Shown piece after piece: positions 1 through 64,000 of a stretch of DNA of 64,000 nt (position 1 is its first letter; every line of letters begins with the position of its first letter). The notes beneath the pieces were generated by a model. The model saw only the letters and a list, made by a program, of their open reading frames with translations, had not been told where the DNA came from and ran no database searches. The translations under genes and the position numbers were made by a program. Source of the stretch: Eubacteriales bacterium (GTDB lineage Bacteria; Bacillota; Desulfotomaculia; Desulfotomaculales; Nap2-2B). Location: positions 5,528 through 69,527 of the forward strand of contig JBAZGB010000004.1 in the NCBI GenBank assembly GCA_041653135.1. The letters are read 5' to 3'.

Positions 1-807
1 GCGCCTGGCGGCAAAAAAGTGGAGTATAAGTCATTCGGCGGCGCTTATGTGGAACGTGAACTTGCTCTTAGCTGCGAAGTCGATGTCAACCAGTCCACCG
101 GCGCGCACTGGAATGAAGCGAAAGGCCAATTTTCACCCGTGCCCACCCGCTTTGTAACCAGGAACGGCATATGTTATGCCGTTATTTTAAACCGGACGAA
201 CAGTCTGTATACGGTTTTGCAGGCCAGCAAAACCTTTTCCGATATACAGGACAACTGGGCTAAAAAAGATATCGAACTGCTGGCTTCAAAAATGCTGATT
301 GCCGGTAAAAGTGAAACCGCCTACGAGCCAGGCAGCAGTATTACACGGGCCGAATTCTCCGCCTTATTGGTAAGGGCTCTGGGTCTGGAAGAAGGAGTTT
401 TAAGCAAAGGTCAGTTTAAAGATGTAGACGGCGCGGCCTGGTATGCCGGAAGCATCGCCGCAGCCGTTGCTGAAAACATCATCAAGGGTTATGACGGGGG
501 TTTCTTTAAACCGGATAACAAAATCACCCGCGAAGAAATGGCGGTAATGATTGTCCGTGCCACGCGTGTCGCCGGAAAAGAGGATACCCTGTCCGGCAGT
601 GAGCAGAAAGAACTGCTGGCGCGGTTTAAAGACCAGCAAAAAATTTCTTCATGGGCGGCGTCCGATGCGGCCCTGGCGGTTAAAGCGGGTATCATCAGCG
701 GCATGCCTGATGGCGGGTTCTCCCCCGGGAACAATGCCGACCGGGCTCAAAGCGCTGCCATCCTGAAGCGGTTCTTAATTTATATCAATTTTATAACTGT
801 TCGGTAA
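1..807 (+). CDS. SLH-domain cell-surface protein, C-terminal part (5' end outside window)
   Basis: The frame is open from nt 1 (track ORF 19..807). It has three SLH-like repeats (FSDIQDNWAKKDIELLASK, FKDVDGAAWYAGSIAAAV, FKDQQKISSWAASDAALAV). The last ~190 aa are colinear with the C-terminus of the 8227..10053 protein. Confidence 0.8.
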   Translation, partial: APGGKKVEYKSFGGAYVERELALSCEVDVNQSTGAHWNEAKGQFSPVPTRFVTRNGICYAVILNRTNSLYTVLQASKTFSDIQDNWAKKDIELLASKMLIAGKSETAYEPGSSITRAEFSALLVRALGLEEGVLSKGQFKDVDGAAWYAGSIAAAVAENIIKGYDGGFFKPDNKITREEMAVMIVRATRVAGKEDTLSGSEQKELLARFKDQQKISSWAASDAALAVKAGIISGMPDGGFSPGNNADRAQSAAILKRFLIYINFITVR

Positions 808-884
808 AAAACTTGCCCGGGGAATATACAACGCTATCTGCTAATTATTCCGGTAAGGCAAAAAAACAAAGAAGGAGAATATCA

Positions 885-2591
885 ATGTCGAAAACAAGAA
901 ACCGTCTGATCTGGATGGAACTATTGTTGGTTTTAACGCTGCTGCTTGGCGCTGCCTATATTGGGCAGGGGTTGGCGGCCAATACTGACGCTTTAGTGGA
1001 GATTGACAGTCAAGATGGGCAGGAAGTATATGGTTCAACTGATTCGCAGGTTTCCGATATGCAGGCTGCTGTCTCTGAGGCCGCCGGCGCTCCTGATCAG
1101 ATTATTCTGTCCTGGACCGGTGATCCGCGGACTACCCAGACTATCGCCTGGCGGAACAGCGACGCTGTTCCCAATGGAAAAGTTCAGTATATGAAAGAAA
1201 GTGAGAAAACCGCCGACTTCAGCGGCGCTCTGGAAAAAGACGCCGTTTGCAGCGAGCTTTTTACCAGGTTCAATCATTTTGAAGCCGAACTGGATAACCT
1301 GGAACCAGGTGTAGCTTATGCTTACCGGGTTGGATGCGCATGCGGCTGGAGCGAGGCAGGCACATTTACCACTGCCTCCGATATCGATAAGTTTAGCTTT
1401 ATGCATATGGGCGACATCCATATAGGCTATGACCAAAACAGTTCCGGTGTATGGAAACAGCTGTTGGATCAGGCCCTGGCCAATTATCCGGATCTGAAAT
1501 TTGCCCTGCAGAGCGGCGACCTGGTTAATGGAACTACAGACACCGGGCAATGGGAGGAATTTTTCAATACTGAAGCCGGCGTGTTTGACCGTATGCCCTT
1601 CATGCCTGCTATCGGCAATCATGAAAACGAGGACACGGGCATATATTTAAAATCCTTTGCCCTGCCCCAGAACGGGCCCGAAGGGCTCAAAGAACACGAT
1701 TATTCATTTGATTACGGCAACGCCCACTTCGTGGTGCTGGACAGTAACCTGATGGGCAGTGAAGGTGAACTCAGTGAAGCCGGTATGAACTGGCTGGAAA
1801 GCGACCTGCAAAACAGCGATAAAACATGGAAATTTGTTATGTTCCATCATCCTCCGTATGGAGTAGATTCACGCGATGTAACCCAGGGCAACATGATCAA
1901 GGCCAGCTGGGCGCCAATAATGGAAAGCAGCGGGGTGGACATGGTCTTTGTCGGACATCAGCATATGTACATGCGCACCTATCCCATTTGCGGGGGAGAA
2001 ATACAGGAAAAACCGTCCCAGGGTATTACCTACGTGCTGGGCAATGCCGGCGACAAGACATATCTTAATCCGGAGTCGCATGACTATATCGCTGTAGTGA
2101 AGGAAGGCTCGGCGGCCACCGGTTATACCGCAATAAGTATAGACGGGGACGTGCTGACCATGACTACCAGGGGCTTGGACGGCGGAATTATGGACGAATT
2201 CAAAATAAACAAAAGCAGGGACATGGACTCCAGAGTCGCTATCGACAGCGTTAAGCTGGTGGACAGCAGCTATCAGGAAATAAGCTCCGTATCCGGGACC
2301 GGGCACTGCCACCTGAAGGCTCACATAAACAACTATACCAGTAAAGCGCAAACGGCGAATGTGCTCTTTCAGGCGCGCGGCGGCAGCGGCGCCGCGGCGG
2401 AATGTGGCGGTGAACCTCTGGGTATCGTCAGCCTGCAGTCGGAAATTCCCGTGGCGGGCGCCGATGTCTATGCCGATATTATCCTGTCCGGTGTTTCCCC
2501 GGGTAGTGCGTATGCTGACGTATACGTTTTGGGCGAGGCTGGCGTACCTATTGACGTGCCGTATGAGTGCAGCTTTGATGTAACTTCTTAA
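885..2591 (+). CDS. Secreted calcineurin-like metallophosphoesterase (purple-acid-phosphatase-like) with an extra C-terminal domain
   Basis: Track ORF 813..2591. I moved the start to ATG 885 because GAAGGAG lies 7 nt upstream and a signal-like MSKTRNRLIWMELLLVLTLLLGAAYIG follows. Phosphoesterase motifs are GDIH, GDLVNG, GNHE, FHHPPY and GHQHMY. Confidence 0.85.
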   Translation: MSKTRNRLIWMELLLVLTLLLGAAYIGQGLAANTDALVEIDSQDGQEVYGSTDSQVSDMQAAVSEAAGAPDQIILSWTGDPRTTQTIAWRNSDAVPNGKVQYMKESEKTADFSGALEKDAVCSELFTRFNHFEAELDNLEPGVAYAYRVGCACGWSEAGTFTTASDIDKFSFMHMGDIHIGYDQNSSGVWKQLLDQALANYPDLKFALQSGDLVNGTTDTGQWEEFFNTEAGVFDRMPFMPAIGNHENEDTGIYLKSFALPQNGPEGLKEHDYSFDYGNAHFVVLDSNLMGSEGELSEAGMNWLESDLQNSDKTWKFVMFHHPPYGVDSRDVTQGNMIKASWAPIMESSGVDMVFVGHQHMYMRTYPICGGEIQEKPSQGITYVLGNAGDKTYLNPESHDYIAVVKEGSAATGYTAISIDGDVLTMTTRGLDGGIMDEFKINKSRDMDSRVAIDSVKLVDSSYQEISSVSGTGHCHLKAHINNYTSKAQTANVLFQARGGSGAAAECGGEPLGIVSLQSEIPVAGADVYADIILSGVSPGSAYADVYVLGEAGVPIDVPYECSFDVTS

Positions 2592-2739
2592 ATTTTCATG
2601 AGATAAAGAAAGCAATAATCCTGAAATAGTTAGTTAACGAGGGAAACAGACAGATTAAGAAAAAGAAGGTATAACCGGTACGGAGCCGTGCCGGGAAACC
2701 CTTGTGAATCAAGCAAAGGAAGAAAGGAGAACAAACACG

Positions 2740-5700
2740 GTGAAAAAAATATGCACGATTATTCTCTGCTTAATGATGCTATTCGCATACATTCCTGCAG
2801 GGATGGCTGACGAAGCGCCGGCCAGCAATAATGCCGATTTGAGCAGTCTTACAGTAGCAGGTGCGGTATATTGTTGCGACCTTGTCCCTGCGTTTGACGC
2901 TGCGACCACCGCTTACACAGTCGATATACCCAACGAAGAAAGCAGCGTAGATATCACCGCCACTACCTCCGACGCCAACGCCACATTAACGATAGGCGGG
3001 ACAGCGGCCGCCAGCGGAGTTGCGCATACTGTAAGCGAGCTGGCTGTAGGGGCTAACAACATAGATGTGGAGGTAACCGCCCAGGATGGGACAACAGTCA
3101 AGACATACACTATAACTATAAACAGAGCAGCGGCGGAAAGCGCGCCTCTGCCACAGACCCCGGCGAACTACGCCGCCAGCGACTATGCCAAGTATGCGGC
3201 CCGAATGGCAGCCGGCTATGCCCATATAGCGGTAATCAACGCCAACGGCGCCATAGAGGTAGGAGGCGACAACACATACGGGCAATGCGACATACCGGAC
3301 GGCCTAAAAGCAGTAAAAGTAAAGGCCGTAGCTGCCGGAAGCTATCATACTCTGGCGTTGACTGAAGATGGCAGCGTTTTTGCATGGGGCAGCAGCCTTT
3401 CAGATTCATCCGGCAACAAGACATTAGTCAGCATTCCCAGTGAAGTAGAAGCGGTACAGGGGAATATAAAGCTCGTTGCGGCCGGATCAAGTATGTCAGC
3501 GGTAGTAACAAACTCAAATCAAGTAATCGTTTGGGGATTCAATTCCAATCAACTGGAGACCATACCGCAAGGGATGGGAAACATAATCGTAATAGGTCTC
3601 ACCAACAACTGTGCGGTAGTTCTTAACGGTGAAGGTAACATAATAGTATGGGGAGACAACTGCTGCGCTTCAGTGCCTGATGGACTGAATGGAAACGCAG
3701 TAGCGATAACAGTAGGACAATACCACTGGTTAGCCCTGAAAAAAGATGGGACGGTATCAGTAACCGGATCTAGCAATATGCTTCAACAGTGTGGGAACAT
3801 TGCCAATCAGACTGATGTGCGGGCCATTGCAGGCGGCTGGCAGTTCGCCGGGGCGATATTAGCTGACGGTTCAGTTAAAGGCTGGGGAAGAATTCCCGGA
3901 GGGAATTTTAATACAGACGGATGTGAAATAATTTCCGCCGATGCGAATATCAGAGCGTTTACCTGTACCGTATTGGGAGGAATAGGCAGCAGACCTGCTA
4001 TCTGCGCCATGCAGGGAGACGGCGCCATCAAAATAGTGGCGCCCAGCGAATTCATCATTGCACCGATAACAGACGAATTCAACTTCCTGACTGCGCCGGG
4101 TAATAATGCCGATCTAAGCGGTCTGGAGGTAACCGGGTATACGTTAGTGCCTGCGTTTGACGCTGCGACCACCGCTTACACAGTCGACGTGCCCAACGGA
4201 GTAAGCAGCGCAGATATCACAGCGACCACCGCCGACGCCAGCGCCACATTAACGATAGGCGGGACAGTGGCCGTTAGCGGAGTTATGCAGACTATAAGCG
4301 GGCTTGTTGTAGGGGCTAACAACATAGACGTGGAGGTAACGGCTCAGGACGGGACCACAGTAAAGACATACACTATTACTATCAACAAAGCAGCGTCTGC
4401 TGACGACAACAAACTTGCCGTTCTGACCGTGGAAAGCGTAGTTTACAGCGGCGGAGGACCTCAGGTTACCACCTGCGGCATCTATCCCAAGTTCGACAGC
4501 GATCAGACTGAGGGGATAGTCGATGTGGCCAACGCAGTGACGGAAGTGCGTATTACAGCGCAACCTTCCAGCGGCGATGCGACACTGGAAATCAACGGGG
4601 CGCCGGCAGTGGCAGGAGTAGCTGCGGTGATAAGCGCCGATAACCTGAGTGTGGGCGACAATCTTATTCCCATAAAGGTGACTGCGGCCAACGGAAACCA
4701 ACGGAGCTACACCCTGCATGTAAAAAGAGTCAGCGCTGATTACAAGCTTCCAGCCCTGCCGCAGACCCCGCAAGCCTACCAGGAGAGCGAATATGCAAAA
4801 TACGCCCGGAGGATAGCGGCAGGCGCAAATCACAGTCTGGCGTTGAAAAAGAATGGCGCTGTAGTAGCCTGGGGACAGGGTTCTTATGGCCAATGCAACG
4901 TGCCTGCTGGTTTTGGTAACATAGTTGCCTTGGCGGCGGGAGAAAGCCACAGCATGGCTCTTAGTGAGGATGGCGCCGTGGTCGCATGGGGCTCAAATAA
5001 TTATGGTCAAAGCACAGTGCCGGACGGCTTGAGTAATGTGGTGGCTATTTCTGCCAATAGTAATTTTTCCGCCGCACTGGACAAAAATGGCAAGGTGTAT
5101 GTCTGGGGTGACAATAATTATGGTCAATGCGACGTGCCGGCTGACCTGAGTGATGTAGTGGATATACAGTGCGGTAGTAGACACATACTGGCTTTAAAGA
5201 AGGATGGCACTGTCAAGGCCTGGGGCAGTAACTGGTTCGGCCAATGCGATGTACCCACTGGTTTGGACCATGTGATGGCGATTGCCGCCGGTTTCCGGCA
5301 CAGTATGGTCCTGAAAGACGATGGTACCTTAGTCGCCTGGGGCAAATATTCCAACAACAAAAAGTTTGAAACCTTGAACCTTGAATACGTCAAGGCAATC
5401 GCCGCCGGTGAAAACAATGCCGCTGCATTGAAGTGGGACGGTAGCCTGGATGTCTGGGGACGCGGTTATGGTGGTGAAAATGTCAATTTGGGCGTCCCTC
5501 TGGAGTTGCCTCAAAAGATTCTGGCTATCAGAAGTACCTATGATCATATGCTGGCACTGAACGAAGACGGTACCGTTACGGGTTGGGGTGAGAATTCTTT
5601 GGGACAGTGTAATGTGCCCAAAGGGCTAAACCTTTTAGAGGACGACAAGCCTCCCTACAACGGACCGTCTCCTGCTATTCCCCAGACCCCGGCGGCTTAT

Positions 5701-7080
5701 GCCGCCAGCAGTTATGTTAAAGCAAAGGGCAAGATCTGTCATACAGCAGCCGGCTGGATTATTCTAAACATGGACGGCATAGTAAGGTTTATCTCAAATT
5801 CAGATCGTGATTTCTACAATCTGGCGCAGCTCCCGGAAGGTTTAAACAATGTCAATGCGATAGCTTCTGCACTTTGCAATATAATGGCCATGCAGAAAGA
5901 TGGTCAAGTGGTAGTATGGGGCCTCAACGATGACGGGCAGTGTAATGCGCCGGAAACTGCACATGACATTACAGGCATCTGGTCTACAAAAAATATGAAC
6001 AACTGCTGCCTGGCATTGAGAAATGATGGTGCCCTGATCGCCTGGGGCAATAATTCGTACGGACAGCGCCAAGTGCCGGAAGGACTGAATGATGTTACTG
6101 ACATCGCGGCCGGTTATGATCATTTCCTGGCTCTAAAGGCGGACGGCACGGTAGTAGCCTGGGGTAAAAATGATTGTGGCCAGTGTGATGTGCCGGAAGG
6201 ATTAAATGATGTCGCCCGCGTATTTGCAAATTGCAATTATTCTCTGGCTTTAAAAAACGACGGCACGGTGGTAGCCTGGGGAAGCAACGAGGACGTGAAT
6301 AAAATTTTCTATTGCGGCCAGTGCGACGTGCCGGAGGGATTGAGCGGGGTAGTGGATATCAGTCTAGAGGAAGATACATGTATTGCCCTGAAAAACAACG
6401 GGACTGCAGTCGTATGGGGTAGAAACACTTACGGTAAACGCAATGTCCCGCCTGATCTCCATGATGTGGCTGCTGTTAGCATTGGATTAGGTGGCGCCAT
6501 AGTCACAAAAACAGACGGTTCCGTAGAGTGCTGGGGTCATTTGAATGAGTTTGACGAAGATATATTTACCAGTCTGAGTAATGTATTGACCATGTCAAAT
6601 GACAATATCATTATCTTCAGGGACGGAACACTCCAATATTATGATCTGACTCCGGAGGATAACGATACGATCAACGCCGTGCTGAACGGATTAAATGTGC
6701 TTTCCGGCCACTATTTTAACATTGCTTCCGTAGAACTGCTGGATCCTACCGGAAACAGCGTCAGCGCGGTTCCCAGACAGGGCGGCTACCGCATCCATGC
6801 CGGGATAGACAATAATTATGCCAGTCCCGCTGACGGTCTTGCCATCATCCAGGTGCGCGGCGGCAACGGCGCCACCAGTGGCGGCGGCGGCCAAGTGCTG
6901 GGCTGTGTGGGCATTTCCAGCCTCATTCCAGTGACCGGTTCCACTGTCTGCAGCGACTTTACAATGCCTGCCGGTATAAGCGGTCCAGCCTATGTGGACG
7001 TCTTCGTCTGGGACAACTGGGATAACATGGTACCCCGCGCCGAGGCCAGCCAGGACCTGAGTTTTACTGTAACGGAATAG
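2740..7080 (+). CDS. Giant secreted protein with cadherin-like beta-sandwich domains plus three blocks of RCC1-type propeller repeats
   Basis: Track ORF 2704..7080. GTG 2740 is preferred because AAAGGAGAA lies 8 nt upstream and the hydrophobic KKICTIILCLMMLFAYIPAGMA follows. NNADLS..LVPAFDAATTAYTVD..ATLTIGG..NNIDVEVTAQDGTTVKTYTITI modules are present. Many repeats are of the form AAGxxHxLALxxDGxVxAWGxNxYGQCxVPxGL. Confidence 0.85.
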   Translation: MKKICTIILCLMMLFAYIPAGMADEAPASNNADLSSLTVAGAVYCCDLVPAFDAATTAYTVDIPNEESSVDITATTSDANATLTIGGTAAASGVAHTVSELAVGANNIDVEVTAQDGTTVKTYTITINRAAAESAPLPQTPANYAASDYAKYAARMAAGYAHIAVINANGAIEVGGDNTYGQCDIPDGLKAVKVKAVAAGSYHTLALTEDGSVFAWGSSLSDSSGNKTLVSIPSEVEAVQGNIKLVAAGSSMSAVVTNSNQVIVWGFNSNQLETIPQGMGNIIVIGLTNNCAVVLNGEGNIIVWGDNCCASVPDGLNGNAVAITVGQYHWLALKKDGTVSVTGSSNMLQQCGNIANQTDVRAIAGGWQFAGAILADGSVKGWGRIPGGNFNTDGCEIISADANIRAFTCTVLGGIGSRPAICAMQGDGAIKIVAPSEFIIAPITDEFNFLTAPGNNADLSGLEVTGYTLVPAFDAATTAYTVDVPNGVSSADITATTADASATLTIGGTVAVSGVMQTISGLVVGANNIDVEVTAQDGTTVKTYTITINKAASADDNKLAVLTVESVVYSGGGPQVTTCGIYPKFDSDQTEGIVDVANAVTEVRITAQPSSGDATLEINGAPAVAGVAAVISADNLSVGDNLIPIKVTAANGNQRSYTLHVKRVSADYKLPALPQTPQAYQESEYAKYARRIAAGANHSLALKKNGAVVAWGQGSYGQCNVPAGFGNIVALAAGESHSMALSEDGAVVAWGSNNYGQSTVPDGLSNVVAISANSNFSAALDKNGKVYVWGDNNYGQCDVPADLSDVVDIQCGSRHILALKKDGTVKAWGSNWFGQCDVPTGLDHVMAIAAGFRHSMVLKDDGTLVAWGKYSNNKKFETLNLEYVKAIAAGENNAAALKWDGSLDVWGRGYGGENVNLGVPLELPQKILAIRSTYDHMLALNEDGTVTGWGENSLGQCNVPKGLNLLEDDKPPYNGPSPAIPQTPAAYAASSYVKAKGKICHTAAGWIILNMDGIVRFISNSDRDFYNLAQLPEGLNNVNAIASALCNIMAMQKDGQVVVWGLNDDGQCNAPETAHDITGIWSTKNMNNCCLALRNDGALIAWGNNSYGQRQVPEGLNDVTDIAAGYDHFLALKADGTVVAWGKNDCGQCDVPEGLNDVARVFANCNYSLALKNDGTVVAWGSNEDVNKIFYCGQCDVPEGLSGVVDISLEEDTCIALKNNGTAVVWGRNTYGKRNVPPDLHDVAAVSIGLGGAIVTKTDGSVECWGHLNEFDEDIFTSLSNVLTMSNDNIIIFRDGTLQYYDLTPEDNDTINAVLNGLNVLSGHYFNIASVELLDPTGNSVSAVPRQGGYRIHAGIDNNYASPADGLAIIQVRGGNGATSGGGGQVLGCVGISSLIPVTGSTVCSDFTMPAGISGPAYVDVFVWDNWDNMVPRAEASQDLSFTVTE

Positions 7081-7138
7081 GCTTTGAAATTTTCTTGGGC
7101 CGCAGCAGCAAAAAATGATAAAAAAGGAGGAGTAAAAA

Positions 7139-7705
7139 ATGAAATTGAAAGGCATCAAAATATTAGGAGTGTTGTTAATTGTTGCGTTAGTTGTTTGCAT
7201 GACCTGCGCAACCGCTTTTGCATCAACTTCCGTGAGTATTTATCTAAACAACAATGCTACGCCTCTGGCGACGTATACAACAACACAATTACAAAATAAT
7301 TTTACTAATTATGTAAAAACTTACTCGAGTTATAATTGCAGCGGAGGTACCTATAAGTATTACGATGCTGAGGGCCCGCTTTTGGAAGACGTGGCAACCG
7401 CTGCTTTAAGTGGAAGCGGGACATCTTTTAGCCAAATCAATCATATCCGGTTCTATGCGACTGCCGACGGTTATGATACCGGGCAAATCAGCAAAAGCGC
7501 CGTGATGAATGGTTACTATTTTGCGAACCCCAGTTCACCGGGAGTAACGGTAGCGCCCGTAATCGCCAGGCTGTATGGAAATAGGGGCGGGGCCCGGAGT
7601 TCTACCAATTGCCTTAGGAATTTTTATGGCCAGGCAAGCGCTGGCGAGGATACCATGTCAAAATGGGTTAAAAACCTTGACAAAATTTATTTGTACACAA
7701 GTTAA
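7139..7705 (+). CDS. Small secreted protein carrying the sulfite-oxidase/YedY-like module shared with downstream surface proteins
   Basis: AAAAGGAGGAG RBS lies upstream. The signal peptide is MKLKGIKILGVLLIVALVVCMTCATAFAS. The module pattern is ...ATYTTTQLQN...YDAEGPLLEDVATAAL...IRFYATADGY. Confidence 0.65.
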   Translation: MKLKGIKILGVLLIVALVVCMTCATAFASTSVSIYLNNNATPLATYTTTQLQNNFTNYVKTYSSYNCSGGTYKYYDAEGPLLEDVATAALSGSGTSFSQINHIRFYATADGYDTGQISKSAVMNGYYFANPSSPGVTVAPVIARLYGNRGGARSSTNCLRNFYGQASAGEDTMSKWVKNLDKIYLYTS

Positions 7706-7909
7706 TCGTATATTGGTGGGATAACCGACTATAAAACAAGGATAATTGAATAAACTGCAAGCTGTTGCGGCTCGCAATTATGACAAGTGAATAAAAGCAA
7801 GGATCAAAGTGCTTTTCAGGTAAGATATCACATATTTCTATCCATTCGTTAATAATTACTCTGCTATAGGTCCGTATCTTGAAGTTGTGTTGAGTTAACC
7901 GTTATAAAT

Positions 7910-7960
7910 GCTAAAACCATCTGTGGCTGATAACGCAGATGGTTTTAGCAGGTAATTTTT
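7910..7960 (+). terminator. Putative rho-independent terminator after the 885-7705 gene set
   Basis: A perfect 14-bp stem (GCTAAAACCATCTG / CAGATGGTTTTAGC) with a 12-nt loop is followed by AGGTAATTTTT. Confidence 0.45.
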
Positions 7961-8226
7961 AAACCATAGGTGACAAACAGTCATATAGACAGGCAGAAGG
8001 AAGGCAGAAAGCACAAGAAAGAGAAACATAATCATTTATGTCGGGGATAAAAGAGCCGTGGTACATATGATGGCATCACCGGCAGATATAAAGAGCGTTG
8101 CGGCATATATATAAATGTAAATGGATCAAGCGCAGACTCTGGATGTATCTAAAGCGGAGATGAGCAAAGAGGGGTCAAACACTAGGGAGTATGCTAATTA
8201 TGCTTTACAGGAAGGGGGAGGTGTTT

Positions 8227-10053
8227 TTGCCAAAATTAAAAAGCAATATGCTGCGTACCCTGCTTCAGGCAGTGTTTGCAATCGGTTTGTTGTTGTTAAT
8301 CCATAACTTTGCGCAGCCGGTCAGTGCGGCGCAGGATGCCGGCAGTCCGGCGTTGTCTGCGGGCGGGCTGCAAAAAGCCCCCGCCCTGGCAGCGGATACG
8401 TCGCAGAATGTGGTTAGAAAGCCGGTGGAACTGACCTTCGCAGACGACGCGGCCTGGAGGGGGGCAATCAGCGGGGTAAGCGTTGACGGTGCGGCATTGG
8501 ACGCCGGGAAATATGCAATAGACGCCGGCAAAATAACCATTGATAAAACTGTCTTCAAGGTGTCCGGGGAATATTCCGTCTCAGTCAGTGCCGGCGGCTA
8601 TGCGGACGCTCTTGTGACGCAGAAGATCGGCCTTCTATGTATCACAGGAAACGGTGTGCGGCAGGAAGTTGTCTTTACACTGGCCGAACTGGAAGCAATG
8701 GATCAGGAAAGAACGGTGTTTTCGGCGACAAACGACTTTCCCTATGATTTATTTTTGGCTGTGGAAGGTGTTCCGCTGCGGAGCTTGCTGGAGCGGGCCG
8801 GAATGAAGCCGGAAGCACGGATGATTACATTTACAGGTACCGACGGGTATAAGGCTGAATTTACTGTGAATGAATTGCTGCAGACAAAACGTTATCTATT
8901 TCCCGCGAAAACGGAGGCAGAGCCGGTGATCGCCCTGAAACGGGTGGAAAGATCGTCTGACTTCAGCAGGATGAATGAGCAGGATACGCCGGTATTGTGT
9001 ATAGGCCAGCGGGCGCAAACCGAGCAGACACTTTTGAGCTTTGTCAGGATCCTGCAAGACATTACCGTAACAACGGATCCGCCTGGGCAATGGGCCGGGC
9101 CGGAGGCAAAAATCATTGATCCTGAAACCGGGCAAAAAGCTGCCACCACGGGCGGCATGGTAAAGCTCGGCTCGGAAGTCATCCTGGAAGGCGATCCGAA
9201 AACAAAAATTTATTATACAACTGACGGCAGTACGCCGGATCTTGACAGCAAGATTTACAATGCCCACGGTTGCGGACCGCTGGCAGGGCAGCATGGACAA
9301 ATTTTAGTTCAGGCTGATACTACTGTCAAAGCCAAAGCTGTTTGGCCGGGCAAGCTGGACAGTGAAACGGCCGCTTTTATATTTATGGTGGCTAATCAAC
9401 CGGCAACCGGCGGCCCGCCGGAAATGCCAGCTGGTGAATCAATCCAGAATAAAGAACCGGTATCAGGAAGCGGTCCTGTTTTTACTGATATCGGGAACTG
9501 CTGGGCTCGCGAGGATATAGAAACGTTAGCGCTCAGAGGGCTGGTTAAAGGGAGAAGCGGTAATTGCTATGAACCGGGCGGTGAAGTCACCCGGGCAGAA
9601 TTTGCGGCACTGATGGTAAGAGCCCTCGGTTTGCAGGAAAAAGTTTTAGGAGAAGGGCAGTTCGATGACGTTGCCGTTTCGGACTGGTATGCGGGTAGTG
9701 CAACCGCTGCGGCGGCGCAAGGCATCATTGCCGGTTTTGACGGGCGGCTGTTTAAACCGGACAATAGCATAACCCGTGAGGAAATGGCGGTTATGATTAT
9801 CCGTGCGGCGCGCATTGCCGGAAAAGAAGAAAATTTATCCGCTGGTGAACAAGAACAGCAGTTGTCTCAGTTCCGGGATCGGCAAATGATTTCATCCTGG
9901 GCAATGAAAGAAGCGGCAACAGCAGTGCAGGCTGGGATTATCAAGGGAACAACGGGACAGGAATTTGCCCCGCAAACTGTTCTTGACCGGGCTCAGAGCG
10001 CGGCGATCCTGAAACGGTTTCTGACTTATATCAATACCGCCGCCGCTCAGTAA
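8227..10053 (+). CDS. SLH-anchored surface protein: DUF1533/HID-like domain + YedY-like module + chitobiase-C-like Ig domain + 3 SLH
   Basis: Track ORF 8191..10053. TTG 8227 is preferred because GGGGGAGG lies 5 nt upstream and it gives the signal PKLKSNMLRTLLQAVFAIGLLLLIHNFAQPVSA. Domain evidence is ELTFADDAAWRGAISGVSVDG, FTLAELEAMD...VEGVPLRSLLERAG, KIYYTTDGSTPD, and the SLH repeats FTDIGNCWAREDIETLA, FDDVAVSDWYAGSA and FRDRQMISSWAMKEA. Confidence 0.8.
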   Translation: MPKLKSNMLRTLLQAVFAIGLLLLIHNFAQPVSAAQDAGSPALSAGGLQKAPALAADTSQNVVRKPVELTFADDAAWRGAISGVSVDGAALDAGKYAIDAGKITIDKTVFKVSGEYSVSVSAGGYADALVTQKIGLLCITGNGVRQEVVFTLAELEAMDQERTVFSATNDFPYDLFLAVEGVPLRSLLERAGMKPEARMITFTGTDGYKAEFTVNELLQTKRYLFPAKTEAEPVIALKRVERSSDFSRMNEQDTPVLCIGQRAQTEQTLLSFVRILQDITVTTDPPGQWAGPEAKIIDPETGQKAATTGGMVKLGSEVILEGDPKTKIYYTTDGSTPDLDSKIYNAHGCGPLAGQHGQILVQADTTVKAKAVWPGKLDSETAAFIFMVANQPATGGPPEMPAGESIQNKEPVSGSGPVFTDIGNCWAREDIETLALRGLVKGRSGNCYEPGGEVTRAEFAALMVRALGLQEKVLGEGQFDDVAVSDWYAGSATAAAAQGIIAGFDGRLFKPDNSITREEMAVMIIRAARIAGKEENLSAGEQEQQLSQFRDRQMISSWAMKEAATAVQAGIIKGTTGQEFAPQTVLDRAQSAAILKRFLTYINTAAAQ

Positions 10054-10092
10054 AAAAGAATGATGATAAATATTTATGCAAGGAGTATGGAG

Positions 10093-11667
10093 ATGAGGAA
10101 AATCAAGGGTTTTAGGCTTAAAAAACTGTTGGCGGCTGTAATTGGGTTAAGTATGATTTGCGGGCTGCTGAACATGGCTGCGCCGCAGTGGGCAGGCGCT
10201 GCTGAGCCGGTGGCGCTGACAGTTACAGGCGACGGGGTTGAAAAAACGGTGCAATTCACTCTGGCCGAATTGCAGGCGCTGCCGCAAAAAACCTATACCT
10301 ATTCCGGATACAATCACTGGCCTTCTTTACAGATATTTAAAGATATGAAAGGGCCGATGCTAAAGACGCTTTTGGACGCTGCGGGGTTGAAGGACAACGC
10401 CGCCATGATCAGGTGCAAATTATCCGTGGATGTATATAGCGAGTTTACCAAGGAACAGTTGCTGGACGAAAAGCGGTACTATTTCCCCGATGGTGAAGAT
10501 GAGGATAATCTGGGGAAATGGCCGCCCACCCGCAGTGAAAGAGGGAAATCGCCGGTGGAAACGATGCTTGCCCTGAACGAGTCCAATGGAAAACTGATTT
10601 ATGGCCAGAGGGCGCTGAATGAGCCGACCTGCTGCAAGAATCAGATGCTCGGAGGGCTTTGCGAGGGGGGGACAATTGAAGTACTGACAGAATCCCTGGC
10701 GCATTGGGAGGCGCCTTCCGCCAATCCTGCGCCCGGCACGATCGCCCCGGGCACGGAAGTAACCCTGCAGCACGGGGACGGGACGCCCTATCACGCCATT
10801 GTGTATTATACACTGGACGGGAGCGATCCTACTTATGGCTCAAACATATTTAATATCAGCTATCCCCACTTTCAGCAGCAATTGAACAAGCCTGTACCAA
10901 TTAATAAAAATATGACGATTAAAACCAAAACAATAGGCATGGGCAAGCTGGACAGCGAAGTGGCGACTTATCAATATAATACAGGAGTTCCAACTCAACC
11001 GGATGAGGTTAATGAAAATACTGCAGGCAATGCGGAAAATACAACTAAGCCGGAAAATACAGGTGTGACGGAGGAGGCTCCTGCAGCAGGGAATACTGAA
11101 CAGGCCAGGAATTTTACTGACCTGGAAGGTCATTGGGCCAAAGACGACATTTATTCATTAGCAGAGAAGGGTATTATCGGCGGGATGACAGCCACGGAAT
11201 TCAAGCCGGAAGAAAAAATAACCCGCGCCCAATTTGCAAAATTGCTAATCAAGGCTTTAAATATTGAAGTTAAGAAGGATGCGGTTCTTTCGTTTTCGGA
11301 TGTGCCGGCTGGCGCGTGGTATCACGATTGCGTAGCGGCGGCAGTCAGCGCAGGATTAATCACCGGTTACAGCGACAGTATTTTTGCTCCCGATAACGAC
11401 ATTACCAGGGAACAAATGGCAGTAATCTTATCGCGTGCTTTGACAATGAAATTGCCGGCGATGGAAGTTGGCGACAGTACCGGGCAGGCTATTGACAAGT
11501 TTACGGACAAAGGGGATATATCATCCTGGGCAAGGGAGGGAATAGCCCTGGCAGTAAGCAGCGGAATAGTGAGCGGGGTAAGCGCGGACACTTTTGCCCC
11601 AAAGGCATTTGTCACGCGTGCCCAGGCGGCGGTCATGATTTCGCGGCTGTATAACAAATTAAACTAA
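10093..11667 (+). CDS. SLH-anchored surface protein: YedY-like module + chitobiase-C-like Ig domain + 3 SLH
   Basis: Track ORF 10060..11667. ATG 10093 lies 7 nt after AAGGAG. The signal is MRKIKGFRLKKLLAAVIGLSMICGLLNMAAPQWAGA. Domain evidence is VQFTLAELQALPQKTYTYSGYNHWP...MKGPMLKTLLDAAG, IVYYTLDGSDPTYGS, and the SLH repeat FTDLEGHWAKDDIYSLAEKG and following repeats. Confidence 0.8.
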   Translation: MRKIKGFRLKKLLAAVIGLSMICGLLNMAAPQWAGAAEPVALTVTGDGVEKTVQFTLAELQALPQKTYTYSGYNHWPSLQIFKDMKGPMLKTLLDAAGLKDNAAMIRCKLSVDVYSEFTKEQLLDEKRYYFPDGEDEDNLGKWPPTRSERGKSPVETMLALNESNGKLIYGQRALNEPTCCKNQMLGGLCEGGTIEVLTESLAHWEAPSANPAPGTIAPGTEVTLQHGDGTPYHAIVYYTLDGSDPTYGSNIFNISYPHFQQQLNKPVPINKNMTIKTKTIGMGKLDSEVATYQYNTGVPTQPDEVNENTAGNAENTTKPENTGVTEEAPAAGNTEQARNFTDLEGHWAKDDIYSLAEKGIIGGMTATEFKPEEKITRAQFAKLLIKALNIEVKKDAVLSFSDVPAGAWYHDCVAAAVSAGLITGYSDSIFAPDNDITREQMAVILSRALTMKLPAMEVGDSTGQAIDKFTDKGDISSWAREGIALAVSSGIVSGVSADTFAPKAFVTRAQAAVMISRLYNKLN

Positions 11668-11728
11668 TTGAACAACATCAATATGCTGCAAAAGCAGCGC
11701 CATCAGATGATGAAACGAAAGAAAGGAT

Positions 11729-12568
11729 GTGTTGAAAATAAATGAGTTTAATGAAAACGACCTGATTACAGTAAAACCGGTTGGAATCGTCAGATCTGGC
11801 TTGCAGGAGCTGAACCAGGTACCGGTAGGAGGAGGAAATGCCGTAATCGAAATATATCCGGAATACAAGCGCGGATTGCTGCGTATTGAGGAAAATTCTC
11901 ATCTCTGGCTTCAATTGTGGTTTCACAAGGCAATCCGCACTCTTCTGAGCACTGTTCCGGGGAAGGTTAATCCCAACCTTCCTGAATATGGAGTTTTTTC
12001 TTTGCGAGCATTTAGCAGGCCAAATCCTATTGCTTTGACATTGGTCCGTCTGGAGAGAGTGGAAGACAATCTTCTTATTGTTAGTGGTTTGGATGCCATA
12101 GATGGGACCCCTGTTGTGGACATTAAGCCTTATTATGAGCAGGAGATAGTATTTTCGCCGGTTACCCCGTACATCCGCCCATTAAAAAGAGAAATGCGCC
12201 AGGAAATTTTCATGAAGCAGGCCTTAAACCACCATCAGGAAAAATGTGCCTGGTTTTTATTGGGGGTGCGCATGGCTCTTGTTGCCGATGATTATTTTGG
12301 ACAGCTCAATTCCAATGATTTGAAAGTAAAAGTGAACGGGCCGCTGTGCCTGGCTGATGTTATGCAGGGTTTAAGCAATGCCCGTTTGGCTAATCCCCCG
12401 CGGTTTGAATATGCCAAAACCGGTGAAATAGGGCAAAGTATCTGGGAAAAAGCCGGCAACCGGTTGACCATTACCGCCAGGCGGCTGATTACAGACGATG
12501 AATTTTTACAGATCGATGATAATCAGTTCTTAACAATAGAGTTTAAGAATCGTTTTGAAGTATGTTAA
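11729..12568 (+). CDS. TrmO/TsaA-like (YaeB, UPF0066) N-terminal domain fused to an FmdE/FwdE-like C-terminal domain
   Basis: GTG start with AAAGAAAGGA upstream. The N-terminal part is VGIVRSG...IEIYPEYKRGLLRIEENSHLWLQLWFHKA...GVFSLRAFSRPNPIALTLVRLERVEDNLLIVSGLDAIDGTPVVDIKPY. The C-terminal part is ALNHHQEKCAWFLLGVRMAL and CLADVMQGLSNARLAN, which resemble the FmdE motifs HGHxCPG..G.R and C..D.iQ..tGcT. Confidence 0.75.
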   Translation: MLKINEFNENDLITVKPVGIVRSGLQELNQVPVGGGNAVIEIYPEYKRGLLRIEENSHLWLQLWFHKAIRTLLSTVPGKVNPNLPEYGVFSLRAFSRPNPIALTLVRLERVEDNLLIVSGLDAIDGTPVVDIKPYYEQEIVFSPVTPYIRPLKREMRQEIFMKQALNHHQEKCAWFLLGVRMALVADDYFGQLNSNDLKVKVNGPLCLADVMQGLSNARLANPPRFEYAKTGEIGQSIWEKAGNRLTITARRLITDDEFLQIDDNQFLTIEFKNRFEVC

Positions 12569-12598
12569 AAACAATAATGCAATTTTGGAGGTGACGAG

Positions 12599-13162
12599 AT
12601 GGGCGAAACCAGTGTTGATGCCAAAAAAGCTTCCAAGAAGTGGCTGGTCTGGGGGGTGATCGCGCTGGTTTTGATTATTGCTGTTTCCTGGTATCTTAGC
12701 CTTGATAAAGGCGGGTTAAAGGAAGGGACAGTAGTAATTAAAGAAGGCGATGTCATTTTAGGCAGCTTTACGGTTGCAGACCTGAAAAAACTGCCGGTTG
12801 CAGAGAAAAAAATGACAATTACAAGAAATTGCTCCAGTAGTTGCAGCAGCAAAAACAGCGGCGGCGGCAATCAAAGCAAACATGATTACACCGGAACGCC
12901 TCTTTCGGCAGTGCTAAACAGCATTAATCCGGATCTGACGCAAAAATACAAAAAAGTTATTACCAGGGGCATCGACTATTACAGTCAGGTTATGGAAATG
13001 TCTGAAGTGCAGCAACCGGACAATATATACATTGCCTACAGTGATTATTACAAGCCGTTAAAAACTAAAGCAGGCGAAGAGGGAAGCCTTTCGCTCATTG
13101 TATGCAGTGACAAGTCCGGGCAGCGTTTCACCAATTGGCTGGTGAGTCTGGAATTGCAGTAA
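12599..13162 (+). CDS. N-terminally membrane-anchored small protein with the YedY-like module
   Basis: GGAGGTG RBS lies upstream. The TM segment is WLVWGVIALVLIIAVSWYL. The module is GSFTVADLKKLPVAEKKMTIT...YTGTPLSAVLNSIN...ITRGIDYY...LSLIVCSD. Confidence 0.65.
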   Translation: MGETSVDAKKASKKWLVWGVIALVLIIAVSWYLSLDKGGLKEGTVVIKEGDVILGSFTVADLKKLPVAEKKMTITRNCSSSCSSKNSGGGNQSKHDYTGTPLSAVLNSINPDLTQKYKKVITRGIDYYSQVMEMSEVQQPDNIYIAYSDYYKPLKTKAGEEGSLSLIVCSDKSGQRFTNWLVSLELQ

Positions 13163-13191
13163 GAGATTATCTTAAGGAAAGGCGGAAAGCG

Positions 13192-14661
13192 ATGTTAACT
13201 ATTAAAATATCAAGGTTTTACAGACTTCTGGCCGGCATAACGGGGTTATGCGTTATTGCCGCTTTCCTGCTTATGGGTGCGCCTCAAAGAACCGGCGCGG
13301 AAGAACCGGTAGTATTAACGGTTATGGGCGACGGGGTAAAAGAAGAAGTAAAGTTTACCATGGCGGATTTGCAGGCGCTGCCGCAAAAGACTTATACATA
13401 TAGTGGATATAACCACTGGCCTGCTTTAAAAGTGTTCAAGGACATGACCGGGCCTTCTCTGAAAGGTATTTTGGATAAAGCAGGCCTGAAGGATACCGTT
13501 GCCTTGTTCAAGTTCAAACCAAGCGGCGGCAAGTATGTGCATGTTGATTTTACTAAAGAACAGCTTTTGGATGAACCCCGCTATTATTTCCCGGATGGGG
13601 AAGATCCCGGTGATGTGGTGGATTGGCCGCCCCAGCGCAGTGAGAAGGGGAAAGTTCCGGTTGAAACCATCATTGCCCTGAATGATTCACAGGGAAGGGT
13701 ATGCTTTGGACAGCGTGCGCCCAATGAGCCGACCGGCGGCGATTGCGTCATGATTCAGGATATGTGCAGCGGCGGAGTAATAGAAGTGTCTACCGAGCCC
13801 TTGCAGCGATGGGAGCCTCCTTTAGTTTCTCCTTCTCCCGGAAAGGTTGCCGCAGGCACAAAAGTAACGCTGGTGAAACCGGAGACAATACCGGATAATG
13901 TAATGATGTACTATACCCTGGACGGCAGCGATCCTGCTTATGGGAGTTATATTTACAATATCAGCTACCCCAATTTCCAGCCGGCTTTTAACGCGCCTAT
14001 ACCGGTAAATGAAAATTTAACGATTAAAGCCAAAACAATCGGTTTCGGCAAATTGGACAGTGAATTGGTAAGTTTTCAATATACTGTGGAAAGGAAATTT
14101 TTTGACCTGGAAAATCATTGGGCTAAAGATGACATTAATTATTTAGTGGAAAAAGGGATAATTAATGGAATGAGCAATACAGAATTCAAACCGGGGGAAA
14201 AAGTTACCCGTGCCCAATTTGCCAAACTGTTGATTGGGGCATTGAATATAAAAATTGATCAAGGTTCTGAGATTCCCTTTCAAGACGTTCCTGCCGCCGC
14301 ATGGTACCATGATTATATCGCAGCAGCGGTCAAGGCGGGTTTAATCACCGGTTACAGCGACATAATTTATATTCCCGATGAAAATATCAGCAGGGAACAA
14401 ATGGCGGTAATCATTTCACGGGCATTAGAAATGAAATCAAACACAGCAGAAAATAACGGCAATATAGAGGAAATTGTTAACCAGTTTAAAGACAAAGGGG
14501 ATATATCACCCTGGGCAAGGGAGGGAATAGCCCTGGCAGTAAGCAGCGGAATAGTGAGCGGGGTAAGCGCGGACACTTTTGCCCCTAAAGTATCCGCTAA
14601 CCGGGCTGAAGCAGCGGTCATGATTTTGCGGTTATATAAAAAGACTGGTGAGAATTTGTGA
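13192..14661 (+). CDS. SLH-anchored surface protein, paralog of 10093..11667 (YedY-like module + Ig domain + 3 SLH)
   Basis: Track ORF 13135..14661. ATG 13192 follows AAGGAAAGG. The signal is MLTIKISRFYRLLAGITGLCVIAAFLLMGAPQRTGA. The protein is colinear with the 10093 protein throughout (VKFTMADLQALPQKTYTYSGYNHWP..., MMYYTLDGSDPAYGS, FFDLENHWAKDDINYLVEKG). Confidence 0.8.
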   Translation: MLTIKISRFYRLLAGITGLCVIAAFLLMGAPQRTGAEEPVVLTVMGDGVKEEVKFTMADLQALPQKTYTYSGYNHWPALKVFKDMTGPSLKGILDKAGLKDTVALFKFKPSGGKYVHVDFTKEQLLDEPRYYFPDGEDPGDVVDWPPQRSEKGKVPVETIIALNDSQGRVCFGQRAPNEPTGGDCVMIQDMCSGGVIEVSTEPLQRWEPPLVSPSPGKVAAGTKVTLVKPETIPDNVMMYYTLDGSDPAYGSYIYNISYPNFQPAFNAPIPVNENLTIKAKTIGFGKLDSELVSFQYTVERKFFDLENHWAKDDINYLVEKGIINGMSNTEFKPGEKVTRAQFAKLLIGALNIKIDQGSEIPFQDVPAAAWYHDYIAAAVKAGLITGYSDIIYIPDENISREQMAVIISRALEMKSNTAENNGNIEEIVNQFKDKGDISPWAREGIALAVSSGIVSGVSADTFAPKVSANRAEAAVMILRLYKKTGENL

Positions 14662-15224
14662 CTCTCTGGAGAAAGTTTTTAAACAGGTTTACTCCATATG
14701 ACTTTATTATCATCGCTCTGATGTCTGCCATGGGTATTGCCATCAAACCGGTAATTGTGCCACTGTCACATATCCTTACCGGACCACTCCTGATTCCGTC
14801 GGGCGCTTTGACAGGCGGGTGTTTTATGCTGTGGCTGGTCCTGGGGTTCGGCATTACCGGCAAAAGAGGCACGATGTCATTAATTGGCGTTGTTCAGGCC
14901 ATCCTGGTCATGGCCACCGGTTTGCCCGGTTCACAAGGAGTGATGAGTTTACTAAGCTATACCATGCCGGGTATTGTGGCCGATCTGGGACTATTCCTGA
15001 TTGGTCACCGGGTTTGCTGCCTGCCGTGCGCCTTTTTAGCCGGAATGCTGTCAAATATTACCGGAACCATGATGGTTAATTTCGTATATTACCGTTTTCC
15101 TCTAATTCCTTTGATCTTTAGTCTAAGTGTCGCAGCCTTGTCCGGAGGGCTTGGTGGACTGGTTGCCTTTATAATTGCACAGAAGATATGGAAATTCCAA
15201 AAACGTGAAGATGAACATTGTTAG
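14658..15224 (+). CDS. Putative ECF-transporter substrate-capture (S) component, substrate unknown
   Basis: This is a 188-aa polytopic membrane protein with about six hydrophobic segments. Its GTG start overlaps the upstream stop (GTGA at 14658-14661). It lies immediately upstream of the EcfA/A'/T genes, which is the group I ECF layout. Confidence 0.6.
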   Translation: MTLWRKFLNRFTPYDFIIIALMSAMGIAIKPVIVPLSHILTGPLLIPSGALTGGCFMLWLVLGFGITGKRGTMSLIGVVQAILVMATGLPGSQGVMSLLSYTMPGIVADLGLFLIGHRVCCLPCAFLAGMLSNITGTMMVNFVYYRFPLIPLIFSLSVAALSGGLGGLVAFIIAQKIWKFQKREDEHC

Positions 15225-15280
15225 ATTGATCTTTTTAATCATCAGGGAAAATATTTTCAATCAAGGGTGGTAATGTTTTT

Positions 15281-16036
15281 TTGGAGGCTGTGGCGGTTAA
15301 GGGGTTAACTTATAAGTACTGGCCGGGTGGACCTCTGGTATTAAACGGTATAGACTTTAATGTGTCCCCGGGAGAAATAGCAGCGGTGACAGGTTTAAGC
15401 GGCTGTGGTAAGAGCACCCTTTGTTTATGCGTCAGCGGACTGATCAATTATAACAAAGGAGGGGTAATGACCGGGGAATTACTGGTAAATGGCAAGGATG
15501 TCAGATATCTCAAAACAGCCAGCCTGGCGAGGGAAGTTGGCCTGGTTTTTCAAGATCCTGATACGCAGCTTTTTTCGCCTACCGTAGAAGACGAAATCGC
15601 TTTTGCCCCGGAAAACTTATGCCTTCCGCCCGGACAAATCCGGGAGAGGGTGGATTATCTGCTTGATCTGCTGGGAATTGCCGCTTTAGCTGAAGCGAAT
15701 CCCTACAATCTTTCCGGCGGCGAAAAAAGCCTGGTGGCTTTGGCCGCGGTTTTAGCTCTCGATCCACAGGTCCTGGTCATTGATGAAGTCATGTCCCCGC
15801 TTGATCCTGACGGGAAAAAGAGAGTAGCCTCAATTTTGGATAAGCTGCGTGCTGCAGGGAAAAGCATTATTATTGTAGAGCATGATCTGGAAGCGGTTGC
15901 TTTTGCAGACCGGTTGATGGTGTTGAACAATGGGAAATCAGCCCGTTTTGACCGGACGGAAAAGGTCCTGGCAGACTGGGATTTTCTTGCTGCAGCCGGG
16001 TTGATATATGATGATGAAGGCTTAAACAACGGATAA
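15281..16036 (+). CDS. ecfA: ECF transporter ATPase component (EcfA type)
   Basis: Walker A is GLSGCGKST, the ABC signature is LSGGEKS, and Walker B is LVIDEV. Confidence 0.85.
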   Translation: MEAVAVKGLTYKYWPGGPLVLNGIDFNVSPGEIAAVTGLSGCGKSTLCLCVSGLINYNKGGVMTGELLVNGKDVRYLKTASLAREVGLVFQDPDTQLFSPTVEDEIAFAPENLCLPPGQIRERVDYLLDLLGIAALAEANPYNLSGGEKSLVALAAVLALDPQVLVIDEVMSPLDPDGKKRVASILDKLRAAGKSIIIVEHDLEAVAFADRLMVLNNGKSARFDRTEKVLADWDFLAAAGLIYDDEGLNNG

Positions 16037-16049
16037 ACGAGGGCAAACA

Positions 16050-16715
16050 GTGGCGTTTATAGAACTTAAGCAGGTGAGCTTCTTTTATCCCGGGAAAAAG
16101 GAACCGGTACTGAATTCAGTAAGCCATAGTTTTGGCAAGGACGGGATAACGGCTGTTGTTGGACCAAATGGCAGCGGCAAGACCACGCTTACCAAAATAA
16201 TGGTTGGTATTGTACAGCCAAATAGCGGGGAAGTTTTTCTGGATTCGCTTCCTTTAAAGAAATATTCCCTGGCGGAAATAGGACGCCGTATTGGCTATGT
16301 ATTCCAGAACACGAGCCATCAGTTTTTTTGTGCCACTGTAGCGGAAGAGATTGGTTTTGGGCTAAAGCATCTGGGTAAGGAATCGGAAGCGGTTGAAGAA
16401 AAAGTGGAGTTTTACCTGGAATATTTTGAATTAACGGCCTATCGGAACGTTTTTCCCTTGCGTTTGAGTTATGGTGAAAAACAGCGGGTGGCAATCGCTG
16501 CCGTACTTGCCAATAGTCCTGATTATTGTATATTGGATGAACCTACTGTTGGTCTGGATGTTTACCGTAAGAGGTTATTGGAAAACCATTTAAAAAAAAT
16601 TGTCCGGTTGGGCAGCGGGCTATTGATTGTCAGCCATGATTATAATTTTGTTAAAAGAATCGCCGACCGGGTTGTTCGAATGGAGAACGGCCAGGTTCAG
16701 GAAGGTAGCGGGTAG
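16050..16715 (+). CDS. ECF transporter ATPase component (EcfA' type)
   Basis: Walker A is GPNGSGKTT, the signature is LSYGEKQRV, and Walker B is ILDEPT. Confidence 0.85.
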   Translation: MAFIELKQVSFFYPGKKEPVLNSVSHSFGKDGITAVVGPNGSGKTTLTKIMVGIVQPNSGEVFLDSLPLKKYSLAEIGRRIGYVFQNTSHQFFCATVAEEIGFGLKHLGKESEAVEEKVEFYLEYFELTAYRNVFPLRLSYGEKQRVAIAAVLANSPDYCILDEPTVGLDVYRKRLLENHLKKIVRLGSGLLIVSHDYNFVKRIADRVVRMENGQVQEGSG

Positions 16716-16731
16716 AAAGGGTTTACCGTTT

Positions 16732-17463
16732 ATGAAGCTTGATCCCCGGACAAAATTGGTGATCATTATTTGTATTACAACTTTAGCTTTAATTTACAAT
16801 ACTCCCGGGCGGCTGCTTTTGCTTTTTGCCTTAACGATTATCCTGATCTTGTTTTTTAGGATTAATCTTGCCGGTATCTGGAGCAGTTTAAAAAAACTTT
16901 TGCCCTTGCTTTTGACGCTTTTTTTAGTTCAGGTCATTTTTCTGCGGTCCGGTACTGCTCTTGTCAGTGTGGGTTCGGCGCCGCTAATTACCGCCAATGG
17001 CCTTGCGGCAGGGACCAGTGTCATGCTGCGATTGGGAATCGTCTGTTTTGTAGCCGTTTTGTTAACATCTTCAACCAATTCCCGGGATTTTGTTTTAGGG
17101 CTGGCGCAGTGGAAAATTCCCTATGAAATAGCTTTTATGGTTTCGGTGACAATTCGATTTTTACCAGTTCTGCGGGAGGAAATGAGCAATATAATTACAG
17201 CTGTTCAATTAAGAGGAGTTGAGCTCAAGAAGGTGCCCTGGCGAGAAAAAATCAAACTCTACTGCAGCTTATTTTTCCCGCTGGTCTATGGAACAATTCT
17301 CAAGGCCCAACGGCTGTCGCTGGCGATGGAAGCGCGATGTTTCAGGATTTACCCACAGCGCACTTACCTTAGACGATTGAGATTGACCTGCATTGACTAT
17401 GTCTTGATGGTGGTTTCTGTAATTGCTACACTTATATTTATTAACCCCGATATTTGGAGATAA
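16732..17463 (+). CDS. ecfT: ECF transporter transmembrane (T) component, CbiQ family
   Basis: Track ORF 16627..17463 overlaps ecfA', so ATG 16732 (MKLDPRTKLVIIICITT) is preferred. The protein is polytopic, with the coupling-helix-like motifs AVQLRGVEL and AMEARCF. Confidence 0.8.
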   Translation: MKLDPRTKLVIIICITTLALIYNTPGRLLLLFALTIILILFFRINLAGIWSSLKKLLPLLLTLFLVQVIFLRSGTALVSVGSAPLITANGLAAGTSVMLRLGIVCFVAVLLTSSTNSRDFVLGLAQWKIPYEIAFMVSVTIRFLPVLREEMSNIITAVQLRGVELKKVPWREKIKLYCSLFFPLVYGTILKAQRLSLAMEARCFRIYPQRTYLRRLRLTCIDYVLMVVSVIATLIFINPDIWR

Positions 17464-17500
17464 GCAAAGTATTTGTCCAACTGTAAAGGAGAAATGTGAC

Positions 17501-18868
17501 ATGCTGATTTTCGGTTTCCGGCAGGCTATGCTTAGCAAGTTGATCATCGGTCCGGGGTTTTCTGAAGCCGGGTTGGGAATCAAATTAAAATCCCGGAAAT
17601 TTGCATCCTTGATAATAATACTGACATTTTTTCTTGCTCTGCTATGTGTTGGAAATCCGGGTACGGCAAATGCTGTCTGTGGCAGTAATCCGGGAGTGCC
17701 CGCTGATACGCTGACGATTAAAGTTGGTTATTTTGGCGGGCCTTACTATACGAAGAAAATATATACGCTCAATGACTTTGATAAGTTGCCGCAAGTGGAA
17801 CAGACATATACTTTCATTGACAGCATTTCGGCGGTGTGTATCGACAGGGCTAAAGGAGTGAAATTGACCGATTTGATTGAGGATGCAGGCATTGATATCA
17901 ATTCCGTGCAAAAGTTTTATTTTTACTCTACCGATATCAAAAATGGATGGTATCAATGTTTGGATAAGTCTTTCCTGCTGGATACGCCCCGTTACTATTA
18001 CCCGAACCTTCCGTCATATTGGGATTATGAAACAAATACTTCCTTGCCTGAGGCAGTATATGGAGCGGTCCGGGTTGATCCGATTATAGCATACCAGGAT
18101 AACTGGAGAAGGTATGAAGTTGCCCCTGATGACAGTTATTATGATACTTCAACCAGGTTCAGGCTGCTGCTTGGGCAGAAGGACACAACTGATCATGATG
18201 CTCCCCTGTCGGTCAAATGGGTGCATGCGATCGAAATAATGCTGGGTGGCATGCCCCCTGAACAGGTGACCCTCAACCAGAACCTAACTAACTTCAAAGT
18301 CGGCAGTACGTTTCAGTTGAAAGCGGCAGTTGCTCCGGACGAAGCAGCGGAAAAAAGCGTGACGTGGACTTCCAGCGATACCAGTGTGGCTATGGTGGAT
18401 GAAAACGGCCTGGTAACAGTGACCGGCCCGGGCAAGGCCGTTATTACTGTGAGCACTGTCATTGGCAATTTAACGGATACTTGTATAGTAAATGATCCAA
18501 ATCAGAAAGATAACCAGGCTGTTGCGTCTGCGGGCGCTAATCCCCCGGGGAAAGGACCTGCGGGACCGGTATCTGACCGGCAGTATTTGAAAGAAAAGGA
18601 CCTTGCTGATGCCAATCCTGTGACAGCCGGTATCATCCCGGTACAATCAGGCAGCCAACCATGGCGCGTATTCGAGATGTCGGCTGATGCGGTACCCTTG
18701 CAGCAGCAGAAGCAAGGAGGTTTTGATATTTATGTGACATTGGTATTTATTACCTTGTTTCTTGCGGGGGCAGTTAAAAGGCGCAAAGAATATATAAAAG
18801 AAGCGGCAGTGGTTGCCTATCCCTCAAGAAATGATGGCGCCAATAGAATTAATATAAAAAGTCCTTGA
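17501..18868 (+). CDS. Exported protein: YedY-like module + Big_2 Ig-like domain + C-terminal membrane anchor
   Basis: Track ORF 17423..18868. ATG 17501 lies 8 nt after AAAGGAG. The signal ends ...LALLCVGNPGTANA. The module is KKIYTLNDFDKLPQVEQTYTF...AKGVKLTDLIEDAG. The Big_2 domain is FQLKAAVAPDEAAEKSVTWTSSDTSVAMVDENGLVTVTGPGKAVITV. The C-terminal TM is IYVTLVFITLFLAGAV followed by KRRKE. Confidence 0.75.
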   Translation: MLIFGFRQAMLSKLIIGPGFSEAGLGIKLKSRKFASLIIILTFFLALLCVGNPGTANAVCGSNPGVPADTLTIKVGYFGGPYYTKKIYTLNDFDKLPQVEQTYTFIDSISAVCIDRAKGVKLTDLIEDAGIDINSVQKFYFYSTDIKNGWYQCLDKSFLLDTPRYYYPNLPSYWDYETNTSLPEAVYGAVRVDPIIAYQDNWRRYEVAPDDSYYDTSTRFRLLLGQKDTTDHDAPLSVKWVHAIEIMLGGMPPEQVTLNQNLTNFKVGSTFQLKAAVAPDEAAEKSVTWTSSDTSVAMVDENGLVTVTGPGKAVITVSTVIGNLTDTCIVNDPNQKDNQAVASAGANPPGKGPAGPVSDRQYLKEKDLADANPVTAGIIPVQSGSQPWRVFEMSADAVPLQQQKQGGFDIYVTLVFITLFLAGAVKRRKEYIKEAAVVAYPSRNDGANRINIKSP

Positions 18869-18893
18869 TAATTATAAGAACCAGTAGTTCTTT

Positions 18894-20732
18894 TTATTTA
18901 GTTGGTTCGCCGAACAGAATCAGGAAGTCATAATAAACGTCGGAAATTTTGTCTGCATTATAGTTAACATTAACTTCTTGCAGTACAATTCTCAGCCTGT
19001 AACCGTTGTTTTCTACATCCAAAGTCATTAACTCTGGGGGAAGGGAACCTTTTGGAGTATTGCTGACTTTGGACAGTGTACTGGCCAAACCGTATAGCCC
19101 GGAACTGACTAATTCGATTCCCTTTTGGTTGCTTACCGATACTTTTGCCTCTTGAGGCGATGTGTGTTTGATAATGAGTTTATATTTATTGTTGCGGACC
19201 TGAAAATCATAAGGTAAATCAGTAGAACCATCCGTTCTTGTATAAGATTGGGCATGAATAAAGATATCATAGCCGCTGATTTCAATCGGTTTTTGCGTAT
19301 CCAGACTGGCTCCAAAGTATCTGTTACTCAAGTCTTCATAGGCTGCATCAAATCCAAAAGTATTCTTCATTTCGTTAATCTTAAAATCAGAAGGCAGCCA
19401 ATTAATATATTTAAGGTAATTGCGTATCTCAAGATAGTCAAGGATTCTGGTAGATTCCAGCCTTATTTTTACAGGTGGGGAAGCTTTGGGAATTATTTTC
19501 CCGTCTTTTGACAATATGCCTTCTGAGATGAGCATATTTTCCAGCCGTGAAATCTGCGAAAAACGGGATACCGTAAATGCATCAATTGGCGGTATCACAG
19601 ACAAAATAGCCAACCCGGCAGCCAGCAAGGCAATAACACCGTTTTTAGCAGCGGGTTTAAAGCTGAATAAAATTCCACAAACCAGTGAAAACATTCCAAA
19701 AAGGATTACGTAATAACGCGATTCGGTGATGCCATAAGCATTTACCCTTATGGCAACTGAAACTAACTGCATAATAACCATAAGGATAAGGGCTTTGGGG
19801 AAAACATGACGGAAAATCAAGGTAAACTTATTTTTTAATTGGTTGGATAAAATAAATGTAATCAGGCCAACGGCTGAGTAAGCCAGTATCATTGGGCCAA
19901 GTTGACCCGCAGGCCATTTAAGGCTTATCAGAATCTTAATAAAATAAGCTATCAGAACAACACTGTAGACTGCAATCAGGGGTATAACTATGTACGATGC
20001 TAAAATTTCCAATAAACGGGGATAAATCGCAGCCTGTGCCGTATATGTATGATCTTCCTCAGATTCGGAATTAAACTTGGGCAGCAGCGACAGGTAGTAC
20101 AAATCGGCAAAAAAGATCCAGATGATGCACATAGTAATAGGATATGCATCCTGGTTTACTTTAAAAAGCAATATGTCAATGGCGGCAATGATGCTTGCGC
20201 AGCCGACAGACAGAACTGCCGCATATAAGGCAGAGGTAAAGGCAGACTTGAAATGGATCAAAGCGACACTATTAAAATCGGCTTTATCCTTAAATGAGGG
20301 CAGCCAAATAAAGGCGCAGAACATAGCAAAGACGGCGACAACGGTGCGGATTTTAACAGCAAAAGTTATGCTTGGAGCAGGCAAGATAATTAAATAATAA
20401 CCCAGGATCAACAGCGCCGATATTAAATAAACAAGCAACCGCATTTTTCTCAAATGCTCAAAGCGCTCACAGCTGAATTGAGCTACTACCCCCAAAAAGG
20501 CCCCTAATAAGAAGGTAAACATAAGTTTTTGCAGAATAAGTTCCGGTTCCTTTCCCAGGGAAATCATATAACAGGCCAGTATTGTGGCGCAACCCAGGCA
20601 GAAGATTGTCAAGGGGAAACGTGCGACAGCATCAAACAGGCCCCATGTAGTTTTTTTTATTGATTCAACAAATCGGTTAATAGAACTCCCTCCTTGGATA
20701 TTAATTTTAAAAAGCATAAGCTGTAGATGCAT
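18894..20732 (-). CDS. Large polytopic membrane protein with a soluble C-terminal domain (possibly DUF4153-like)
   Basis: This is a 612-aa ORF. About 400 aa are hydrophobic segments, followed by a ~200-aa beta-rich tail. It is noticeably AT-rich. The family assignment is from memory only. Confidence 0.65.
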   Translation of the reverse strand: MHLQLMLFKINIQGGSSINRFVESIKKTTWGLFDAVARFPLTIFCLGCATILACYMISLGKEPELILQKLMFTFLLGAFLGVVAQFSCERFEHLRKMRLLVYLISALLILGYYLIILPAPSITFAVKIRTVVAVFAMFCAFIWLPSFKDKADFNSVALIHFKSAFTSALYAAVLSVGCASIIAAIDILLFKVNQDAYPITMCIIWIFFADLYYLSLLPKFNSESEEDHTYTAQAAIYPRLLEILASYIVIPLIAVYSVVLIAYFIKILISLKWPAGQLGPMILAYSAVGLITFILSNQLKNKFTLIFRHVFPKALILMVIMQLVSVAIRVNAYGITESRYYVILFGMFSLVCGILFSFKPAAKNGVIALLAAGLAILSVIPPIDAFTVSRFSQISRLENMLISEGILSKDGKIIPKASPPVKIRLESTRILDYLEIRNYLKYINWLPSDFKINEMKNTFGFDAAYEDLSNRYFGASLDTQKPIEISGYDIFIHAQSYTRTDGSTDLPYDFQVRNNKYKLIIKHTSPQEAKVSVSNQKGIELVSSGLYGLASTLSKVSNTPKGSLPPELMTLDVENNGYRLRIVLQEVNVNYNADKISDVYYDFLILFGEPTK

Positions 20733-20982
20733 GCTGAATAAGTCAATATTTCTTGCTAAAGCACACCTTTATCATAACAAGAATTTGTTATTCAAGACAG
20801 CTCTTTTTTAGTAGATAAAGGATTCCACTGCTAAAAGTTTAATTTTTCTATCGCGCAATTCCCATTTATTGGCATAATAGGATTTGTGTTATTTTATGCT
20901 TGGCTATAGTTTCCATGGGCACTACCGATTGGTTGGATTTCGTGAGTTTATTTGTCATGTTTCTTGATGTATCTGTTTTTCT

Positions 20983-21171
20983 CTAGTAAACAGATACAGC
21001 TACCCCTTGGTTTAATCTAGGTATTTTCAGAATTGATTTTTTTCGAATATCCCCTTTGAAGAACCTGGTTAACTGACGAAAGTTATGGGCTATAATTTTG
21101 GCGCCTATCACAAGCTTACATTTCACAATCCCGCGAACGTTCAGTTTGCCCTTCTTCATTTTGTGGAACAT
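20983..21171 (-). pseudogene. Probable transposase C-terminal remnant
   Basis: This isolated 62-aa ORF (KKGKLNVRGIVKCKLVIGAKIIAHNFRQLTRF) resembles the conserved C-terminal tail of IS1182/IS5-type DDE transposases. No catalytic region lies upstream. Confidence 0.4.
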
Positions 21172-21776
21172 TTATATAAATTTAGAATGCGAAAAAATTA
21201 AAGAAGTTTTTTCGATTGAAGAGGAATTTCAGAATGGGTGTAGAATATAATACATGTACAATTAAATATTACAATTTTCGAGCCTTGGAACCTACGGTAA
21301 ATACTATGGATCTAAGGCCGGTAGAGTGTAGCTGGAAATGGCTGTGCTTCCCGATGCGGAAAGAAAATTGGTAATTTTTTTTGAGGTATTCGGGCTAAAC
21401 TATTTAAAGTTTAGCTTTTTTTAACCAAATAAAAAGCCAGTTGTCTTTTCGGGCATATGGCTTTTATTAATGTAAGATGTCTTTGCAAAATACGGCACGA
21501 CGGTCTAAATCCTTAATGATAGAGTGGTTTTATTAAAGCTGTTCACGTGTTTTTGCTTTTTAAGTTTACTTCCCTATTTCCATGTGACGAGAGCAGTTTT
21601 TTAATAAGCTGCTCCTTTTTTTAACACACTAGAAAAATTAGACAGGTAAACATAAGAAAAGGGCAGGGGTTTCTTACGGAAACCGCCAACCCTTTCCATT
21701 ACACAAAATTTGATATGTCTCCCGGTTTTTTCAGAATAACATCTATTTCACCATAGTTTTCTGAAATAACTTTTGA

Positions 21777-23057
21777 TTAACTATCAGTTTCAACTTTTAG
21801 ACTCAGGTAAGTGCTCCAGTTACCCGCATCATCACCAGCTTTAACCTTGAAAGTATATTCGGCGCCTTCTTCCAGGCCCGATATGGTGGTTTCATTCTCG
21901 TCAGCGTCCAGGGTTGCCTTTAAAGAGCCATCCTGGTAGATCTTGTACATGGTTACTTCTTCGTTATCAGTAGCATCCGGCCATTTCAGGGTGACGCTTG
22001 TCTTTATTATGGAGACGGCCTTAAGTTGACTTCCCGAGGGCCAGGTCGGGTTCGTGGTGTCGTTTGCTTCTTTTGTGGTCACTTTGACGGAAGGTCCATC
22101 CGTGCTCCAGTTCCCGGCTGCGTCCCGCGCCTGGACGGTGAATTTGTATTTTTCATTGGCGTCCAGACCGGTAATCTTTGTGGAGAGTGTTAAATTAACC
22201 GTCTTTACTTTATTTGCCCCGTTAACGGTGTATGTTATTTTATAGCCGGTAACTTTTTCATTGTCGTCAGCCGGGTCCCATTTAAGTTCCACGCTGTTTG
22301 TACCAACATTGAATGCCGTGATCTTGCTGTCATTATCCCATGTTGGGGCGGATACATCATCATTTTCCGTTTGATCGTAATCATCCAGAGCATTAATGAT
22401 GATAAAAATCTCTACCCGTTTGATGGCGCAGTTGGGGTTGAAGTTGCCGTTGGGGTTGCCTTTGATAATTCCCATCTTATAGAGGGCCAGGATATACTCA
22501 TAATCTTTATCCGAAATTAGTCCACTGTCCTTAAAGGGGTTAAATTTTAGTACGGATACGGATACCGGTTTCAGTTTACCGCATTTCTCCATGTACTTTG
22601 CCAGCAGAACGCAGAACTCCAGGCGGCTCATCTGTGCATTCGAATGAAAGCGTTTAAGGTCGATGCACTTGTTTTGCACTGCCCGCTTTATCCCGCTTTT
22701 CGCCCATGCCGGGACATCGCTGTCTTCGTCAACTGCATTCCCGTCAGTCAGGTCCCCGTTTAGTGCCTGAATGTTAAATTTTTTTGATAAAGCCCGGTCG
22801 ATAAGTGTTGTTGCCTCCGCCTGGGTGCACAGGTTATTGGGACGGAAGGCGCCGTCGTCATATCCGCCCGCAATGCCCTTGGTCTGCATTTTCTCAATCA
22901 CCTGCTGCGCCCAGTGGCCTTGAAGGTCAGAGAATTTTACCTGCTTCTTCAGGCCTTGCCCATTTAATTTTACATTGGCAGGTTTCGCCGCCGCGGTTCC
23001 AACGCCGAAGGTGAGCAGTATGAACAGTGTCAACAATAGCGCAAGGATTTTCTTCAT
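21777..23057 (-). CDS. SLH-domain (N-terminal) surface protein with two fibronectin type III domains
   Basis: Track ORF runs to 23072. ATG 23057 follows GGGGGG. The signal is MKKILALLLTLFILLTFGVGTAAA. The SLH repeat is FSDLQGHWAQQVIEKMQTKGIAGGYDDGAFRP. Two Fn3-like units are present (SVELKWDPADDNEKVTGYKITY and SVTLKWPDATDNEEVTMYKIY). Confidence 0.8.
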   Translation of the reverse strand: MKKILALLLTLFILLTFGVGTAAAKPANVKLNGQGLKKQVKFSDLQGHWAQQVIEKMQTKGIAGGYDDGAFRPNNLCTQAEATTLIDRALSKKFNIQALNGDLTDGNAVDEDSDVPAWAKSGIKRAVQNKCIDLKRFHSNAQMSRLEFCVLLAKYMEKCGKLKPVSVSVLKFNPFKDSGLISDKDYEYILALYKMGIIKGNPNGNFNPNCAIKRVEIFIIINALDDYDQTENDDVSAPTWDNDSKITAFNVGTNSVELKWDPADDNEKVTGYKITYTVNGANKVKTVNLTLSTKITGLDANEKYKFTVQARDAAGNWSTDGPSVKVTTKEANDTTNPTWPSGSQLKAVSIIKTSVTLKWPDATDNEEVTMYKIYQDGSLKATLDADENETTISGLEEGAEYTFKVKAGDDAGNWSTYLSLKVETDS

Positions 23058-23313
23058 TTTCAGTCCCCCCATATAAATTTTATGGTCTTAACTAACCAAT
23101 ACGTTAACCGGCGCAAAAAACATGGGGGTATACTTAAGCCCAAAAAATACCATATGAGCAGGACTGGTTCATATAGATAAGCTGGGTAAACATCATTTAG
23201 CATTTATGCCATAAATAAAATATGCAATCCCCAAATATAAGAACGGAAATAACGGGTGTTCAAATGACTCAAGAATTTATCCGGGTAAATAGCCATACAA
23301 GGAAAAATACAAA

Positions 23314-23490
23314 ATGCAATATGGCTGCGATCCGGAAGATAACAGAAGAAAGGAATGCCACTGTAATCTCAAAGTTCGAGATTACATAATCGTAATCGTT
23401 TGCGGCGAAATCGAAATTGGCAAGTTAAAAAATTTCATTGAAGAAGCCCTGGAAGCAAAACAAAAAAAATCAACGTGTCAGGAGTGTTAA
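23314..23490 (+). CDS. Candidate 58-aa Cys-rich protein, BFD-like [2Fe-2S] pattern (below the track length cut-off)
   Basis: My own translation is MQYGCDPEDNRRKECHCNLKVRDYIIVIVCGEIEIGKLKNFIEEALEAKQKKSTCQEC. It has CxC...CxxC spacing. AAGGAAA lies 9 nt upstream of the ATG. Confidence 0.3.
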   Translation: MQYGCDPEDNRRKECHCNLKVRDYIIVIVCGEIEIGKLKNFIEEALEAKQKKSTCQEC

Positions 23491-23726
23491 AACAAAAACC
23501 CTACCTTCCTATTAATCAAAAAAACGGGTCTTTCTTCTTTACTATGAATTTTTCTTGAAAATCAAGTCAGAAAAGGGACATCAGTTTTCTGGCAAAAAAA
23601 GCTAACTGCTTTAGTGGCAAACAACAAGCTCCGCAGATCATTTCGGGGCTTGTTGTTTCTTTGGCAGGGAGAAACTATTCTTATTTCAATTCCTCGCAGG
23701 AAAGCTAAAAACCGAAAGCAGCTGAG

Positions 23727-24113
23727 TTAGGGCTGCTTTTTGATTCCGAAGCGGGCTTTTAATGCCTCCTGGAGAACTTTAGATAAACTAATGCCGGCAT
23801 CGGCCGCCTTCGTATCTAACCATCTCGGAATACTGACTGTGCGACGTACCGCACGGTTATCGCGTATTCCAGTCCTAATAAGATTCGCAAATTGATTTGA
23901 CGATGTTTTAATTGTTTTTATATCGCTAGGATGGGGGATGTTGATTTTTTCTTCTAACATGTATTCAATCCATTGCGTTAATGCGCTTTGTGCCATGTCG
24001 ATAGCGTTGCCTAAAGATTTACCTTCGCTGATACAGCCGGGCAAATCAGGGAAAGTAATCGTATAACTGCCCTCTTTGTTTTGTTCGAAGACAGCTGGAT
24101 AAATGTATTCCAT
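23727..24113 (-). CDS. hicB: Type II antitoxin HicB with a C-terminal ribbon-helix-helix-like tail
   Basis: The sequence MEYIYPAVFEQNKEGSYTITFPDLPGCISEGKSLGNAIDMAQSAL is a typical HicB fold signature. The C-terminus is RRTVSIPRWLDTKAADAGISLSKVLQEALKARF. Confidence 0.85.
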   Translation of the reverse strand: MEYIYPAVFEQNKEGSYTITFPDLPGCISEGKSLGNAIDMAQSALTQWIEYMLEEKINIPHPSDIKTIKTSSNQFANLIRTGIRDNRAVRRTVSIPRWLDTKAADAGISLSKVLQEALKARFGIKKQP

Positions 24114-24165
24114 ATAGCAGGCTCCTCTTTCATTTTTTATATTAAAACCCTTAGGTAGCAGGGTT

Positions 24166-24341
24166 TTATTTCAACACTGCATCTTTTAGGATTTGTTTTG
24201 TTGTGTTTTCGTTTATTTCTCGGTGTCTTGGGACTTGAACAGCTCTTTATTTTCAGCTTTGTAGATGGAGTGTTTTCCATCGTCTCTTATTTTGACGAAG
24301 CCAGCGGCTTCAAGCTGTTTTATCAAGTCCCGTAGTTTCAT
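24166..24341 (-). pseudogene. hicA: hicA toxin gene interrupted by a frameshift
   Basis: My own translation is MKLRDLIKQLEAAGFVKIRDDGKHSIYKAENKELFKSQDTEK*. A second frame continues VQVPRHREINENTTKQILKDAVLK*, the conserved HicA C-terminus. The span is 176 nt, which is not a multiple of 3. Confidence 0.7.
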
Positions 24342-24371
24342 CGTTCTTGCAATCCCCCTTTCTTTATACGT

Positions 24372-24400
24372 AGTATATTGCGTAAATTACGTAATATCAA
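24372..24400 (-). promoter_or_regulatory. Sigma-A-type promoter of hicAB with an embedded TACGTA-containing repeat (candidate operator)
   Basis: The minus strand reads TTGATA, then a 17-nt spacer (TTACGTAATTTACGCAA), then TATACT. This lies ~30 nt upstream of the hicA ATG. TACGTA occurs twice. Confidence 0.5.
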
Positions 24401-24773
24401 CATGTTTTTAAAAGTTTTTATTGGAACCGACGGAAGGGAACGCCTCCGCCAAGTCGAACGCTGGCCAGTTTCAATTTTCCTGCCAACAGCAAAGCGCAGA
24501 GCAAATAATTTACTTGCCGGCAAATTAACTAACGTTGGTGAATTTGCTGCAACTCGCGCTTATCATTGGTTATTACATATTTATAGATAGGTTCCTGAAT
24601 TATAGAAGAAGCACAAGCCGAGGAGTAAAGACAATAACGAACATCAGGAGAATTCACCAAAGCAAGAGGGCAGGAATGATCACCATGCTTTAGCAGGTGT
24701 CCATTTTAGGCCTTAATTAATACGGTGAGAAAAATAAAAGCGGCTCAATCCCTTGAGACGCTTGCTTTTTCTT

Positions 24774-24849
<76 letters not shown>

Positions 24850-24998
24850 ATATTTTTGCTATTTAATTATAGGATAAATTTTATAAGCGTGTCAAGTGGA
24901 CTGCCTGCCCATTAAAAAATAAATAAAGTGCAGGAATTTGGCCATCTAATGAAGAATATGTAAAGAGAAAAGTATTATTTATTTCAGGGGGTATTTTT

Positions 24999-25172
24999 TT
25001 GGATAAGCGTTGTATCTTATGCGGGCGTCTTTTTGAGATTGAGGAAGCGGCGCCTGATCCATATGATGATGATGAAGACATACCCAAAAAATCTGTAAGC
25101 ATTTGCCTGCTCTGCCAGGCCAAACTGCGGCATGAAGCAGATGAGTCACAGAAATCGCCCAAACCAATGTAA
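24999..25172 (+). CDS. Candidate 57-aa CxxC...CxxC zinc-ribbon protein (below the track length cut-off)
   Basis: My own translation from TTG is (M)DKRCILCGRLFEIEEAAPDPYDDDEDIPKKSVSICLLCQAKLRHEADESQKSPKPM. GGGGG lies 8 nt upstream. Confidence 0.45.
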   Translation: MDKRCILCGRLFEIEEAAPDPYDDDEDIPKKSVSICLLCQAKLRHEADESQKSPKPM

Positions 25173-25199
25173 CTTATTATAAATAAGGAGGCCTTTTTA

Positions 25200-27938
25200 T
25201 TGCGTTCATTTCGACCGCTGGCAATAGGGATCCTGGTAGTCCTTTTTTTGTTTTTTTTGCTTGCCAAATGGGGCGGGTACCTGTACATAGATTGGCTGTG
25301 GTTTAAAAGCTTAAATTATCAACATGTCTATGTTACTCGTTACATCTCGGAAATACTTCTTCGCGTAGCGGTATTTATTTTAACTTTTTTGCTGCTGTTT
25401 TTAAGCCTTATGCTGACACGCCGGACAATTACTTCGGCAGTACAGTCGTCCAGGCAGGTTGAAGAGGGTGGCGTGATAACACTTCAGCGTTCTCCTTTGT
25501 TTCAGTTTGTAAACAATAAAACGGTCACTGCTGTGTTTGTATTGCTGAGCGTCTTAATGGGTTTACTGGTAAGTTCGTCAGTAACAGGCGACTGGGTGAT
25601 CCTTCAAAAATTCCTTCATCCCAGCACATTTGGTTTAAATGATCCTATCTTTAATAAAGATATTGGTTTTTATGTTTTTCAATTTCCATTCTTTCAGTTT
25701 CTTTATAAATTGTCTATTTCGCTAGTAATTCTAATTGCCGTCTGGACTGTCCTGGCCTATTTTTTGGCTGGCGCCGCAAGCGGGAACCTCAATGTGAGAA
25801 AAATATTTGATATTTCAGCGGCCCGCTATCATCTTTCTATTCTGGTGGTTGTTTATTTCTTTTTAAGAGCATGGGGATTCAAACTGCAGCAATATACCCT
25901 GCTGAATTCTGCACAGGGTGTTGTCTCCGGTCCGGGGTATACGGATATTCACGCAAACCTGCTGGCTTTTCAAGTCATGTTTTTCCTTGCCGCAATTACA
26001 GGTATTATAGTTTTGATAAATATCTTCATGCGGCGTTTCCGTTTTATTGTTTATGCCATAGGGTTCATGATTGCCGCCTCGATCGTTTTAAACGGAATTT
26101 ATCCGGTATTAGTTCAAAAACTTATCGTTCTGCCCAGTGAAATGGACAAGGAGAAACCCTATATTGAAAATAGTATTAAATACACGCGTATTGCTTATAA
26201 CATCGAAGCAATCGAAAGGAAACTGTTCCCTGCAGGAAAAACATTAAGTGCCGCTGATGTCAAGGAAAATAAGGATACGATAAAAAACATTCGTTTATGG
26301 GATTATAAGCCTTTACAGCAAACGTACAGTCAACTTCAGGAGATGCGCACCTATTATGAATTTAAGGATATCGATATTGACCGTTATAACATTGACGGCG
26401 AATACCGTCAGGTAATGCTGGCAGCCCGGGAGTTAAATCAGGAGCTTCTTCCAGAGCAGGCCAAAACCTGGGTTAATCAGCGCCTAAAATACACACATGG
26501 ATACGGAATTGCCATGAGCCCGGTAACTGAAATTACAGGTGAAGGTCTCCCGAACCTGCTTATAAAAGACATCCCACCAACAACAAGTACGAATTTAAAA
26601 GTGAACAGACCTGAGATCTACTTTGGGGAACTGACTGATAATTATGTCATTGTTAATACCCGCAGCCAGGAATTTAATTACCCCATGGGTGAAGATAACG
26701 CCTGGTCGACTTATCAGGGTAAAGACGGCGTAAAAATGGGTTCTATAATCCGCCGCTTGATTTTCGCCCTTACTTTTGGCGACTATAAGCTTTTGCTTTC
26801 AGGCGATGTAAGCAGCGAAAGCCAGGCGCTTTACTACCGGAGTATATACCAGCGTGTTCCTAAAATAGCTCCTTTTCTACTTTATGATAAAGATCCGTAT
26901 CTTGTGATTGATAATGGCAAACTATACTGGATGTGGGATGCTTACACAACTACCGATATGTTTCCCTATTCCGAACCGTTTGCAAATAAAATGAATTATA
27001 TCCGGAATTCGGTAAAAGTTGTGGTCGATGCTTATAACGGTCAAGTTACATTTTATATTTCAGATTCTTCGGATCCCGTGCTGAAGACTTATCAGAAAAT
27101 ATTTCCCGGACTTTTCACTTCAGAAATGCCCTCCGGATTGAAGGAGCATATCCGGTATCCCGAAGACCTATTTACAATTCAGGCCAATAAATATATGGTT
27201 TACCACATGCAGAATTACCGTGTTTTCTATAATAAAGAGGATAAGTGGGATTTGCCGACCGAAATCTTCGGCAGTGAAGAACAGACAATGGAATCATACT
27301 ATACCATTGTCAGGCTGCCTGGAGAAGAAAAGCCCGAATATATACAGATTATGCCTTTCACGCCCCATAGTAAAAAGAATATGATTGCCTGGTTTGCCGG
27401 CCGCTCAGACGGTAAAAATTATGGAAAGTTGCTCGTTTACGAATTTCCGAAGCAGGAACTGGTCTTTGGCCCTATGCAGGTTGAGGCCAGGATAAATCAG
27501 GATACAACAATTTCACAGCAGCTTTCCCTGTGGGATCAAAGGGGTTCACAGGTCATACGCGGCAATTTGATGGTCATTCCGGTCAAGGACTCTCTGATTT
27601 ATGTTGAACCTTTGTACCTTCAGGCGAATCAGGGGAAAATGCCCGAACTTAGCCGTGTAATCGTTGCGCATGGCGAACATGTAGTTATGGAGAGAACACT
27701 TGAAGAGTCGCTGGAGAAAATTTTCGGCGGGCAGGATGTTATAGAACCGTCCAACCAACAACCTGCCGGCGCCCCGGGGACCAATGAGGCAGAAACCGTT
27801 TCCAGCCTTGCTCAAAAAGCGGGCCAGCTTTTTGATGATGCGCAAAAGAAGATTGCCGGCGGGGACTGGGCAGGGTATGGTAATTTGATGGAGCAGCTGG
27901 AAGATACTATAAATAAACTGACTGCCAAGGCCAAGTGA
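25200..27938 (+). CDS. UPF0182-family large membrane protein
   Basis: TTG start follows AAGGAGG. The 912-aa protein has an N-terminal polytopic region (YIDWLWFKSLNYQHVY) and a large conserved soluble region, as recalled for UPF0182. Confidence 0.8.
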   Translation: MRSFRPLAIGILVVLFLFFLLAKWGGYLYIDWLWFKSLNYQHVYVTRYISEILLRVAVFILTFLLLFLSLMLTRRTITSAVQSSRQVEEGGVITLQRSPLFQFVNNKTVTAVFVLLSVLMGLLVSSSVTGDWVILQKFLHPSTFGLNDPIFNKDIGFYVFQFPFFQFLYKLSISLVILIAVWTVLAYFLAGAASGNLNVRKIFDISAARYHLSILVVVYFFLRAWGFKLQQYTLLNSAQGVVSGPGYTDIHANLLAFQVMFFLAAITGIIVLINIFMRRFRFIVYAIGFMIAASIVLNGIYPVLVQKLIVLPSEMDKEKPYIENSIKYTRIAYNIEAIERKLFPAGKTLSAADVKENKDTIKNIRLWDYKPLQQTYSQLQEMRTYYEFKDIDIDRYNIDGEYRQVMLAARELNQELLPEQAKTWVNQRLKYTHGYGIAMSPVTEITGEGLPNLLIKDIPPTTSTNLKVNRPEIYFGELTDNYVIVNTRSQEFNYPMGEDNAWSTYQGKDGVKMGSIIRRLIFALTFGDYKLLLSGDVSSESQALYYRSIYQRVPKIAPFLLYDKDPYLVIDNGKLYWMWDAYTTTDMFPYSEPFANKMNYIRNSVKVVVDAYNGQVTFYISDSSDPVLKTYQKIFPGLFTSEMPSGLKEHIRYPEDLFTIQANKYMVYHMQNYRVFYNKEDKWDLPTEIFGSEEQTMESYYTIVRLPGEEKPEYIQIMPFTPHSKKNMIAWFAGRSDGKNYGKLLVYEFPKQELVFGPMQVEARINQDTTISQQLSLWDQRGSQVIRGNLMVIPVKDSLIYVEPLYLQANQGKMPELSRVIVAHGEHVVMERTLEESLEKIFGGQDVIEPSNQQPAGAPGTNEAETVSSLAQKAGQLFDDAQKKIAGGDWAGYGNLMEQLEDTINKLTAKAK

Positions 27939-27984
27939 GTGGAAGAATAAAATAATTGCTTGGGGTAAAAAGGGGGCTGTCTTA

Positions 27985-29076
27985 ATGGGCAAGATAAGGA
28001 ACATAGGTGTGCTTACCGGCGGGGGAGATGCGCCGGGTCTCAATGCTGTTATCCGGGCGGTTGTTAAGACTGCCGTCAAACAATACAGTCTTGGTGTCGT
28101 AGGGTTTTTAAACGGATTTGGGGGATTAATTAAAAACCAGGTACGCGAGTTGAGTGAGCGGGATGTGGCGGGAATACTTCCACGCGGGGGAACTATTCTT
28201 GGAACAACAAACCGGGACAACCCTTTTTATTATCCCATAATAAAGGATGGTAAAAAGGTATATGTAGATGTGTCCGATCGGATTTTCGAGAATATCAGCA
28301 TTCAAGAGGTTGATGCGCTGATCATTATCGGTGGTGATGGGAGTCTTGCTATCGGAAGAGACTTATATGATAAAGGTTTGCCGGTTGTTGGCGTACCGAA
28401 AACAATAGATAATGATCTTTGGGCAACAGAACAGACTTTCGGTTTTGACAGCGCAATGGCCACTGCGACCGAAGCCTTAGATAAGCTGCACACAACTGCA
28501 GAATCTCACCATCGCGTTATGGTGTTGGAAGTTATGGGACGTTATGCAGGCTGGATTGCTCTTACTTCAGGAATTGCCGGCGGTGCGGATGCCATTCTTA
28601 TTCCTGAAATACCATATAAAATAGAAAGTATAGTCCAAAAAATAAACGAGCGCAGCCAGCAGAATAAGCAGTTCAGTATTATAGTAGTGGCAGAGGGGGC
28701 CAAACCGATGGGCGGTGAAATGGTTGTGCAAAAAACTATTGATGACAGCTTTGAGCCTATACGTCTCGGTGGTATCGGCAATGTATTGGCCAAGCAACTC
28801 GAAGATATAACAGGTAAGGAGACTAGAGTAACAGTTTTGGGACACCTCCAGCGGGGGGGATCACCAACACCATACGATCGCATCCTGGCAACACGCTATG
28901 GGACAGGCGCTGTAAAACTGATCATGGAAGGACGTTTTGGGGAAATGGTCTGTTTAACAGGCCCAACGATTTCGTCGGTGCCTTTAAGGGAAGCCGCAGG
29001 CAAAATACGCCAGGTCCCTCTGGACAGCGATTTGATATATTCCGCTCGGATGTTGGGAATTTCCATGGGTGATTAA
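27985..29076 (+). CDS. pfkA: ATP-dependent 6-phosphofructokinase
   Basis: Motifs are GVLTGGGDAPGLNAVIRAVV, IIIGGDGS, PKTIDNDL, MGRYAGWIAL and GHLQRGG. GGDGS (not GGDD) favours ATP dependence. Confidence 0.9.
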   Translation: MGKIRNIGVLTGGGDAPGLNAVIRAVVKTAVKQYSLGVVGFLNGFGGLIKNQVRELSERDVAGILPRGGTILGTTNRDNPFYYPIIKDGKKVYVDVSDRIFENISIQEVDALIIIGGDGSLAIGRDLYDKGLPVVGVPKTIDNDLWATEQTFGFDSAMATATEALDKLHTTAESHHRVMVLEVMGRYAGWIALTSGIAGGADAILIPEIPYKIESIVQKINERSQQNKQFSIIVVAEGAKPMGGEMVVQKTIDDSFEPIRLGGIGNVLAKQLEDITGKETRVTVLGHLQRGGSPTPYDRILATRYGTGAVKLIMEGRFGEMVCLTGPTISSVPLREAAGKIRQVPLDSDLIYSARMLGISMGD

Positions 29077-29167
29077 TTTAAGCTAAAAATCGGCAAAACA
29101 TTACCATATATTAACAAGGGAATATCTGCCACGCCATCGAATATGATTTATAAAGATTGCGGGGTAG

Positions 29168-29701
29168 ATGTTCATGAATAAGATACCCAAACTTTTTAAT
29201 TGTTTCGGAAATTGGTTTAATAACAGGCTTTTTCTTTATTTTTCCGCTATTTTAATCTGTAGTATTTTTACGTCAGGGCTATGTATAAACAGGGGGCCTG
29301 CTGATCAGACTGCCATTTTAAAGAACGATTTGGAAGAAGTCATCAAAGGTGGTATAGGTGATAATAACTGGTGGTATGCTAACAGCCTTAATGAAGTAAG
29401 AACAATATTATCACATTATTACACAGGCGCTTTATTAGATCAAATAAGTCAGGATTGCTGGGTATTTATTCAACAGTCAACCGATTGGTACTGTCAGGAT
29501 TCTTTAACGGATATCGAAATAATTCATCAAGATAAATCACAGGCAGAAGTGATTGCATTCATAAAAGATTATAATTTATTGACAGGTGAGAGCAGGGCAG
29601 GGGAGGCTAGATACATTTTAATAAAAACAGAACAAGGCTGGCGGATATGTTCTGCCCAGTATAATTGGCCGCAAGACAGTGAAGGGGAGTTGTCCCGTTG
29701 A
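29168..29701 (+). CDS. Hypothetical membrane-anchored protein
   Basis: This 177-aa ORF has one N-terminal hydrophobic segment (LFLYFSAILICSIFTSGL). I recognise no motif. Its end abuts the next gene. Confidence 0.5.
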   Translation: MFMNKIPKLFNCFGNWFNNRLFLYFSAILICSIFTSGLCINRGPADQTAILKNDLEEVIKGGIGDNNWWYANSLNEVRTILSHYYTGALLDQISQDCWVFIQQSTDWYCQDSLTDIEIIHQDKSQAEVIAFIKDYNLLTGESRAGEARYILIKTEQGWRICSAQYNWPQDSEGELSR

Positions 29702-30873
29702 AAATAGGTGTTTTTACAGACAGTTATTTTCCATATACCAGCGGAGTTGTCCATTCGATAGATACATTTAATCAGGAATTAGTTGCCCTGGGCCATGAAG
29801 TATTTATCTTCGCCCCCAGTTATCCCAACATTCAGGATGATCAGGAAAATGTATTCCGCTTCAGTTCTCTTCCCGCTCCGACCAACCGTGATTTTACACT
29901 GGCTTTTCCTTTTTCGTTTCATCTGGAAAATATTCTTGAAAAATGGCAGCCCGAAATAATCCACGCTCATTCCCCTTTTATTCTTGGTCATGTCGGGTCA
30001 AGCTGCGCCCGCAGGTTAAGAATACCGCTTGTTTTTACATTCCATACACTCTACGATGAATATGTCCATTATTTTCCCATCGCCCGGAAGATAACCAAGA
30101 ATGTTGTCAGGAGTATCTCGCGAAATTTTTGCAATCGGAGCAACGTTGTTATAGTGCCTACTGAAGTTGTCCGTGAACATTTGCGGCAAATGGGCGTGTC
30201 AACACCGATTAAAAAGATTCCCACAGGCATTAAATTGAGTGAGTTCTCGAATTTGGACAGGTTCTGGCTGAAGAAAAACTACGGCATTCCGGAGAGAAGC
30301 AAAGTCCTTCTTTTTGTTGGCCGGTTGGGGCAGGAGAAGAACATATATTTCCTGCTCGAATGTTTCGAGAAAGTCTTTGCTGAATTGCCCGGGACTTTTC
30401 TTGTGCTGGTTGGAAGCGGTCCCGAGGAGGAAGAGTTAAAGAACTTGACAATTGACCGGGGGATTAGTAATAACATTATTTTTGCAGGAAAAAAGGATAG
30501 AAGCGAAATGGCCCGTCATTATGCGGGCTCAGATCTTTTTGTTTTTACTTCATTGACAGAAACCCAGGGCCTAGTAATTGCCGAGGCTAAAGCCGCCGGA
30601 ATACCGTCCGTCGCGGTTAAAGCAAACGGTGTATGCGAGATGGTGGATGATGGTGAAGATGGATACCTTACCGATCTGGACCAGGATTCTTTCATCGAAA
30701 AGGTTGTCCTGCTTTTGAAGGATGATGAGCTTCGAAAGAGATTTTCCGAAAAGGCTAAGGAAAACGTCAAAAAAATCTCCTCCAGACGGTGCGCCTTGGA
30801 ATTGATTGATAGCTACCAGGAAATACTGCAGGCGGAAGGGGTTAAAAAGTACCTGGTTAATGGCGATAAGTAG
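29698..30873 (+). CDS. GT4-family glycosyltransferase (glycolipid/diacylglycerol glycosyltransferase-like)
   Basis: TTG start follows GAAGGGGAG. The N-terminus is MKIGVFTDSYFPYTSGVVHSI. The C-terminal EX7E-like region is FVFTSLTETQGLVIAEAKAAGIPSVA. Confidence 0.85.
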   Translation: MKIGVFTDSYFPYTSGVVHSIDTFNQELVALGHEVFIFAPSYPNIQDDQENVFRFSSLPAPTNRDFTLAFPFSFHLENILEKWQPEIIHAHSPFILGHVGSSCARRLRIPLVFTFHTLYDEYVHYFPIARKITKNVVRSISRNFCNRSNVVIVPTEVVREHLRQMGVSTPIKKIPTGIKLSEFSNLDRFWLKKNYGIPERSKVLLFVGRLGQEKNIYFLLECFEKVFAELPGTFLVLVGSGPEEEELKNLTIDRGISNNIIFAGKKDRSEMARHYAGSDLFVFTSLTETQGLVIAEAKAAGIPSVAVKANGVCEMVDDGEDGYLTDLDQDSFIEKVVLLLKDDELRKRFSEKAKENVKKISSRRCALELIDSYQEILQAEGVKKYLVNGDK

Positions 30874-30955
30874 GAAGTATAAATTTTTCAATTATTAGTT
30901 TACATAATATCTATTATGGGAACATAAATACAAAAGCACCTTTCCCTCTTCATTA

Positions 30956-31156
30956 TTATTTTTTAGCCTCTTCCGTAAATAAAGAAGTTCCTGTTAAGAA
31001 AATGCCGTAATCGGGTGCTTCAAGGCACAGGCCGCAATTATCGCATACTTTTTTACTATCAAGACAGCAGATAAAACACTCACAGCAATTGTCACAAAGC
31101 TTATTCTTCTCCAACATACACATCTTAAGGGTAAGCTTTTGCCTTTTATTTTTCAT
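30956..31156 (-). CDS. Small Cys-rich protein (10 Cys in 66 aa), function unknown
   Basis: AAGGAAG lies 6 nt upstream of the ATG. The Cys-rich stretch is LCDNCCECFICCLDSKKVCDNCGLCLEAPDYG. Confidence 0.45.
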   Translation of the reverse strand: MKNKRQKLTLKMCMLEKNKLCDNCCECFICCLDSKKVCDNCGLCLEAPDYGIFLTGTSLFTEEAKK

Positions 31157-31413
31157 TGCCGGCTTCCTTACAAAGGAATCTTTTTATAAGCTTACCCCCT
31201 TTTTTATAAAAAAGCATTCCATTTGACTTCAATTAACTAAAATAAGAGGTGAACTGATTACTTCATATGTTTAAAAGGAGTTTTAAATCCTATTCCAATT
31301 TATTATGCGAAAATATCAGATCCCTCAAATAGCTAAAACAAAAGGTGAAAGGTTAAAAATGAAACAAAGATTCGTATATATTGTGGGAAAATTCTATTAA
31401 TGTGGAATTGCTT

Positions 31414-32262
31414 TTAATTATCTCCCTTCATTCTGGTAAGAAAGTAACCGGACAACAATCTTGTTAAAAAATTAATTAGGATTACTATGATTATAAGAAT
31501 TATGCTTGTTCCCATAGCCTGTCTGATCAGTAGTTCCCTGTCCCCCGGCATTTCAGTAACCAAAAGATATAAGTGAAGCGCCAAAGTTCTTCCGCCATGG
31601 AATAGAGAACCTGGTGTAAGCATGCTTAATCCAAGAGTCGCATATAGACAGGCTGTTTCTTCGATCGCGCGACCAACACACAGTATAATTGCGGTTATTA
31701 TACCTGGTAATGCTGCAGGAAGGATAACTTTGGTAATGGTCTGCCATTTTGTTGCGCCCAGAGCCAGGCTGGCTTCCATATGAAGAGTGGGCACGGCACT
31801 GATTGCTTCTTCAGATGCGCGGATCATTGTTGGCAGAACAAGGCAAGCCATTGTTAAAGCGCCTGCCAGTAAGCATTGTGTGCGGAGCAATATAATTACA
31901 AAAAGAGCCATGCCAAAAAGTCCAAAAATAATTGAGGGTACACCAGCCAAAGTTTCAATGCAGTAGCGGACAAATTCGCTGAACCTTCCTTTTGGAGCAT
32001 ACTGAGAAAGGTAAATTGCGGTACCCAAGCCCAAAGGGACGGCAATGGCAAGGGTTAAAAGAACGATGTAAAAGGTGCATATTATTGCGGGAAGTATTCC
32101 ACCTTCAGTAATTGGATTGGTGATAAAACTCCATGAAAGAGCTGAAAAACCGTGGTAAAAAATAAAACCGATCAAGATTGCAAGTATTAAAAAAACAATT
32201 AAACCTGATAGCCAGGTTATTAACCAAGCTATCTTCTGATTTAATTTGGGAGACATGATCAC
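31414..32262 (-). CDS. pstA: Phosphate ABC transporter permease PstA
   Basis: The protein is polytopic, with the permease EAA-like region ETLAGVPSIIFGLFG and ...LALGATKWQTITKVILPAALPGIITAIIL. Confidence 0.85.
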   Translation of the reverse strand: MIMSPKLNQKIAWLITWLSGLIVFLILAILIGFIFYHGFSALSWSFITNPITEGGILPAIICTFYIVLLTLAIAVPLGLGTAIYLSQYAPKGRFSEFVRYCIETLAGVPSIIFGLFGMALFVIILLRTQCLLAGALTMACLVLPTMIRASEEAISAVPTLHMEASLALGATKWQTITKVILPAALPGIITAIILCVGRAIEETACLYATLGLSMLTPGSLFHGGRTLALHLYLLVTEMPGDRELLIRQAMGTSIILIIIVILINFLTRLLSGYFLTRMKGDN

Positions 32263-33116
32263 AAGGTTTTTCTCCTTATAGAAAAAGCGATGCTGTTAAA
32301 AATCAGAATGAACAGAACAAGTACTATTCCAACTGCGAATAAAGCATTTAAATGAAGGCTTCCGGAAGCAGCCTCAAGAATTTGTCCAACAATATGGGAG
32401 GTTAAGGTTCGGGAAGGGTCCAGGATTGAATGGGGAATAGCAAATGCATTGCCTATCACCATATAAACGGCCATTGTCTCCCCTATCGCTCTTGCCATCC
32501 CAAGAATAAAAGCAGCCGTGATACCGGACCTTGCGGCAGGGAGAAGGACCATCCAAATAGCCTGCCACTGAGTTGCGCCCAGGGCAAGGGCGGCTTCCTT
32601 GTAAGAAACTGGAACGGCCCGAAGGCTGTCTTCAGTAATAGTTACCATTGTAGGTAAAACCATGATTGTTAATACAACTATGCCAGCTAAAAGGCTGTAA
32701 CCGCTGCCGCCAATATGCCTTATTAAGGGTACGAGCATAGTCATTCCAACAAGCCCGTAAACAACTGAAGGAATACCAACAAGTACTTCTATAGCCTGCC
32801 TTAACAAAGTACCGATTCTACGCGGAGCCACTTCAGCAAGGAAAATTGCGCAGGCAATGCTTAATGGTGCGGCTATAATAACCGTTCCGATCATTGATAG
32901 GATTGAGCCGATGATAAGCGGTAAGATGCTGAACTTTTCCTCTTTTAAGCTCCACTCAGTTCCAAAAAGGAATTTTAATAAACCTATTTTAGCGAAGGCG
33001 GGGAATCCTTCTTTAAAAATAAAGATAACAATAAGGAAAAGAATAAGCAGAGAGATGGTAGCACAAACCAAAACTATTTGTTTGGAGACATTATCCACAA
33101 AATAACGATTAAACAT
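32259..33116 (-). CDS. pstC: Phosphate ABC transporter permease PstC
   Basis: Motifs are LFGTEWSLKEEKFSILPLIIGS, EVLVGIPSVVYGLVG and ALALGATQWQAIWMVLLPAARSGITAAFILG. It overlaps pstA by 4 nt. Confidence 0.85.
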   Translation of the reverse strand: MFNRYFVDNVSKQIVLVCATISLLILFLIVIFIFKEGFPAFAKIGLLKFLFGTEWSLKEEKFSILPLIIGSILSMIGTVIIAAPLSIACAIFLAEVAPRRIGTLLRQAIEVLVGIPSVVYGLVGMTMLVPLIRHIGGSGYSLLAGIVVLTIMVLPTMVTITEDSLRAVPVSYKEAALALGATQWQAIWMVLLPAARSGITAAFILGMARAIGETMAVYMVIGNAFAIPHSILDPSRTLTSHIVGQILEAASGSLHLNALFAVGIVLVLFILIFNSIAFSIRRKTL

Positions 33117-33204
33117 AGATGTTCCTTCTGTAAATTGAATGTAGCGGAAAAAAGTCCCTGGTTTGGCATCTTGTTTTAGATGCTAACTTAAGTATAAGCA
33201 AATA

Positions 33205-33243
33205 GATTAAATTAAGGTTATAGTAATGTTAAGATAATGTTAA
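33205..33243 (-). promoter_or_regulatory. Pho-box array (four PhoP-type hexamers at 11-bp phase) upstream of pstC
   Basis: The minus strand reads TTAACA-ttatc-TTAACA-ttact-ATAACC-ttaat-TTAATC, followed 8 nt later by TATACT (33191-33196). This matches the Bacillus-type TT(A/T/C)ACA repeat rule. Confidence 0.5.
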
Positions 33244-33284
33244 GTTTTTTGAGGAGAATAAAAAAGCCTGTTACCAAATGGAAT

Positions 33285-33615
33285 CTAAGCGGGATAATAG
33301 TTCATATTTACATCGGCAAGTTCAAAATCAATTTTTGTCTTCCTGGAAAGCCGTTCCTGCAAAAATTCTGTTGCTATTTCCGGGAACAGGGCTACAGAAA
33401 GAACATCTTCCTCTTTCTCCATGTATGGTCCGGCTTCCAAGCGCGCAGCCGGCAGACCGGGTTCCAATAAATCAGCCAATTACATTGTTGTCAGAGCCTT
33501 TAGGGGAAACATCAAATTCGGAATATTTCTTGCGGACTTCCTTGATAGGCAGCATATCTTCAAGACGCATTCTGGTTGCAAGTAGTGATTGCTGCCCATC
33601 ACGCAGTACGGATGT
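33285..33615 (-). pseudogene. Remnant of a transcarboxylase 5S / oxaloacetate decarboxylase alpha-type carboxyltransferase gene (large internal deletion, start lost)
   Basis: My own translation directly after the BCCP stop is TSVLRDGQQSLLATRMRLEDMLPI (the conserved N-terminal motif). It joins to KEVRKKYSEFDVSPKGSDNNVIG*. Track ORF 33285..33479 then reads ...EEDVLSVALFPEIATEFLQERL, which is the conserved C-terminal tail. About 350 aa of a normal subunit are absent. Confidence 0.7.
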
Positions 33616-33999
33616 CTATTCAATAATCACCAGAATATCACCCCCGGACACTTTTTGTCCTTTTATAACAAGGATTTCTTTTACTTTACCATCATCCGTG
33701 GCGCTAATTTCGTTCTCCATTTTCATAGCTTCCAGAATTAAAAGAATATCTCCTTTTTTAACCTGATCACCCACATTAACTTTGATCCTGCTTATACTGC
33801 CAGGCATAGGAGATGCGACAATTCCGCGTTTTAAACTGCCAGGCGTTCTTTTTGACTGAAAAATGTTCTGTGGAAGTTGAGTACTGGGGGGTTGCTGAAG
33901 TACTGGCTGAAGACTGATAATTTGACTTTTAGAAGGGCTTATTTCTTCAACTTCCACTTCGAAAGCTTCACCGTTCACAGTTACTTTAAACTTTCTCAT
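33616..33999 (-). CDS. Biotin carboxyl carrier subunit (1.3S-type biotinyl protein)
   Basis: The sequence is MRKFKVTVNGEAFEVEVEE...VASPMPGSISRIKVNVGDQVKKGDILLILEAMKMENEI. It contains the AMKM biotinylation motif. Confidence 0.85.
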   Translation of the reverse strand: MRKFKVTVNGEAFEVEVEEISPSKSQIISLQPVLQQPPSTQLPQNIFQSKRTPGSLKRGIVASPMPGSISRIKVNVGDQVKKGDILLILEAMKMENEISATDDGKVKEILVIKGQKVSGGDILVIIE

Positions 34000-34028
34000 A
34001 TCGTCCCCCCCTAGGGAAATACTTTACT

Positions 34029-34229
34029 TTAAAAATACCTTGGTCCGGATATCCTGCTCCTCATTAATTCACTTAAGCCGGCCATCTTCCAGGGTGTTGG
34101 AACAGTCTGTTTTCGCTTTCCAGGATTATGACCTTCATCTATGAAGAGACCGCCGGCAATCAGGGCCGCTGTAACTGCTGCGACAATTTCAGGTCTTGCT
34201 TCTTTAGATATTCCCTTCAATTGATCCAA
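34029..34229 (-). CDS. Small OadG/epsilon-like accessory subunit of the carboxyltransferase complex (uncertain)
   Basis: TTG start lies 6 nt after AAGGAG. An EIVAAVTAALIAG motif is present. The gene sits between the 12S and biotinyl subunit genes. Confidence 0.5.
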   Translation of the reverse strand: MDQLKGISKEARPEIVAAVTAALIAGGLFIDEGHNPGKRKQTVPTPWKMAGLSELMRSRISGPRYF

Positions 34230-34243
34230 ATCTTTCTCCTTCT

Positions 34244-35773
34244 TTATAAAGTGATGTTGCCGTGTTTTTTCTGGGGCCTCGTTTCTCTTTTGTTTGAAAA
34301 AGCCTTTAGCGAGGTTATGATTTTATTCCTTGTCTGTCTGGGATCAATTACATCGTCCACATAGCCTCTAGCACATGAAATGTAAGGGTTGGCAAATTTA
34401 GCGCGGTATTCTGCCTCAAGTTTTTCGCGCATTTCCTGCGGGTTTTCAGATTTAGAGATTTCACTGTGATAAATAATATTAACTGCTCCTTCAGGACCCA
34501 TTACGGCGACTTCTGCGTTTGGCCAGGCAAATATTGCATCAGCCCGCAAGGAACTGCTGCCCATGGCAATATAGGCCCCGCCATAGGCTTTTCGTAAAAT
34601 TACGGTAATTTTAGGCACTGTGGCTTCCGAATAAGCGTATAATATTTTTGCCCCGTGCCGTATAATGCCCCCATATTCCTGAGCAAATCCGGGCAAGAAA
34701 CCCGGAACATCTATTAAAGTTACCACGGGTATGTTAAAACAGTCGCAAAAACGGACAAATCTGGCTATTTTACTCGATGCGTTAATATCCAGGCACCCGG
34801 CAAGATAAGTAGGCTGGTTGGCAATAATACCTGCGGTGCGTCCGTCAAAACGGGCAAAACCTACTACAACGTTTGGCGCATATAAAGCTTGTACTTCGAG
34901 AATTTCTCCGGCGTCAACAATGAGTTTAATTATTCTCCGGACATCATAAGACAGATGTGGTTCTTCGGGTATAATATTAAGCAATTCCTCCTGGTTCCCG
35001 ATAGGTTCCCGTGGATCATACTGTGGAGGTTCTTCTAAATTATTAGACGGCAAATAGCTTAATAATTGGCTGAGAAGGACCATGCATTCCTCCTCGGATT
35101 CTGCAAAAAAATGGGCAACTCCGCTAATTTGGTTATGTGTTAATGCGCCGCCTAGATCTTCCATGCTGACCTCGGCTCCTGTAACGGCTTTGATAACCTG
35201 TGGGCCTGTAATAAACATCCTGCCAATATCTTTAACCATAATAATAAAATCAGTAAGGGCAGGCGAGTATACCGCACCACCGGCGCAAGGGCCCATGATT
35301 ACTGATATCTGTGGAATAACACCCGAAGCTATTGTATTGCGATAAAAAATCTGCCCGTATCCGTCAAGAGCGTCAATTCCTTCCTGTATACGCGCCCCAC
35401 CGGAGTCGTTAAAGCCAATTACAGGCGCTCCTGTTTTTGTGGCCAGATCCAGTACGTTACTAATTTTTACAGCGTGGACTTTGCCAAGTGAACCGCCTGC
35501 GACTGTAAAATCCTGGGCGAAGACAAATATTTTTTGACCGTTAACTGTACCATAGCCTGTTACTACACCTTCTCCCGGGTGTTCGAGATTTGATATGTCC
35601 TCATTTCCTGCAAAAGCATTGGTTTCAACAAAGGTCCCGGGTTCTAACAAAAGATCAATACGCTCGCGTGCAGTTTTTTTGCCGGCTTCATGTTGTTTGT
35701 CTATACGGGCCTTTCCGCCCCCGGCCTCTATTATTTCGCGATGGCTTTTTAGCTGCTCCAGTTTTTTCTGCAC
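34244..35773 (-). CDS. Methylmalonyl-CoA carboxyltransferase 12S subunit / propionyl-CoA carboxylase beta-type carboxyltransferase
   Basis: The 509-aa protein contains GKKTARERIDLLLEPGTFVE, FAQDFTVAGGSLG, GFNDSGGARIQEG and ANQPTYLAGCLDI. Confidence 0.9.
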   Translation of the reverse strand: MQKKLEQLKSHREIIEAGGGKARIDKQHEAGKKTARERIDLLLEPGTFVETNAFAGNEDISNLEHPGEGVVTGYGTVNGQKIFVFAQDFTVAGGSLGKVHAVKISNVLDLATKTGAPVIGFNDSGGARIQEGIDALDGYGQIFYRNTIASGVIPQISVIMGPCAGGAVYSPALTDFIIMVKDIGRMFITGPQVIKAVTGAEVSMEDLGGALTHNQISGVAHFFAESEEECMVLLSQLLSYLPSNNLEEPPQYDPREPIGNQEELLNIIPEEPHLSYDVRRIIKLIVDAGEILEVQALYAPNVVVGFARFDGRTAGIIANQPTYLAGCLDINASSKIARFVRFCDCFNIPVVTLIDVPGFLPGFAQEYGGIIRHGAKILYAYSEATVPKITVILRKAYGGAYIAMGSSSLRADAIFAWPNAEVAVMGPEGAVNIIYHSEISKSENPQEMREKLEAEYRAKFANPYISCARGYVDDVIDPRQTRNKIITSLKAFSNKRETRPQKKHGNITL

Positions 35774-35995
35774 GTTTAGGTCTTAACCTCCTTTATACAA
35801 GCATAGACACTGTTGTAATATCATCATTCATGTGGACTGGCATAAACTGTATTTAAAATGTTCACCATTTGTAATATAAATCCTTCCTGGCTGCACAAAA
35901 TTTCTTTTTTCTGTTTTTAAAATACCATCTTATGTATTATAATCAAGATAATTGCCAATTAAAAACTTTACTATGAGAAAAGAGGTATTTGCACC

Positions 35996-36607
35996 TTGTT
36001 ATCCCAACTCACCCCCCGTGAACAGCAGATACTTGACGTTATAAAAAGGATAATTCAAGTTAAGGGGTATCCCCCGTCCGTCAGGGAAATCGGCCAGCTT
36101 GTCGGCCTGAACTCAAGTTCTACAGTACATGGCTATTTACAGCGCCTTGAACAAAAAGGTTTTTTGCACCGTGATTCGAGCAAGCCCCGTGCCCTGGAAC
36201 TTACAGGCGCCCCGCCAAGGCTCCAAAACACCACTGTTCATTATGTGCCGGTTTTGGGCAGGGTTTCTGCGGGCGATCCTTTTCTGGCTGTCGAAAATCC
36301 GGAGGAAGTCATGCCTGTTCCGGTTGAACTGACAGGCCAGGGCGAATTTTTTCTCCTCAGGGTACATGGAGAAAGCATGATCAAATCGGGTATTCTGGAT
36401 GGGGATCTGGTAGTCGTTCGACGCCAGCAGACAGCTGATAATGGTGATATAATCGTTGCCTTGCTTGGTGAAGAAGTTACCGTAAAACGTTTTTTCCTGG
36501 AGGAAGATCATGTCCGGCTTCAACCCGAAAACGATTTGCTATCCCCTATCATTGTTAAAGATATTAATATATTAGGTAAAGTTACTGCCCTGCTGAGGAA
36601 ACTATAA
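35996..36607 (+). CDS. lexA: LexA repressor
   Basis: The sequence includes LTPREQQILDVIKRIIQVKGYPPSVREIGQLVGLNSSSTVHGYLQRLEQKGFL and the Ala-Gly cleavage region VLGRVSAGDP. The S24 peptidase residues are in GESM...VVVRRQ...GDIIVA. Confidence 0.9.
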   Translation: MLSQLTPREQQILDVIKRIIQVKGYPPSVREIGQLVGLNSSSTVHGYLQRLEQKGFLHRDSSKPRALELTGAPPRLQNTTVHYVPVLGRVSAGDPFLAVENPEEVMPVPVELTGQGEFFLLRVHGESMIKSGILDGDLVVVRRQQTADNGDIIVALLGEEVTVKRFFLEEDHVRLQPENDLLSPIIVKDINILGKVTALLRKL

Positions 36608-37876
36608 TTTTACTTTACCGGATTTCCTTGCATCCTGCTTTACATTAAGCACTTTTCTGGCTGCGTTTAAAACTGCTATCTTAACATATTCTTTTGATAA
36701 ACCACCCTGCATGTAAACAATATATGGTTCCCTCAAAGGCGCATCAGCGCTTAGTTCTGAGGATGCCCCCTGGATGAAGGTCCCGGCAGCCATAATTACT
36801 TTATCCTGATAACCGGGAAGGTTTGAGGGCTCCGGGCGCACATAAGAGTCTACCGGCGAGGCTTCCTGTATACCAATGCAGAAGGCTTGTACACGTTCCG
36901 GCGCCCCAAGAAAGATACGCTGCACTATATCAGTCCGGGGTTCATCGTAAGCTGGAGAGACATCAAAGCCTAACCTTTCAAAGAAACGGGCTGTAAAAAT
37001 TGCGCCTTTCAGCGATTCTGCCACAGTATGCGGCGCCAGGTACAGTCCCTGATACAACAGCCGTTGAAAATCGGGCGACGGGCCCACTTCTTTGCCAATA
37101 CCCGGTGCGGACCACCTTCCTGCAGCCACTTCCACGAGATCCTTACGCCCTGCAATATAACCCCCGCTGGGAGCCAATCCCCCGCCGGGATTTTTGATCA
37201 GTGAACCAGCAGTTAAATCAGCGCCTGCCGCAGGTGGTTCAATTTCCTCAACAAATTCTCCGTAACAGTTGTCAACGCAGGTAATTATACCCGGGCGCAA
37301 TCTCTTAACAAACAAAATCAGCTTTTTCAAGTCTTCAATTCTTAAAGAACGATGGTTTGAATAACCTGAGGAACGCTGTATTAAAAGCATCTTTGTTCGC
37401 GGATTAACCGCTTTGGTTATGGAGTCCCAATCAAGTTCTCCGTCCCCGCCAAGTTCTGCCTGACGGTAAACAACGCCAAGATCCTTAAGGCTTCCTTCGG
37501 CGCCGCCTTTAACCCCGATAATCTCCTGAAGTGTGTCGTATAAAGGACCCTGAACGGATAAAAGTTCATCGCCAGGGCGCAGGACTCCAAAAAGACAAAT
37601 CGCTATTGCATGGGTGCCGCTTATAATTTGTCCTCTGACCAGAGCATCTTCCGAACCAAAGATCATGGCGTAAAGCTTTTCTAAAGTATCACGCCCCTGA
37701 TCGCCGTAACCATAACCTGTTGTACCGCGTAAATGAAAATCACTTACTTTTAAATTTCGAAAAGCTTTCAATACCCGGGAATGATTTATACCCGCTTTTT
37801 TGTCGGCTTCACGGTATAATGGTTGAATCTCTTCTTCAACTTCATTGACAAGGTCTGTCAGATCTTTAATTCCCAT
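36602..37876 (-). CDS. ynbB: YnbB-type PLP-dependent enzyme (aluminium-resistance / Met-gamma-lyase-like family)
   Basis: The sequence is VLKAFRNLKVSDFHLRGTTGYGYGDQGRDTLEKLYAMIFGSEDALVRGQIISGTHAI, which is characteristic of this family as recalled. Confidence 0.75.
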   Translation of the reverse strand: MGIKDLTDLVNEVEEEIQPLYREADKKAGINHSRVLKAFRNLKVSDFHLRGTTGYGYGDQGRDTLEKLYAMIFGSEDALVRGQIISGTHAIAICLFGVLRPGDELLSVQGPLYDTLQEIIGVKGGAEGSLKDLGVVYRQAELGGDGELDWDSITKAVNPRTKMLLIQRSSGYSNHRSLRIEDLKKLILFVKRLRPGIITCVDNCYGEFVEEIEPPAAGADLTAGSLIKNPGGGLAPSGGYIAGRKDLVEVAAGRWSAPGIGKEVGPSPDFQRLLYQGLYLAPHTVAESLKGAIFTARFFERLGFDVSPAYDEPRTDIVQRIFLGAPERVQAFCIGIQEASPVDSYVRPEPSNLPGYQDKVIMAAGTFIQGASSELSADAPLREPYIVYMQGGLSKEYVKIAVLNAARKVLNVKQDARKSGKVKL

Positions 37877-38136
37877 AAACTGTTTCTCCCGGTTTCACCT
37901 ACTGGATTTCCCTTAAAAATCATGTGCAGAACCTGGGGTTCAGTTGGAAGCTTTTCCTTTAGCCTCCTTTTCTGAATCTCTACAAAGGCAGATATCTCCG
38001 CAACCAGCTTTTTTATTTCCTGTAACCCGACCAAGGAATCCAACTCGGTTAATACATGTTCAACATTGGGAAAATTACAATCCGGGTTTTCAGTCTTTTT
38101 TTTGCCGTTGTTCTGCCACAGCCTAATCCTCATCAA
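37858..38136 (-). pseudogene. spoVK: N-terminal fragment of a SpoVK-type AAA+ ATPase gene (truncated just before Walker A)
   Basis: LTELDSLVGLQEIKKLVAEISAFVEIQKRRLKEKLPTEPQVLHMIFKGNP matches the SpoVK N-terminus. The expected GTGKTT is replaced by VGETGRNSLWELKI*. That sequence is in fact the ynbB RBS/start region read in another frame. Confidence 0.6.
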
Positions 38137-38216
38137 AGCAAGTCACCTCTTTGTCTGTCTTACTTTAAATATACGTCAGAAGGTAACTTGCCTGACCTTA
38201 AAAGTTTTAGGATTGA

Positions 38217-39011
38217 TTAAAACCTGGCTGAGAGCAGAGATTCCTCACACGAGCAGTTTCTTTTGCCGGGTATTGCTTCAATGGCTGCGTATAACAGGTC
38301 TCTAAGCCGGTCGTTGTTTTCATTAAAGACTTTAAAAACCTCTTCATGGCTTACCGGGTTGATGAACTCTTCCCCTTCCAGGCCCACGTCATAATCGGTG
38401 ATTAAAGATATGTTTACATAACAGATTCCCAGTTCACGGGCCAAGATTGTTTCGGGATATTGGGTCATGTTAATTACTTCCCAGCCCATTTTCGTAAACC
38501 AACGGCTTTCCGACCGCGTAGAAAAGCGGGGTCCCTGGACGACGACTACGGTTCCCTGCTCATGCAGAGATAAACCGAGTTCCTTGCCCTTGTCGATGAC
38601 AAGTTTACGCATTTCCGGGCAATAGGGATCGGCTGCTCCGATATGGGTTGTAATGGGACCATCATAGAAGGTATCCCCCCTGCCCCATGTCCTGTCTACG
38701 AACTGGCCGCAGATTACAAAGTCTCCTCTTCTAACGCGGGCTTGAAGGCTCCCCGCCGCGCATGGCCCGAATATCCTGGTTACACCCAATTTAGACATCG
38801 CATAGACATTAGCCCTGTAATTGATCATGTGGGGCGGTATGGTATGTTCCTTTCCATGCCGGGGCAAAAAGGCAATCCGTTTACCTTTGAAATCAGCTAT
38901 GGCTATCTTGTCACTCGGCGGTCCATAAGGGGTCTCGATTTTATATTCCTTTACGTTATCAAGAAAATGGTAAAAACCAGAACCTCCAAAAATACCTATT
39001 TCGGCCTCCAT
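38217..39011 (-). CDS. mtnP: S-methyl-5'-thioadenosine phosphorylase (MTAP family), copy 1
   Basis: Track ORF runs to 39086. ATG 39011 follows GAGAGGTG. The sequence is IGIFGGSGFY...PYGPPSDKIAIADFKGKRIAFLPRHGKEHTIPPHMINYRANVYAM. Confidence 0.85.
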   Translation of the reverse strand: MEAEIGIFGGSGFYHFLDNVKEYKIETPYGPPSDKIAIADFKGKRIAFLPRHGKEHTIPPHMINYRANVYAMSKLGVTRIFGPCAAGSLQARVRRGDFVICGQFVDRTWGRGDTFYDGPITTHIGAADPYCPEMRKLVIDKGKELGLSLHEQGTVVVVQGPRFSTRSESRWFTKMGWEVINMTQYPETILARELGICYVNISLITDYDVGLEGEEFINPVSHEEVFKVFNENNDRLRDLLYAAIEAIPGKRNCSCEESLLSARF

Positions 39012-39051
39012 GGTTTCACCTCTCAAAAAGTTTTTAAAACTATGATAAATT

Positions 39052-39597
39052 TTACTCCTTGTATTGCAGCAGTGAAAAGATATCATACTGCTGGAGCTTG
39101 TCCCTTCCGTTCAGCAGGGCGAGTTCGATTAAGAAAGCGAATCCGTTGACCCTGCCCCCGCATTTTTCAACAAGATCAGCTGCTGCGGCGGCTGTTCCGC
39201 CTGTGGCTAAAAGGTCGTCAATTATAACTACTCCTTCTTCCTTATTGAAGACGTCCATGTGCATTTCCACGGATTCCTGCCCATATTCCAGGAAGTAGCT
39301 CGCTTTTACTGTTGCAGCAGGTAATTTTCCTTTTTTGCGGACAGGAAGGAAAGGGACTTTGAGACGATCAGCAATTGCTCCGCCAAAGATAAAACCCCGG
39401 GATTCAATAGCTACTATGGCCTCCGCATTTTTTTGAATGCAGTATTCGGCAAGCATATCGTTTACCTGGCTAAAAAGAGGCCCATCCTGCAAAAGGGTTG
39501 TTATATCCCGAAAAAGGATCCCCTTTTTTGGAAAATCAGGAATCGCCCTTATTTTATTCTTCATAATATTTTCTTGCTCAGGAGTCATATTCACCAC
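39052..39597 (-). CDS. apt: Adenine phosphoribosyltransferase
   Basis: The sequence is IRAIPDFPKKGILFRDITTLL...VVIIDDLLATGGTAAAA (PRPP motif). The start is uncertain between 39588 and 39597. Confidence 0.9.
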   Translation of the reverse strand: MVNMTPEQENIMKNKIRAIPDFPKKGILFRDITTLLQDGPLFSQVNDMLAEYCIQKNAEAIVAIESRGFIFGGAIADRLKVPFLPVRKKGKLPAATVKASYFLEYGQESVEMHMDVFNKEEGVVIIDDLLATGGTAAAAADLVEKCGGRVNGFAFLIELALLNGRDKLQQYDIFSLLQYKE

Positions 39598-39617
39598 TTA
39601 CACCTCTCATTATTTTT

Positions 39618-40862
39618 TTAGGTCCCGGATTGCCAGGAGCCGAGATATTCCACTTGCTCGGCAGTCAGCGACTCGATTTTCACACCGAGGCTTTCCAATT
39701 TTAATCGGGCTACCAGGGAATCAATTTCTTCCGGTACCGGATAAACCTTTTTTTTCAGCTTTTTTTGGTTTTTGACAAGCCAGGCTGAAACCAGAGCCTG
39801 GTTAGCAAAGCTCATGTCCATAACCTGCGCAGGGTGCCCTTCCGCCGCAGCAAGGTTAATCAGGCGTCCCTCGGCCAGCAAAAAGAGCTTTCTGCCGTCC
39901 GCCATTTGATACTGGACGACATTCTCCTTAACGTCTTTTTGCTCTACCGCTTCCTGGGCTAAAGCTTCAATGTTGATTTCTACATTGAAATGGCCTGAAT
40001 TGGCCAGGATGGCCCCGTCTTTCATAACTTCAAAGTGCTTGCGGTCAATAACATTTTTATTGCCGGTTACAGTGAGAAAAATATCCCCTGCAGTTGACGC
40101 GTCTGTCATATCCTTTACCTGAAAACCATCCATCAAAGCTTCGAGGGCTCTTAAAGGATCTACTTCAACGACTGAAACATTTGCCCCCATTCCTCTTGCT
40201 TTGGCAGCGACGCCCTTTCCGCACCATCCATAACCTACGACAACAAAATTTGTTCCGGCAATGAGGTAGTTGGTAGAGCGTAAGATCCCGTCAAGTGATG
40301 ATTGACCGGTCCCGTACCGGTTATCAAAAAGATGTTTGGTAAGTGCGTCATTTACAGCAACAATCGGATATGCTAAAGCGCCGCTTTTTTCCATGGAACG
40401 CAGCCTGATCACTCCCGTGGTTGTTTCTTCAGTTCCTGCCAGAATATCCTTAAGGAGTTCTTTTTTCTGGGTATGGATTGTGCTTACCAAATCAGCTCCG
40501 TCGTCCATGGTGATTTGAGGCGCCGTATCCAAAACGTTCAGTATATGCTGGTAATATGTACTTGTATCTTCACCGCGTTTGGCGTAGGTGGGAATTTCAT
40601 AAGCGCTGTTCAGTGCCGCTGCAACATCGTCCTGTGTGCTCAAGGGATTTGAAGCGCACAGGGAAACTGAAGCCCCTCCTTCTTTTAAAGCTATGACCAG
40701 ATTTGCAGTTTCGGTTGTAACATGCAGGCATGCTCCGATCCTGATTCCCTTTAAAGGTTTTTCCTCTTTCCATTTTTCCGCTATTGCGCTTACGACAGGC
40801 ATCTTTATACGAGCCCAATTAATCCTGGCGACACCTTTTTGCACAAGCTCTTTTTTAGTCAT
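39618..40862 (-). CDS. ahcY: Adenosylhomocysteinase (SAH hydrolase)
   Basis: The 414-aa protein contains LKGIRIGACLHVTTETANL, DDGADL and the NAD site VVGYGWCGKGVA, plus HFNVEI. Its start overlaps the upstream stop (TGATG). Confidence 0.9.
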   Translation of the reverse strand: MTKKELVQKGVARINWARIKMPVVSAIAEKWKEEKPLKGIRIGACLHVTTETANLVIALKEGGASVSLCASNPLSTQDDVAAALNSAYEIPTYAKRGEDTSTYYQHILNVLDTAPQITMDDGADLVSTIHTQKKELLKDILAGTEETTTGVIRLRSMEKSGALAYPIVAVNDALTKHLFDNRYGTGQSSLDGILRSTNYLIAGTNFVVVGYGWCGKGVAAKARGMGANVSVVEVDPLRALEALMDGFQVKDMTDASTAGDIFLTVTGNKNVIDRKHFEVMKDGAILANSGHFNVEINIEALAQEAVEQKDVKENVVQYQMADGRKLFLLAEGRLINLAAAEGHPAQVMDMSFANQALVSAWLVKNQKKLKKKVYPVPEEIDSLVARLKLESLGVKIESLTAEQVEYLGSWQSGT

Positions 40863-41245
40863 CAGATAACTCCTTTTATTAAAAAAGTCTTTAAATCACA
40901 GAAGTACTTCAGCTGGCAGATATGCTCAACCGAACAGGTGTAAACGTACGCCTGTTCAAGTGTCTCACCGGCGGCAAAAATACCATGTCCCTTTGTTATT
41001 GCCGCCTTATGATTAACAAGAGCGTTTGCAGCGTTTCCTTTTTGAATATTTACCTCGACCAGCATTTGTTCATTAATTTCATCTAAAAGGCAGCCGCTTT
41101 TGGTGATCAGCAGTGTATCCCCTCTGCGCATACTAATATTTCCAAAATGTGAGTGGTTCAAGCCATAAGCCACTAACTTTTTTCCGTATTTTTCTATCTC
41201 CTGCCACATGTAAAATTCCACCATACCCTTAACGCTGACACTCAA
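40862..41245 (-). CDS. Shortened class II aldolase/adducin-domain protein (central region absent; possibly non-functional)
   Basis: The N-terminal region is HFGNISMRRGDTLLITKSGCLLDEI and the C-terminal region is GHGIFAAGETLEQAYVYTCSVEH. The protein is only 127 aa against ~200 aa typical, so the stretch that normally carries the Zn-binding His residues is missing. The start may be at 41224 or 41209. Confidence 0.55.
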   Translation of the reverse strand: MSVSVKGMVEFYMWQEIEKYGKKLVAYGLNHSHFGNISMRRGDTLLITKSGCLLDEINEQMLVEVNIQKGNAANALVNHKAAITKGHGIFAAGETLEQAYVYTCSVEHICQLKYFCDLKTFLIKGVI

Positions 41246-42257
41246 TAATTACTTTTACAGAATCCCGACCGGAAACGACATGCTGAAAACCGGTTCCCGT
41301 ATCCGAAAGTCCCAGCCGGTGGGTGATCATATCTTTTAGGTTAATCCTCTTGTACTGAATTAATTTCAGCGCTGTCCGATAGTCTTCAGGCGAACCTGCG
41401 TAAGAAGTTGTGAGAGTAATGTCTTTTCTCCAGAAAAGATCGTTTATGGAAAGCGGTATTGTAACATCCGGACCGGTGGGTGCAAAAAATAACACTGTAC
41501 CTCCCCGTTCTACCAGGCTGAGCGCCTGCATGACAGCTGTGGTTGCGCCTGTGCATACAATAACCAGGTCCGCAAGGCGGTTGTCGTTGTTCCGGCGAAG
41601 GCAGAGAGATATATCCTGATCTGCAAAGATACTGCAATCGGCGCCCAACAGGCGTGCTTTTTCGAGCCTGAAACTGTTTGTATCCGTTGCTAGAATAAAT
41701 CCGGCCCCCATTATACGGGCAAGGTTGATATGCAACAGTCCGGCCGTCCCGCTGCCCAGGACGAGTACGCACTGGCCCTGCCGCAAACGGGCATTCCTTT
41801 GGGCGCGCAGTACGCAGGCTAACGGTTCAACAAAAGTCGCCTCTTCAAAAGATACGTCCGGCGGCAGAAGAAAAACGCCCCTGTCGACATTGATTGAAGG
41901 TATGCGGGCATATTCGGCAAATCCGCCCGGGTCTATGTTAGTCTGATGAAGAGTGTCGCAGGCGGTTTGGTGGCCGGATAAACAGTAGTGGCAAGTATTG
42001 CAGGGGACGTGGTGTGCAATTACAACGCGGTCCCCTTTCCTGAACCGGCTTACCTTGCCGCCTGCTTCGGCGACATCCCCGGCCAGTTCATGGCCTAAAA
42101 CGAGCGGTACCTTATGCAGCCTGTACCATTCCATAACATCACTGCCGCATATGCCGCATGCCTGAACCCGCACCAGCAGTTCATCCTGGCCAATAGCCGG
42201 CACAGGTCTGTCTTCAATGCGGATATCTTTATTGCTGTAATACGTTGCTACACGCAA
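41229..42257 (-). CDS. Zinc-dependent medium-chain alcohol dehydrogenase
   Basis: Motifs are VQACGICGSDVMEW, GHELAGDV, the structural-zinc cluster CNTCHYCLSGHQTAC, and the Rossmann motif VLGSGTAGLL. Confidence 0.85.
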   Translation of the reverse strand: MRVATYYSNKDIRIEDRPVPAIGQDELLVRVQACGICGSDVMEWYRLHKVPLVLGHELAGDVAEAGGKVSRFRKGDRVVIAHHVPCNTCHYCLSGHQTACDTLHQTNIDPGGFAEYARIPSINVDRGVFLLPPDVSFEEATFVEPLACVLRAQRNARLRQGQCVLVLGSGTAGLLHINLARIMGAGFILATDTNSFRLEKARLLGADCSIFADQDISLCLRRNNDNRLADLVIVCTGATTAVMQALSLVERGGTVLFFAPTGPDVTIPLSINDLFWRKDITLTTSYAGSPEDYRTALKLIQYKRINLKDMITHRLGLSDTGTGFQHVVSGRDSVKVIIECQR

Positions 42258-42279
42258 TTGCCTGGCTCTCCTGTTCTTC

Positions 42280-43086
42280 TCAGCCTTTTTTTATTTGTTC
42301 TTCTTTCCCGGCGCTGAAGATTTCAAAAGCTTCTTTTGCCGTGGCATTATTGTGGATAATAGCCCGGATAGCCTTAATCATTGGGACCGGAAAATCTGAT
42401 TGCCATATATTTCTGCCCATGTCAACTCCCCTGGCCCCGCAGGAAATAGCGCTATGCGTCAACTCAAGCACGTCGAGTTCGGTTTCCAGTTTGGGCCCGC
42501 CCGCAATGACAACCGGAACGGGGCATCCCTGGACGACTTTTTCAAAGTTGTCACAGTAATATGTTTTTACCATGTGGGCGCCAAGTTCGGCGGCAATCCG
42601 GCAGCATAAAGACAAATAGCGAGAATCTCTTTTTTCCAATCCCTTGCCTACTGCGGTTACAGCAAGCACAGGTATCCCGTATTCTTCCCCCTCGTTTACC
42701 AGGGCGGAAAGGTTTAAAAGAGAATCATGTTCATAGTCGGTGCCTACGAAAATTGACAGTCCAACGCCGCACACATTCAACCGGACGGCGTCGCGAAGAG
42801 AAGTTGTTATCCCCTCATTGGCCAGGTCTTTGCCAACAACACTTGTTCCTCCTGAAACCCTTAAAACTATCGGTGTACTGGTTTCATCGCTGACGGAAGA
42901 CCTCAGGACACCTCTGGTAATAAACAGGGCATCGCAATAAGGAAGAAGCGGCTCTATAGTTTGGCCCGGGTTTTCCAACTTATTTGTTGGCCCTAAAAAA
43001 TAACCGTGGTCCACTGCCAGCATTACCGCACGACCAGATTCAGGTTTGAAGATCTGAGAAAGCCGGTTTTTCATTCCCCAGTCCAT
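42280..43086 (-). CDS. Class I aldolase of the DhnA/FbaB/LsrF (DeoC-like) family
   Basis: The sequence is GRAVMLAVDHGYFLGP...ALFITRGVLRS...VGTDYEH...GAHMVKTYY (candidate Schiff-base Lys)...VVIAGGPK...GARGVDMGRNIWQ. Confidence 0.8.
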   Translation of the reverse strand: MDWGMKNRLSQIFKPESGRAVMLAVDHGYFLGPTNKLENPGQTIEPLLPYCDALFITRGVLRSSVSDETSTPIVLRVSGGTSVVGKDLANEGITTSLRDAVRLNVCGVGLSIFVGTDYEHDSLLNLSALVNEGEEYGIPVLAVTAVGKGLEKRDSRYLSLCCRIAAELGAHMVKTYYCDNFEKVVQGCPVPVVIAGGPKLETELDVLELTHSAISCGARGVDMGRNIWQSDFPVPMIKAIRAIIHNNATAKEAFEIFSAGKEEQIKKG

Positions 43087-43140
43087 CTTACTAACCCCTC
43101 CTAAATTTTTATAATTCTACCCTGAAAATTAACTTGTATT

Positions 43141-43320
43141 AGGGAGGTCAACTGTCTACGTGCTCATGTTCGCCTCTTATACTTGTACGAACTCGCTCAC
43201 CCTCGGGCTCGTTCAAAACTCGGCGGCTTATGCGCCTCAAACAATTCCCTCGCTTAACCTCGGGTTCACTTGTTCTTTGAATGAAGGCTTAAAAATCGCA
43301 CTTAAGGCATTGACCTCCCT
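43141..43320. repeat. 180-bp intergenic element bounded by a perfect 11-bp inverted repeat (MITE-like or structured leader)
   Basis: AGGGAGGTCAA at 43141-43151 pairs with TTGACCTCCCT at 43310-43320. Internal sub-repeats are CCCTCGGGCTCGTTCAAAACTCGG and CCTCGGGTTCACTTGTTC, plus local hairpins. Confidence 0.4.
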
Positions 43321-43389
43321 TTATTGATGAATTTCCATTATCCTGATAGCGCTGTATTAGTGGCATGGATGTCTAACTGTGGAATCACT

Positions 43390-44427
43390 CTATCCCACAA
43401 TCGAAGCCAGATTTTTATCGTATGGCGGTGTGACCACCCCGCGCTCCGTTATAATGGCGGTGATTAGGATGTTTGGTGTTACATCGAAGGCGGGGTTCCA
43501 TACTTTTACTCCTTCGGGCGCAATCATATGGCCTGAAAAATATGTTACTTCAAGATGACTTCTTTCTTCTATCGGGATATCTTTCCCTTGCTTTATTCTT
43601 AAATCTATAGTTGAAACAGGCGCGGCGACATAAAAAGGTATTTTATGTTCTCTGGCCAGCAGGGCAACTCCGTACGTGCCTATCTTATTGGCCGTATCAC
43701 CGTTTGACGCTATCCTGTCAGCGCCTACGATAACCAAATCAACCATCTGTTGAGCCATCAGACTTGCCGCCATATTATCAGTAATCAGTGTAACAGGTAT
43801 TTTTTCCTGGATCATTTCCCAGGCGGTAAGCCTGGCGCCCTGTAAAAGAGGTCTTGTTTCATCTGCAAAAACACTTATTTCTTTTCCTGCTTCTTTTGCG
43901 GCCCTGATTACACCCAGCGCAGTTCCGTAACCTGCTGTAGCAAGCGCGCCTGCATTACAGTGGGTTAAAATCCTTGCCCTGTCTGGAATCAGCTTTTCTC
44001 CATAGTTTCCGATGGCTTTATTGGCGCTTATATCCTCTGATAAAATTGCGTGAGCTTCCTGAAGAAGCATATTTTTCAGTTGCGCAGGGGCAAGTGAGGC
44101 CGCATTCGCCTCATTCATTTTTTGCAGCATACGTTCCAAAGCCCAGCGCAGGTTTACTGCAGTTGGGCGGGTAAGCCACAATTCCCGGGCTATATTTTTC
44201 GCTTCCGCTATCAAATCTTCGCCAGTGTTAAATTGTTGCTCTGATAAGCCCAGGACAAGGCCATAAGCCGCGGCTACACCGATGGCCGGCGCTCCCCTGA
44301 CGCTTAAATTACTGATCGCTTTGGCAACCGTCTGGTAGTCTTTACATTCTATGTACTCCACTTTTTGCGGAAGCATGGTCTGATCAAGCAGCAGTAATGA
44401 ATCTTTTTCCCAGCGCATTGTATCCAT
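43390..44427 (-). CDS. mtnA: Methylthioribose-1-phosphate isomerase (eIF-2B-like family)
   Basis: Track ORF runs to 44469. ATG 44427 (MDTMRWEKDSLLLLDQTMLP) overlaps the upstream stop as TAATG. Other motifs are VRGAPAIGVAAAYG, THCNAG, ETRP..QGARLTAWE and GADRIA.NGD.ANKIGTY. Confidence 0.85.
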   Translation of the reverse strand: MDTMRWEKDSLLLLDQTMLPQKVEYIECKDYQTVAKAISNLSVRGAPAIGVAAAYGLVLGLSEQQFNTGEDLIAEAKNIARELWLTRPTAVNLRWALERMLQKMNEANAASLAPAQLKNMLLQEAHAILSEDISANKAIGNYGEKLIPDRARILTHCNAGALATAGYGTALGVIRAAKEAGKEISVFADETRPLLQGARLTAWEMIQEKIPVTLITDNMAASLMAQQMVDLVIVGADRIASNGDTANKIGTYGVALLAREHKIPFYVAAPVSTIDLRIKQGKDIPIEERSHLEVTYFSGHMIAPEGVKVWNPAFDVTPNILITAIITERGVVTPPYDKNLASIVG

Positions 44428-45212
44428 TAAGTTGGTTCTCCCCTCGTTAGGGATTCCTGACACGAACATGCCCGTGAAAGATCCAGAACTTCAATCGTTT
44501 TTTGCAAAAGAGCATTTACTTTTACGGCGTTCCGGGTCATAGTGTCAACAACTTCATTATGTGAAAGCGCACGCATTGATAAAATACCGGCCGCAAAATT
44601 TGTGATCAGAGCAATTGCAGCATAACAGATTCCTGCTTCTCTGGCCAGGACCGCTTCAGGGATGCCTGTCATACCGATAACGTCTCCGCCTAAAGACCTG
44701 TACATGCGTGTTTCAGCAGGTGTTTCATACCTTGGACCTTCAGTACATACATATGTTCCGCCATAATGGCAGGCCAGTCCGAGCTGCTTGGTGGTTACAG
44801 CAAGCAATCTGCGCAAGTGTGTGCAATACGGAGCTGTCATGTCCAGGTGGAGCACTTCTTTTTCCTGAAAGGTTTGCGGCCGTGACCTGGTAAAATCTAA
44901 AAACTGGTTTACGAGAACAATTTCTCCGGGTTTTAAATCTGTGCTTAAAGAACCGACAGCGGCTATGGCCAAGATAGCTTTTACGCCCAAAATCTTTAAG
45001 CTCCATATATTTGCCCTGTAATTGACAAGGTGAGGAGGCACTGTATGCCCTTCGCCATGGCGCGCAATAAAAACAACCTCCTTGTCATGCAGACGGCCTT
45101 TATTAAGAAGTACCTGCCCGTAGGGAGTATCCAGTACCGCCTTTTGGGGGTTTTCAAGCATTCCGGCATTATAAATTCCAGTGCCGCCGATAATACCAAC
45201 AAGTTCTGCCAT
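44427..45212 (-). CDS. MTAP-family nucleoside phosphorylase, copy 2
   Basis: The sequence is VGIIGGTGIY...TPYGQVLLNKGRLHDKEVVFIARHGEGHTVPPHLVNYRANIWSLK. It is a paralog of 38217..39011. Confidence 0.85.
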   Translation of the reverse strand: MAELVGIIGGTGIYNAGMLENPQKAVLDTPYGQVLLNKGRLHDKEVVFIARHGEGHTVPPHLVNYRANIWSLKILGVKAILAIAAVGSLSTDLKPGEIVLVNQFLDFTRSRPQTFQEKEVLHLDMTAPYCTHLRRLLAVTTKQLGLACHYGGTYVCTEGPRYETPAETRMYRSLGGDVIGMTGIPEAVLAREAGICYAAIALITNFAAGILSMRALSHNEVVDTMTRNAVKVNALLQKTIEVLDLSRACSCQESLTRGEPT

Positions 45213-45236
45213 ATCCGACCACTCCGAATCAATGCC

Positions 45237-46145
45237 CTAGGCAAACAAGGCATCAACAAACTCTTCAGCATTAAAGGGCTGTAAGTCATCAATCTTTTCC
45301 CCGACGCCGACAAATTTTACCGGCGTGCCCAGAGCGCCTTTTATTCCGATTATTATGCCTCCCTTTGCAGTGCTGTCCAATTTCGTCAGCACTATACCCG
45401 TCACTCCCATAATGGCGCCGAACGCTCTGGCTTGAGTCAAAGCGTTCTGGCCATTTGTGGCGTCCAGGACCAGCAGCACCTCCTGGGGCGCTCCCTGCGC
45501 TTCCCGGGATAGAACGCGCGCAATTTTTTTGAGTTCTTCCATCAGGTTGCTTTTTATATGCAGCCTTCCTGCCGTATCTACGATAAGGATGTCAGCCTTG
45601 CGTGCCTTGGCGGCCTGCAGGGCGTCGAAGGCAACTGCGGCAGGATCTGATCCTTCCTGGTGTTTGATAACCTCGGCGCCGACCCTGCTGCTTAGAATCT
45701 CCAGCTGATCTATGGCCGCTGCCCTGAAAGTGTCTGATGCTGCGATAATAACTTTCCTGCCATCCTGTACGAACCGGTGGGCCAGTTTGCCGATTGTAGT
45801 CGTCTTGCCGGCGCCGTTTACGCCTATGACCAGAATTACGGCAGGCGGTTCTCCCAGGTTCAGGGCGTTTGTTCCTTTTTCAAGTGTGTCCCTGATTATT
45901 TCTTTAAGCAGAGGTTTTAAACCGGCAGGTTCTTTTATTTTCCGTTCCTTTACTGTTTGGCGAAGCTTATCTACGAGTTCGGCGGAAACTTCAGCGCCGA
46001 CATCAGACTGGATTAGGATGTCTTCAAGTTCGTCGTAGATAGTTTCATCAATGGCCTTTTTTCCGGTTACTAATTCTTCTACTCTGCCGACCAGGTTCTG
46101 TCTTGTTTTAGACAAGCCTTGTTTTAGTTTCTCAAAAAAAGACAT
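45237..46145 (-). CDS. ftsY: Signal recognition particle receptor FtsY
   Basis: Motifs are VILVIGVNGAGKTTTIGKLA, DTFRAAAIDQL, VDTAGRL and TKLDSTAKGG. Confidence 0.9.
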   Translation of the reverse strand: MSFFEKLKQGLSKTRQNLVGRVEELVTGKKAIDETIYDELEDILIQSDVGAEVSAELVDKLRQTVKERKIKEPAGLKPLLKEIIRDTLEKGTNALNLGEPPAVILVIGVNGAGKTTTIGKLAHRFVQDGRKVIIAASDTFRAAAIDQLEILSSRVGAEVIKHQEGSDPAAVAFDALQAAKARKADILIVDTAGRLHIKSNLMEELKKIARVLSREAQGAPQEVLLVLDATNGQNALTQARAFGAIMGVTGIVLTKLDSTAKGGIIIGIKGALGTPVKFVGVGEKIDDLQPFNAEEFVDALFA

Positions 46146-46153
46146 TTTCCTCC

Positions 46154-46870
46154 CTATGATGTTTCGCTCCTGATTTTATCCAATGCCTGGCGGGCAGCCT
46201 GCTGTTCCGCTTCTTTCTTGGAGTGCCCTGTCCCCCGTCCAATTTCCTGCCCGTGGCTGTATACTCCGGAAGTGAATAACTTGTTATGATCAGGCCCTTC
46301 TTCATTAATTATTGCATAATTAACAGAATCTGGACCTTTTTGCTGAAGAAATTCCTGAAGTTCGGTCTTGTAATCCTTTCCGGCGCGTCCTTCCATAAGA
46401 TCGTTAATTACTGTTTTCAGACTGTTAATTGCTGTCAGTGCGGCCTGATCCAATCCCTGGTCCAAAAAAACCGCCCCAAGTAATGCCTCAAAAGCATCTG
46501 CAAGAATAGACGGCCGGTTTCTGCCCCCGGAGTTTTCTTCACCTCTTCCGATAAGCAAACACTTGCCAAGCTTAAGTTCTTTGGCTGCCCTGGCCAGGGA
46601 AGGTTCACAGACAAGAGTTGACCTAATCTTGGTCAACTCTCCTTCGGCGCTGCCGGGGTATTTTTTAAAAAGATAATTGCTGATTGAAAGTTCTAATACG
46701 GCATCGCCTAGAAACTCAAGACGCTGGTTGTCTTCCGGATCCTGTGTCTTGCTTTCATATGCATGTGAACTGTGAGTCAGGGCTGTTTGTAAAAGCTTTT
46801 CATTGTTCCAGGCAAATCCCAGCATTTTCTTCAAGCCGGCAATATTCTGCCTGAGGTTAGATTCGTACAT
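46154..46870 (-). CDS. rnc: Ribonuclease III
   Basis: Motifs are LLQTALTHSSH, NQRLEFLGDAVLE and a dsRBD tail (KDYKTELQEFLQ...GRGTGHSKKEAEQQAA). The start is placed after the fabF stop and its exact position is uncertain. Confidence 0.88.
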   Translation of the reverse strand: MYESNLRQNIAGLKKMLGFAWNNEKLLQTALTHSSHAYESKTQDPEDNQRLEFLGDAVLELSISNYLFKKYPGSAEGELTKIRSTLVCEPSLARAAKELKLGKCLLIGRGEENSGGRNRPSILADAFEALLGAVFLDQGLDQAALTAINSLKTVINDLMEGRAGKDYKTELQEFLQQKGPDSVNYAIINEEGPDHNKLFTSGVYSHGQEIGRGTGHSKKEAEQQAARQALDKIRSETS

Positions 46871-46874
46871 CCTC

Positions 46875-48116
46875 TTATTCTTTAAACTCCCTGAACAGTA
46901 AAGATACATTATGGCCGCCAAATCCGAGTGAATTGTTCAGAGCGACCTTCACAGGCATTGGACGGGCCTTATGCGGAACATAATCAAGATCGCATTCCGG
47001 ATCGGGATGATCATAATTTATAGTTGGAGGAACCACTTTCCTGCATATAGTCAATACACATGTGACTGCTTCAACTCCTCCCGCTGCCCCGAGAAGATGC
47101 CCGGTCATGGACTTGGTGGAGCTTACGGCAAGTTTATTTGTTGAATCGTTAAAGAGATGTTTAATGGCTATAGTTTCAACCTTATCGCCAAGAGGTGTGG
47201 ATGTGCCGTGAGCATTTATATAATCCACATCGCTGGTTGAAACACCGGCATCCAACATCGCCAGTTCCATGGCTTTTGCGGCTCCTTTGCCATCTGGTTC
47301 CGGGGCTGTAATGTGATATGCGTCGCAAGTACACCCATAACCGGCAATTTCGGCATAAATATTAGCGCCGCGTGCAAGGGCGTGTTCCAGCTTTTCTAGA
47401 ACCAGCATGGCGGCTCCCTCGCCAATTACAAAGCCGTCGCGGTTTGAATCGAAGGGCCTGCTGGCTTTCTTGGGTTCCTCATTATAAGTAGACATTGCCT
47501 TCATAGAGCAGAAACCTGCTATAGCTAAAGGTGTTATAGGGGCTTCAGCGCCGCCGGCAATCATTACATCGGCATCACCTTGTTTAATAAGGCTGTAAGC
47601 GTCTCCGAGAGCGTTGTTGCTGGATGCGCAGGCGCTGACTGTAGCCATATTATACCCTCTTAAGCCGTATGCAATGGCTATTTGACCAGCGCCCATATTG
47701 GGAATCAGCATAGTTATGAAAAACGGGCTTATCCTGTCAGGGCCGCGGTTTGTTAAAATTTTATGCTGCTCTTCGAGCGTTCCTATCCCGCCGATACCCG
47801 AGCCAAGAATTACTCCAATGCGATCCCTGTTCAAGTTTTCCAGCTTTAAATCTGCGTCTTTAATTGCCTGACCAGCAGCCGCCATGGCAAAATGAGTGAA
47901 ACGGTCCATTCGCCTGGCCTCTTTCTTGTCAAGATAGTCTGTCGGATTGAAGTTCTTTATTTCTGCAGCAATCCGCGTGGTATAATTTTCAGTATCGAAA
48001 AAGGTAATATAATCTACACCGGAAATTCCCGATGTTAAATTTGCCCAAAAACTTTCCACGTCTAATCCTAAAGGAGAGATAACTCCCATGCCGGTAATTA
48101 CCACACGGTTTTGCAA
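46875..48116 (-). CDS. fabF: 3-oxoacyl-ACP synthase II
   Basis: TTG start lies 8 nt after GGGAGG. The sequence includes RVVITGMGVISPLG, the active-site region ATVSACASS, HGTSTPLGD, and GHLLGAAG...NSLGFGGHN. Confidence 0.92.
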   Translation of the reverse strand: MQNRVVITGMGVISPLGLDVESFWANLTSGISGVDYITFFDTENYTTRIAAEIKNFNPTDYLDKKEARRMDRFTHFAMAAAGQAIKDADLKLENLNRDRIGVILGSGIGGIGTLEEQHKILTNRGPDRISPFFITMLIPNMGAGQIAIAYGLRGYNMATVSACASSNNALGDAYSLIKQGDADVMIAGGAEAPITPLAIAGFCSMKAMSTYNEEPKKASRPFDSNRDGFVIGEGAAMLVLEKLEHALARGANIYAEIAGYGCTCDAYHITAPEPDGKGAAKAMELAMLDAGVSTSDVDYINAHGTSTPLGDKVETIAIKHLFNDSTNKLAVSSTKSMTGHLLGAAGGVEAVTCVLTICRKVVPPTINYDHPDPECDLDYVPHKARPMPVKVALNNSLGFGGHNVSLLFREFKE

Positions 48117-48180
48117 AACTATAAACCTCCCTGCAATAAAAAATTAAGCCTGTTTTTTAAAGTCTGCATCAAGGCACAAC

Positions 48181-48423
48181 CTACCTGTGATCCTGAATAT
48201 ATTTGACCGCCTGTCCGACTGTCCTGATTTTCTCTGCGTTTTCATCCGGGATAACTATATCAAATTCTTCTTCAAAAGCCATGACAAGTTCGACTATATC
48301 CAAAGAATCCGCCCCAAGGTCTTCGATGAAAGAAGAATCTATATTTACCTCTTCTTCCTCGACGCCAAGCTGTTCTACTATTATCGCCTTTACTTTCTCT
48401 GCGATAGATTCTGAACTGGACAT
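48181..48423 (-). CDS. acpP: Acyl carrier protein
   Basis: The phosphopantetheine site is [19 protein letters not shown]. Confidence 0.92.
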
Positions 48424-48459
48424 TTTTTCACCCCCCCTTCATTTTTTAATTGACGTTGT

Positions 48460-49203
48460 TTACACTGCCAGACCGCCGTCCACTATGATGGTCTGGCCAG
48501 TTATATAGCTTGCCGCATCACTGGCCAGAAAAACTGCTACCGAACCTATTTCCTCCGGCCTTCCCAGGCGCCCCAGGGCAATGCGGGAAAGCATCTTCTC
48601 CCTGAAAGTTTCCGGAAGTCCTTGCGTCATGTCAGTTTCAATATATCCAGGAGCAATTGCGTTTACAGTAATCTTTCTCGAACCAAGTTCCTGCGCAACT
48701 GATTTCGTAAATGCAATCAGTCCGCCTTTGCTGGCTGCATAGTTTGCCTGCCCGACGTTTCCCGTATAAGCAATAATGGAACTAATGTTAATTATCCGTC
48801 CCCATTTTGCCTTGAGCATTGGGCGTGTCACGGCTCTTACGCAGTTAAAGGCGCCTTTGAGATTGATCGAAAGAACACTGTCCCAGTCTTCGTCACGAAG
48901 CACTGCAACCAGGTTGTCACGGGTAATGCCGGCGTTGTTTACCAGGATGTCTACCCGCCCTAATTGTTTTACGGCGAGCTGGATCATTGATGATGCCTGC
49001 TCCGGATCAGCTATATTTGCCCGGTGGGCAATTGACTGACGGCCCAGCTTTTCAATGTCGCTGCATACTTTTTCTGCAGCTTCAGCATCATTAGTATAAT
49101 TTACCAGTACATCCGCGCCCGCTTCAGCCAGCGACATTGCGATTGCGCGTCCTATGCCCCTGGAGGCCCCTGTGACAACAGCCTTTTTGCCGTTAAGGAC
49201 CAT
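48460..49203 (-). CDS. fabG: 3-oxoacyl-ACP reductase
   Basis: ATG 49203 lies 9 nt after GGGGAGG and just past the fabD stop. Motifs are [17 protein letters not shown] and YAASK. Confidence 0.9.
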
Positions 49204-49204
49204 C

Positions 49205-50143
49205 TTAGCTAACCTCCCCGGGCTGCATAAGTATTTTTTCAATTGAGTCCGGGTTCTCGGTATTTGCTATAGACACTTTTCTGCTTATTTTTTTCAGAAG
49301 GCCGGTTAAAACATTTCCGGGGCCTGCTTCTATAAAAGCATCGAAATCATTTACCAGCCGGACCATGCTTTCTTCCCAGCGAACAGGGCTGTATACCTGT
49401 TCAACAAGAAACCTTTTGACTTCGGCGCCTTTTGTGACGTAATCCGCGGTAACGTTAGCTACAACCGGTATCTGAGGGTCCTTAATTTCTACGGCGGCCA
49501 GCTCGGCGGCCATTTTGTCCCCTGCCGGACGCAAAAGAGTGGAATGAAACGGTGCGCTTACGGCCAGCGGGATACATTTTTTTGCGCCTGCTTCTTTAGC
49601 CAGGATCTTAGCCCTTTCCAAAGCCTGGTTTTCACCGGCGATAACCACCTGCCCGGGGCAGTTAAAATTAGCCACATCAACAATCTTACCCTCAGATCTT
49701 ACCTCGCTGCAAACCCGTGTAATCTCAGGCGCATCAAGGCCCAGAACAGCTACCATGCCGCCCGTGCCCAGCGGTACCGTTTCCTGCATGTACTGACCCC
49801 TTTTGCGTACAAGCTTCAAGCCGTCCGCAAAGGAAATTGATCCAGCGGTTACAAGGGCGCTGTATTCTCCAAGACTGTGGCCCGCAGTTGCAGACGGTTC
49901 AATACCCCTTTCCAGCAGTATCCTGGCACAGGCGATACTAACTGTATAGATTGCCGGCTGTGCGTTAATGGTTTTTTGAAGTTCCTCTTCAGGCCCTTCA
50001 AAACACAGGCCGCTTAAGGAAAAACCTAAAATTTCATCCGCTGTCTCAAAAATTTCCCTCACCGCGGGATACTGATCATATATTTTTTTGCCCATACCGG
50101 CGTATTGAGCGCCCTGCCCGGGAAAGAGAAAAACTGCTTTCAT
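49205..50143 (-). CDS. fabD: Malonyl-CoA:ACP transacylase
   Basis: Motifs are [10 protein letters not shown], the active-site [10 protein letters not shown], and AFHS. Confidence 0.9.
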
Positions 50144-50160
50144 TTATTCAATTCACCACC

Positions 50161-51081
50161 TTACAGAGCCAGATTTTGAAATATTTTAGCGGCGCCCTGG
50201 ACTACATCCAGAATTATTTCACGAGCGGTTTGGATTTCTTTAACCATTGCCGACACCTGACCGGCCATAACTGATCCGTAATCTGTGTCCCCTTCCACCA
50301 TTGCGGCCTGAAGGCGTCCCACACCCAGCTTTTCCAATTCTTCCGCAGGTGCGCGGCGGCTTTCCAGATCCTCGTATTTCCTGGTCAGTTTATTTTGGAG
50401 CACACGCACAGGATGACCTATGCTATGGCCTGTAACGATAGTGTCCCTGTCCTTTGCCTTGATGATCATCTGCTTGACATTGGGATGAATGGTGCATTCC
50501 TCTGCGCACATGAAACGGGTGCCCATCTGGACCCCGACGGCTCCCAGGCATAATGCCGCGGCCAAACCGCGCCCGTCAAAAATTCCGCCGGCAGCAATTA
50601 CGGGTACTTGAACTGCCTCCACTACCTGGGGGACAAGAGCCATCGTCCCAAGGTCGCCCACGTGTCCTCCGCTTTCCATCCCTTCGGCAATAACGGCATT
50701 AACACCATTGCGGACCAGGCGCTTGGCAAGGGCTACGGACGATACTACAGGAATTACTTTGACGCCCGCGCCTTGTAAATCTGGAAGATACTTGCCGGGG
50801 TTGCCTGCTCCGGTAGTAATTACATGTACCTTTTCCTCGATAATTACCTTGAGGACATCTTCGACATACGGGGAAAGCAGCAGAACATTAACACCGAACG
50901 GTTTATTTGTCAGCTCTTTAGCCAATCTGACCTGTTCCCGCACCCAACTTGCTTCGGTAGTACCTGAACCGATTATTCCAAGGCCACCGGCCTCACTCAC
51001 AGCAGCAGCCAGATGTGCTGTAGATACCCACGCCATTCCTCCCTGGATAACCGGGTATTCAATTTCTAAAAGATCGCACAA
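50161..51081 (-). CDS. fabK: Enoyl-ACP reductase II (FMN-dependent, nitronate monooxygenase-like)
   Basis: Motifs are YPVIQGGMAWVS, AEGMESGGHVG and IAAGGIFDGRG. Its position in the fab operon supports the call. Confidence 0.85.
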   Translation of the reverse strand: MCDLLEIEYPVIQGGMAWVSTAHLAAAVSEAGGLGIIGSGTTEASWVREQVRLAKELTNKPFGVNVLLLSPYVEDVLKVIIEEKVHVITTGAGNPGKYLPDLQGAGVKVIPVVSSVALAKRLVRNGVNAVIAEGMESGGHVGDLGTMALVPQVVEAVQVPVIAAGGIFDGRGLAAALCLGAVGVQMGTRFMCAEECTIHPNVKQMIIKAKDRDTIVTGHSIGHPVRVLQNKLTRKYEDLESRRAPAEELEKLGVGRLQAAMVEGDTDYGSVMAGQVSAMVKEIQTAREIILDVVQGAAKIFQNLAL

Positions 51082-51113
51082 ACTTGTATGAATTGGACAC
51101 GCCTCCTTAGAAA

Positions 51114-52124
51114 CTAGTTATAGTTCCGGTAGTCATACCATTTCATTACCAGGGCGCCCCAGGTAAGTCCGGCCCCAAAACTGGCCATAACTATATGTTG
51201 ACCGTCGTTTATCTTACCTTCCTGTAAAGATTCGTATAGCGCCAGCGGGAGTGTTGCCGAGGAAGTATTTCCGTAACGATCAACATTTACTGCTACCTTA
51301 TCAAGAGGTATGTTTAGACGTTTGGCGGCTGTTTCAATTATGCGCAGGTTTGCCTGGTGAGGAATAAAAAAATCCAAATCACCGCGGGTCAATCCTGCCT
51401 CGTCCAAAACATTCAGGCAGCATTCTTCAATGTTCCTGACGGCAAATTTAAAGACCTCCCCGCCGTTCATATGCAAAAAGTGAAGTTTTTTCTCTATTGT
51501 CTCTTTTGATGCCGGAAACTGGGTCATCCCACCGGGCAGGGTTAACAGATGGGCTCCTGAACCGTCTGATCTTATGCTGCTGGAGAGGATACCATACCCT
51601 TCCGGGACCGGACCCATAATTACAGCGCCGGCTGCATCACCAAAGAGGATGCATGTATTGCGGTCCTCCCAGTTAACTACTCTTGACATGCACTCGGCTC
51701 CGATTAAAAGTATCCTGTTGCAGCAGCCGCTGACAATAAACTGGCTTGCAATTACCATCCCGTAAAGAAAAGATGTGCATCCGGCCTGCAGGTCAAATGC
51801 TCCCACTTTACGAGCCCCGATTTTATCCTGTACCAGACAGGCGGTAGCGGGAAACAACATGTCCGGCGTGTTGGTGGCAACGATGATTAGATCTATCTCG
51901 TCCACTTTTATTCCGGCATCGGCTATTGCTTTCTTTGCTGCTTCAGTCGCCATATCAGAAGTTAACTGATCGGGTTCGGCGATGCGCCTTTCCCTGATAC
52001 CCGTCCTTGTTACTATCCATTCGTCCCCGGTGTCCACCATTTTTTCCAGGTCCTGGTTAGTTAATCTACGCTCTGGTGTATAAATGCCAACTCCCAGGAT
52101 ACCTGCTTGTCGATCATTGTGCAT
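51114..52124 (-). CDS. fabH: 3-oxoacyl-ACP synthase III
   Basis: Motifs are TSDMA, FDLQAGCTSFLYG (active-site Cys), IPHQANLRI and GNTSSATLPL. Confidence 0.9.
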   Translation of the reverse strand: MHNDRQAGILGVGIYTPERRLTNQDLEKMVDTGDEWIVTRTGIRERRIAEPDQLTSDMATEAAKKAIADAGIKVDEIDLIIVATNTPDMLFPATACLVQDKIGARKVGAFDLQAGCTSFLYGMVIASQFIVSGCCNRILLIGAECMSRVVNWEDRNTCILFGDAAGAVIMGPVPEGYGILSSSIRSDGSGAHLLTLPGGMTQFPASKETIEKKLHFLHMNGGEVFKFAVRNIEECCLNVLDEAGLTRGDLDFFIPHQANLRIIETAAKRLNIPLDKVAVNVDRYGNTSSATLPLALYESLQEGKINDGQHIVMASFGAGLTWGALVMKWYDYRNYN

Positions 52125-53127
52125 TAATATTCCTACCTTTGTATTGAATTCTATGAATGCTGTTTTGTATGGCTGATGTCAAATTCTTTTGTACTGATTC
52201 ACGTGCAAAGCGAATGGCGTTCTTTACAGCCCTGGAAGTGGAACTTCCATGACAAACAATGATCAGACCGTTTAACCCCAGTAATGGGGCTCCGCCATAC
52301 TCCGCATAATCCAGCCTTCTTTGAAAATTGCGCATAGCTGACATTGACATGGTAAATCCCGCCCTGCCAATCCAGTCTTTGTTTGCTTCTTCTTTCATCA
52401 TTTGCATAAAAACAGCGCCGAGTCCTTCAAGAGCTTTTAAAACTACATTTCCGATAAAACCGTCACAGACGACTATGTCAACTGTACCCTGACAGATGTC
52501 TCTTCCTTCAACGTTGCCGATAAAATTAAGATCAGCCTCTTGGAGCATCGGGAAAGCGGCTAAAGTAAGCTCGTTGCCTTTTGTAACTTCTTCTCCGATA
52601 TTTAACAGCCCCACGCGGGGGTTTTTTATCCCCATTACTTCCTGAGCATAGAGGCGCCCCATAATTGCAAACTGGAGAATGTGTACAGGTTTGCAGTCGA
52701 CATTGGCGCCAACGTCCAGGATCATAGTGCATCCGCCCTTACTGGGCACCACTGCGGCGAGAGCAGGCCGGTCAATGTCTTCGATTAGGCGGAGCATTAA
52801 AACACCTGCGGCCATTAAAGCTCCGGTATTCCCCGCCGAGACAGCGGCCGAGGCCGTGCCTTCCTTGAGCAGCTTAATGACCTGGACAATTGAAGAACCC
52901 TTTTTCCTTCGTACGGCGACTGCGGGAGACTCGGACATAGAAATAACTTCAGGCGCATGATGGATAGTCACAAGCTTGCTTGTGTACCCTTCAAGTTCTT
53001 TTTGCAGCATTTCCTGGTCTCCTACCAGAACTATTTCCTGGTTGTACTCCTGGGCGGCCTGTACTGCGCCTTTGACGATTTCTCCGGGTGCATTATCGCC
53101 ACCCATTGCGTCGACGGCAATTTTCAA
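52114..53127 (-). CDS. plsX: Phosphate acyltransferase PlsX
   Basis: Motifs are KIAVDAMGGDNAP, SAGNTGA and CDGFIGNVVLK. Confidence 0.9.
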   Translation of the reverse strand: MKIAVDAMGGDNAPGEIVKGAVQAAQEYNQEIVLVGDQEMLQKELEGYTSKLVTIHHAPEVISMSESPAVAVRRKKGSSIVQVIKLLKEGTASAAVSAGNTGALMAAGVLMLRLIEDIDRPALAAVVPSKGGCTMILDVGANVDCKPVHILQFAIMGRLYAQEVMGIKNPRVGLLNIGEEVTKGNELTLAAFPMLQEADLNFIGNVEGRDICQGTVDIVVCDGFIGNVVLKALEGLGAVFMQMMKEEANKDWIGRAGFTMSMSAMRNFQRRLDYAEYGGAPLLGLNGLIIVCHGSSTSRAVKNAIRFARESVQKNLTSAIQNSIHRIQYKGRNINAQ

Positions 53128-53141
53128 ACTTGGCCTACCTC

Positions 53142-53696
53142 CTAGGCTATCGCAAAAATAAGAAATTTTCCTTGAAAAATTGTTTCGTCCTGCACTTTTG
53201 AAGTGACTCTGACAATAAATTTATTATCTTTTTTACGGCTTATGAAAGCCCTGGCGATCACCTTCTCTCCGCAATAAACCGGGCGTTTGAAACTTATTTT
53301 TGCTGTGCCGGTTAAAGCAACCTTGGTGTTGACAAGGGAAACGGCGAGGCAGTTTGCCTGGGCGAAAATATAATGTCCCCTGGCTACTTTTGTGCTGTTA
53401 AGAGTCATCTCTTCAGAGACTTCCAGAATTGAAACACCTTGCCTGCCGGGTTCCAGATCGACGAGATCGCCAATCCATTCTTCTTTTTGCAAAGCAGACA
53501 CCTGTCCATAGCTTCCCCTGGCAACCTCTCTTAATCTCTTGCGGAGTTCGGGGATGCTCAAACCCCAGCGGTCAAGCCTGACTGTCTGGATACTTACACC
53601 GAGCATGTGAGCAAGCTCGCTGTCCGTAAGGAATGGATTCCCTTCAATATATTTGCAGAGAAGTTCCTGGCGTTTGCTTTTCCCCGGACTTTTCAT
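53142..53696 (-). CDS. fapR: Fatty acid/phospholipid synthesis regulator FapR
   Basis: ATG 53696 follows AGGTGG. The HTH region is RQELLCKYIEGNPFLTDSELAHMLGVSIQTVRLDR. A hot-dog thioesterase-like C-terminal region follows. Confidence 0.85.
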   Translation of the reverse strand: MKSPGKSKRQELLCKYIEGNPFLTDSELAHMLGVSIQTVRLDRWGLSIPELRKRLREVARGSYGQVSALQKEEWIGDLVDLEPGRQGVSILEVSEEMTLNSTKVARGHYIFAQANCLAVSLVNTKVALTGTAKISFKRPVYCGEKVIARAFISRKKDNKFIVRVTSKVQDETIFQGKFLIFAIA

Positions 53697-53727
53697 GGTA
53701 AATAATGCCACCTATGTTAAAATTACT

Positions 53728-53744
53728 TTAATACCAGATACTAA
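53728..53744 (-). promoter_or_regulatory. Putative FapR operator just downstream of a TATACT -10 element
   Basis: The minus strand reads TTAGTATCTGGTATTAA, a 17-bp near-palindrome that closely resembles the B. subtilis FapR box as recalled. TATACT lies at 53750-53755. Confidence 0.55.
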
Positions 53745-53794
53745 TTTAGAGTATAACCTTTATCCTAAAAAAAAGCAACTGAACCAAAAAAATT

Positions 53795-53827
53795 TTAAAC
53801 AAAAAACGCCTGGCAAATTTCCAGGCG
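53795..53827 (-). terminator. Rho-independent terminator after rpmF
   Basis: The minus strand reads CGCCTGGAAATTTGCCAGGCG followed by TTTTTTGTTT. Confidence 0.5.
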
Positions 53828-53878
53828 GTGCTAATCAGATTATTCGTCTCGAAGGGGGGTTTAAACCCGGACAGAAAA

Positions 53879-54052
53879 TTAAATCTTGATTACTTCCCGG
53901 GCTTTATAATAGCCACAGGATGGACAAACTCTATGCGATAGAGTAAGCTTATGACAATGCGGGCAACTGATTAGATTGGGAGACTGTATCTTCCAGTTAG
54001 CCTTCCGCTGACGTCCGCGTTGTTTTGAAGATCTTCTTTTAGGGACACCCAA
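53879..54052 (-). CDS. rpmF: 50S ribosomal protein L32 (below the track length cut-off)
   Basis: My own translation from TTG after AGGAGGGGG is (M)GVPKRRSSKQRGRQRKANWKIQSPNLISCPHCHKLTLSHRVCPSCGYYKAREVIKI. Confidence 0.85.
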   Translation of the reverse strand: MGVPKRRSSKQRGRQRKANWKIQSPNLISCPHCHKLTLSHRVCPSCGYYKAREVIKI

Positions 54053-54096
54053 TTTCTATACACCCCCTCCTGTTTTTCTTTATGGTACTTAAAACC

Positions 54097-54621
54097 CTAA
54101 TCTGAAATCTTTTCACCATTCTTGATAAATTTGCGAAGCATGGCCAGCCTCGGGTCCATTTTTTCCTGACTGCAGCCGCATTTCCCGGTGTTAAGGTTTA
54201 TTCCGCAAGACGGGCATAACCCATGGCAATTCTGGTCGCAAAGAACCTTCATTGGCAGTGCCATGATGAGTGATTTTACTACTTCGGGCTCTATATTGAT
54301 AACCTCGTTCTTAAAAGAAATCCACTCATCCTGCAGTAAATTATCCTGGGTTGCGCCGGCAGGGGAATATGTCTCTTTAAAAGGCGCTTCAACAAAAAAA
54401 TCAACCGGGCTCAGGCAGCGGTCACAGGGACGCTGGATAACAGCTTTAACGGTTCCTTCCGCCTCTATTTTTTTATCGGAGCTTGTAAGCTCAATTTCTA
54501 TAAAAACCGGCCCAAGTAAAGGAAGACCTTCTTCGTTGATGTTGGACAAGGCTGCTTCTTCCCGGAAGAGGAGGGTTTCCCCCTGGCTGTCTTTCATTTT
54601 CTCTACGTTTACCTGGATCAT
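54097..54621 (-). CDS. yceD: YceD/DUF177 family protein (large-subunit rRNA accumulation protein)
   Basis: Its position upstream of rpmF supports the call, as does the C-terminal Cys cluster CDQNCHGLCPSCGINLNTGKCGC. Confidence 0.8.
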   Translation of the reverse strand: MIQVNVEKMKDSQGETLLFREEAALSNINEEGLPLLGPVFIEIELTSSDKKIEAEGTVKAVIQRPCDRCLSPVDFFVEAPFKETYSPAGATQDNLLQDEWISFKNEVINIEPEVVKSLIMALPMKVLCDQNCHGLCPSCGINLNTGKCGCSQEKMDPRLAMLRKFIKNGEKISD

Positions 54622-54802
54622 TTTATTGCACTCCGTTGTTTTGGCGAAACCAATTATATAGAAGTATAACCCCTTCTGTCAAGGCAATTATAATAGGGGT
54701 GTCGTTAATCAGCGATAATGTCATGGTATAAGTCATCAGGGAAATGTCATTTTCCTCAAAGAGAAATAATAGGGGCGCCTTTTTAAGCGCCCCTAAATGC
54801 CG

Positions 54803-54988
54803 CTAGTATCCTCTTGCCATGCTGCGTTCAGCTCGCTCGATAGCCAGGCGGACTAAGTTTCCACAGTCCTTTGAGGAAACATTGCCGAAATAGCCGCCAT
54901 CCTTTTGTACAACATCGGCCACACCAAGCTCTTCAGCCAACTCGTACTTCAGCCTGTCGGACATTACGCCTCTTCGCCTTTTACCCAT
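54803..54988 (-). CDS. Alpha/beta-type small acid-soluble spore protein
   Basis: ATG 54988 lies 7 nt after AAGGAGG. The sequence is KYELAEELGVADVVQKDGGYFGNVSSKDCGNLVRLAIERAE. Confidence 0.8.
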   Translation of the reverse strand: MGKRRRGVMSDRLKYELAEELGVADVVQKDGGYFGNVSSKDCGNLVRLAIERAERSMARGY

Positions 54989-55168
54989 GAGCACGCCTCC
55001 TTTTGTTTTAAGGACATCGCGGCAAGGGTAAGAAATTTAATAAAAATCTTTTCTTTTCATTATTAATATCGCCAGATTGAAGATAAATAATGAAAGGTAA
55101 TATTTTCGATAAAAGGGCAATAAAACTTTTTGGATTCAGAAGGGCCAATTGGACAGTGTTTTCAATCC

Positions 55169-55197
55169 TTGACAATTATCCTCAGATAGACTAAAAT
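55169..55197 (+). promoter_or_regulatory. Sigma-A-type promoter for tRNA-Pro
   Basis: TTGACA is followed by 17 nt and then TAAAAT. It ends 11 nt before the tRNA 5' end. Confidence 0.5.
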
Positions 55198-55208
55198 TTT
55201 TTATATAA

Positions 55209-55286
55209 CGGGGCGTAGCTCAGTTTGGCTAGAGCGCTACCTTGGGGTGGTAGAGGTCGCACGTTCAAGTCGTGTCGCTCCGACCA
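55209..55286 (+). tRNA. trnP: tRNA-Pro (anticodon GGG)
   Basis: The sequence is CGGGGCGTAGCTCAGTTTGGCTAGAGCGCTACCTTGGGGTGGTAGAGGTCGCACGTTCAAGTCGTGTCGCTCCGACCA. The acceptor stem pairs CGGGGCG with CGCTCCG, the anticodon loop is TT-GGG-GT, and CCA is encoded. Confidence 0.9.
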
Positions 55287-55303
55287 ACGGAAAACTGTTA
55301 AAA

Positions 55304-55344
55304 AACCCGCAAACCTATATGTGACAGGTTTTGCGGGTTTTTTA
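55304..55344 (+). terminator. Rho-independent terminator after tRNA-Pro
   Basis: AACCCGCAAACCT, a 9-nt loop and AGGTTTTGCGGGTT are followed by TTTTT. Confidence 0.6.
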
Positions 55345-55590
55345 TTGAAATCAGGCTTTATAAGCCTACATGCTGTTAATCATTATAGCAATAATTAGCA
55401 TATATGCATAATGCCGCATATACTTTAAAATAAATTCGCTTAAGGTTTTCGATAGTTAACCATTCAGTTTTTCCTGGGAAATAAAAACCCGCCTGCTGTT
55501 AAACAGATGGGTTTGAGCTTATAAAACAATACTATGCTTTTTTATAGTGGTATTTGATACTGTCACAATTACAGGTATGCACTTAGCAGG

Positions 55591-56910
55591 TTATTCAGTT
55601 TTCTGATCTGCCGGCACAGCATGGCTTACATCAGGAGCTTTAAATAGCTTGCCGAAATCAAATAAATACATTTCGCCTTCCATATACATATCTATTGTCA
55701 TTTCATGGGGAACTTCTTCGCCAGGGGTTTGTTCTGCTTGATCGCTTTCGGTATCAATTCCTAGTTCGGCAATATCAGCAGAAGTGATGCTCATATTTAT
55801 ATGAGCATCAAAGTCAACGAAATCGCTGATCAGTGTCTTTCTATTAATGTAAGCTGTTAAATAATAATCTATGTCCATTTTGTTCATCATCATTTTTAAA
55901 AAGCTGCTCAACTCTTCAGGATCTACTTCGTCTTCTGCAGAAGCCAGGTCTTCTAAAAGAGGATCAAGTATCTCTTGATAATCCTGGAGGAGCTTGTTCA
56001 TATCCAGAGCTGTGTTAACAACAAAGTATTCCTGACCGTCAATGGTCAGGTCATTTCCGAAGTTCGGCAGCAGGCCTATTTCTTTCATCTGGGAGGCGGC
56101 CTTTATCGGGTTGAACTGGATATCCTGCTGCTGCTGCTGGATAAATTCCTTCATAAAGGGTATTTCTATAACAGTCCATTCTTCTCCCGGAGCTTTCATA
56201 TAAATTTTATCTTCTGTCATGTATGCTTCCGTAATTATCGCGTCCTCATTATCAGAATCATCGGCTGTCGCAATACTCGTCTTTGCATAATATTGAAATG
56301 GTTTTATTTTAACCCGGCCTTCTGTTTCAGTTGCCATTTCGGGAAAATAATCTGCGCTTTCACCCTCAAATGACATATCCATGCCCATATACATATCCCC
56401 TGTTAGCGAATAAGTGTTGATATTGCTTTCCATCTGGTTCGATTTGATCAATAAATCCGCAGGCGTCATACCTTCCCTTGTTTCATTTCTCTTCAGAGTG
56501 ACAAGCTGTTCTGCTTCTATCCATTTAACTTCGAACCCGAACGCGCTGCACACAAAACGCAGCGGCAATAAGAGATCATCTACAGTATCAATCGGCGCTG
56601 CAGGCAGCAGAACAGGCTTACTATTGAAGACAGCTTCTTTTTTCCCTGCCGTAACAATCAGGGTGTCGTTGTTTTCCACCAGTTTTAATTCCTCGTCAGA
56701 AAGCCACTCATAATCAACACCGGCTAATTTAACATAGTTATATGCCGGCACAAAGACGGTTCCGTTTTCAAATATAAGGCCGGCAAACGGTACAGGATCG
56801 CCATTCAGCTTTAATCCTACTTTGTCCCCTGCCATTGCTGCTGAAGTCATTATAAGCAACAGCAGTACGGCAATCGCTATAATTATTACCGGGTTTTTTT
56901 TCAAGCGCAA
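55591..56910 (-). CDS. Exported protein with a copper-amine-oxidase-N-terminal-like (stalk) domain and an unknown C-terminal domain
   Basis: The signal is MRLKKNPVIIIAIAVLLLLIMTSAAMAG. The stalk domain is LKLNGDPVPFAGLIFENGTVFVPAYNYVKLAG...LLPLRFVCSAFGFEVKW. Confidence 0.7.
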   Translation of the reverse strand: MRLKKNPVIIIAIAVLLLLIMTSAAMAGDKVGLKLNGDPVPFAGLIFENGTVFVPAYNYVKLAGVDYEWLSDEELKLVENNDTLIVTAGKKEAVFNSKPVLLPAAPIDTVDDLLLPLRFVCSAFGFEVKWIEAEQLVTLKRNETREGMTPADLLIKSNQMESNINTYSLTGDMYMGMDMSFEGESADYFPEMATETEGRVKIKPFQYYAKTSIATADDSDNEDAIITEAYMTEDKIYMKAPGEEWTVIEIPFMKEFIQQQQQDIQFNPIKAASQMKEIGLLPNFGNDLTIDGQEYFVVNTALDMNKLLQDYQEILDPLLEDLASAEDEVDPEELSSFLKMMMNKMDIDYYLTAYINRKTLISDFVDFDAHINMSITSADIAELGIDTESDQAEQTPGEEVPHEMTIDMYMEGEMYLFDFGKLFKAPDVSHAVPADQKTE

Positions 56911-57070
56911 GCACCTCCATAATTTGTTATACTTTGATTATTTCGCCACTTTATGCCAAATACCTCTTTTAATAAATATTTAGTCAATTATGTTAAGAAT
57001 GTTAAAAAAGGATTTGTAATAAGAGACATAGAAAAGTAAAGATAACTAGATAAGGGAGGTTAAATTACCT

Positions 57071-58714
57071 GTGCCGGATAGATTTTATGAAGCGGGAGAA
57101 AGCTACAAATATCCTTTGATTGTTAAAAAACTTCTTGTTAATCCCCTCCTTTATTCGCCTGAACAAGAAATCATCTACCGGGATAAAATTCGATATTCAT
57201 ACCGGATCTTAAACGAAAGGATCAACAGATTGGCTGACGGACTGGGGAAAATGGGAGTCTGTCCGGGTGATACAGTCTGTATTTTTGACTATGACAGCCA
57301 TCGCTACCTGGAATGTTTCTTTGCCGTACCTATGATGGGGGCGGTACTGCATACTATGAACTGGCGTTTATCCCCTGATCAGATTCTATACACGATGAAC
57401 CACGCCGGGGATGATGTTGTCATAATCCACGCTGACTTCCTTCCTTTGCTTGAGTCTGTCCGGAATGAACTCACTGCGGTTAAAAAAATCATTCTGATCC
57501 GGGACGGGGAAAATGTTCCGGAATGTAATGTTAAGGTGGATATTGAATATGAGAATATGCTCCGGCAGGCTTTCCCTGTCTATGACTTTCCGGATTTGGA
57601 CGAGAATACGAAAGCAACCACGTTTTATACGACCGGAACAACAGGGCTCCCCAAGGGTGTTTACTTTTCTCACCGGCAGGTTATTTTGCATACCTTCTCC
57701 CTTGCTGTAACATTGGGCTGCTTTGTATCTTCCATATTTCGCTCCACGGACGTGTACATGCCGCTCACACCAATGTTTCACGCCCATGCCTGGGGCATTC
57801 CCTACCTGGCTACCCTGCTTGGTGTAAAGCAGGTCTATCCGGGAAAGTACGAACCGGGATATATTTTAAACCTGGTTAGAAATGAAAAAGTGACCTTTTC
57901 GCACTGTGTGCCGACAGTAATGCATATGTTGATTAACAATCAGGAGGCGAAAGACAAGGATTTATCAAAGTGGAAGGTCGTCATTGGCGGCGCCGCGCTG
58001 CCCAAGGGCCTTGCAAAAGCAATCGCTTCCCTTGGAATAAAAATTTTTGCCAGTTTCGGGATGTCGGAAGCTTTTCCGGTTGTTACTATATCAAACCTTA
58101 AAGAACACATGCAGCAATGGGATGAAGATGAACAGCTGGATGTCTTAATCAAAACGGGCCTCCCGCTCCCCCTGTATGAATTGGAAATTGCAGATGCATC
58201 AGGAAATATTCTGCCTAAAGACGGGGTAACGTCAGGAGAGTTGATTATGAGGGCGCCCTGGCTTACGGAAAGCTATTTTAAAGAGCCTGATAGAACAAAA
58301 GAACTTTGGCAAGACGGCTGGATGCATGGCGGCGATGTGGCTGCGATAGATCAGGAGGGCTATGTACAGATTACTGACAGGCTTAAAGATGTTATCAAGT
58401 CTGGCGGTGAATGGGTTTCCTCTCTTGAACTGGAGAATTACGCCAGTCAGCATGAATCTGTTTCGGAAGCTGCAGCAATCGGGATTACTGATGAAAAATG
58501 GGGAGAGCGACCCCTGGTCCTGGTGGTTTTGAAACCGGAGTACAAAGGAAAAGTAAAAGAAGAGGATTTGAAGTCCCATTTAAAAGGGTTCGTGGATAGC
58601 GGCATGCTTCCAAGGTACGGCCTGCCCGATCGTGTTAAATTTATCGAAGTGATCCCTAAAACAAGCGTAGGCAAAATAAACAAGGTTGCTTTAAGAGAGC
58701 TGTACGTGAAATAG
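57071..58714 (+). CDS. AMP-dependent acyl-CoA synthetase / fatty-acid-CoA ligase
   Basis: The AMP-binding motif is FYTTGTTGLPKGVYFSH. Other motifs are GDVAAIDQEGYVQITDRLKDVIKSGGEWVSS and PKTSVGKINK. Confidence 0.85.
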   Translation: MPDRFYEAGESYKYPLIVKKLLVNPLLYSPEQEIIYRDKIRYSYRILNERINRLADGLGKMGVCPGDTVCIFDYDSHRYLECFFAVPMMGAVLHTMNWRLSPDQILYTMNHAGDDVVIIHADFLPLLESVRNELTAVKKIILIRDGENVPECNVKVDIEYENMLRQAFPVYDFPDLDENTKATTFYTTGTTGLPKGVYFSHRQVILHTFSLAVTLGCFVSSIFRSTDVYMPLTPMFHAHAWGIPYLATLLGVKQVYPGKYEPGYILNLVRNEKVTFSHCVPTVMHMLINNQEAKDKDLSKWKVVIGGAALPKGLAKAIASLGIKIFASFGMSEAFPVVTISNLKEHMQQWDEDEQLDVLIKTGLPLPLYELEIADASGNILPKDGVTSGELIMRAPWLTESYFKEPDRTKELWQDGWMHGGDVAAIDQEGYVQITDRLKDVIKSGGEWVSSLELENYASQHESVSEAAAIGITDEKWGERPLVLVVLKPEYKGKVKEEDLKSHLKGFVDSGMLPRYGLPDRVKFIEVIPKTSVGKINKVALRELYVK

Positions 58715-58998
58715 TCGTAGGCTTCACTGGTCAAATAAAGGAAAACGAAATTATTCAAAGAATGAGACCCCATTTTCCGGGGTTTTAAAAATGCCTAAGC
58801 GGCTACCTTGGTAAATACCGGACGACACTTGCGTAGCGTTCGATTAAAAATACGCACAGAACCTTAATTAATCTTGCGGTACAAAAAACTTTAGAATTGG
58901 AGGCAAGGGGAGCGCCAATCGGCGAACTCGCCGGCTGGATCAGCGGCTTCAGCTACCGCAAGGGGGTTATGGAGGGAGAATTAAACGCCGTGAATCGT

Positions 58999-59325
58999 AT
59001 GGCCAAAATGTCAGAGGAAGTAATTAAAGCTATCGATCAGTACAAACCTGCACTGGTAGCTACAGCAGATATAAATGGCATGCCAAATGTTTCCATAAAG
59101 GGTTCCCTGCGTGTCTTAGATGATGAGCATGTAGTGTTTGCCATCCTGAAATCTCCTAAAACCCTTAAAAACGTAAAGGAAAATCCGCTTGTATCAGCAA
59201 TTGCTTTTGATACATCTTCCAGAAAAGGTTGGCGTCTTTGGGGCAAGGCTGATATAATAACTTACAGGGGTTATACAATTAATTGTGTAATTGCATTAAA
59301 TGTTATGGAAGCGCTGACCTTCTAG
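58999..59325 (+). CDS. Pyridoxamine-5'-phosphate-oxidase-like FMN-binding split-barrel protein
   Basis: Track ORF 58897..59325. The sequence is ALVATADINGMPNVSIKGSLRVLDDEHVVFAILKSPKTLKNVKENPLVSAIAFD. The start is uncertain (58969, 58999 or 59008). Confidence 0.5.
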   Translation: MAKMSEEVIKAIDQYKPALVATADINGMPNVSIKGSLRVLDDEHVVFAILKSPKTLKNVKENPLVSAIAFDTSSRKGWRLWGKADIITYRGYTINCVIALNVMEALTF

Positions 59326-59398
59326 AAAATTATAAGCAGTTTGATTTCAGGCCCAATTAAATAACCGCAAAATATTTTTTATTACGGAAAAAAATGAG

Positions 59399-60610
59399 TT
59401 GATTACGTTAAAAGAAATTGTTATTACAAGTGCTTGCAGGACTCCAATAGGCAAGTTTGGGGGTGCGCTGAAAAAGTTTACGGCGATGGAACTCGGAGCA
59501 CTGGTTATTAAAGAGGCGCTGGCCAGGGCATGCGTGGAACCTGAAAAAGTCGACTATGTTTTTATGGGGCAGGTGCTGACAGAAGGGTGCGGCCAGGTGC
59601 CAAGCCGGCAGGCATCAATTAATGCAGGCATACCTTCATTAACGCCGTCAATAACTATAAACAAGGTATGTTCTTCAGGTATAAAAGCAATTGACCTGGC
59701 AGTTCAAATGATCCAGACAGGCAGGGCTGATATATGCGTCGCCGGAGGAATGGAAAGCATGTCCAATGTGCCTTACGGCCTTCCCGACATGCGTTGGGGC
59801 ATGAAAATGGCCGTTCCCAGCAAGGATGTTGTTGACCTGATGGTTGTAGATGGCTTGTGGTGTTCTTTTTACAACCGGCATATGGCTGTCCATGGTTCAG
59901 AAGTTGCCCGGGAATTTGGGGTTACTCGCGAAGAACAGGATGATTGGGCTTTCTATTCCCAGACAATGGCCAGCAATGCTATAGCCAAGGGTGCTTTAAG
60001 AGATGAAATTAAGCCCGTAAAACAAAAAGGAACAAAGGGCAAGGCAGTTTTATTTGAAACGGATGAGGGACCCAGGGCTGATACAACTCTGGAAGGGCTT
60101 GCCAAACTGCCCCCTGTTTTTGATCCTGAAGGGACTGTGACAGCCGGCAACGCACCAGGGATCAATGACGGCGCCGGCGCTGTTGTGGTCATGTCCAGTG
60201 AAAAAGCTGTCCAGTTAGGAATTAAGCCCCTGTGTACGATATTAGGGTACACTGAGGTTTCTCAGGATCCCAAATATATTGCTACCGTTCCCGGACTTTC
60301 AATAAAGAAACTTCTTGGCCGGACAGGATATTCTCTTGACGATATGAAGCTTATTGAGATCAATGAGGCTTTTGCAGCCGTTGCTGTAGTGAGCGGCAAA
60401 AAAATTCTGGAGATGTCGGATACGGATATGCGAAACCGGGTAAATGTCAATGGAGGCGCTATAGCATTCGGCCACCCGATAGGAGCGACAGGGGCACGAA
60501 TAGCTATGACAATGGCATACGAGTTAAGACGGCGCGGCGGAGGGGTCGGAATCTGCGGAATATGCAGCGGCGCGGCCCAGGGTGACGCGATGCTGATTAA
60601 GGTGGATTAA
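59399..60610 (+). CDS. Acetyl-CoA acetyltransferase (thiolase II)
   Basis: The sequence includes VITSACRTPIGKFGG, the active-site region NKVCSSG, NEAFAA, and GGAIAFGHPIGATGAR...CSGAAQG. Confidence 0.9.
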   Translation: MITLKEIVITSACRTPIGKFGGALKKFTAMELGALVIKEALARACVEPEKVDYVFMGQVLTEGCGQVPSRQASINAGIPSLTPSITINKVCSSGIKAIDLAVQMIQTGRADICVAGGMESMSNVPYGLPDMRWGMKMAVPSKDVVDLMVVDGLWCSFYNRHMAVHGSEVAREFGVTREEQDDWAFYSQTMASNAIAKGALRDEIKPVKQKGTKGKAVLFETDEGPRADTTLEGLAKLPPVFDPEGTVTAGNAPGINDGAGAVVVMSSEKAVQLGIKPLCTILGYTEVSQDPKYIATVPGLSIKKLLGRTGYSLDDMKLIEINEAFAAVAVVSGKKILEMSDTDMRNRVNVNGGAIAFGHPIGATGARIAMTMAYELRRRGGGVGICGICSGAAQGDAMLIKVD

Positions 60611-60635
60611 AAAGATATAAGCGGGGTAAAAAAAT

Positions 60636-61490
60636 ATGGATATAAAAAAAGTCATGGTTGTTGGAGCCGGTCAGATGGGCGGCGGAATTGCCCAGGTTGC
60701 GGCCCTGGCAGGGTATGACGTAATTGTAAATGATCTGACAACGGAACTGGTGGAAAAAGGCCTTTCTGTAATTGCCAAAAATTTAGACCGGAATGTAAAA
60801 AAGGGAAGGATGAAAGAAGAAGAGGCGCAAGCTGTTTTAAAGCAGCTGAAACCTTCTGTTTTCCTTGAAGATGCTTTTGATTGTCAACTTATAATTGAAG
60901 CTGCTGTAGAGAAAATGGAGATTAAGGGAAAAATATTCAGCGATCTGGATAAAATTGCTCCCGCCAATGCGATCCTGGCAAGCAATACATCTTCCCTTCC
61001 CATTACAAAAATTGCATCCTGTACCAGGCGGCCGGAAAATGTTATCGGCATGCATTTTATGAACCCTGTCCCGGTGATGAAATTGGTCGAAATAATCAGG
61101 GGCCTTGCTACAAAGGATGAGGTTTGCGAAAAAATAAAAGAAATTGCTGCTTTTATGGGTAAGACTCCGGTTGAGTGCAGGGACGTGCCGGGTTTTATTT
61201 CGAACCGTGTTTTACAAGTAATGATCAATGAAGCCATTTGGTCTTTGTACGAGGGAGTGGCTACGGTTGAGGGCATTGATACAATAATGAAGCTGGGCAT
61301 GAACCATCCTATGGGTCCGCTTGCTTTAGCCGACCTTATCGGCCTTGATACAGTTTTGTTTATATTAGAAGTTTTAATGGAAGGTTATGGTGACCCGAAG
61401 TACCGCCCGGCTCCGCTTTTGAGGCAGTATGTAGATGCGGGATGGCTCGGCCGCAAAACCGGGAAGGGTTTTTATAATTATCAATCATGA
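60636..61490 (+). CDS. hbd: 3-hydroxybutyryl-CoA dehydrogenase
   Basis: Motifs are [42 protein letters not shown] and GRKTGKGFY. Confidence 0.9.
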
Positions 61491-61564
61491 TCAAACCATT
61501 TAAAGAGATGGGAGGTTGTTTGAAGATTGATTTGAGGCATTGATGAATGTATCCATGCGATTAG

Positions 61565-61598
61565 AAAAAAACCCTGAGTCTGACAGCTCAGGGTTTTT
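61565..61598. terminator. Bidirectional rho-independent terminator between the convergent hbd and cupin genes
   Basis: AAACCCTGAG, an 8-nt loop and CTCAGGGTTT are flanked by A-runs and T-runs. Confidence 0.55.
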
Positions 61599-61619
61599 AA
61601 GTCGGCTATTTCAGTCCAA

Positions 61620-61937
61620 CTAACCGGAAGTTTGGTTGAATACAACCAGAACATTAAATTCCTCTTCCCCTGCTCTTAAACCGTGGGGAACCTTTTTCAT
61701 GCAGTAAAGTATATCGTTGGCCTCCAGAAGCACTTCCTCATCATTCTCCTGGATATAGCCCTTACCTTTGACCACATAAAAGAAAATATCAACAGGCGCG
61801 TCGTGTTTTTCTACCACTTCTCCCGGTTGTAAAAGCAGGTTCATTATTTTAAAGGACTGGTTTTCAAGAATCTTTTTTGCGGTTACACCCCTGGGTGTTT
61901 TAAATGTCGCAATATCGTTTACCTTAATAACGTTCAT
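61620..61937 (-). CDS. Cupin-domain protein
   Basis: Track ORF runs to 62036. ATG 61937 follows GGGGGG. The sequence is LLLQPGEVVEKHDAPVDIFFYVVKGKGYI...VPHGLRAG. Confidence 0.65.
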   Translation of the reverse strand: MNVIKVNDIATFKTPRGVTAKKILENQSFKIMNLLLQPGEVVEKHDAPVDIFFYVVKGKGYIQENDEEVLLEANDILYCMKKVPHGLRAGEEEFNVLVVFNQTSG

Positions 61938-62055
61938 GGAAGTAAAGCACCCCCCAATTATTTGAGTATAGCTGCCATGTCTGCCTCCGGAGTTGACTCC
62001 TATAATAGAAGTTATAGCAGACAAATTTATCAGCAAATCCAGATAATATTTGCTG

Positions 62056-62229
62056 CTAGCTTTCTAACGTAAAATCCTCTTTGCCTACGCCGCATAAGGG
62101 GCATGTCCAGTCGTCCGGCAGATCTTCAAAAGAAGTGCCGGGCGGTATGCCGTTTTCCGGGTCGCCTTCTTCGGGATTGTAAATATAACCACAAACAACG
62201 CAAACATATTTCGCGTTTTTCAAAACCAA
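62056..62229 (-). CDS. Rubredoxin (below the track length cut-off)
   Basis: My own translation is ...[54 protein letters not shown]. It has two CxxCG knuckles. TTG start is at 62229 or 62223, after AGGAAAGG. Confidence 0.8.
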
Positions 62230-62304
62230 AACTGCACGACCTTTCCTGATAAAACTGTAAAACCTGATTTTTTAAAACAACTGGTTGTTCGTTAACTCAC
62301 CTCG

Positions 62305-63558
62305 CTAGGAAAGCATATTTGGAAAAATAGAAGTCAGCGCAAGAAGAGTCGTAAGGCCGATCATTATTGCTGTGGTCGACCAGGCAATGATATTATAGAC
62401 CCGAGAATTTACATATTTGCCCATTAGATCAGTATTGTTAACCAGCTGCAGCATAAAAATTAAAATAAAGGGCAGCAGAATTCCGTTGATTATCTGTGAC
62501 CACAGCATTACCAGGATCAGAGAGATTTTTGGGATTAGGATTATACTGGCGCCGACGATTATAAAAATTGTATATAACGAATAAAAAACCGGCGCCTCGG
62601 ACCAGGACTTGTCGATTCCGGCTTCAAACCCGAATGCTTCGCAAACATAATACGAAGTGGACAACGGCAGTATTGAAGCGGCAAAAAGAGAGGCGTTTAA
62701 AAGCCCCAGCGCAAAAAGTACAGAAGCCCATTTCCCCGCCAGAGGCGCCAGGGCCTGTGCCGCGTCCTTGGCCGTTTCAACCTGTACCCCGTGCGTAAAA
62801 AGTGTGGCCGAACAAGCGATTACAATAAATATCGCGACAAGAACGGCCATAAAACTTCCTACTATAACATCCAGTCTGGTATAAGCATATCTTTGCACTG
62901 TTATGCCCTTTTCAACGACAGTCGATTGGATGTAAAACTGCATCCAGGGAGCTATTGTTGTTCCGACCAGTCCGATTAGCATGCCGAGATAGCCGCTTTG
63001 CAGGCTGAAAGTTGGCTTCACTGCTCCTTCAAGTACGGCCCCCCAGTCCGGTTTCGCCAGGGCGCCAGATATAACATAACTTAAGAATAAAACGGAGGCG
63101 AAAAGGAAAACCCTCTCAACGGTCTTGTATGATCCTTTCAGGACAATGCCCCAGACTAAAAGCGCCCCAACGGGAATAGAGATATATTTGCTCAGACCGA
63201 AGAGCTCAGTACTGGCCGCTATTCCGGCAAATTCAGCGACTGTGTTGCCAAGATTGGTAAAGATCAGGCCAATCATCACAAATAGAATAACCCGGACGCC
63301 GTAACGTTCCCTGATTAGATCGGCAAGCCCTTTACCGGTGACTGCGCCCATTCGGGCGCATATTTCCTGAACAACAATCAGGGCAATAGTTATAGGGATA
63401 AATACCCACAGCAGACTGTACCCGAATTGAGCCCCAGCTATTGAATACGTAGTGATTCCACCGGCGTCGTTATCCACATTGGATGTGACGATCCCGGGCC
63501 CAAGTACTGCAATAAATACAAAGAGACTGCGAAAAAAGCCTTTTCGTTTCAATTTCAT
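62305..63558 (-). CDS. NRAMP-related transporter with non-canonical (NRMT/Mg-type) metal-site residues
   Basis: Track ORF runs to 63618. ATG 63558 follows GGGGG and lies 4 nt past the upstream stop. TM1 reads GPGIVTSNVDNDAGGITTYSIAGAQFGYSLLW, so DAGG replaces DPGN. TM6 reads GTTIAPW in place of GATVMPH. Confidence 0.8.
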   Translation of the reverse strand: MKLKRKGFFRSLFVFIAVLGPGIVTSNVDNDAGGITTYSIAGAQFGYSLLWVFIPITIALIVVQEICARMGAVTGKGLADLIRERYGVRVILFVMIGLIFTNLGNTVAEFAGIAASTELFGLSKYISIPVGALLVWGIVLKGSYKTVERVFLFASVLFLSYVISGALAKPDWGAVLEGAVKPTFSLQSGYLGMLIGLVGTTIAPWMQFYIQSTVVEKGITVQRYAYTRLDVIVGSFMAVLVAIFIVIACSATLFTHGVQVETAKDAAQALAPLAGKWASVLFALGLLNASLFAASILPLSTSYYVCEAFGFEAGIDKSWSEAPVFYSLYTIFIIVGASIILIPKISLILVMLWSQIINGILLPFILIFMLQLVNNTDLMGKYVNSRVYNIIAWSTTAIMIGLTTLLALTSIFPNMLS

Positions 63559-63562
63559 TGGC

Positions 63563-64000
63563 TTACCCCCGGCCGGGTCTTCTTGGCAGCATGAACATCG
63601 AGAAAGTTTTAAAGTCACTGCGGTTTGGCATCAGAGTTTCAATTACATCATCTACCGTAATTATTCCCATGAGTATATTTTGATCATCTACTACCGGAAC
63701 CGCCAAAAGGTTGTATTTGCTCACAACTTCGAGGACTTTTCTGTTGTCGTCGTGGTGGTTGACTGATATTGCCCTGGTGTTCATCAGATCGCCGATTATG
63801 GCGTTCGGCTGCGAGATAATCAGGTCTCTTAAAGAGAGTACTCCCAGCAGGGATTCATCTTCTTTACCAATAACGTACAGATAATAGATTATTTCAGCAG
63901 ACGGCGCCAGTTCCCGCAAACGGTTGATTGTTTCTTCAACGGTCATTCCAATCGGAAAAGCGATATATTCTGTAGTCATCAGGGCGCCTGCCGTATCTTC
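63563..64000 (-). CDS. Stand-alone MgtE-type cytosolic domain protein (CBS pair; 5' end outside window)
   Basis: The frame is open to the window edge (EDTAGALMTTEYIAFP is the MgtE-type start of the CBS region). It contains two CBS-like units. It ends with no membrane domain, 4 nt before the NRAMP-like gene. Confidence 0.7.
   Translation of the reverse strand, partial: EDTAGALMTTEYIAFPIGMTVEETINRLRELAPSAEIIYYLYVIGKEDESLLGVLSLRDLIISQPNAIIGDLMNTRAISVNHHDDNRKVLEVVSKYNLLAVPVVDDQNILMGIITVDDVIETLMPNRSDFKTFSMFMLPRRPGRG

Follow-up and report, generated by a model that had tools for sequence, protein, structure and literature searches.

An ECF transporter encoded among surface-anchored proteins with a SUOX/PruR-like module in a Desulfotomaculum-like bacterium

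The window analyzed here is a 64,000-nt stretch of the genome of a Eubacteriales bacterium (Desulfotomaculum-like; GCA_041653135.1, contig JBAZGB010000004.1, positions 5,528 to 69,527), in which ten open reading frames, g1 to g10, all lie on the forward strand at 8227-18868 (Table 1). Once plausible starts with ribosome-binding sites are chosen, no intergenic gap in this block exceeds 64 nt (in gene order, 6-39, 61, 30, 29, -4, 56, 13, 16, and 37-64 nt), and at the GTGA at 14658-14661, the stop codon of g5 overlaps the start of the S-component gene, g6. An earlier note on this DNA had described such a tight, same-strand block with no convincing internal hairpin terminator, and both points hold: within the ten genes, the only terminator-like stems are of 5 bp, all inside coding sequence. 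A strong terminator-like hairpin just before g1 divides the ten genes from the unit upstream. Totals of terminator-like sites (20, versus a shuffled expectation of 17.2 ± 4.6) and promoter-like sites (22 versus 25.1 ± 5.4) are as expected by chance; no significant RNA structure was found in the operon leader, nor any riboswitch upstream of the operon here or in 25 related loci scanned.

Table 1. Positions of the genes and the terminator-like hairpin within the window
Feature	Position	Strand	Description and matches
SLH-anchored protein	19..807	+	C-terminal part, cut by window start; 3 SLH repeats, E 3e-35
Secreted metallophosphoesterase	813..2591	+	Purple-acid-phosphatase-like; Pur_ac_phosph_N + Metallophos
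1458-aa surface protein	2704..7080	+	RCC1 beta-propeller repeats, 3 cadherin-like domains
G0	7139..7705	+	Secreted 188-aa stand-alone SUOX-like module; sixth module protein
Intrinsic-terminator-like hairpin	7909-7950	+	17 pairs, G+C-rich, T-run; just upstream of g1
g1	8227..10053	+	Signal peptide, Shr-like HID, module, CHB_HEX_C_1 spacer, 3 SLH (S-layer/wall anchor)
g2	10060..11667	+	Likely start 10093; signal peptide, module (NHWP hairpin, CC pair), CHB_HEX_C_1, 3 SLH
g3	11729..12568	+	Cytoplasmic fusion of TrmO_N (SAM-binding) and FmdE-like metal-binding domain
g4	12599..13162	+	N-terminally membrane-anchored SUOX-fold domain, 187 aa; PF00174 (Oxidored_molyb), 33 bits
g5	13192..14661	+	Signal peptide, module (invariant H-W, C138, C152), CHB_HEX_C_1, 3 SLH
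g6	14658..15224	+	ECF S component; PF09819, 52 bits
g7	15281..16036	+	EcfA-type ATPase; TIGR04520, 204 bits (below equivalog cut-off); ABC_tran
g8	16050..16715	+	EcfA'-type ATPase; TIGR04521, 178 bits (below cut-off); ABC_tran
g9	16732..17463	+	EcfT, transmembrane coupling subunit of the CbiQ family; PF02361, 5e-33
g10	17501..18868	+	Signal peptide, module, Big_2, long Pro/Gln-rich linker, C-terminal membrane anchor

Although the ten genes of the interval originally proposed all stand, the conserved cluster reaches further upstream, taking in G0 and three more genes. The truncated SLH gene at the window start is the first visible gene of this larger cluster, and orthologous clusters in relatives are likewise flanked by SLH proteins. 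The phosphoesterase shares a C-terminal domain of ~120 aa with the RCC1 protein; its orthologs occur in the same cluster at eight related loci (L001, L003, L008, L010, L012, L028, L029, and L031), and the RCC1 gene is kept beside the cluster in at least 12. G0 has no Pfam match, but hhalign relates it to the g1-type module (95%), the g10 type (90%), and the OxM371 family (94%), and its orthologs are present at L003, L015, L029, and L031.

HMM searches recovered SLH, Oxidored_molyb, HID, CHB_HEX_C_1, and Big_2 matches among the surface proteins, with g1 matching Shr-like_HID (2e-26) and Oxidored_molyb (25.1 bits against a cut-off of 24) and with g2 and g5 each combining the module, CHB_HEX_C_1/Fn3_assoc, and three SLH repeats. 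By hhalign (98-100%), and in agreement with blastp, the modules of g1, g2, g5, and g10 are homologous to one another, and g4 is remote from them in sequence (probability of 58% with the g10 type and of 30% with the g1 type). The proposal of one module common to five extracytoplasmic products is therefore best restated as four clear paralogs and a distant, more SUOX-like relative, g4, with the same fold; the length, given as ~130-150 aa, is corrected to about 150-190 aa. Searches with two AlphaFold models, one of g4 (pLDDT 83.5) and one of the g5 module (pLDDT 78), matched only SUOX/YedY/PruR structures, and Foldseek matched g4 to SUOX and PruR at an E value of 1e-6, with TM scores to PruR of 0.64-0.73. 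From these models and the hhalign comparisons, the five exported nontransporter products and G0 are predicted to share the SUOX/PruR fold, which binds small ligands and, specifically, pterins.

PruR itself is a secreted protein with a degenerate SUOX fold that has been shown experimentally to bind pterin (PMC11194511). Like PruR (PDB 7kom, 7kos, 7kp2, and 7rkb), the modules are small and secreted and lack catalytic partner domains, and in the g2 and g5 types, the hairpin is short and has an invariant H-W where PruR has P-W, so that an aromatic residue stands at the place of the Mo-ligating Cys of SUOX enzymes. In g4, the invariant residues are C78 and C82 (in an NCxxxC loop encoded by nt 12827-12844), H95, D126, and Y128; the last two line up with the Asn and Tyr through which PruR contacts pterin (7kom; Asp/Asn-x-Tyr), albeit in a weak profile alignment (E = 1.5), and by position, C78 and C82 appear to fall in the hairpin that bears the Mo-ligating Cys. 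Unlike PruR, which is proteobacterial and signals to the diguanylate cyclase DcpA, a partner absent here, the modules occur in multiple copies, carry fused wall anchors, and are tied to a transporter, and g4 retains its Cys in a long SUOX-type hairpin. The Cys at the Mo position is missing from four of the five modules; Cys pairs are conserved in g2, g4, and g5, the g1 type has no conserved Cys or His, and conservation of the pocket residues is only partial in types g5 and g10. Twin-arginine signals and CxxCH motifs are absent from the module proteins, whose signals are of the Sec type. Anchoring occurs at three depths: SLH repeats fix g1, g2, and g5 to the S-layer or wall, g10 is held to the membrane by a long C-terminal tether, and g4 lies directly at the membrane. 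Tandem arrays reach nine modules per protein, which would suit binding rather than catalysis.

The transporter genes g6 to g9 constitute a dedicated (group I) ECF system, as the earlier note had recognized, with a PF09819 S component, two ECF/CbiO-type ATPases that are 33% identical to one another, and a CbiQ-type T component. The S component represents no characterized family: g6 falls in PF09819 (YkoE-like) but has no NCBIfam equivalog, and a sequence search for solved structures found no relative. Its homologs are 60 to 95% identical, and conservation over 122 sequences reveals an invariant cluster, H117-x2-C120-C121-x-P-C124 (nt 15006-15029), for which the predicted position is the cytoplasmic end of TM5, outside the classical outward pocket; such a placement is compatible with hand-off in either direction. 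Some Ni/Co group I ECF systems have extra extracytoplasmic components (CbiN and NikK/NikL). The present system resembles group I systems in that S, two A, and T components are encoded together, in its CbiQ/CbiO-like T and A components, and in having accessories beyond the S component; it differs in its PF09819-type S component with a unique His/Cys cluster, in accessories that are large, S-layer-anchored SUOX-fold proteins, and in the addition of a TrmO-FmdE protein and, in relatives, an ExbB/ExbD-like pair.

Like g4 and g6, the cytoplasmic protein g3 has an invariant His/Cys site (HH-x3-C...C). It matches TrmO_N at 5e-28, lacks the TrmO C-terminal domain, and scores 18.3 bits against FmdE, below the threshold of 22.9; many of its orthologs carry PF02663 (FmdE). 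The PF02663+PF01980 architecture is on record, and FmdE genes mostly neighbor those of metal-ion transporters (PMC2954224). Other cytoplasmic partners in relatives are an SclA-like cysteine desulfurase with an Se/S carrier (preceding the S gene in L027 and L032 and, going by similarity search alone, in L009), P-loop NTPases, and CobW (with DUF364, downstream of the cluster in L031), and these look more like donors in cofactor maturation than like acceptors.

Module proteins are encoded near the S gene in 25 of 29 S-gene loci, drawn from several Firmicutes families plus a single Cloacimonadota relative, so that the linkage, whose absence from other genomes the earlier note would have counted against its reading, proves to be strongly conserved. 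Gene order and translational coupling are conserved as well, and the g4, g5, and g10 types are kept to the same degree as the S component. A TrmO-like gene, with or without FmdE, lies in or beside the cluster in 13 of the 29 loci, and 12 have an ExbB+DUF2149 pair, directly preceded by a g10-type gene, just ahead of the S gene; the pair is absent from the 64-kb window and from its closest relative. Given the operon-like structure, the shared module fold, and this linkage, the parts very probably work together, and the ten genes are very probably a single functional unit, itself part of the larger envelope cluster. We found no publication on the cluster, and the recurring pairing of an ECF system with SUOX/PruR modules in many anaerobes appears to be undescribed.

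The idea of a pterin-, Mo-, or W-related ligand gains some support from the PruR fold match, the position of the g4 Cys residues, the FmdE family, and the Mo-cofactor (Moco) genes and riboswitches nearby, whereas the association with molybdo- or tungstopterin claimed for the transporter itself falls away, as we found none documented. In D. acetoxidans, mobB, a MoCF_biosynth gene, moeA, mobA, and a Moco riboswitch abut the cluster, and an orphan Moco riboswitch occurs in the window at 21264-21382, 2.4 kb from the cluster; such adjacency is limited to 2 of 29 loci and may be a matter of chance (~0.5 riboswitch co-occurrences expected). No regulatory element naming a ligand was seen, and the Mo/W hints, taken singly, are suggestive but weak.

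We tentatively favor, at somewhat less than even confidence, a dedicated ECF importer fed by a relay of SUOX/PruR modules in the style of Isd/Shr, with a thiol-binding metal-pterin as the most plausible ligand. Outer PruR-like modules would pick up a small ligand within the wall, where the g1 HID domain may dock a donor protein, and would hand it inward to the Cys-bearing g4 module and thence to the S component, whose His/Cys cluster would carry it across the membrane as EcfAA'T hydrolyzes ATP; in the cytoplasm, the FmdE-like site of g3 would take it up. Candidates for this ligand are molybdopterin, the Mo cofactor, the W cofactor, and fragments of any of them. A point against this reading is that Mo cofactor, when free, is very labile. 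As in the Isd/Shr NEAT heme relay, several wall-anchored proteins have one ligand-binding domain in common, a membrane-proximal member accompanies an importer powered by ATP, the cluster also encodes a protein for handling in the cytoplasm, and an Shr-type HID domain is present. The differences are that the shared domain is SUOX/PruR-like rather than NEAT, that SLH repeats and membrane helices, not sortase, provide the anchoring, that the transporter is an ECF system rather than a binding-protein ABC importer, and that hand-off is here only presumed.

A serious rival, which we hold to be unlikely if far from negligible, reverses the direction: the ECF system would send a cytoplasm-made pterin or Mo/W-pterin cofactor out to SUOX-like domains secreted unfolded through Sec, and the surface proteins would be redox-active enzymes or electron carriers. 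The Sec-type signals would fit such a scheme, as would the g4 Cys residues in the Mo-Cys hairpin, the predicted cytoplasmic position of the S-component cluster, the Moco biosynthesis genes in D. acetoxidans, and the maturation-type cytoplasmic neighbors, among them TrmO-FmdE, the desulfurase with its carrier, NTPase_1 with a methyltransferase, and CobW. ECF exporters that deliver cofactors to extracytosolic proteins have experimental support and colocalize with their clients, as in EetB/FmnA, an FAD exporter serving ApbE-flavinylated proteins (PMC9973259). EetB/FmnA resembles the present system in being a dedicated ECF-type system beside extracytosolic proteins presumed to need its cargo, and in Syntrophomonadaceae, the two are interleaved: there, the S-ECF genes lie among NapH-like, FMN_bind, ApbE, EetB/NusG_II, and SUOX-like genes, neighbors that imply redox-active extracytosolic proteins and so favor outward delivery. 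Against export, g6 belongs to PF09819 and not to the EetB family PF07456, no ApbE, NapH, or FMN_bind gene was found in the window, and the Cys at the Mo position is mostly missing; to our knowledge, nearly all characterized ECF systems are importers. The module arrays, HID domain, ExbB/ExbD-like pair, and secreted phosphoesterases, the last of which would suit scavenging, fit capture better.

Less probable again, and in our judgment doubtful, is that the ECF system simply imports a soft metal or a metalloid (Ni, Co, Zn, Se, or thio-molybdate/tungstate), with the SUOX-like modules serving as accessory metal-binding or purely structural wall proteins and with no part for pterin. PF09819 is named after cobalt-type ECF systems, and the T and A components are CbiQ/CbiO-like; the Cys/His motif of g6, in a membrane helix, resembles the intramembrane thiolate sites of metal transporters. 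The usual neighbors of FmdE genes, the conserved module Cys pairs, CobW and DUF364, and the SclA-like lyase with its carrier, together with a tRNA-Sec gene near L027, point the same way. The module fold, however, is specifically pterin/Moco-binding, with the pocket Asp and Tyr invariant in g4, and the g1 type offers no conserved Cys or His. In known Ni/Co ECF systems, the S unit is of the CbiM/NikM type and carries an N-terminal His motif that g6 lacks.

Capture and import of heme or a corrinoid, analogous to Shr/Isd or Hmu, is very improbable. The Shr-like HID domain of g1 would fit it, heme ECF importers exist, and the S-like protein BtuM has a Cys ligand to cobalt; ExbB and DUF2149 are, moreover, the families of HmuU and HmuV in Bacteroidetes heme-uptake operons, although the carriers here are presumably single-membraned, with no TonB-dependent receptor. 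Yet the NEAT domain is absent (NCBIfam NEAT-protein matches span the SLH region only), no cobalamin riboswitch was found in the window or the 25 related loci scanned, the ExbB/DUF2149 pair is missing from the window, and the module fold binds pterin, not heme or B12.

No more credible is a mere adjacency, without functional coupling, between S-layer genes and the genes of an ordinary vitamin ECF importer, such as a YkoE-like one for a thiamine precursor. In its favor, these genomes are rich in SLH proteins, and g6 belongs to PF09819, founded on YkoE (an HMP/thiamine-precursor S component), and like YkoE has a dedicated A/T module, but it scores just 52 bits, has no thiamine genes nearby and no TPP riboswitch here or in the 25 related loci scanned, and differs from YkoE in its invariant Cys cluster and its conserved surface-protein partners. 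The linkage across distant lineages, with conserved order and coupling, argues strongly against it, and even the Cloacimonadota homolog of the S component, at 35% identity, adjoins an SUOX-like gene.

The ten plus-strand genes of the block, g1 to g10, are separated, when the best starts and ribosome-binding sites are taken, by 6 to 39, 61, 30, 29, −4, 56, 13, 16, and 37 to 64 nt, the −4 being a GTGA overlap between g5 and the S gene. The earlier note had described ten same-strand genes with short gaps and GTGA coupling and had seen no convincing internal hairpin terminator, and both descriptions stand: the only terminator-like stems detected within the block are of 5 bp, all in coding sequence, and terminator-like and promoter-like sites occur at the counts expected from shuffled sequence. 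A 17-bp hairpin with a T-run lies upstream of g1 and downstream of G0, the gene of a further module protein. Judged from sequence alone, the block looks like one operon. The leader, 280 nt long, is no more stably folded than its shuffled versions (z = −0.39), and no alignment was obtained with leaders from other loci. At the far end, the operon meets a convergent gene for a DUF4153 membrane protein of 612 aa; the two stop codons are 25 nt apart, and therefore a separate terminator would not fit behind g10. G+C content drops along positions 8000 to 20000, from about 0.52 where SLH and module proteins are encoded to about 0.43 in the genes of the ECF components and g10, which may reflect the composition of surface- versus membrane-protein genes or a mosaic origin.

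The S component, EcfT, and two ABC ATPases are encoded together, and we predict that they form a dedicated (group I) ECF transporter. The S component (g6) has 188 aa, about six hydrophobic segments, an AxxxA motif in TM1, and a PF09819 match of 52.1 bits (cutoff, 25.2). EcfT (g9) belongs to the CbiQ family (PF02361, 5e-33), and the best NCBIfam matches of the ATPases (g7 and g8) are ECF_ATPase_1/2 and cbiO, under the equivalog cutoffs. The S component also carries H117-x2-C120-C121-x-P-C124, an unusual feature among ECF S components that is invariant in 98 to 99% of 122 homologues; the Cloacimonadota homologue (L024; 35% identity) does not have it. The positive-inside rule would place this His/Cys cluster at the cytoplasmic end of TM5. 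Searching solved-structure sequences with S gave nothing significant. The window derives from an uncultured, Desulfotomaculum-like Firmicute; its closest S locus is in the MAG "Firmicutes bacterium UBA4049" (97% protein identity), and g4 shares 91% identity with a protein of "Desulfotomaculum sp. 46_80."

The modules of g1, g2, g5, and g10 are clear paralogues (blastp; hhalign, 98 to 100%), whereas g4 is only remotely similar to the other modules in sequence (hhalign probabilities of 58% and 30%); OxM371, a third family found in relatives, bridges the two at about 94% to each. The proposal that five extracytoplasmic products have a module in common is thus borne out by four clear paralogues and by g4, which is remote in sequence and of the same fold in its model. 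That model (31 orthologues, pLDDT 83.5) has sulfite oxidase (SUOX)/dehydrogenase Moco domains and YedY as its top Foldseek matches, with E values of about 1e-6 for the Moco domains, and also matches the periplasmic pterin-binding PruR proteins (TM-score normalized to PruR, 0.64 to 0.73). For the g5 module, modeled from only five window paralogues (pLDDT 78; TM-score normalized to PruR, 0.54 to 0.64), each of the top 33 matches is a SUOX, YedY, or PruR structure, and the remainder is noise. Scores against PF00174 (cutoff, 24 bits) are above the cutoff for g4 (33) and g1 (25.1) and below it for g2 (16.3), with no match for g5 or g10, and the solved-structure sequence search with g4 and the g4 profile gave only a marginal PruR match, for the profile. 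In a global protein library, the module profile finds 1,035 cluster representatives at 50% identity, with up to nine tandem copies per protein.

Residue conservation separates the module types. In g4 orthologues, C78 and C82 (NCxxxC) are invariant and lie at the tip of a long beta-hairpin in the predicted structure, a place that would be where SUOX enzymes carry their Mo-ligating Cys, with low model confidence at the tip. H95, D126, and Y128 are likewise invariant and W180 nearly so; D126 and Y128 align, at a weak E value of 1.5, with the Asn and Tyr that contact the pterin in PruR structure 7kom, and such contacts have been defined experimentally (PMC11194511). In PruR, a Tyr and a Trp sandwich the pterin, an Asn hydrogen-bonds to it, and P-W stands where SUOX enzymes have the Mo-Cys. 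The g1, g2, g5, and g10 types are without the Mo-ligating Cys of the SUOX hairpin. Those of g2 and g5 have a short hairpin, conserved Cys pairs, and an invariant H-W that seems reminiscent of the P-W of PruR, and g5 has a His where a PruR-type pocket is expected to have Tyr.

The cytoplasmic product g3 scores 108.8 bits against the TrmO equivalog TIGR00104 (cutoff, 93.25) and is without the tRNA-binding C-terminal domain of TrmO, having an FmdE-like C-terminal half instead. Described earlier as a TrmO-FmdE fusion, it retains the TrmO_N part of that description outright, whereas its own FmdE score falls below threshold (18.3 bits; cutoff, 22.9). For the g3 family, the FmdE assignment appears to hold because many orthologues carry a precomputed PF02663 match and the HH-x3-C...C is invariant (NHHQEKC and CLADVMQ motifs). 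Both the FmdE core motif FHGHxC with its Cys/Asp metal site and the TrmO_N+FmdE architecture were noted by Axelrod et al. (PMC2954224). Public records name g3 TrmO, and this tRNA methyltransferase name is probably an over-annotation.

The module proteins bear Sec-type signals or membrane anchors and are without a dimerization or heme domain; anchoring in the cluster is by SLH repeats or membrane helices. Twin-arginine signals and CxxCH (c-type heme) motifs are absent from all cluster proteins. G0, just outside the interval first described, is a sixth predicted SUOX-like module protein. A NEAT-domain reading of the surface proteins was rejected, as NCBIfam NEAT-protein matches are confined to the SLH region and there is no NEAT Pfam match.

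Features of the cluster and its flanks, in window coordinates (domain composition of g1, g2, g4, g5, and g10 from Pfam/NCBIfam)
Feature	Position	Strand	Description
Purple-acid-phosphatase-like gene	813–2591	+	
RCC1/cadherin gene	2704–7080	+	1,458 aa
G0	7139–7705	+	Secreted, 188 aa, no Pfam match; hhalign 95% to g1-type module
Hairpin and T-run	7909–7950		
Block g1–g10	8227–18868	+	Ten ORFs
g1		+	HID + module + CHB_HEX_C_1 + 3 SLH
g2, g5		+	Module + CHB_HEX_C_1 + 3 SLH
g3	11729–12568	+	TrmO-FmdE protein
g4		+	Membrane anchor + Oxidored_molyb
GTGA overlap	14658–14661		g5/S gene
His/Cys motif of S	15006–15029	+	
g10		+	Module + Big_2 + C-terminal anchor
DUF4153 gene	18894–20732	−	
Promoter-like site	21069–21096		Riboswitch linked
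Moco/Wco riboswitch aptamer	21264–21382	+	Complete, RF01055, 71 bits; 2.4 kb beyond cluster
Terminator	21392–21417		Riboswitch linked
SLH/fn3 gene	21777–23072	−	
Nearest free ORF	24378–24590	+	70 aa
First long free ORF	25200	+	

We collected 29 distinct S-encoding loci, annotated with window profiles and Pfam, from Desulfofarcimen, Desulfoscipio, Pelotomaculum, Formimonas, Syntrophomonas and other Syntrophomonadaceae, Petroclostridium, Anaerovorax, and one Cloacimonadota MAG. Whether module proteins recur beside this S family, a question the earlier note had raised, is answered by 25 of the 29 loci, across several Firmicutes lineages, which encode at least one SUOX-like module protein in the fetched stretch; two of the remaining four extended less than 2 kb upstream. 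The order that recurs is g4-type, g5-type, (g10-type, ExbB, DUF2149), S, A, A′, T, (g10-type). ExbB and DUF2149 lie immediately 5′ of S in 12 loci; both the window and its closest relative lack them. A TrmO-like gene, FmdE-bearing or not, is in or beside the cluster in 13/29. Conservation levels of S, g4, g5, and g10 match.

In Syntrophomonadaceae (L018, L019, L020, L022, L023, and L030), the S-ECF genes lie within a flavinylation-type cluster with NapH-like Fer4_5, FMN_bind, ApbE, EetB (PF07456) and NusG_II, a second EcfAAT set, and two further SUOX-like proteins (a 371-aa type and a g4 paralogue without Cys); EetB and ApbE are separate genes. Loci L009, L027, and L032, the first placed here through similarity search alone, have the order U246 (a conserved uncharacterized protein of about 246 aa), TrmO-like, Se/S carrier (PF11823), cysteine desulfurase of the EF2568/SclA type, S, and ECF A and T; in L027, a tRNA-Sec gene lies about 10 kb away from these genes. 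NTPase_1 occurs beside three clusters, adjoined in two (L028 and L029) by a class I methyltransferase gene, and CobW with DUF364 at one. A Pfam scan for recurrent cofactor genes in the flank downstream of the cluster at six loci found unrelated housekeeping genes only, and the rest of the window holds no Moco, ApbE, NapH, or ExbB genes. In the closest relative, L004, an apparent g3+g4 fusion (5273 to 6595), which would have counted as Rosetta-stone evidence, is an artifact of an N run in the MAG scaffold; the same MAG shows an apparent g9+g10 fusion (10062 to 11777).

No riboswitch was found 5′ of g1, even at a permissive E value, nor any other regulatory element ahead of the operon that would name its ligand. 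Across 25 related loci, the scan found (besides a tRNA-Sec) only a Moco riboswitch beside the Desulfofarcimen acetoxidans cluster (L025, 4990 to 5134). There, mobB directly precedes the cluster, and the riboswitch governs a divergent operon with a MoCF_biosynth gene, moeA, and mobA. The window has its own Moco riboswitch beyond the cluster, with no plus-strand ORF of at least 60 aa, outside longer opposite-strand genes, close on its 3′ side; read-through would enter the SLH/fn3 gene antisense, and the element could be a leftover orphan or could act as an antisense regulator. Such adjacency amounts to two events in 29 loci, against about 0.5 riboswitch co-occurrences expected by chance, so that these hints of Mo or W are suggestive only. 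As to the earlier, low-confidence speculation about a pterin/Mo/W ligand, the modeled module fold suggests a ligand bearing a pterin moiety.

Because the linkage is conserved, translation is coupled, and S, g4, g5, and g10 are conserved alike, the ECF transporter, the extracytoplasmic SUOX/PruR-fold modules, and the cytoplasmic TrmO-FmdE protein very likely constitute a functional unit. From the exterior (g4) through the membrane (S) to the cytoplasm (g3), each level has invariant His/Cys sites, which suggests hand-off of a thiol-binding species among the three. We tentatively prefer a model in which a Mo/W-cofactor-like ligand is relayed inward in the manner of Isd/Shr. Layered, multiple anchoring of modules would serve such a relay; the HID domain and secreted phosphoesterases would also fit import, as would the ExbB/ExbD-like pair, whose families are those of HmuU/HmuV in heme-uptake operons. 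Export, with cofactor delivered outward to the Sec-exported modules, is a less likely but serious rival that draws on the EetB/FmnA precedent (PMC9973259), the redox variant of the cluster in Syntrophomonadaceae, the maturation-like cytoplasmic neighbors, and the predicted cytoplasmic position of the Cys cluster of S. That the system is a plain importer of a metal or metalloid we consider improbable. A tetrapyrrole uptake system and a chance neighborhood of unrelated parts both strike us as scarcely credible.

As a long shot, the cluster could be the first bacterial trafficking system for the Mo/W cofactor or free pterin. In an importing version, S-layer PruR/SUOX-like receptors would take cofactor off proteins of the environment or of lysed cells, HID serving for docking, and pass it through the Cys-bearing membrane module to the ECF importer and an FmdE-like chaperone. 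In the mirror version, an ECF exporter would load a wall-spanning chain of pterin-binding modules, and the loaded chain would give syntrophic Firmicutes a redox conduit outside the cell.

Several known systems resemble parts of the cluster. SUOX molybdoenzymes have the fold of the g4 and g5-module models but are exported, cofactor loaded, by Tat or reside in the cytoplasm, with extra catalytic or dimerization domains that the cluster modules do not have. PruR is a secreted, stand-alone, degenerate SUOX fold of about 140 to 170 aa; the modules are alike in predicted fold but anchored and multiplied, and neither the window nor the related loci encode PruR's DcpA-type GGDEF/EAL operon partner. 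NEAT relays (Isd/Shr) are comparable in proposed mode of working, but the cluster has neither NEAT domains nor sortase anchoring. YkoE is an S unit of the same Pfam family, but its TPP riboswitch/thiamine context is absent: neither the window nor any of 25 related loci scanned has a TPP riboswitch, and no thiamine gene lies near the window cluster. The EetB/FmnA exporter has a PF07456 S-like unit with co-localized ApbE, as opposed to PF09819 in a window without ApbE.

What appears new is the conserved set of accessory parts that comes with this ECF transporter. ECF transporters are thought to require a membrane S unit and no further partner; the dedicated system described here is conserved with wall- and membrane-anchored modules of a predicted ligand-binding fold, with a metal-binding-type cytoplasmic partner, and with an ExbB/ExbD-like pair in presumably single-membraned bacteria. 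If the parts cooperate, they would represent a new architecture for small-molecule passage across the thick Gram-positive envelope, and the cluster may further account for how cofactor reaches SUOX-like domains exported by Sec. It bears on syntrophic and sulfate-reducing anaerobes, which rely on W, Mo, and Se enzymes for their energy metabolism. We found no publication on the cluster, no paper for Dtox_3484-3490, and none combining ECF, SLH, and molybdopterin; a flavinylation survey mentions neither ECF nor molybdopterin (PMC8238504). A 2026 review knows of no pterin transport system (PMC13259868), and the literature searched yielded no Mo-cofactor transporter; the cluster is therefore a concrete, testable candidate.

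The purple-acid-phosphatase, RCC1/cadherin, and SLH genes at positions 19 to 7080 are part of the same conserved supercluster. The first two products have a C-terminal domain of about 120 aa in common, which in D. acetoxidans constitutes a stand-alone 177-aa protein (L001, 4844 to 5377).

Follow-up and report, generated by a model that had tools for sequence, protein, structure and literature searches.

In the DHAP shunt for 5-deoxyribose disposal, known from Rhodospirillum rubrum, E. coli ATCC 25922 and Bacillus thuringiensis, MtnP (or MtnN plus MtnK) and MtnA/DrdI precede the class II aldolase Ald2/DrdA (PMC6079011, PMC10986504). For Methanocaldococcus, aldolases of the ADH synthase (MJ0400) and DKFP pathway type have been tied to what becomes of 5-deoxyribulose-1-P, as cited in PMC6079011 and PMC6302742. 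LsrF of the E. coli and Salmonella lsr operon (PDB 3GKF, 3GLC, 4P2V) is a CoA-dependent thiolase with DHAP and acetyl-CoA as products, according to the account of Marques et al. 2014 given in PMC8016206. The E. coli annotation of LsrF is likewise that of a thiolase. Its established substrate, P-HPD (3-hydroxy-2,4-pentanedione-5-phosphate), is by structure 4-dehydro-5-deoxyribulose-1-P, and to our knowledge the LsrF thiolase is the only characterised member of its family.

Here we analysed a 64,000-nt stretch of DNA from an Eubacteriales bacterium (the window), which holds a cluster for SAM by-products (Table 1). Within this cluster, a Zn dehydrogenase (ADH) and an LsrF-like enzyme form a widespread, unstudied pair that probably finishes the salvage of SAM waste by a route not yet described.

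Table 1. Features of the SAM by-product cluster, in transcription order (window coordinates).
Feature	Position	Strand	Details
MTAP paralogue a, mtnP-type	44427..45212	-	261 aa; TIGR01694 282 bits (cut-off 275)
MtnA isomerase (5-methylthioribose-1-P / 5-deoxyribose-1-P)	43390..44427	-	TIGR00512 465 bits; NF004326 479 bits
Spacer, 303 nt, with MITE-like repeat	43087..43389	.	repeat ~43116-43334
LsrF-like class I aldolase-fold enzyme (DeoC/LsrF-type)	42280..43086	-	268 aa; NF006081 393 bits
Zn-dependent medium-chain dehydrogenase, polyol/threonine-dehydrogenase type (ADH)	41229..42257	-	342 aa
Class II aldolase remnant (ald2/drdA-like, 187-aa type)	40862..41245	-	profile positions 60-139 missing
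AhcY (S-adenosylhomocysteine hydrolase)	39618..40862	-	414 aa; TIGR00936 614 bits
Apt (adenine phosphoribosyltransferase)	39052..39597	-	181 aa; TIGR01090 213 bits; NF002636 224 bits
MTAP paralogue b	38217..39086	-	NF005876 337 bits (cut-off 306)

All nine features of the initial annotation lie on the minus strand where it had placed them, and its reading of the run as a DHAP-shunt-type cluster is supported. The entry steps match those of the shunt: a phosphorylase-type mtnP with mtnA, genes for adenine and SAH recycling, and DHAP as the expected product. Both MTAP paralogues, 39% identical to each other, exceed MTAP equivalog cut-offs, in keeping with the MtnP variant of the shunt. Paralogue a also passes the MTI phosphorylase model NF006599 (251 bits, cut-off 223), and by these profile scores it may act on 5'-methylthioadenosine or 5'-deoxyadenosine, and possibly on methylthioinosine too. 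Paralogue b likely starts at M26, giving about 264 aa, the length at which its orthologue is called in the sister contig L096. The isomerase is clustered with the phosphorylase, as in the shunt, and is present once in the genome. Its coupling to mtnP through TAATG holds, the stop/start overlap being real; the longest MtnA ORF extends to 44469, and translation likely begins at the ATG within that overlap (44425-44427).

The cluster departs from the shunt in that its pathway-defining class II aldolase is inactivated. As had been suspected, the aldolase is crippled: the remnant matches the Pfam profile only at positions 1-59 and ~140-182 (of 183), and it has lost both the catalytic Glu and the HxH metal ligands. 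Comparison with an intact 187-aa orthologue (P0122), 93-97% identical in the retained parts, reveals a clean in-frame deletion of 216 nt (72 codons) between two 9-nt microhomologies, with its junction at 41021-41029. The lost block includes the ..SSET.. and VHVHS segments of P0122, and positions 10190-10396 of L096 are missing from ald2 here, with a 9-nt overlap. The remnant more likely comprises 115 aa from M13 at 41209 than 127 aa. The junction recurs without differences in a 6278-nt Logan contig from run X1, the only run that spans it and possibly the MAG's own sample; the deletion is seen in one population only. None of the RNA runs searched for the stretch contains it.

We searched the whole assembly (2.9 Mb, 94.8% complete) for other fates of the MtnA product. 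The reported lack of mtnB/C/D/W holds assembly-wide, the only PF00596 matches being the two halves of the ald2 remnant; the 2.9-Mb assembly likewise contains neither a RuBisCO-like protein (RLP) nor ARD. Universal methionine salvage through MtnB/C/D or MtnW/X is thus left with no intact PF00596 member, RLP or ARD. Because intact class II aldolase, MtnB, RLP and ARD are all missing, no other enzyme known to use the MtnA product is present, and by gene content the LsrF-like enzyme and the ADH are the sole remaining candidates for its consumption. Radical-SAM domains are matched 33 times in this genome.

The initial annotation had labelled the putative cleavage enzyme a DhnA/LsrF-type class I aldolase. 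It is an LsrF orthologue and no generic DhnA aldolase: its score lies well above the curated equivalog cut-off of 297 bits, and the active site is kept. Its identity to E. coli LsrF is 53%, and it falls below the cut-offs of two ADH synthase profiles (199 and 183 bits against 241 and 299) and of the archaeal FBP aldolase profile (133 bits). Among DhnA-type enzymes it is nearest to LsrF, which also leads in the PDB (292 bits, against 141 bits for MJ0400). In the alignment, D26, H27, K174, Y176 and G196 correspond to LsrF D57, H58, K203, Y205 and G226, and G197, D222, M223, G224 and R225 to G227, D251, M252, G253 and R254, the ligand and catalytic residues of E. coli LsrF named in PMC2728841. 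This set includes the catalytic Lys203 and Asp57, the LsrF-specific Asp251 and the phosphate site formed by His58, Gly226, Gly227, Gly253 and Arg254. The named residues are invariant in 121 homologues, save Asp251 to Asn and Met252 to Leu in six. ADH synthase (MJ0400) and the DKFP pathway aldolases of methanogens share the DhnA-type class I aldolase fold; unlike the protein here, ADH synthases have Ala in place of Asp251 and use Tyr. From this conservation, we propose that the LsrF-like protein is a P-HPD thiolase.

The surroundings differ from those of the lsr operon. A genome tblastn with E. coli K-12 Lsr proteins matched LsrF alone, with no LsrK, LsrG, LsrB or LsrR, and LuxS was not found in the genome; neither an lsr operon context (LsrK, LsrG, LsrACDB, LsrR) nor an AI-2 source accompanies the enzyme. 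AI-2 cannot be the origin of P-HPD in a genome that lacks LsrK, LsrG, LsrB, LsrR and LuxS, and P-HPD would instead derive from 5-deoxyribulose-1-P. The partner is a Zn dehydrogenase rather than the LsrG isomerase, and the LsrF-like family, unlike lsr LsrF, is spread through archaea and many anaerobic bacterial phyla.

The closest solved structures to the ADH are ketose reductase/sorbitol dehydrogenase, threonine 3-dehydrogenase, galactitol-1-P 5-dehydrogenase and xylitol dehydrogenase, each of which oxidises a secondary alcohol group in a sugar, a polyol or threonine. The ADH carries Cys37 and His56-Glu57, a structural Zn site of four Cys (86/89/92/100) and a Rossmann motif GSGTAG followed by ..ILATD, in which the Asp after beta-2 suggests an NAD-type cofactor. 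We propose that the ADH is a 5-deoxyribulose-1-P 4-dehydrogenase, a substrate assigned from chemistry and context only.

From these features we infer the dehydrogenase substrate, the order of both steps, the use of CoA and the products of the cassette, as follows. MTAP would free adenine, recycled by Apt, together with 5-deoxyribose-1-P or methylthioribose-1-P, and MtnA would produce the ribulose-1-phosphates. The NAD-type Zn dehydrogenase would then oxidise the C4 hydroxyl, converting 5-deoxyribulose-1-P to CH3-CO-CHOH-CO-CH2OPO3, that is, P-HPD. The Schiff-base lysine of the LsrF-like enzyme would mediate transfer of the acyl group to CoA, releasing DHAP and acetyl-CoA; with MTA as the starting material, the products would be DHAP and putative (methylthio)acetyl-CoA. 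No free aldehyde would form. A two-gene cassette would thereby take over the terminal step of the phosphorylase-type shunt from the class II aldolase, with an oxidative, CoA-dependent exit that yields acetyl-CoA instead of acetaldehyde and alcohol. We lean towards this sequence of C4 oxidation to P-HPD and LsrF-type cleavage as somewhat better supported than not. Its logic resembles that of L-threonine 3-dehydrogenase and 2-amino-3-ketobutyrate CoA ligase (Tdh/Kbl), in which a related dehydrogenase converts CH3-CHOH- to CH3-CO-, after which CoA-dependent cleavage of the resulting beta-dicarbonyl-type compound gives acetyl-CoA; unlike Tdh/Kbl, the substrate here would be a sugar phosphate and the cleavage protein is a Schiff-base TIM barrel, not a PLP enzyme.

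The initial annotation had the steps in the opposite order, with the ADH as an aldehyde reductase after cleavage. The LsrF-like protein would then be a true class I (Schiff-base) aldolase that splits the ketose-1-phosphates into DHAP and acetaldehyde or methylthioacetaldehyde, which the Zn-ADH reduces to ethanol or methylthioethanol. The fold, the Schiff-base lysine and the general-base aspartate are indeed class I aldolase traits, and the gene context and the reciprocal losses described below fit equally. We nevertheless regard this order as unlikely, since the protein scores as LsrF rather than as FBP aldolase or ADH synthase, retains Asp251 and has a thiolase as its sole characterised relative. 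The relatives of the ADH are secondary-alcohol dehydrogenases of sugars, polyols and threonine, not aldehyde reductases, its apparent NAD-type motif fits oxidation, and one would not expect an aldehyde reductase to be the obligate partner of the LsrF-like gene in 60 of 80 loci from two domains. In the known DHAP shunt an alcohol dehydrogenase does act last, after aldol cleavage, yet clusters of that shunt are defined without an aldehyde reductase (PMC10986504). The type of the ADH and its pairing with the LsrF-like gene across phyla thus fit a dehydrogenase acting before C-C cleavage better than a reductase acting after it, and we consider aldol cleavage with subsequent aldehyde reduction the less likely of the two mechanisms.

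Operation of the same pair in the reverse chemical direction, or as a redox isomerisation, is also conceivable. A single reduction can turn P-HPD into either 5-deoxyribulose-1-P or a 1-deoxypentulose-5-P, so that reducing the carbonyl beside its phosphate-bearing carbon would give a DXP-like 1-deoxy-pentulose-5-phosphate. Radical-SAM waste, or acetyl-CoA and DHAP, would then feed isoprenoid and vitamin precursors, comparable to the RLP-dependent MTA-isoprenoid shunt, whose RLP is absent from this genome. This argument is one of chemistry, and we give it hardly any credence. The cassette is commonest in archaea (Nitrososphaeria and Thermoplasmata, for example), which use the mevalonate route and make thiamine and PLP independently of DXP; moreover, this reading asks one dehydrogenase to work at two positions and leaves the ever-present LsrF-type cleavage enzyme without a role.

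Comparison with relatives shows how the aldolase and the cassette have been exchanged. The sister contig L096 is collinear with the window (~89.5% nucleotide identity) save for the cassette block, of 2141 nt, and the loss of 216 nt from ald2. At the same site, sister genomes G001-G004 hold the canonical mtnP-mtnA-ald2 trio, in the order mtnP-mtnA-ald2(intact)-ahcY-apt-mtnP and without the cassette. All four retain relics of the ADH 3' end (..KVIIECQR*), 15-61 nt long, before ald2, from which it follows that the genus ancestor had both cassette and aldolase; the relic end points are non-nested, so the cassette deletions were independent, at least two in number. Read from these remnants, the sisters deleted the cassette and kept ald2, and the genome here did the reverse. 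A strain in run X4, 91-93% identical, carries the cassette and an undeleted ald2 together. The replacement of the aldolase suggested initially is therefore supported as functional displacement by reciprocal loss, but the cassette is not a newcomer that took over from a broken aldolase: both were present together in the genus ancestor, and other genera and one related metagenomic strain have them together to this day. Most cassette genomes of this order retain an intact class II aldolase directly beside the cassette, and cassette and aldolase might complement each other, for instance by each serving one substrate, instead of being equivalent. The ald2 deletion itself may be a lesion of recent date, neutral or slightly harmful, and not proof of redundancy.

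Beyond the genus, we examined 80 LsrF-like loci, defining the cassette as an ADH co-directional with and within 300 nt of the LsrF-like gene (22 nt here). Such a pair is present in 60 of the 80 loci. In the paired loci, the hosts include Nitrososphaeria, Thermoplasmata, Omnitrophota, Dadabacteria, Acidobacteriota, Spirochaetia and Clostridia, among others, with thaumarchaeal partner ADHs merely 33-40% identical to the one here. The ADH is the only LsrF-like neighbour conserved across phyla. Linkage to mtnA and mtnP, in contrast, is not general: most of the 80 loci have neither gene within 10 kb, in most phyla the cassette adjoins neither, and in 31 of the 32 cassette genomes checked an MtnA above the curated cut-off is encoded elsewhere in the genome. 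The 32 are dominated by two archaeal lineages and not phylogenetically independent, and MtnA is common anyway, occurring in 8-9 of 14 control genomes. A class II aldolase-family gene is present in only 10 of the 32.

This scattered linkage would fit a cassette that is unrelated to SAM by-products and serves another phosphorylated diketone or ketose, such as a different 1-phospho-ketose or P-DPD/P-HPD formed through pentose-phosphate damage. Its cluster position and the ald2 deletion would then be chance events in a genome with many deletion scars. The stretch bears other scars (a truncated spoVK-like ORF and repeat insertions), and the deletion is confined to a single population. We consider such coincidence quite improbable. 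At least four gene orders from distant lineages, that of the window included, place the cassette among SAM-salvage genes or next to them: mtnP-lsrF-adh-mtnA-ald2-ahcY-apt-mtnP-deaminase in G031 and L008-L010, ald2-lsrF-adh-deaminase in G005 and G008, and a further arrangement within a SAM-salvage cluster of an Aenigmatarchaeota (L089). MtnA is nearly constant among cassette genomes, and in 22 of the 32 there is no class II aldolase family gene whose product could use what MtnA makes. Alone in the order, the genome here, itself a cassette carrier, has only aldolase fragments; a single full-length class II aldolase is encoded in 38 of 41 genomes of the order, and those without any, three in number, are 61-89% complete. 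LsrG, LsrK and LuxS, as noted, are missing.

The gap of about 300 nt reported between mtnA and the LsrF-like gene is present but not empty, as it contains a MITE-like dispersed repeat with inverted termini (GGGAGGTCAA / TTGACCTCCC). An Rfam search of the repeat matched no family. Against its own genome, the repeat gives 87 blastn matches, of which 13 near-full copies were aligned, and in four metagenomes its depth is 200-6800x, against ~8-14x for the flanks. The related strain in run X4 has merely 34 nt at the spacer site.

The salvage genes form a single co-directional run, as called from an ORF listing combined with Pfam and NCBIfam profile scans of the window. All nine items that the initial annotation had placed in this minus-strand run were found, including the coupling of the first phosphorylase gene to mtnA through overlapping stop and start codons. 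The run lies downstream of FtsY and RNase III and upstream of a Met-gamma-lyase-like gene and LexA, in a Desulfotomaculum-like MAG of 2.9 Mb that is 94.8% complete. Of the two mtnP paralogues, MTAP-a also scores above the NCBIfam methylthioinosine-phosphorylase cut-off, and judging from these profiles the pair may divide adenosine-type from inosine-type substrates. In related genera (G005 and G008, loci L097/L098; G031, locus L099), an MtaD/DadD-like amidohydrolase, a putative MTA / 5′-deoxyadenosine deaminase, directly follows either the second MTAP or the cassette, as we term the adh and lsrF gene pair. A search of the window's genome for this deaminase with the L008 protein as query gave no match.

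Features of the salvage cluster and other elements of the window
Feature	Position	Strand	Basis or remark
MTAP-a	44427-45212	minus	Pfam/NCBIfam
MtnA	43390-44427	minus	TAATG stop/start overlap; Pfam/NCBIfam
Spacer mtnA-lsrF	43087-43389		303 nt; dispersed repeat
MITE-like repeat within spacer	43116-43334		
DeoC/LsrF-type protein	42280-43086	minus	Pfam/NCBIfam
Zn-ADH	41229-42257	minus	Pfam/NCBIfam
Short class II aldolase	40862-41245	minus	Pfam/NCBIfam
AhcY		minus	after short class II aldolase in run; Pfam/NCBIfam
Apt		minus	after AhcY in run; Pfam/NCBIfam
MTAP-b	38217-39086	minus	Pfam/NCBIfam
Segment without counterpart in L096	37901-38185		~283 nt
Short ORF	37858-38136	minus	92 aa
PF06838 'Met_gamma_lyase'-family (YnbB-like) gene	36602-37876	minus	immediately after salvage cluster
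tRNA	24777-24849		
Molybdenum/tungsten cofactor riboswitch	21264-21382		RF01055, 71 bits

The DrdA-like class II aldolase gene (ald2) lacks 72 codons, which correspond to positions 10190-10396 of L096, a contig of the same-genus sister G003, plus a 9-nt overlap. Its kept parts are 93-97% identical to an intact orthologue of 187 aa (P0122), and the shortening, probably to 115 aa, is an in-frame deletion flanked by microhomology. The lost block contains ..SSET.. and ..VHVHS.., in which we see the Glu that serves catalysis and the two His that bind the metal in FucA/DrdA-type enzymes, and the earlier description of this aldolase as crippled thus holds. For DrdA, PMC6079011 refers to Glu76. A 6278-nt Logan contig from metagenome run X1, which may be the source sample of the MAG, spans the deletion junction with 0 differences and therefore rules out a MAG-assembly artefact; the deletion is known from a single population. 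Across 41 genomes of the order, 38 encode one full-length class II aldolase and three have none, at completeness values of 61-89%; the window's genome is the only one with fragments as its sole PF00596 hits, and the cassette is present there. Searches of its own assembly found no intact aldolase or MtnB, no RuBisCO-like protein (RLP) and no ARD, the dioxygenase of methionine salvage. This bears out the initial remark that mtnB/C/D/W-type genes were not visible and leaves the cassette as the only candidate consumer of the MtnA product in this genome.

The LsrF-like protein reaches 393 bits against the NCBIfam LsrF equivalog (cut-off 297). The ADH-synthase models (199 and 183 bits) and the archaeal FBP aldolase model (133 bits) stay below their cut-offs. 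The label 'DhnA/LsrF-type class I aldolase' therefore narrows to an LsrF orthologue. Solved structures give 292 bits for LsrF, 141 for MJ0400 and 88 for the T. tenax FBP aldolase, and the alignment with E. coli K-12 LsrF shows 53% identity. All residues named in the LsrF structure paper (Asp57, His58, Lys203, Tyr205, Gly226/227, Asp251, Gly253 and Arg254; PMC2728841) are kept in the window protein. Among 121 homologues the active-site residues are invariant, save that Asp251/Met252 are replaced by Asn/Leu in six. The Asp251 position presumably stands in for the catalytic Glu/Tyr of other aldolases, and the Asn-Leu proteins (GVNLGRN vs GVDMGRN), which include that of locus L004 in G008, may constitute a functional subtype. 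LsrF itself, as Marques 2014 is summarised in PMC8016206, is a CoA-dependent thiolase that converts 3-hydroxy-2,4-pentanedione-5-phosphate (P-HPD) to DHAP and acetyl-CoA, and the RefSeq product name of the E. coli K-12 protein agrees with this function. Unlike the setting of E. coli LsrF, the window's genome lacks the lsr/AI-2 system: searches of the assembly returned no LsrK, LsrG, LsrB or LsrR, and no LuxS.

The partner dehydrogenase has the catalytic Cys and His-Glu and a four-Cys structural zinc site, and its Rossmann motif (GSGTAG, then ..ATD) suggests a preference for NAD. Its nearest solved structures are ketose reductase / sorbitol dehydrogenase, threonine 3-dehydrogenase, galactitol-1-phosphate 5-dehydrogenase and xylitol/arabinitol dehydrogenases, relatives that oxidise secondary alcohols of sugars. 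Chemical reasoning links the two enzymes, as oxidation at C4 turns 5-deoxyribulose-1-P (CH3-CHOH-CHOH-CO-CH2OP) into CH3-CO-CHOH-CO-CH2OP, the structure of P-HPD. Because this product is the LsrF substrate, we propose that the ADH would act first, forming P-HPD from 5-deoxyribulose-1-P, and that LsrF-type thiolysis would then release DHAP and acetyl-CoA; on the methylthioribulose-1-P branch, the product would be methylthioacetyl-CoA. Threonine dehydrogenase and the CoA-dependent ligase that acts after it have the same logic. Every radical-SAM enzyme yields 5′-deoxyadenosine, which inhibits radical-SAM enzymes, and 33 radical-SAM domain hits in the genome assure its supply.

The initial annotation had instead proposed cleavage by an aldolase followed by an aldehyde reductase. 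Such a scheme needs the same genes as the oxidative route, but the LsrF orthology of the cleavage enzyme, the subfamily of the ADH and the obligate pairing of the two make it less probable in our view; the chemistry is likely otherwise. With oxidation and thiolysis as the preferred route, the cluster is likely a DHAP shunt variant with undescribed exit chemistry. In our full-text searches of the literature, no paper connected the DHAP shunt, 5-deoxyribulose or methylthioribulose with LsrF or with a class I aldolase. A published E. coli K-12 complementation system exists for the DHAP shunt pathway (PMC10986504).

Over more than 20 kb the window aligns collinearly with L096 at ~89.5% identity, with two exceptions in the cluster: a 2141-nt block (spacer, lsrF and adh) is absent from L096, and ald2 carries its deletion in the window. 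All four same-genus genomes (G001-G004) have the order mtnP-mtnA-ald2-ahcY-apt-mtnP with intact ald2 and without LsrF, for which reason a recent insertion of the block into the mtnA-ald2 spacer was first entertained; relics of the ADH 3′ end in this spacer of all four sisters rule it out. G002 retains 61 nt of the ADH end with 155 nt of the window's spacer, G004 32 nt, G003 (L096) 15 nt, and G001 19 nt from farther upstream with a degraded tail. The relics encode the ADH terminus ..KVIIECQR and stop, kept in cassette ADHs of other phyla. They imply the ancestral order mtnA-lsrF-adh-ald2, and since the end points in G001 and G002 are not nested, the cassette must have been deleted independently at least twice. 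By this reconstruction, the genus ancestor had both exits, cassette and aldolase; the sister species dropped the cassette and kept the aldolase, and the window's genome did the reverse. Such reciprocal loss supports the earlier suggestion of a non-orthologous displacement of the cleavage step and argues that the two exits are parallel solutions to one problem, not successive steps. An intermediate strain with both exits persists in metagenomes: run X4 holds a 91-93% identical strain with cassette and undeleted ald2, in which only 34 nt separate mtnA from lsrF and the contig leads from adh across the 5′ part of ald2 to '..SSETIVHR'. Run X3 contains the cassette form (2000-nt contig, 98% identical) plus the empty-site form. 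The cassette slightly exceeds its flanks in GC and GC3 (0.49-0.52 vs 0.45-0.47), a difference that is not decisive.

Homologues at ~70% identity occur in Peptococcaceae, Acidobacteriota, Aminicenantia, Nitrospirota, Dadabacteria, Omnitrophota, Chloroflexota, Nitrososphaeria, Thermoplasmata and others. A homologous ADH gene lies co-directionally within 300 nt of the lsrF-like gene at 60 of 80 genome loci, and unbiased neighbour clustering recovered the ADH at 68 of 82; the same clustering found no other partner kept across phyla at these 82 loci, only lineage-specific synteny such as ilvB/ilvN/leuA in Nitrososphaeria. The cassette of ammonia-oxidising archaea (L020, L022 and other Nitrososphaeria) is syntenic with genes for the large and small subunits of acetolactate synthase and for isopropylmalate synthase and dehydrogenase, a neighbourhood that probably reflects lineage synteny, not function.

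At most of the 80 loci the cassette has no adjoining mtnA or mtnP. Co-occurrence was seen for MtnA genome-wide, above the curated cut-off in 31 of 32 cassette genomes tested (a small, phylogenetically clumped sample), and physical linkage is usually absent. A class II aldolase-family protein of any kind is encoded in only 10 of the 32, a sample with the same limits, and the MtnA product is therefore without a known consumer in most of them. Where the cassette lies near SAM-salvage genes, gene order differs between lineages: mtnP-lsrF-adh-mtnA-ald2(222 aa)-ahcY-apt-mtnP-deaminase in G031 and L008-L010, ald2-lsrF-adh-deaminase in G005 and G008, and mtnA-adh-x-lsrF adjoining apt, mtnP and ahcY in an aenigmatarchaeote. 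The recurrent placement among salvage genes, together with the profiles of MtnA and aldolase, speaks against a cassette role unconnected to SAM waste, small and clumped as the samples behind these profiles are.

We tentatively propose, with rather less than even confidence, that the cassette is an ancient oxidative, thiolytic exit of 5′-deoxyadenosine (possibly also MTA) salvage, widespread in archaea and bacteria and leading from 5-deoxyribulose-1-P through P-HPD to DHAP and acetyl-CoA. For most archaea and many anaerobes, the disposal of the 5′-deoxyadenosine sugar is a gap in the known metabolism. An aldehyde-free route would close this gap in lineages with MtnA but without class II aldolase, RLP or MtnB; it would apply to the 22 of 32 cassette genomes checked that have no class II aldolase-family protein. 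If the proposal is true, the very common 'AI-2 thiolase LsrF' annotation would be corrected, thousands of 'autoinducer-2 thiolase/aldolase' names being wrong in organisms without an AI-2 system. A housekeeping pathway would have supplied enterobacteria with their AI-2 degradation step (LsrF), because LsrG happens to yield the same intermediate, and this would explain how that step of AI-2 processing arose. The genus would then present class II aldolase and cassette exits sorting out through reciprocal loss.

A MITE-like dispersed repeat, about 230-270 nt long, lies in the spacer between mtnA and lsrF; it has inverted ends (GGGAGGTCAA / TTGACCTCCC) and CTCGG/CGAG-rich repeats inside. The genome holds 13 near-full copies and dozens of partial ones, and in four unrelated metagenomes the repeat has a depth of 200-6800x vs ~10x for its flanks. 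The sister genome's mtnA-ald2 spacer also has a fragment of a variant copy. A search for a riboswitch or other regulatory RNA in the spacer gave no Rfam match at gathering thresholds and only one hit at chance level (E = 0.85); promoter and terminator scans gave no signal exceeding shuffled expectation.

The PF06838 gene also follows the cluster in L096 (13366-14613), and a tie to the methylthio branch is conceivable. Between MTAP-b and this gene, the short ORF, encoded by the segment that L096 lacks and single-copy in the genome, resembles the N-terminus of SpoVK/CbbX-type AAA ATPases over residues 29-79 and looks like a gene fragment.
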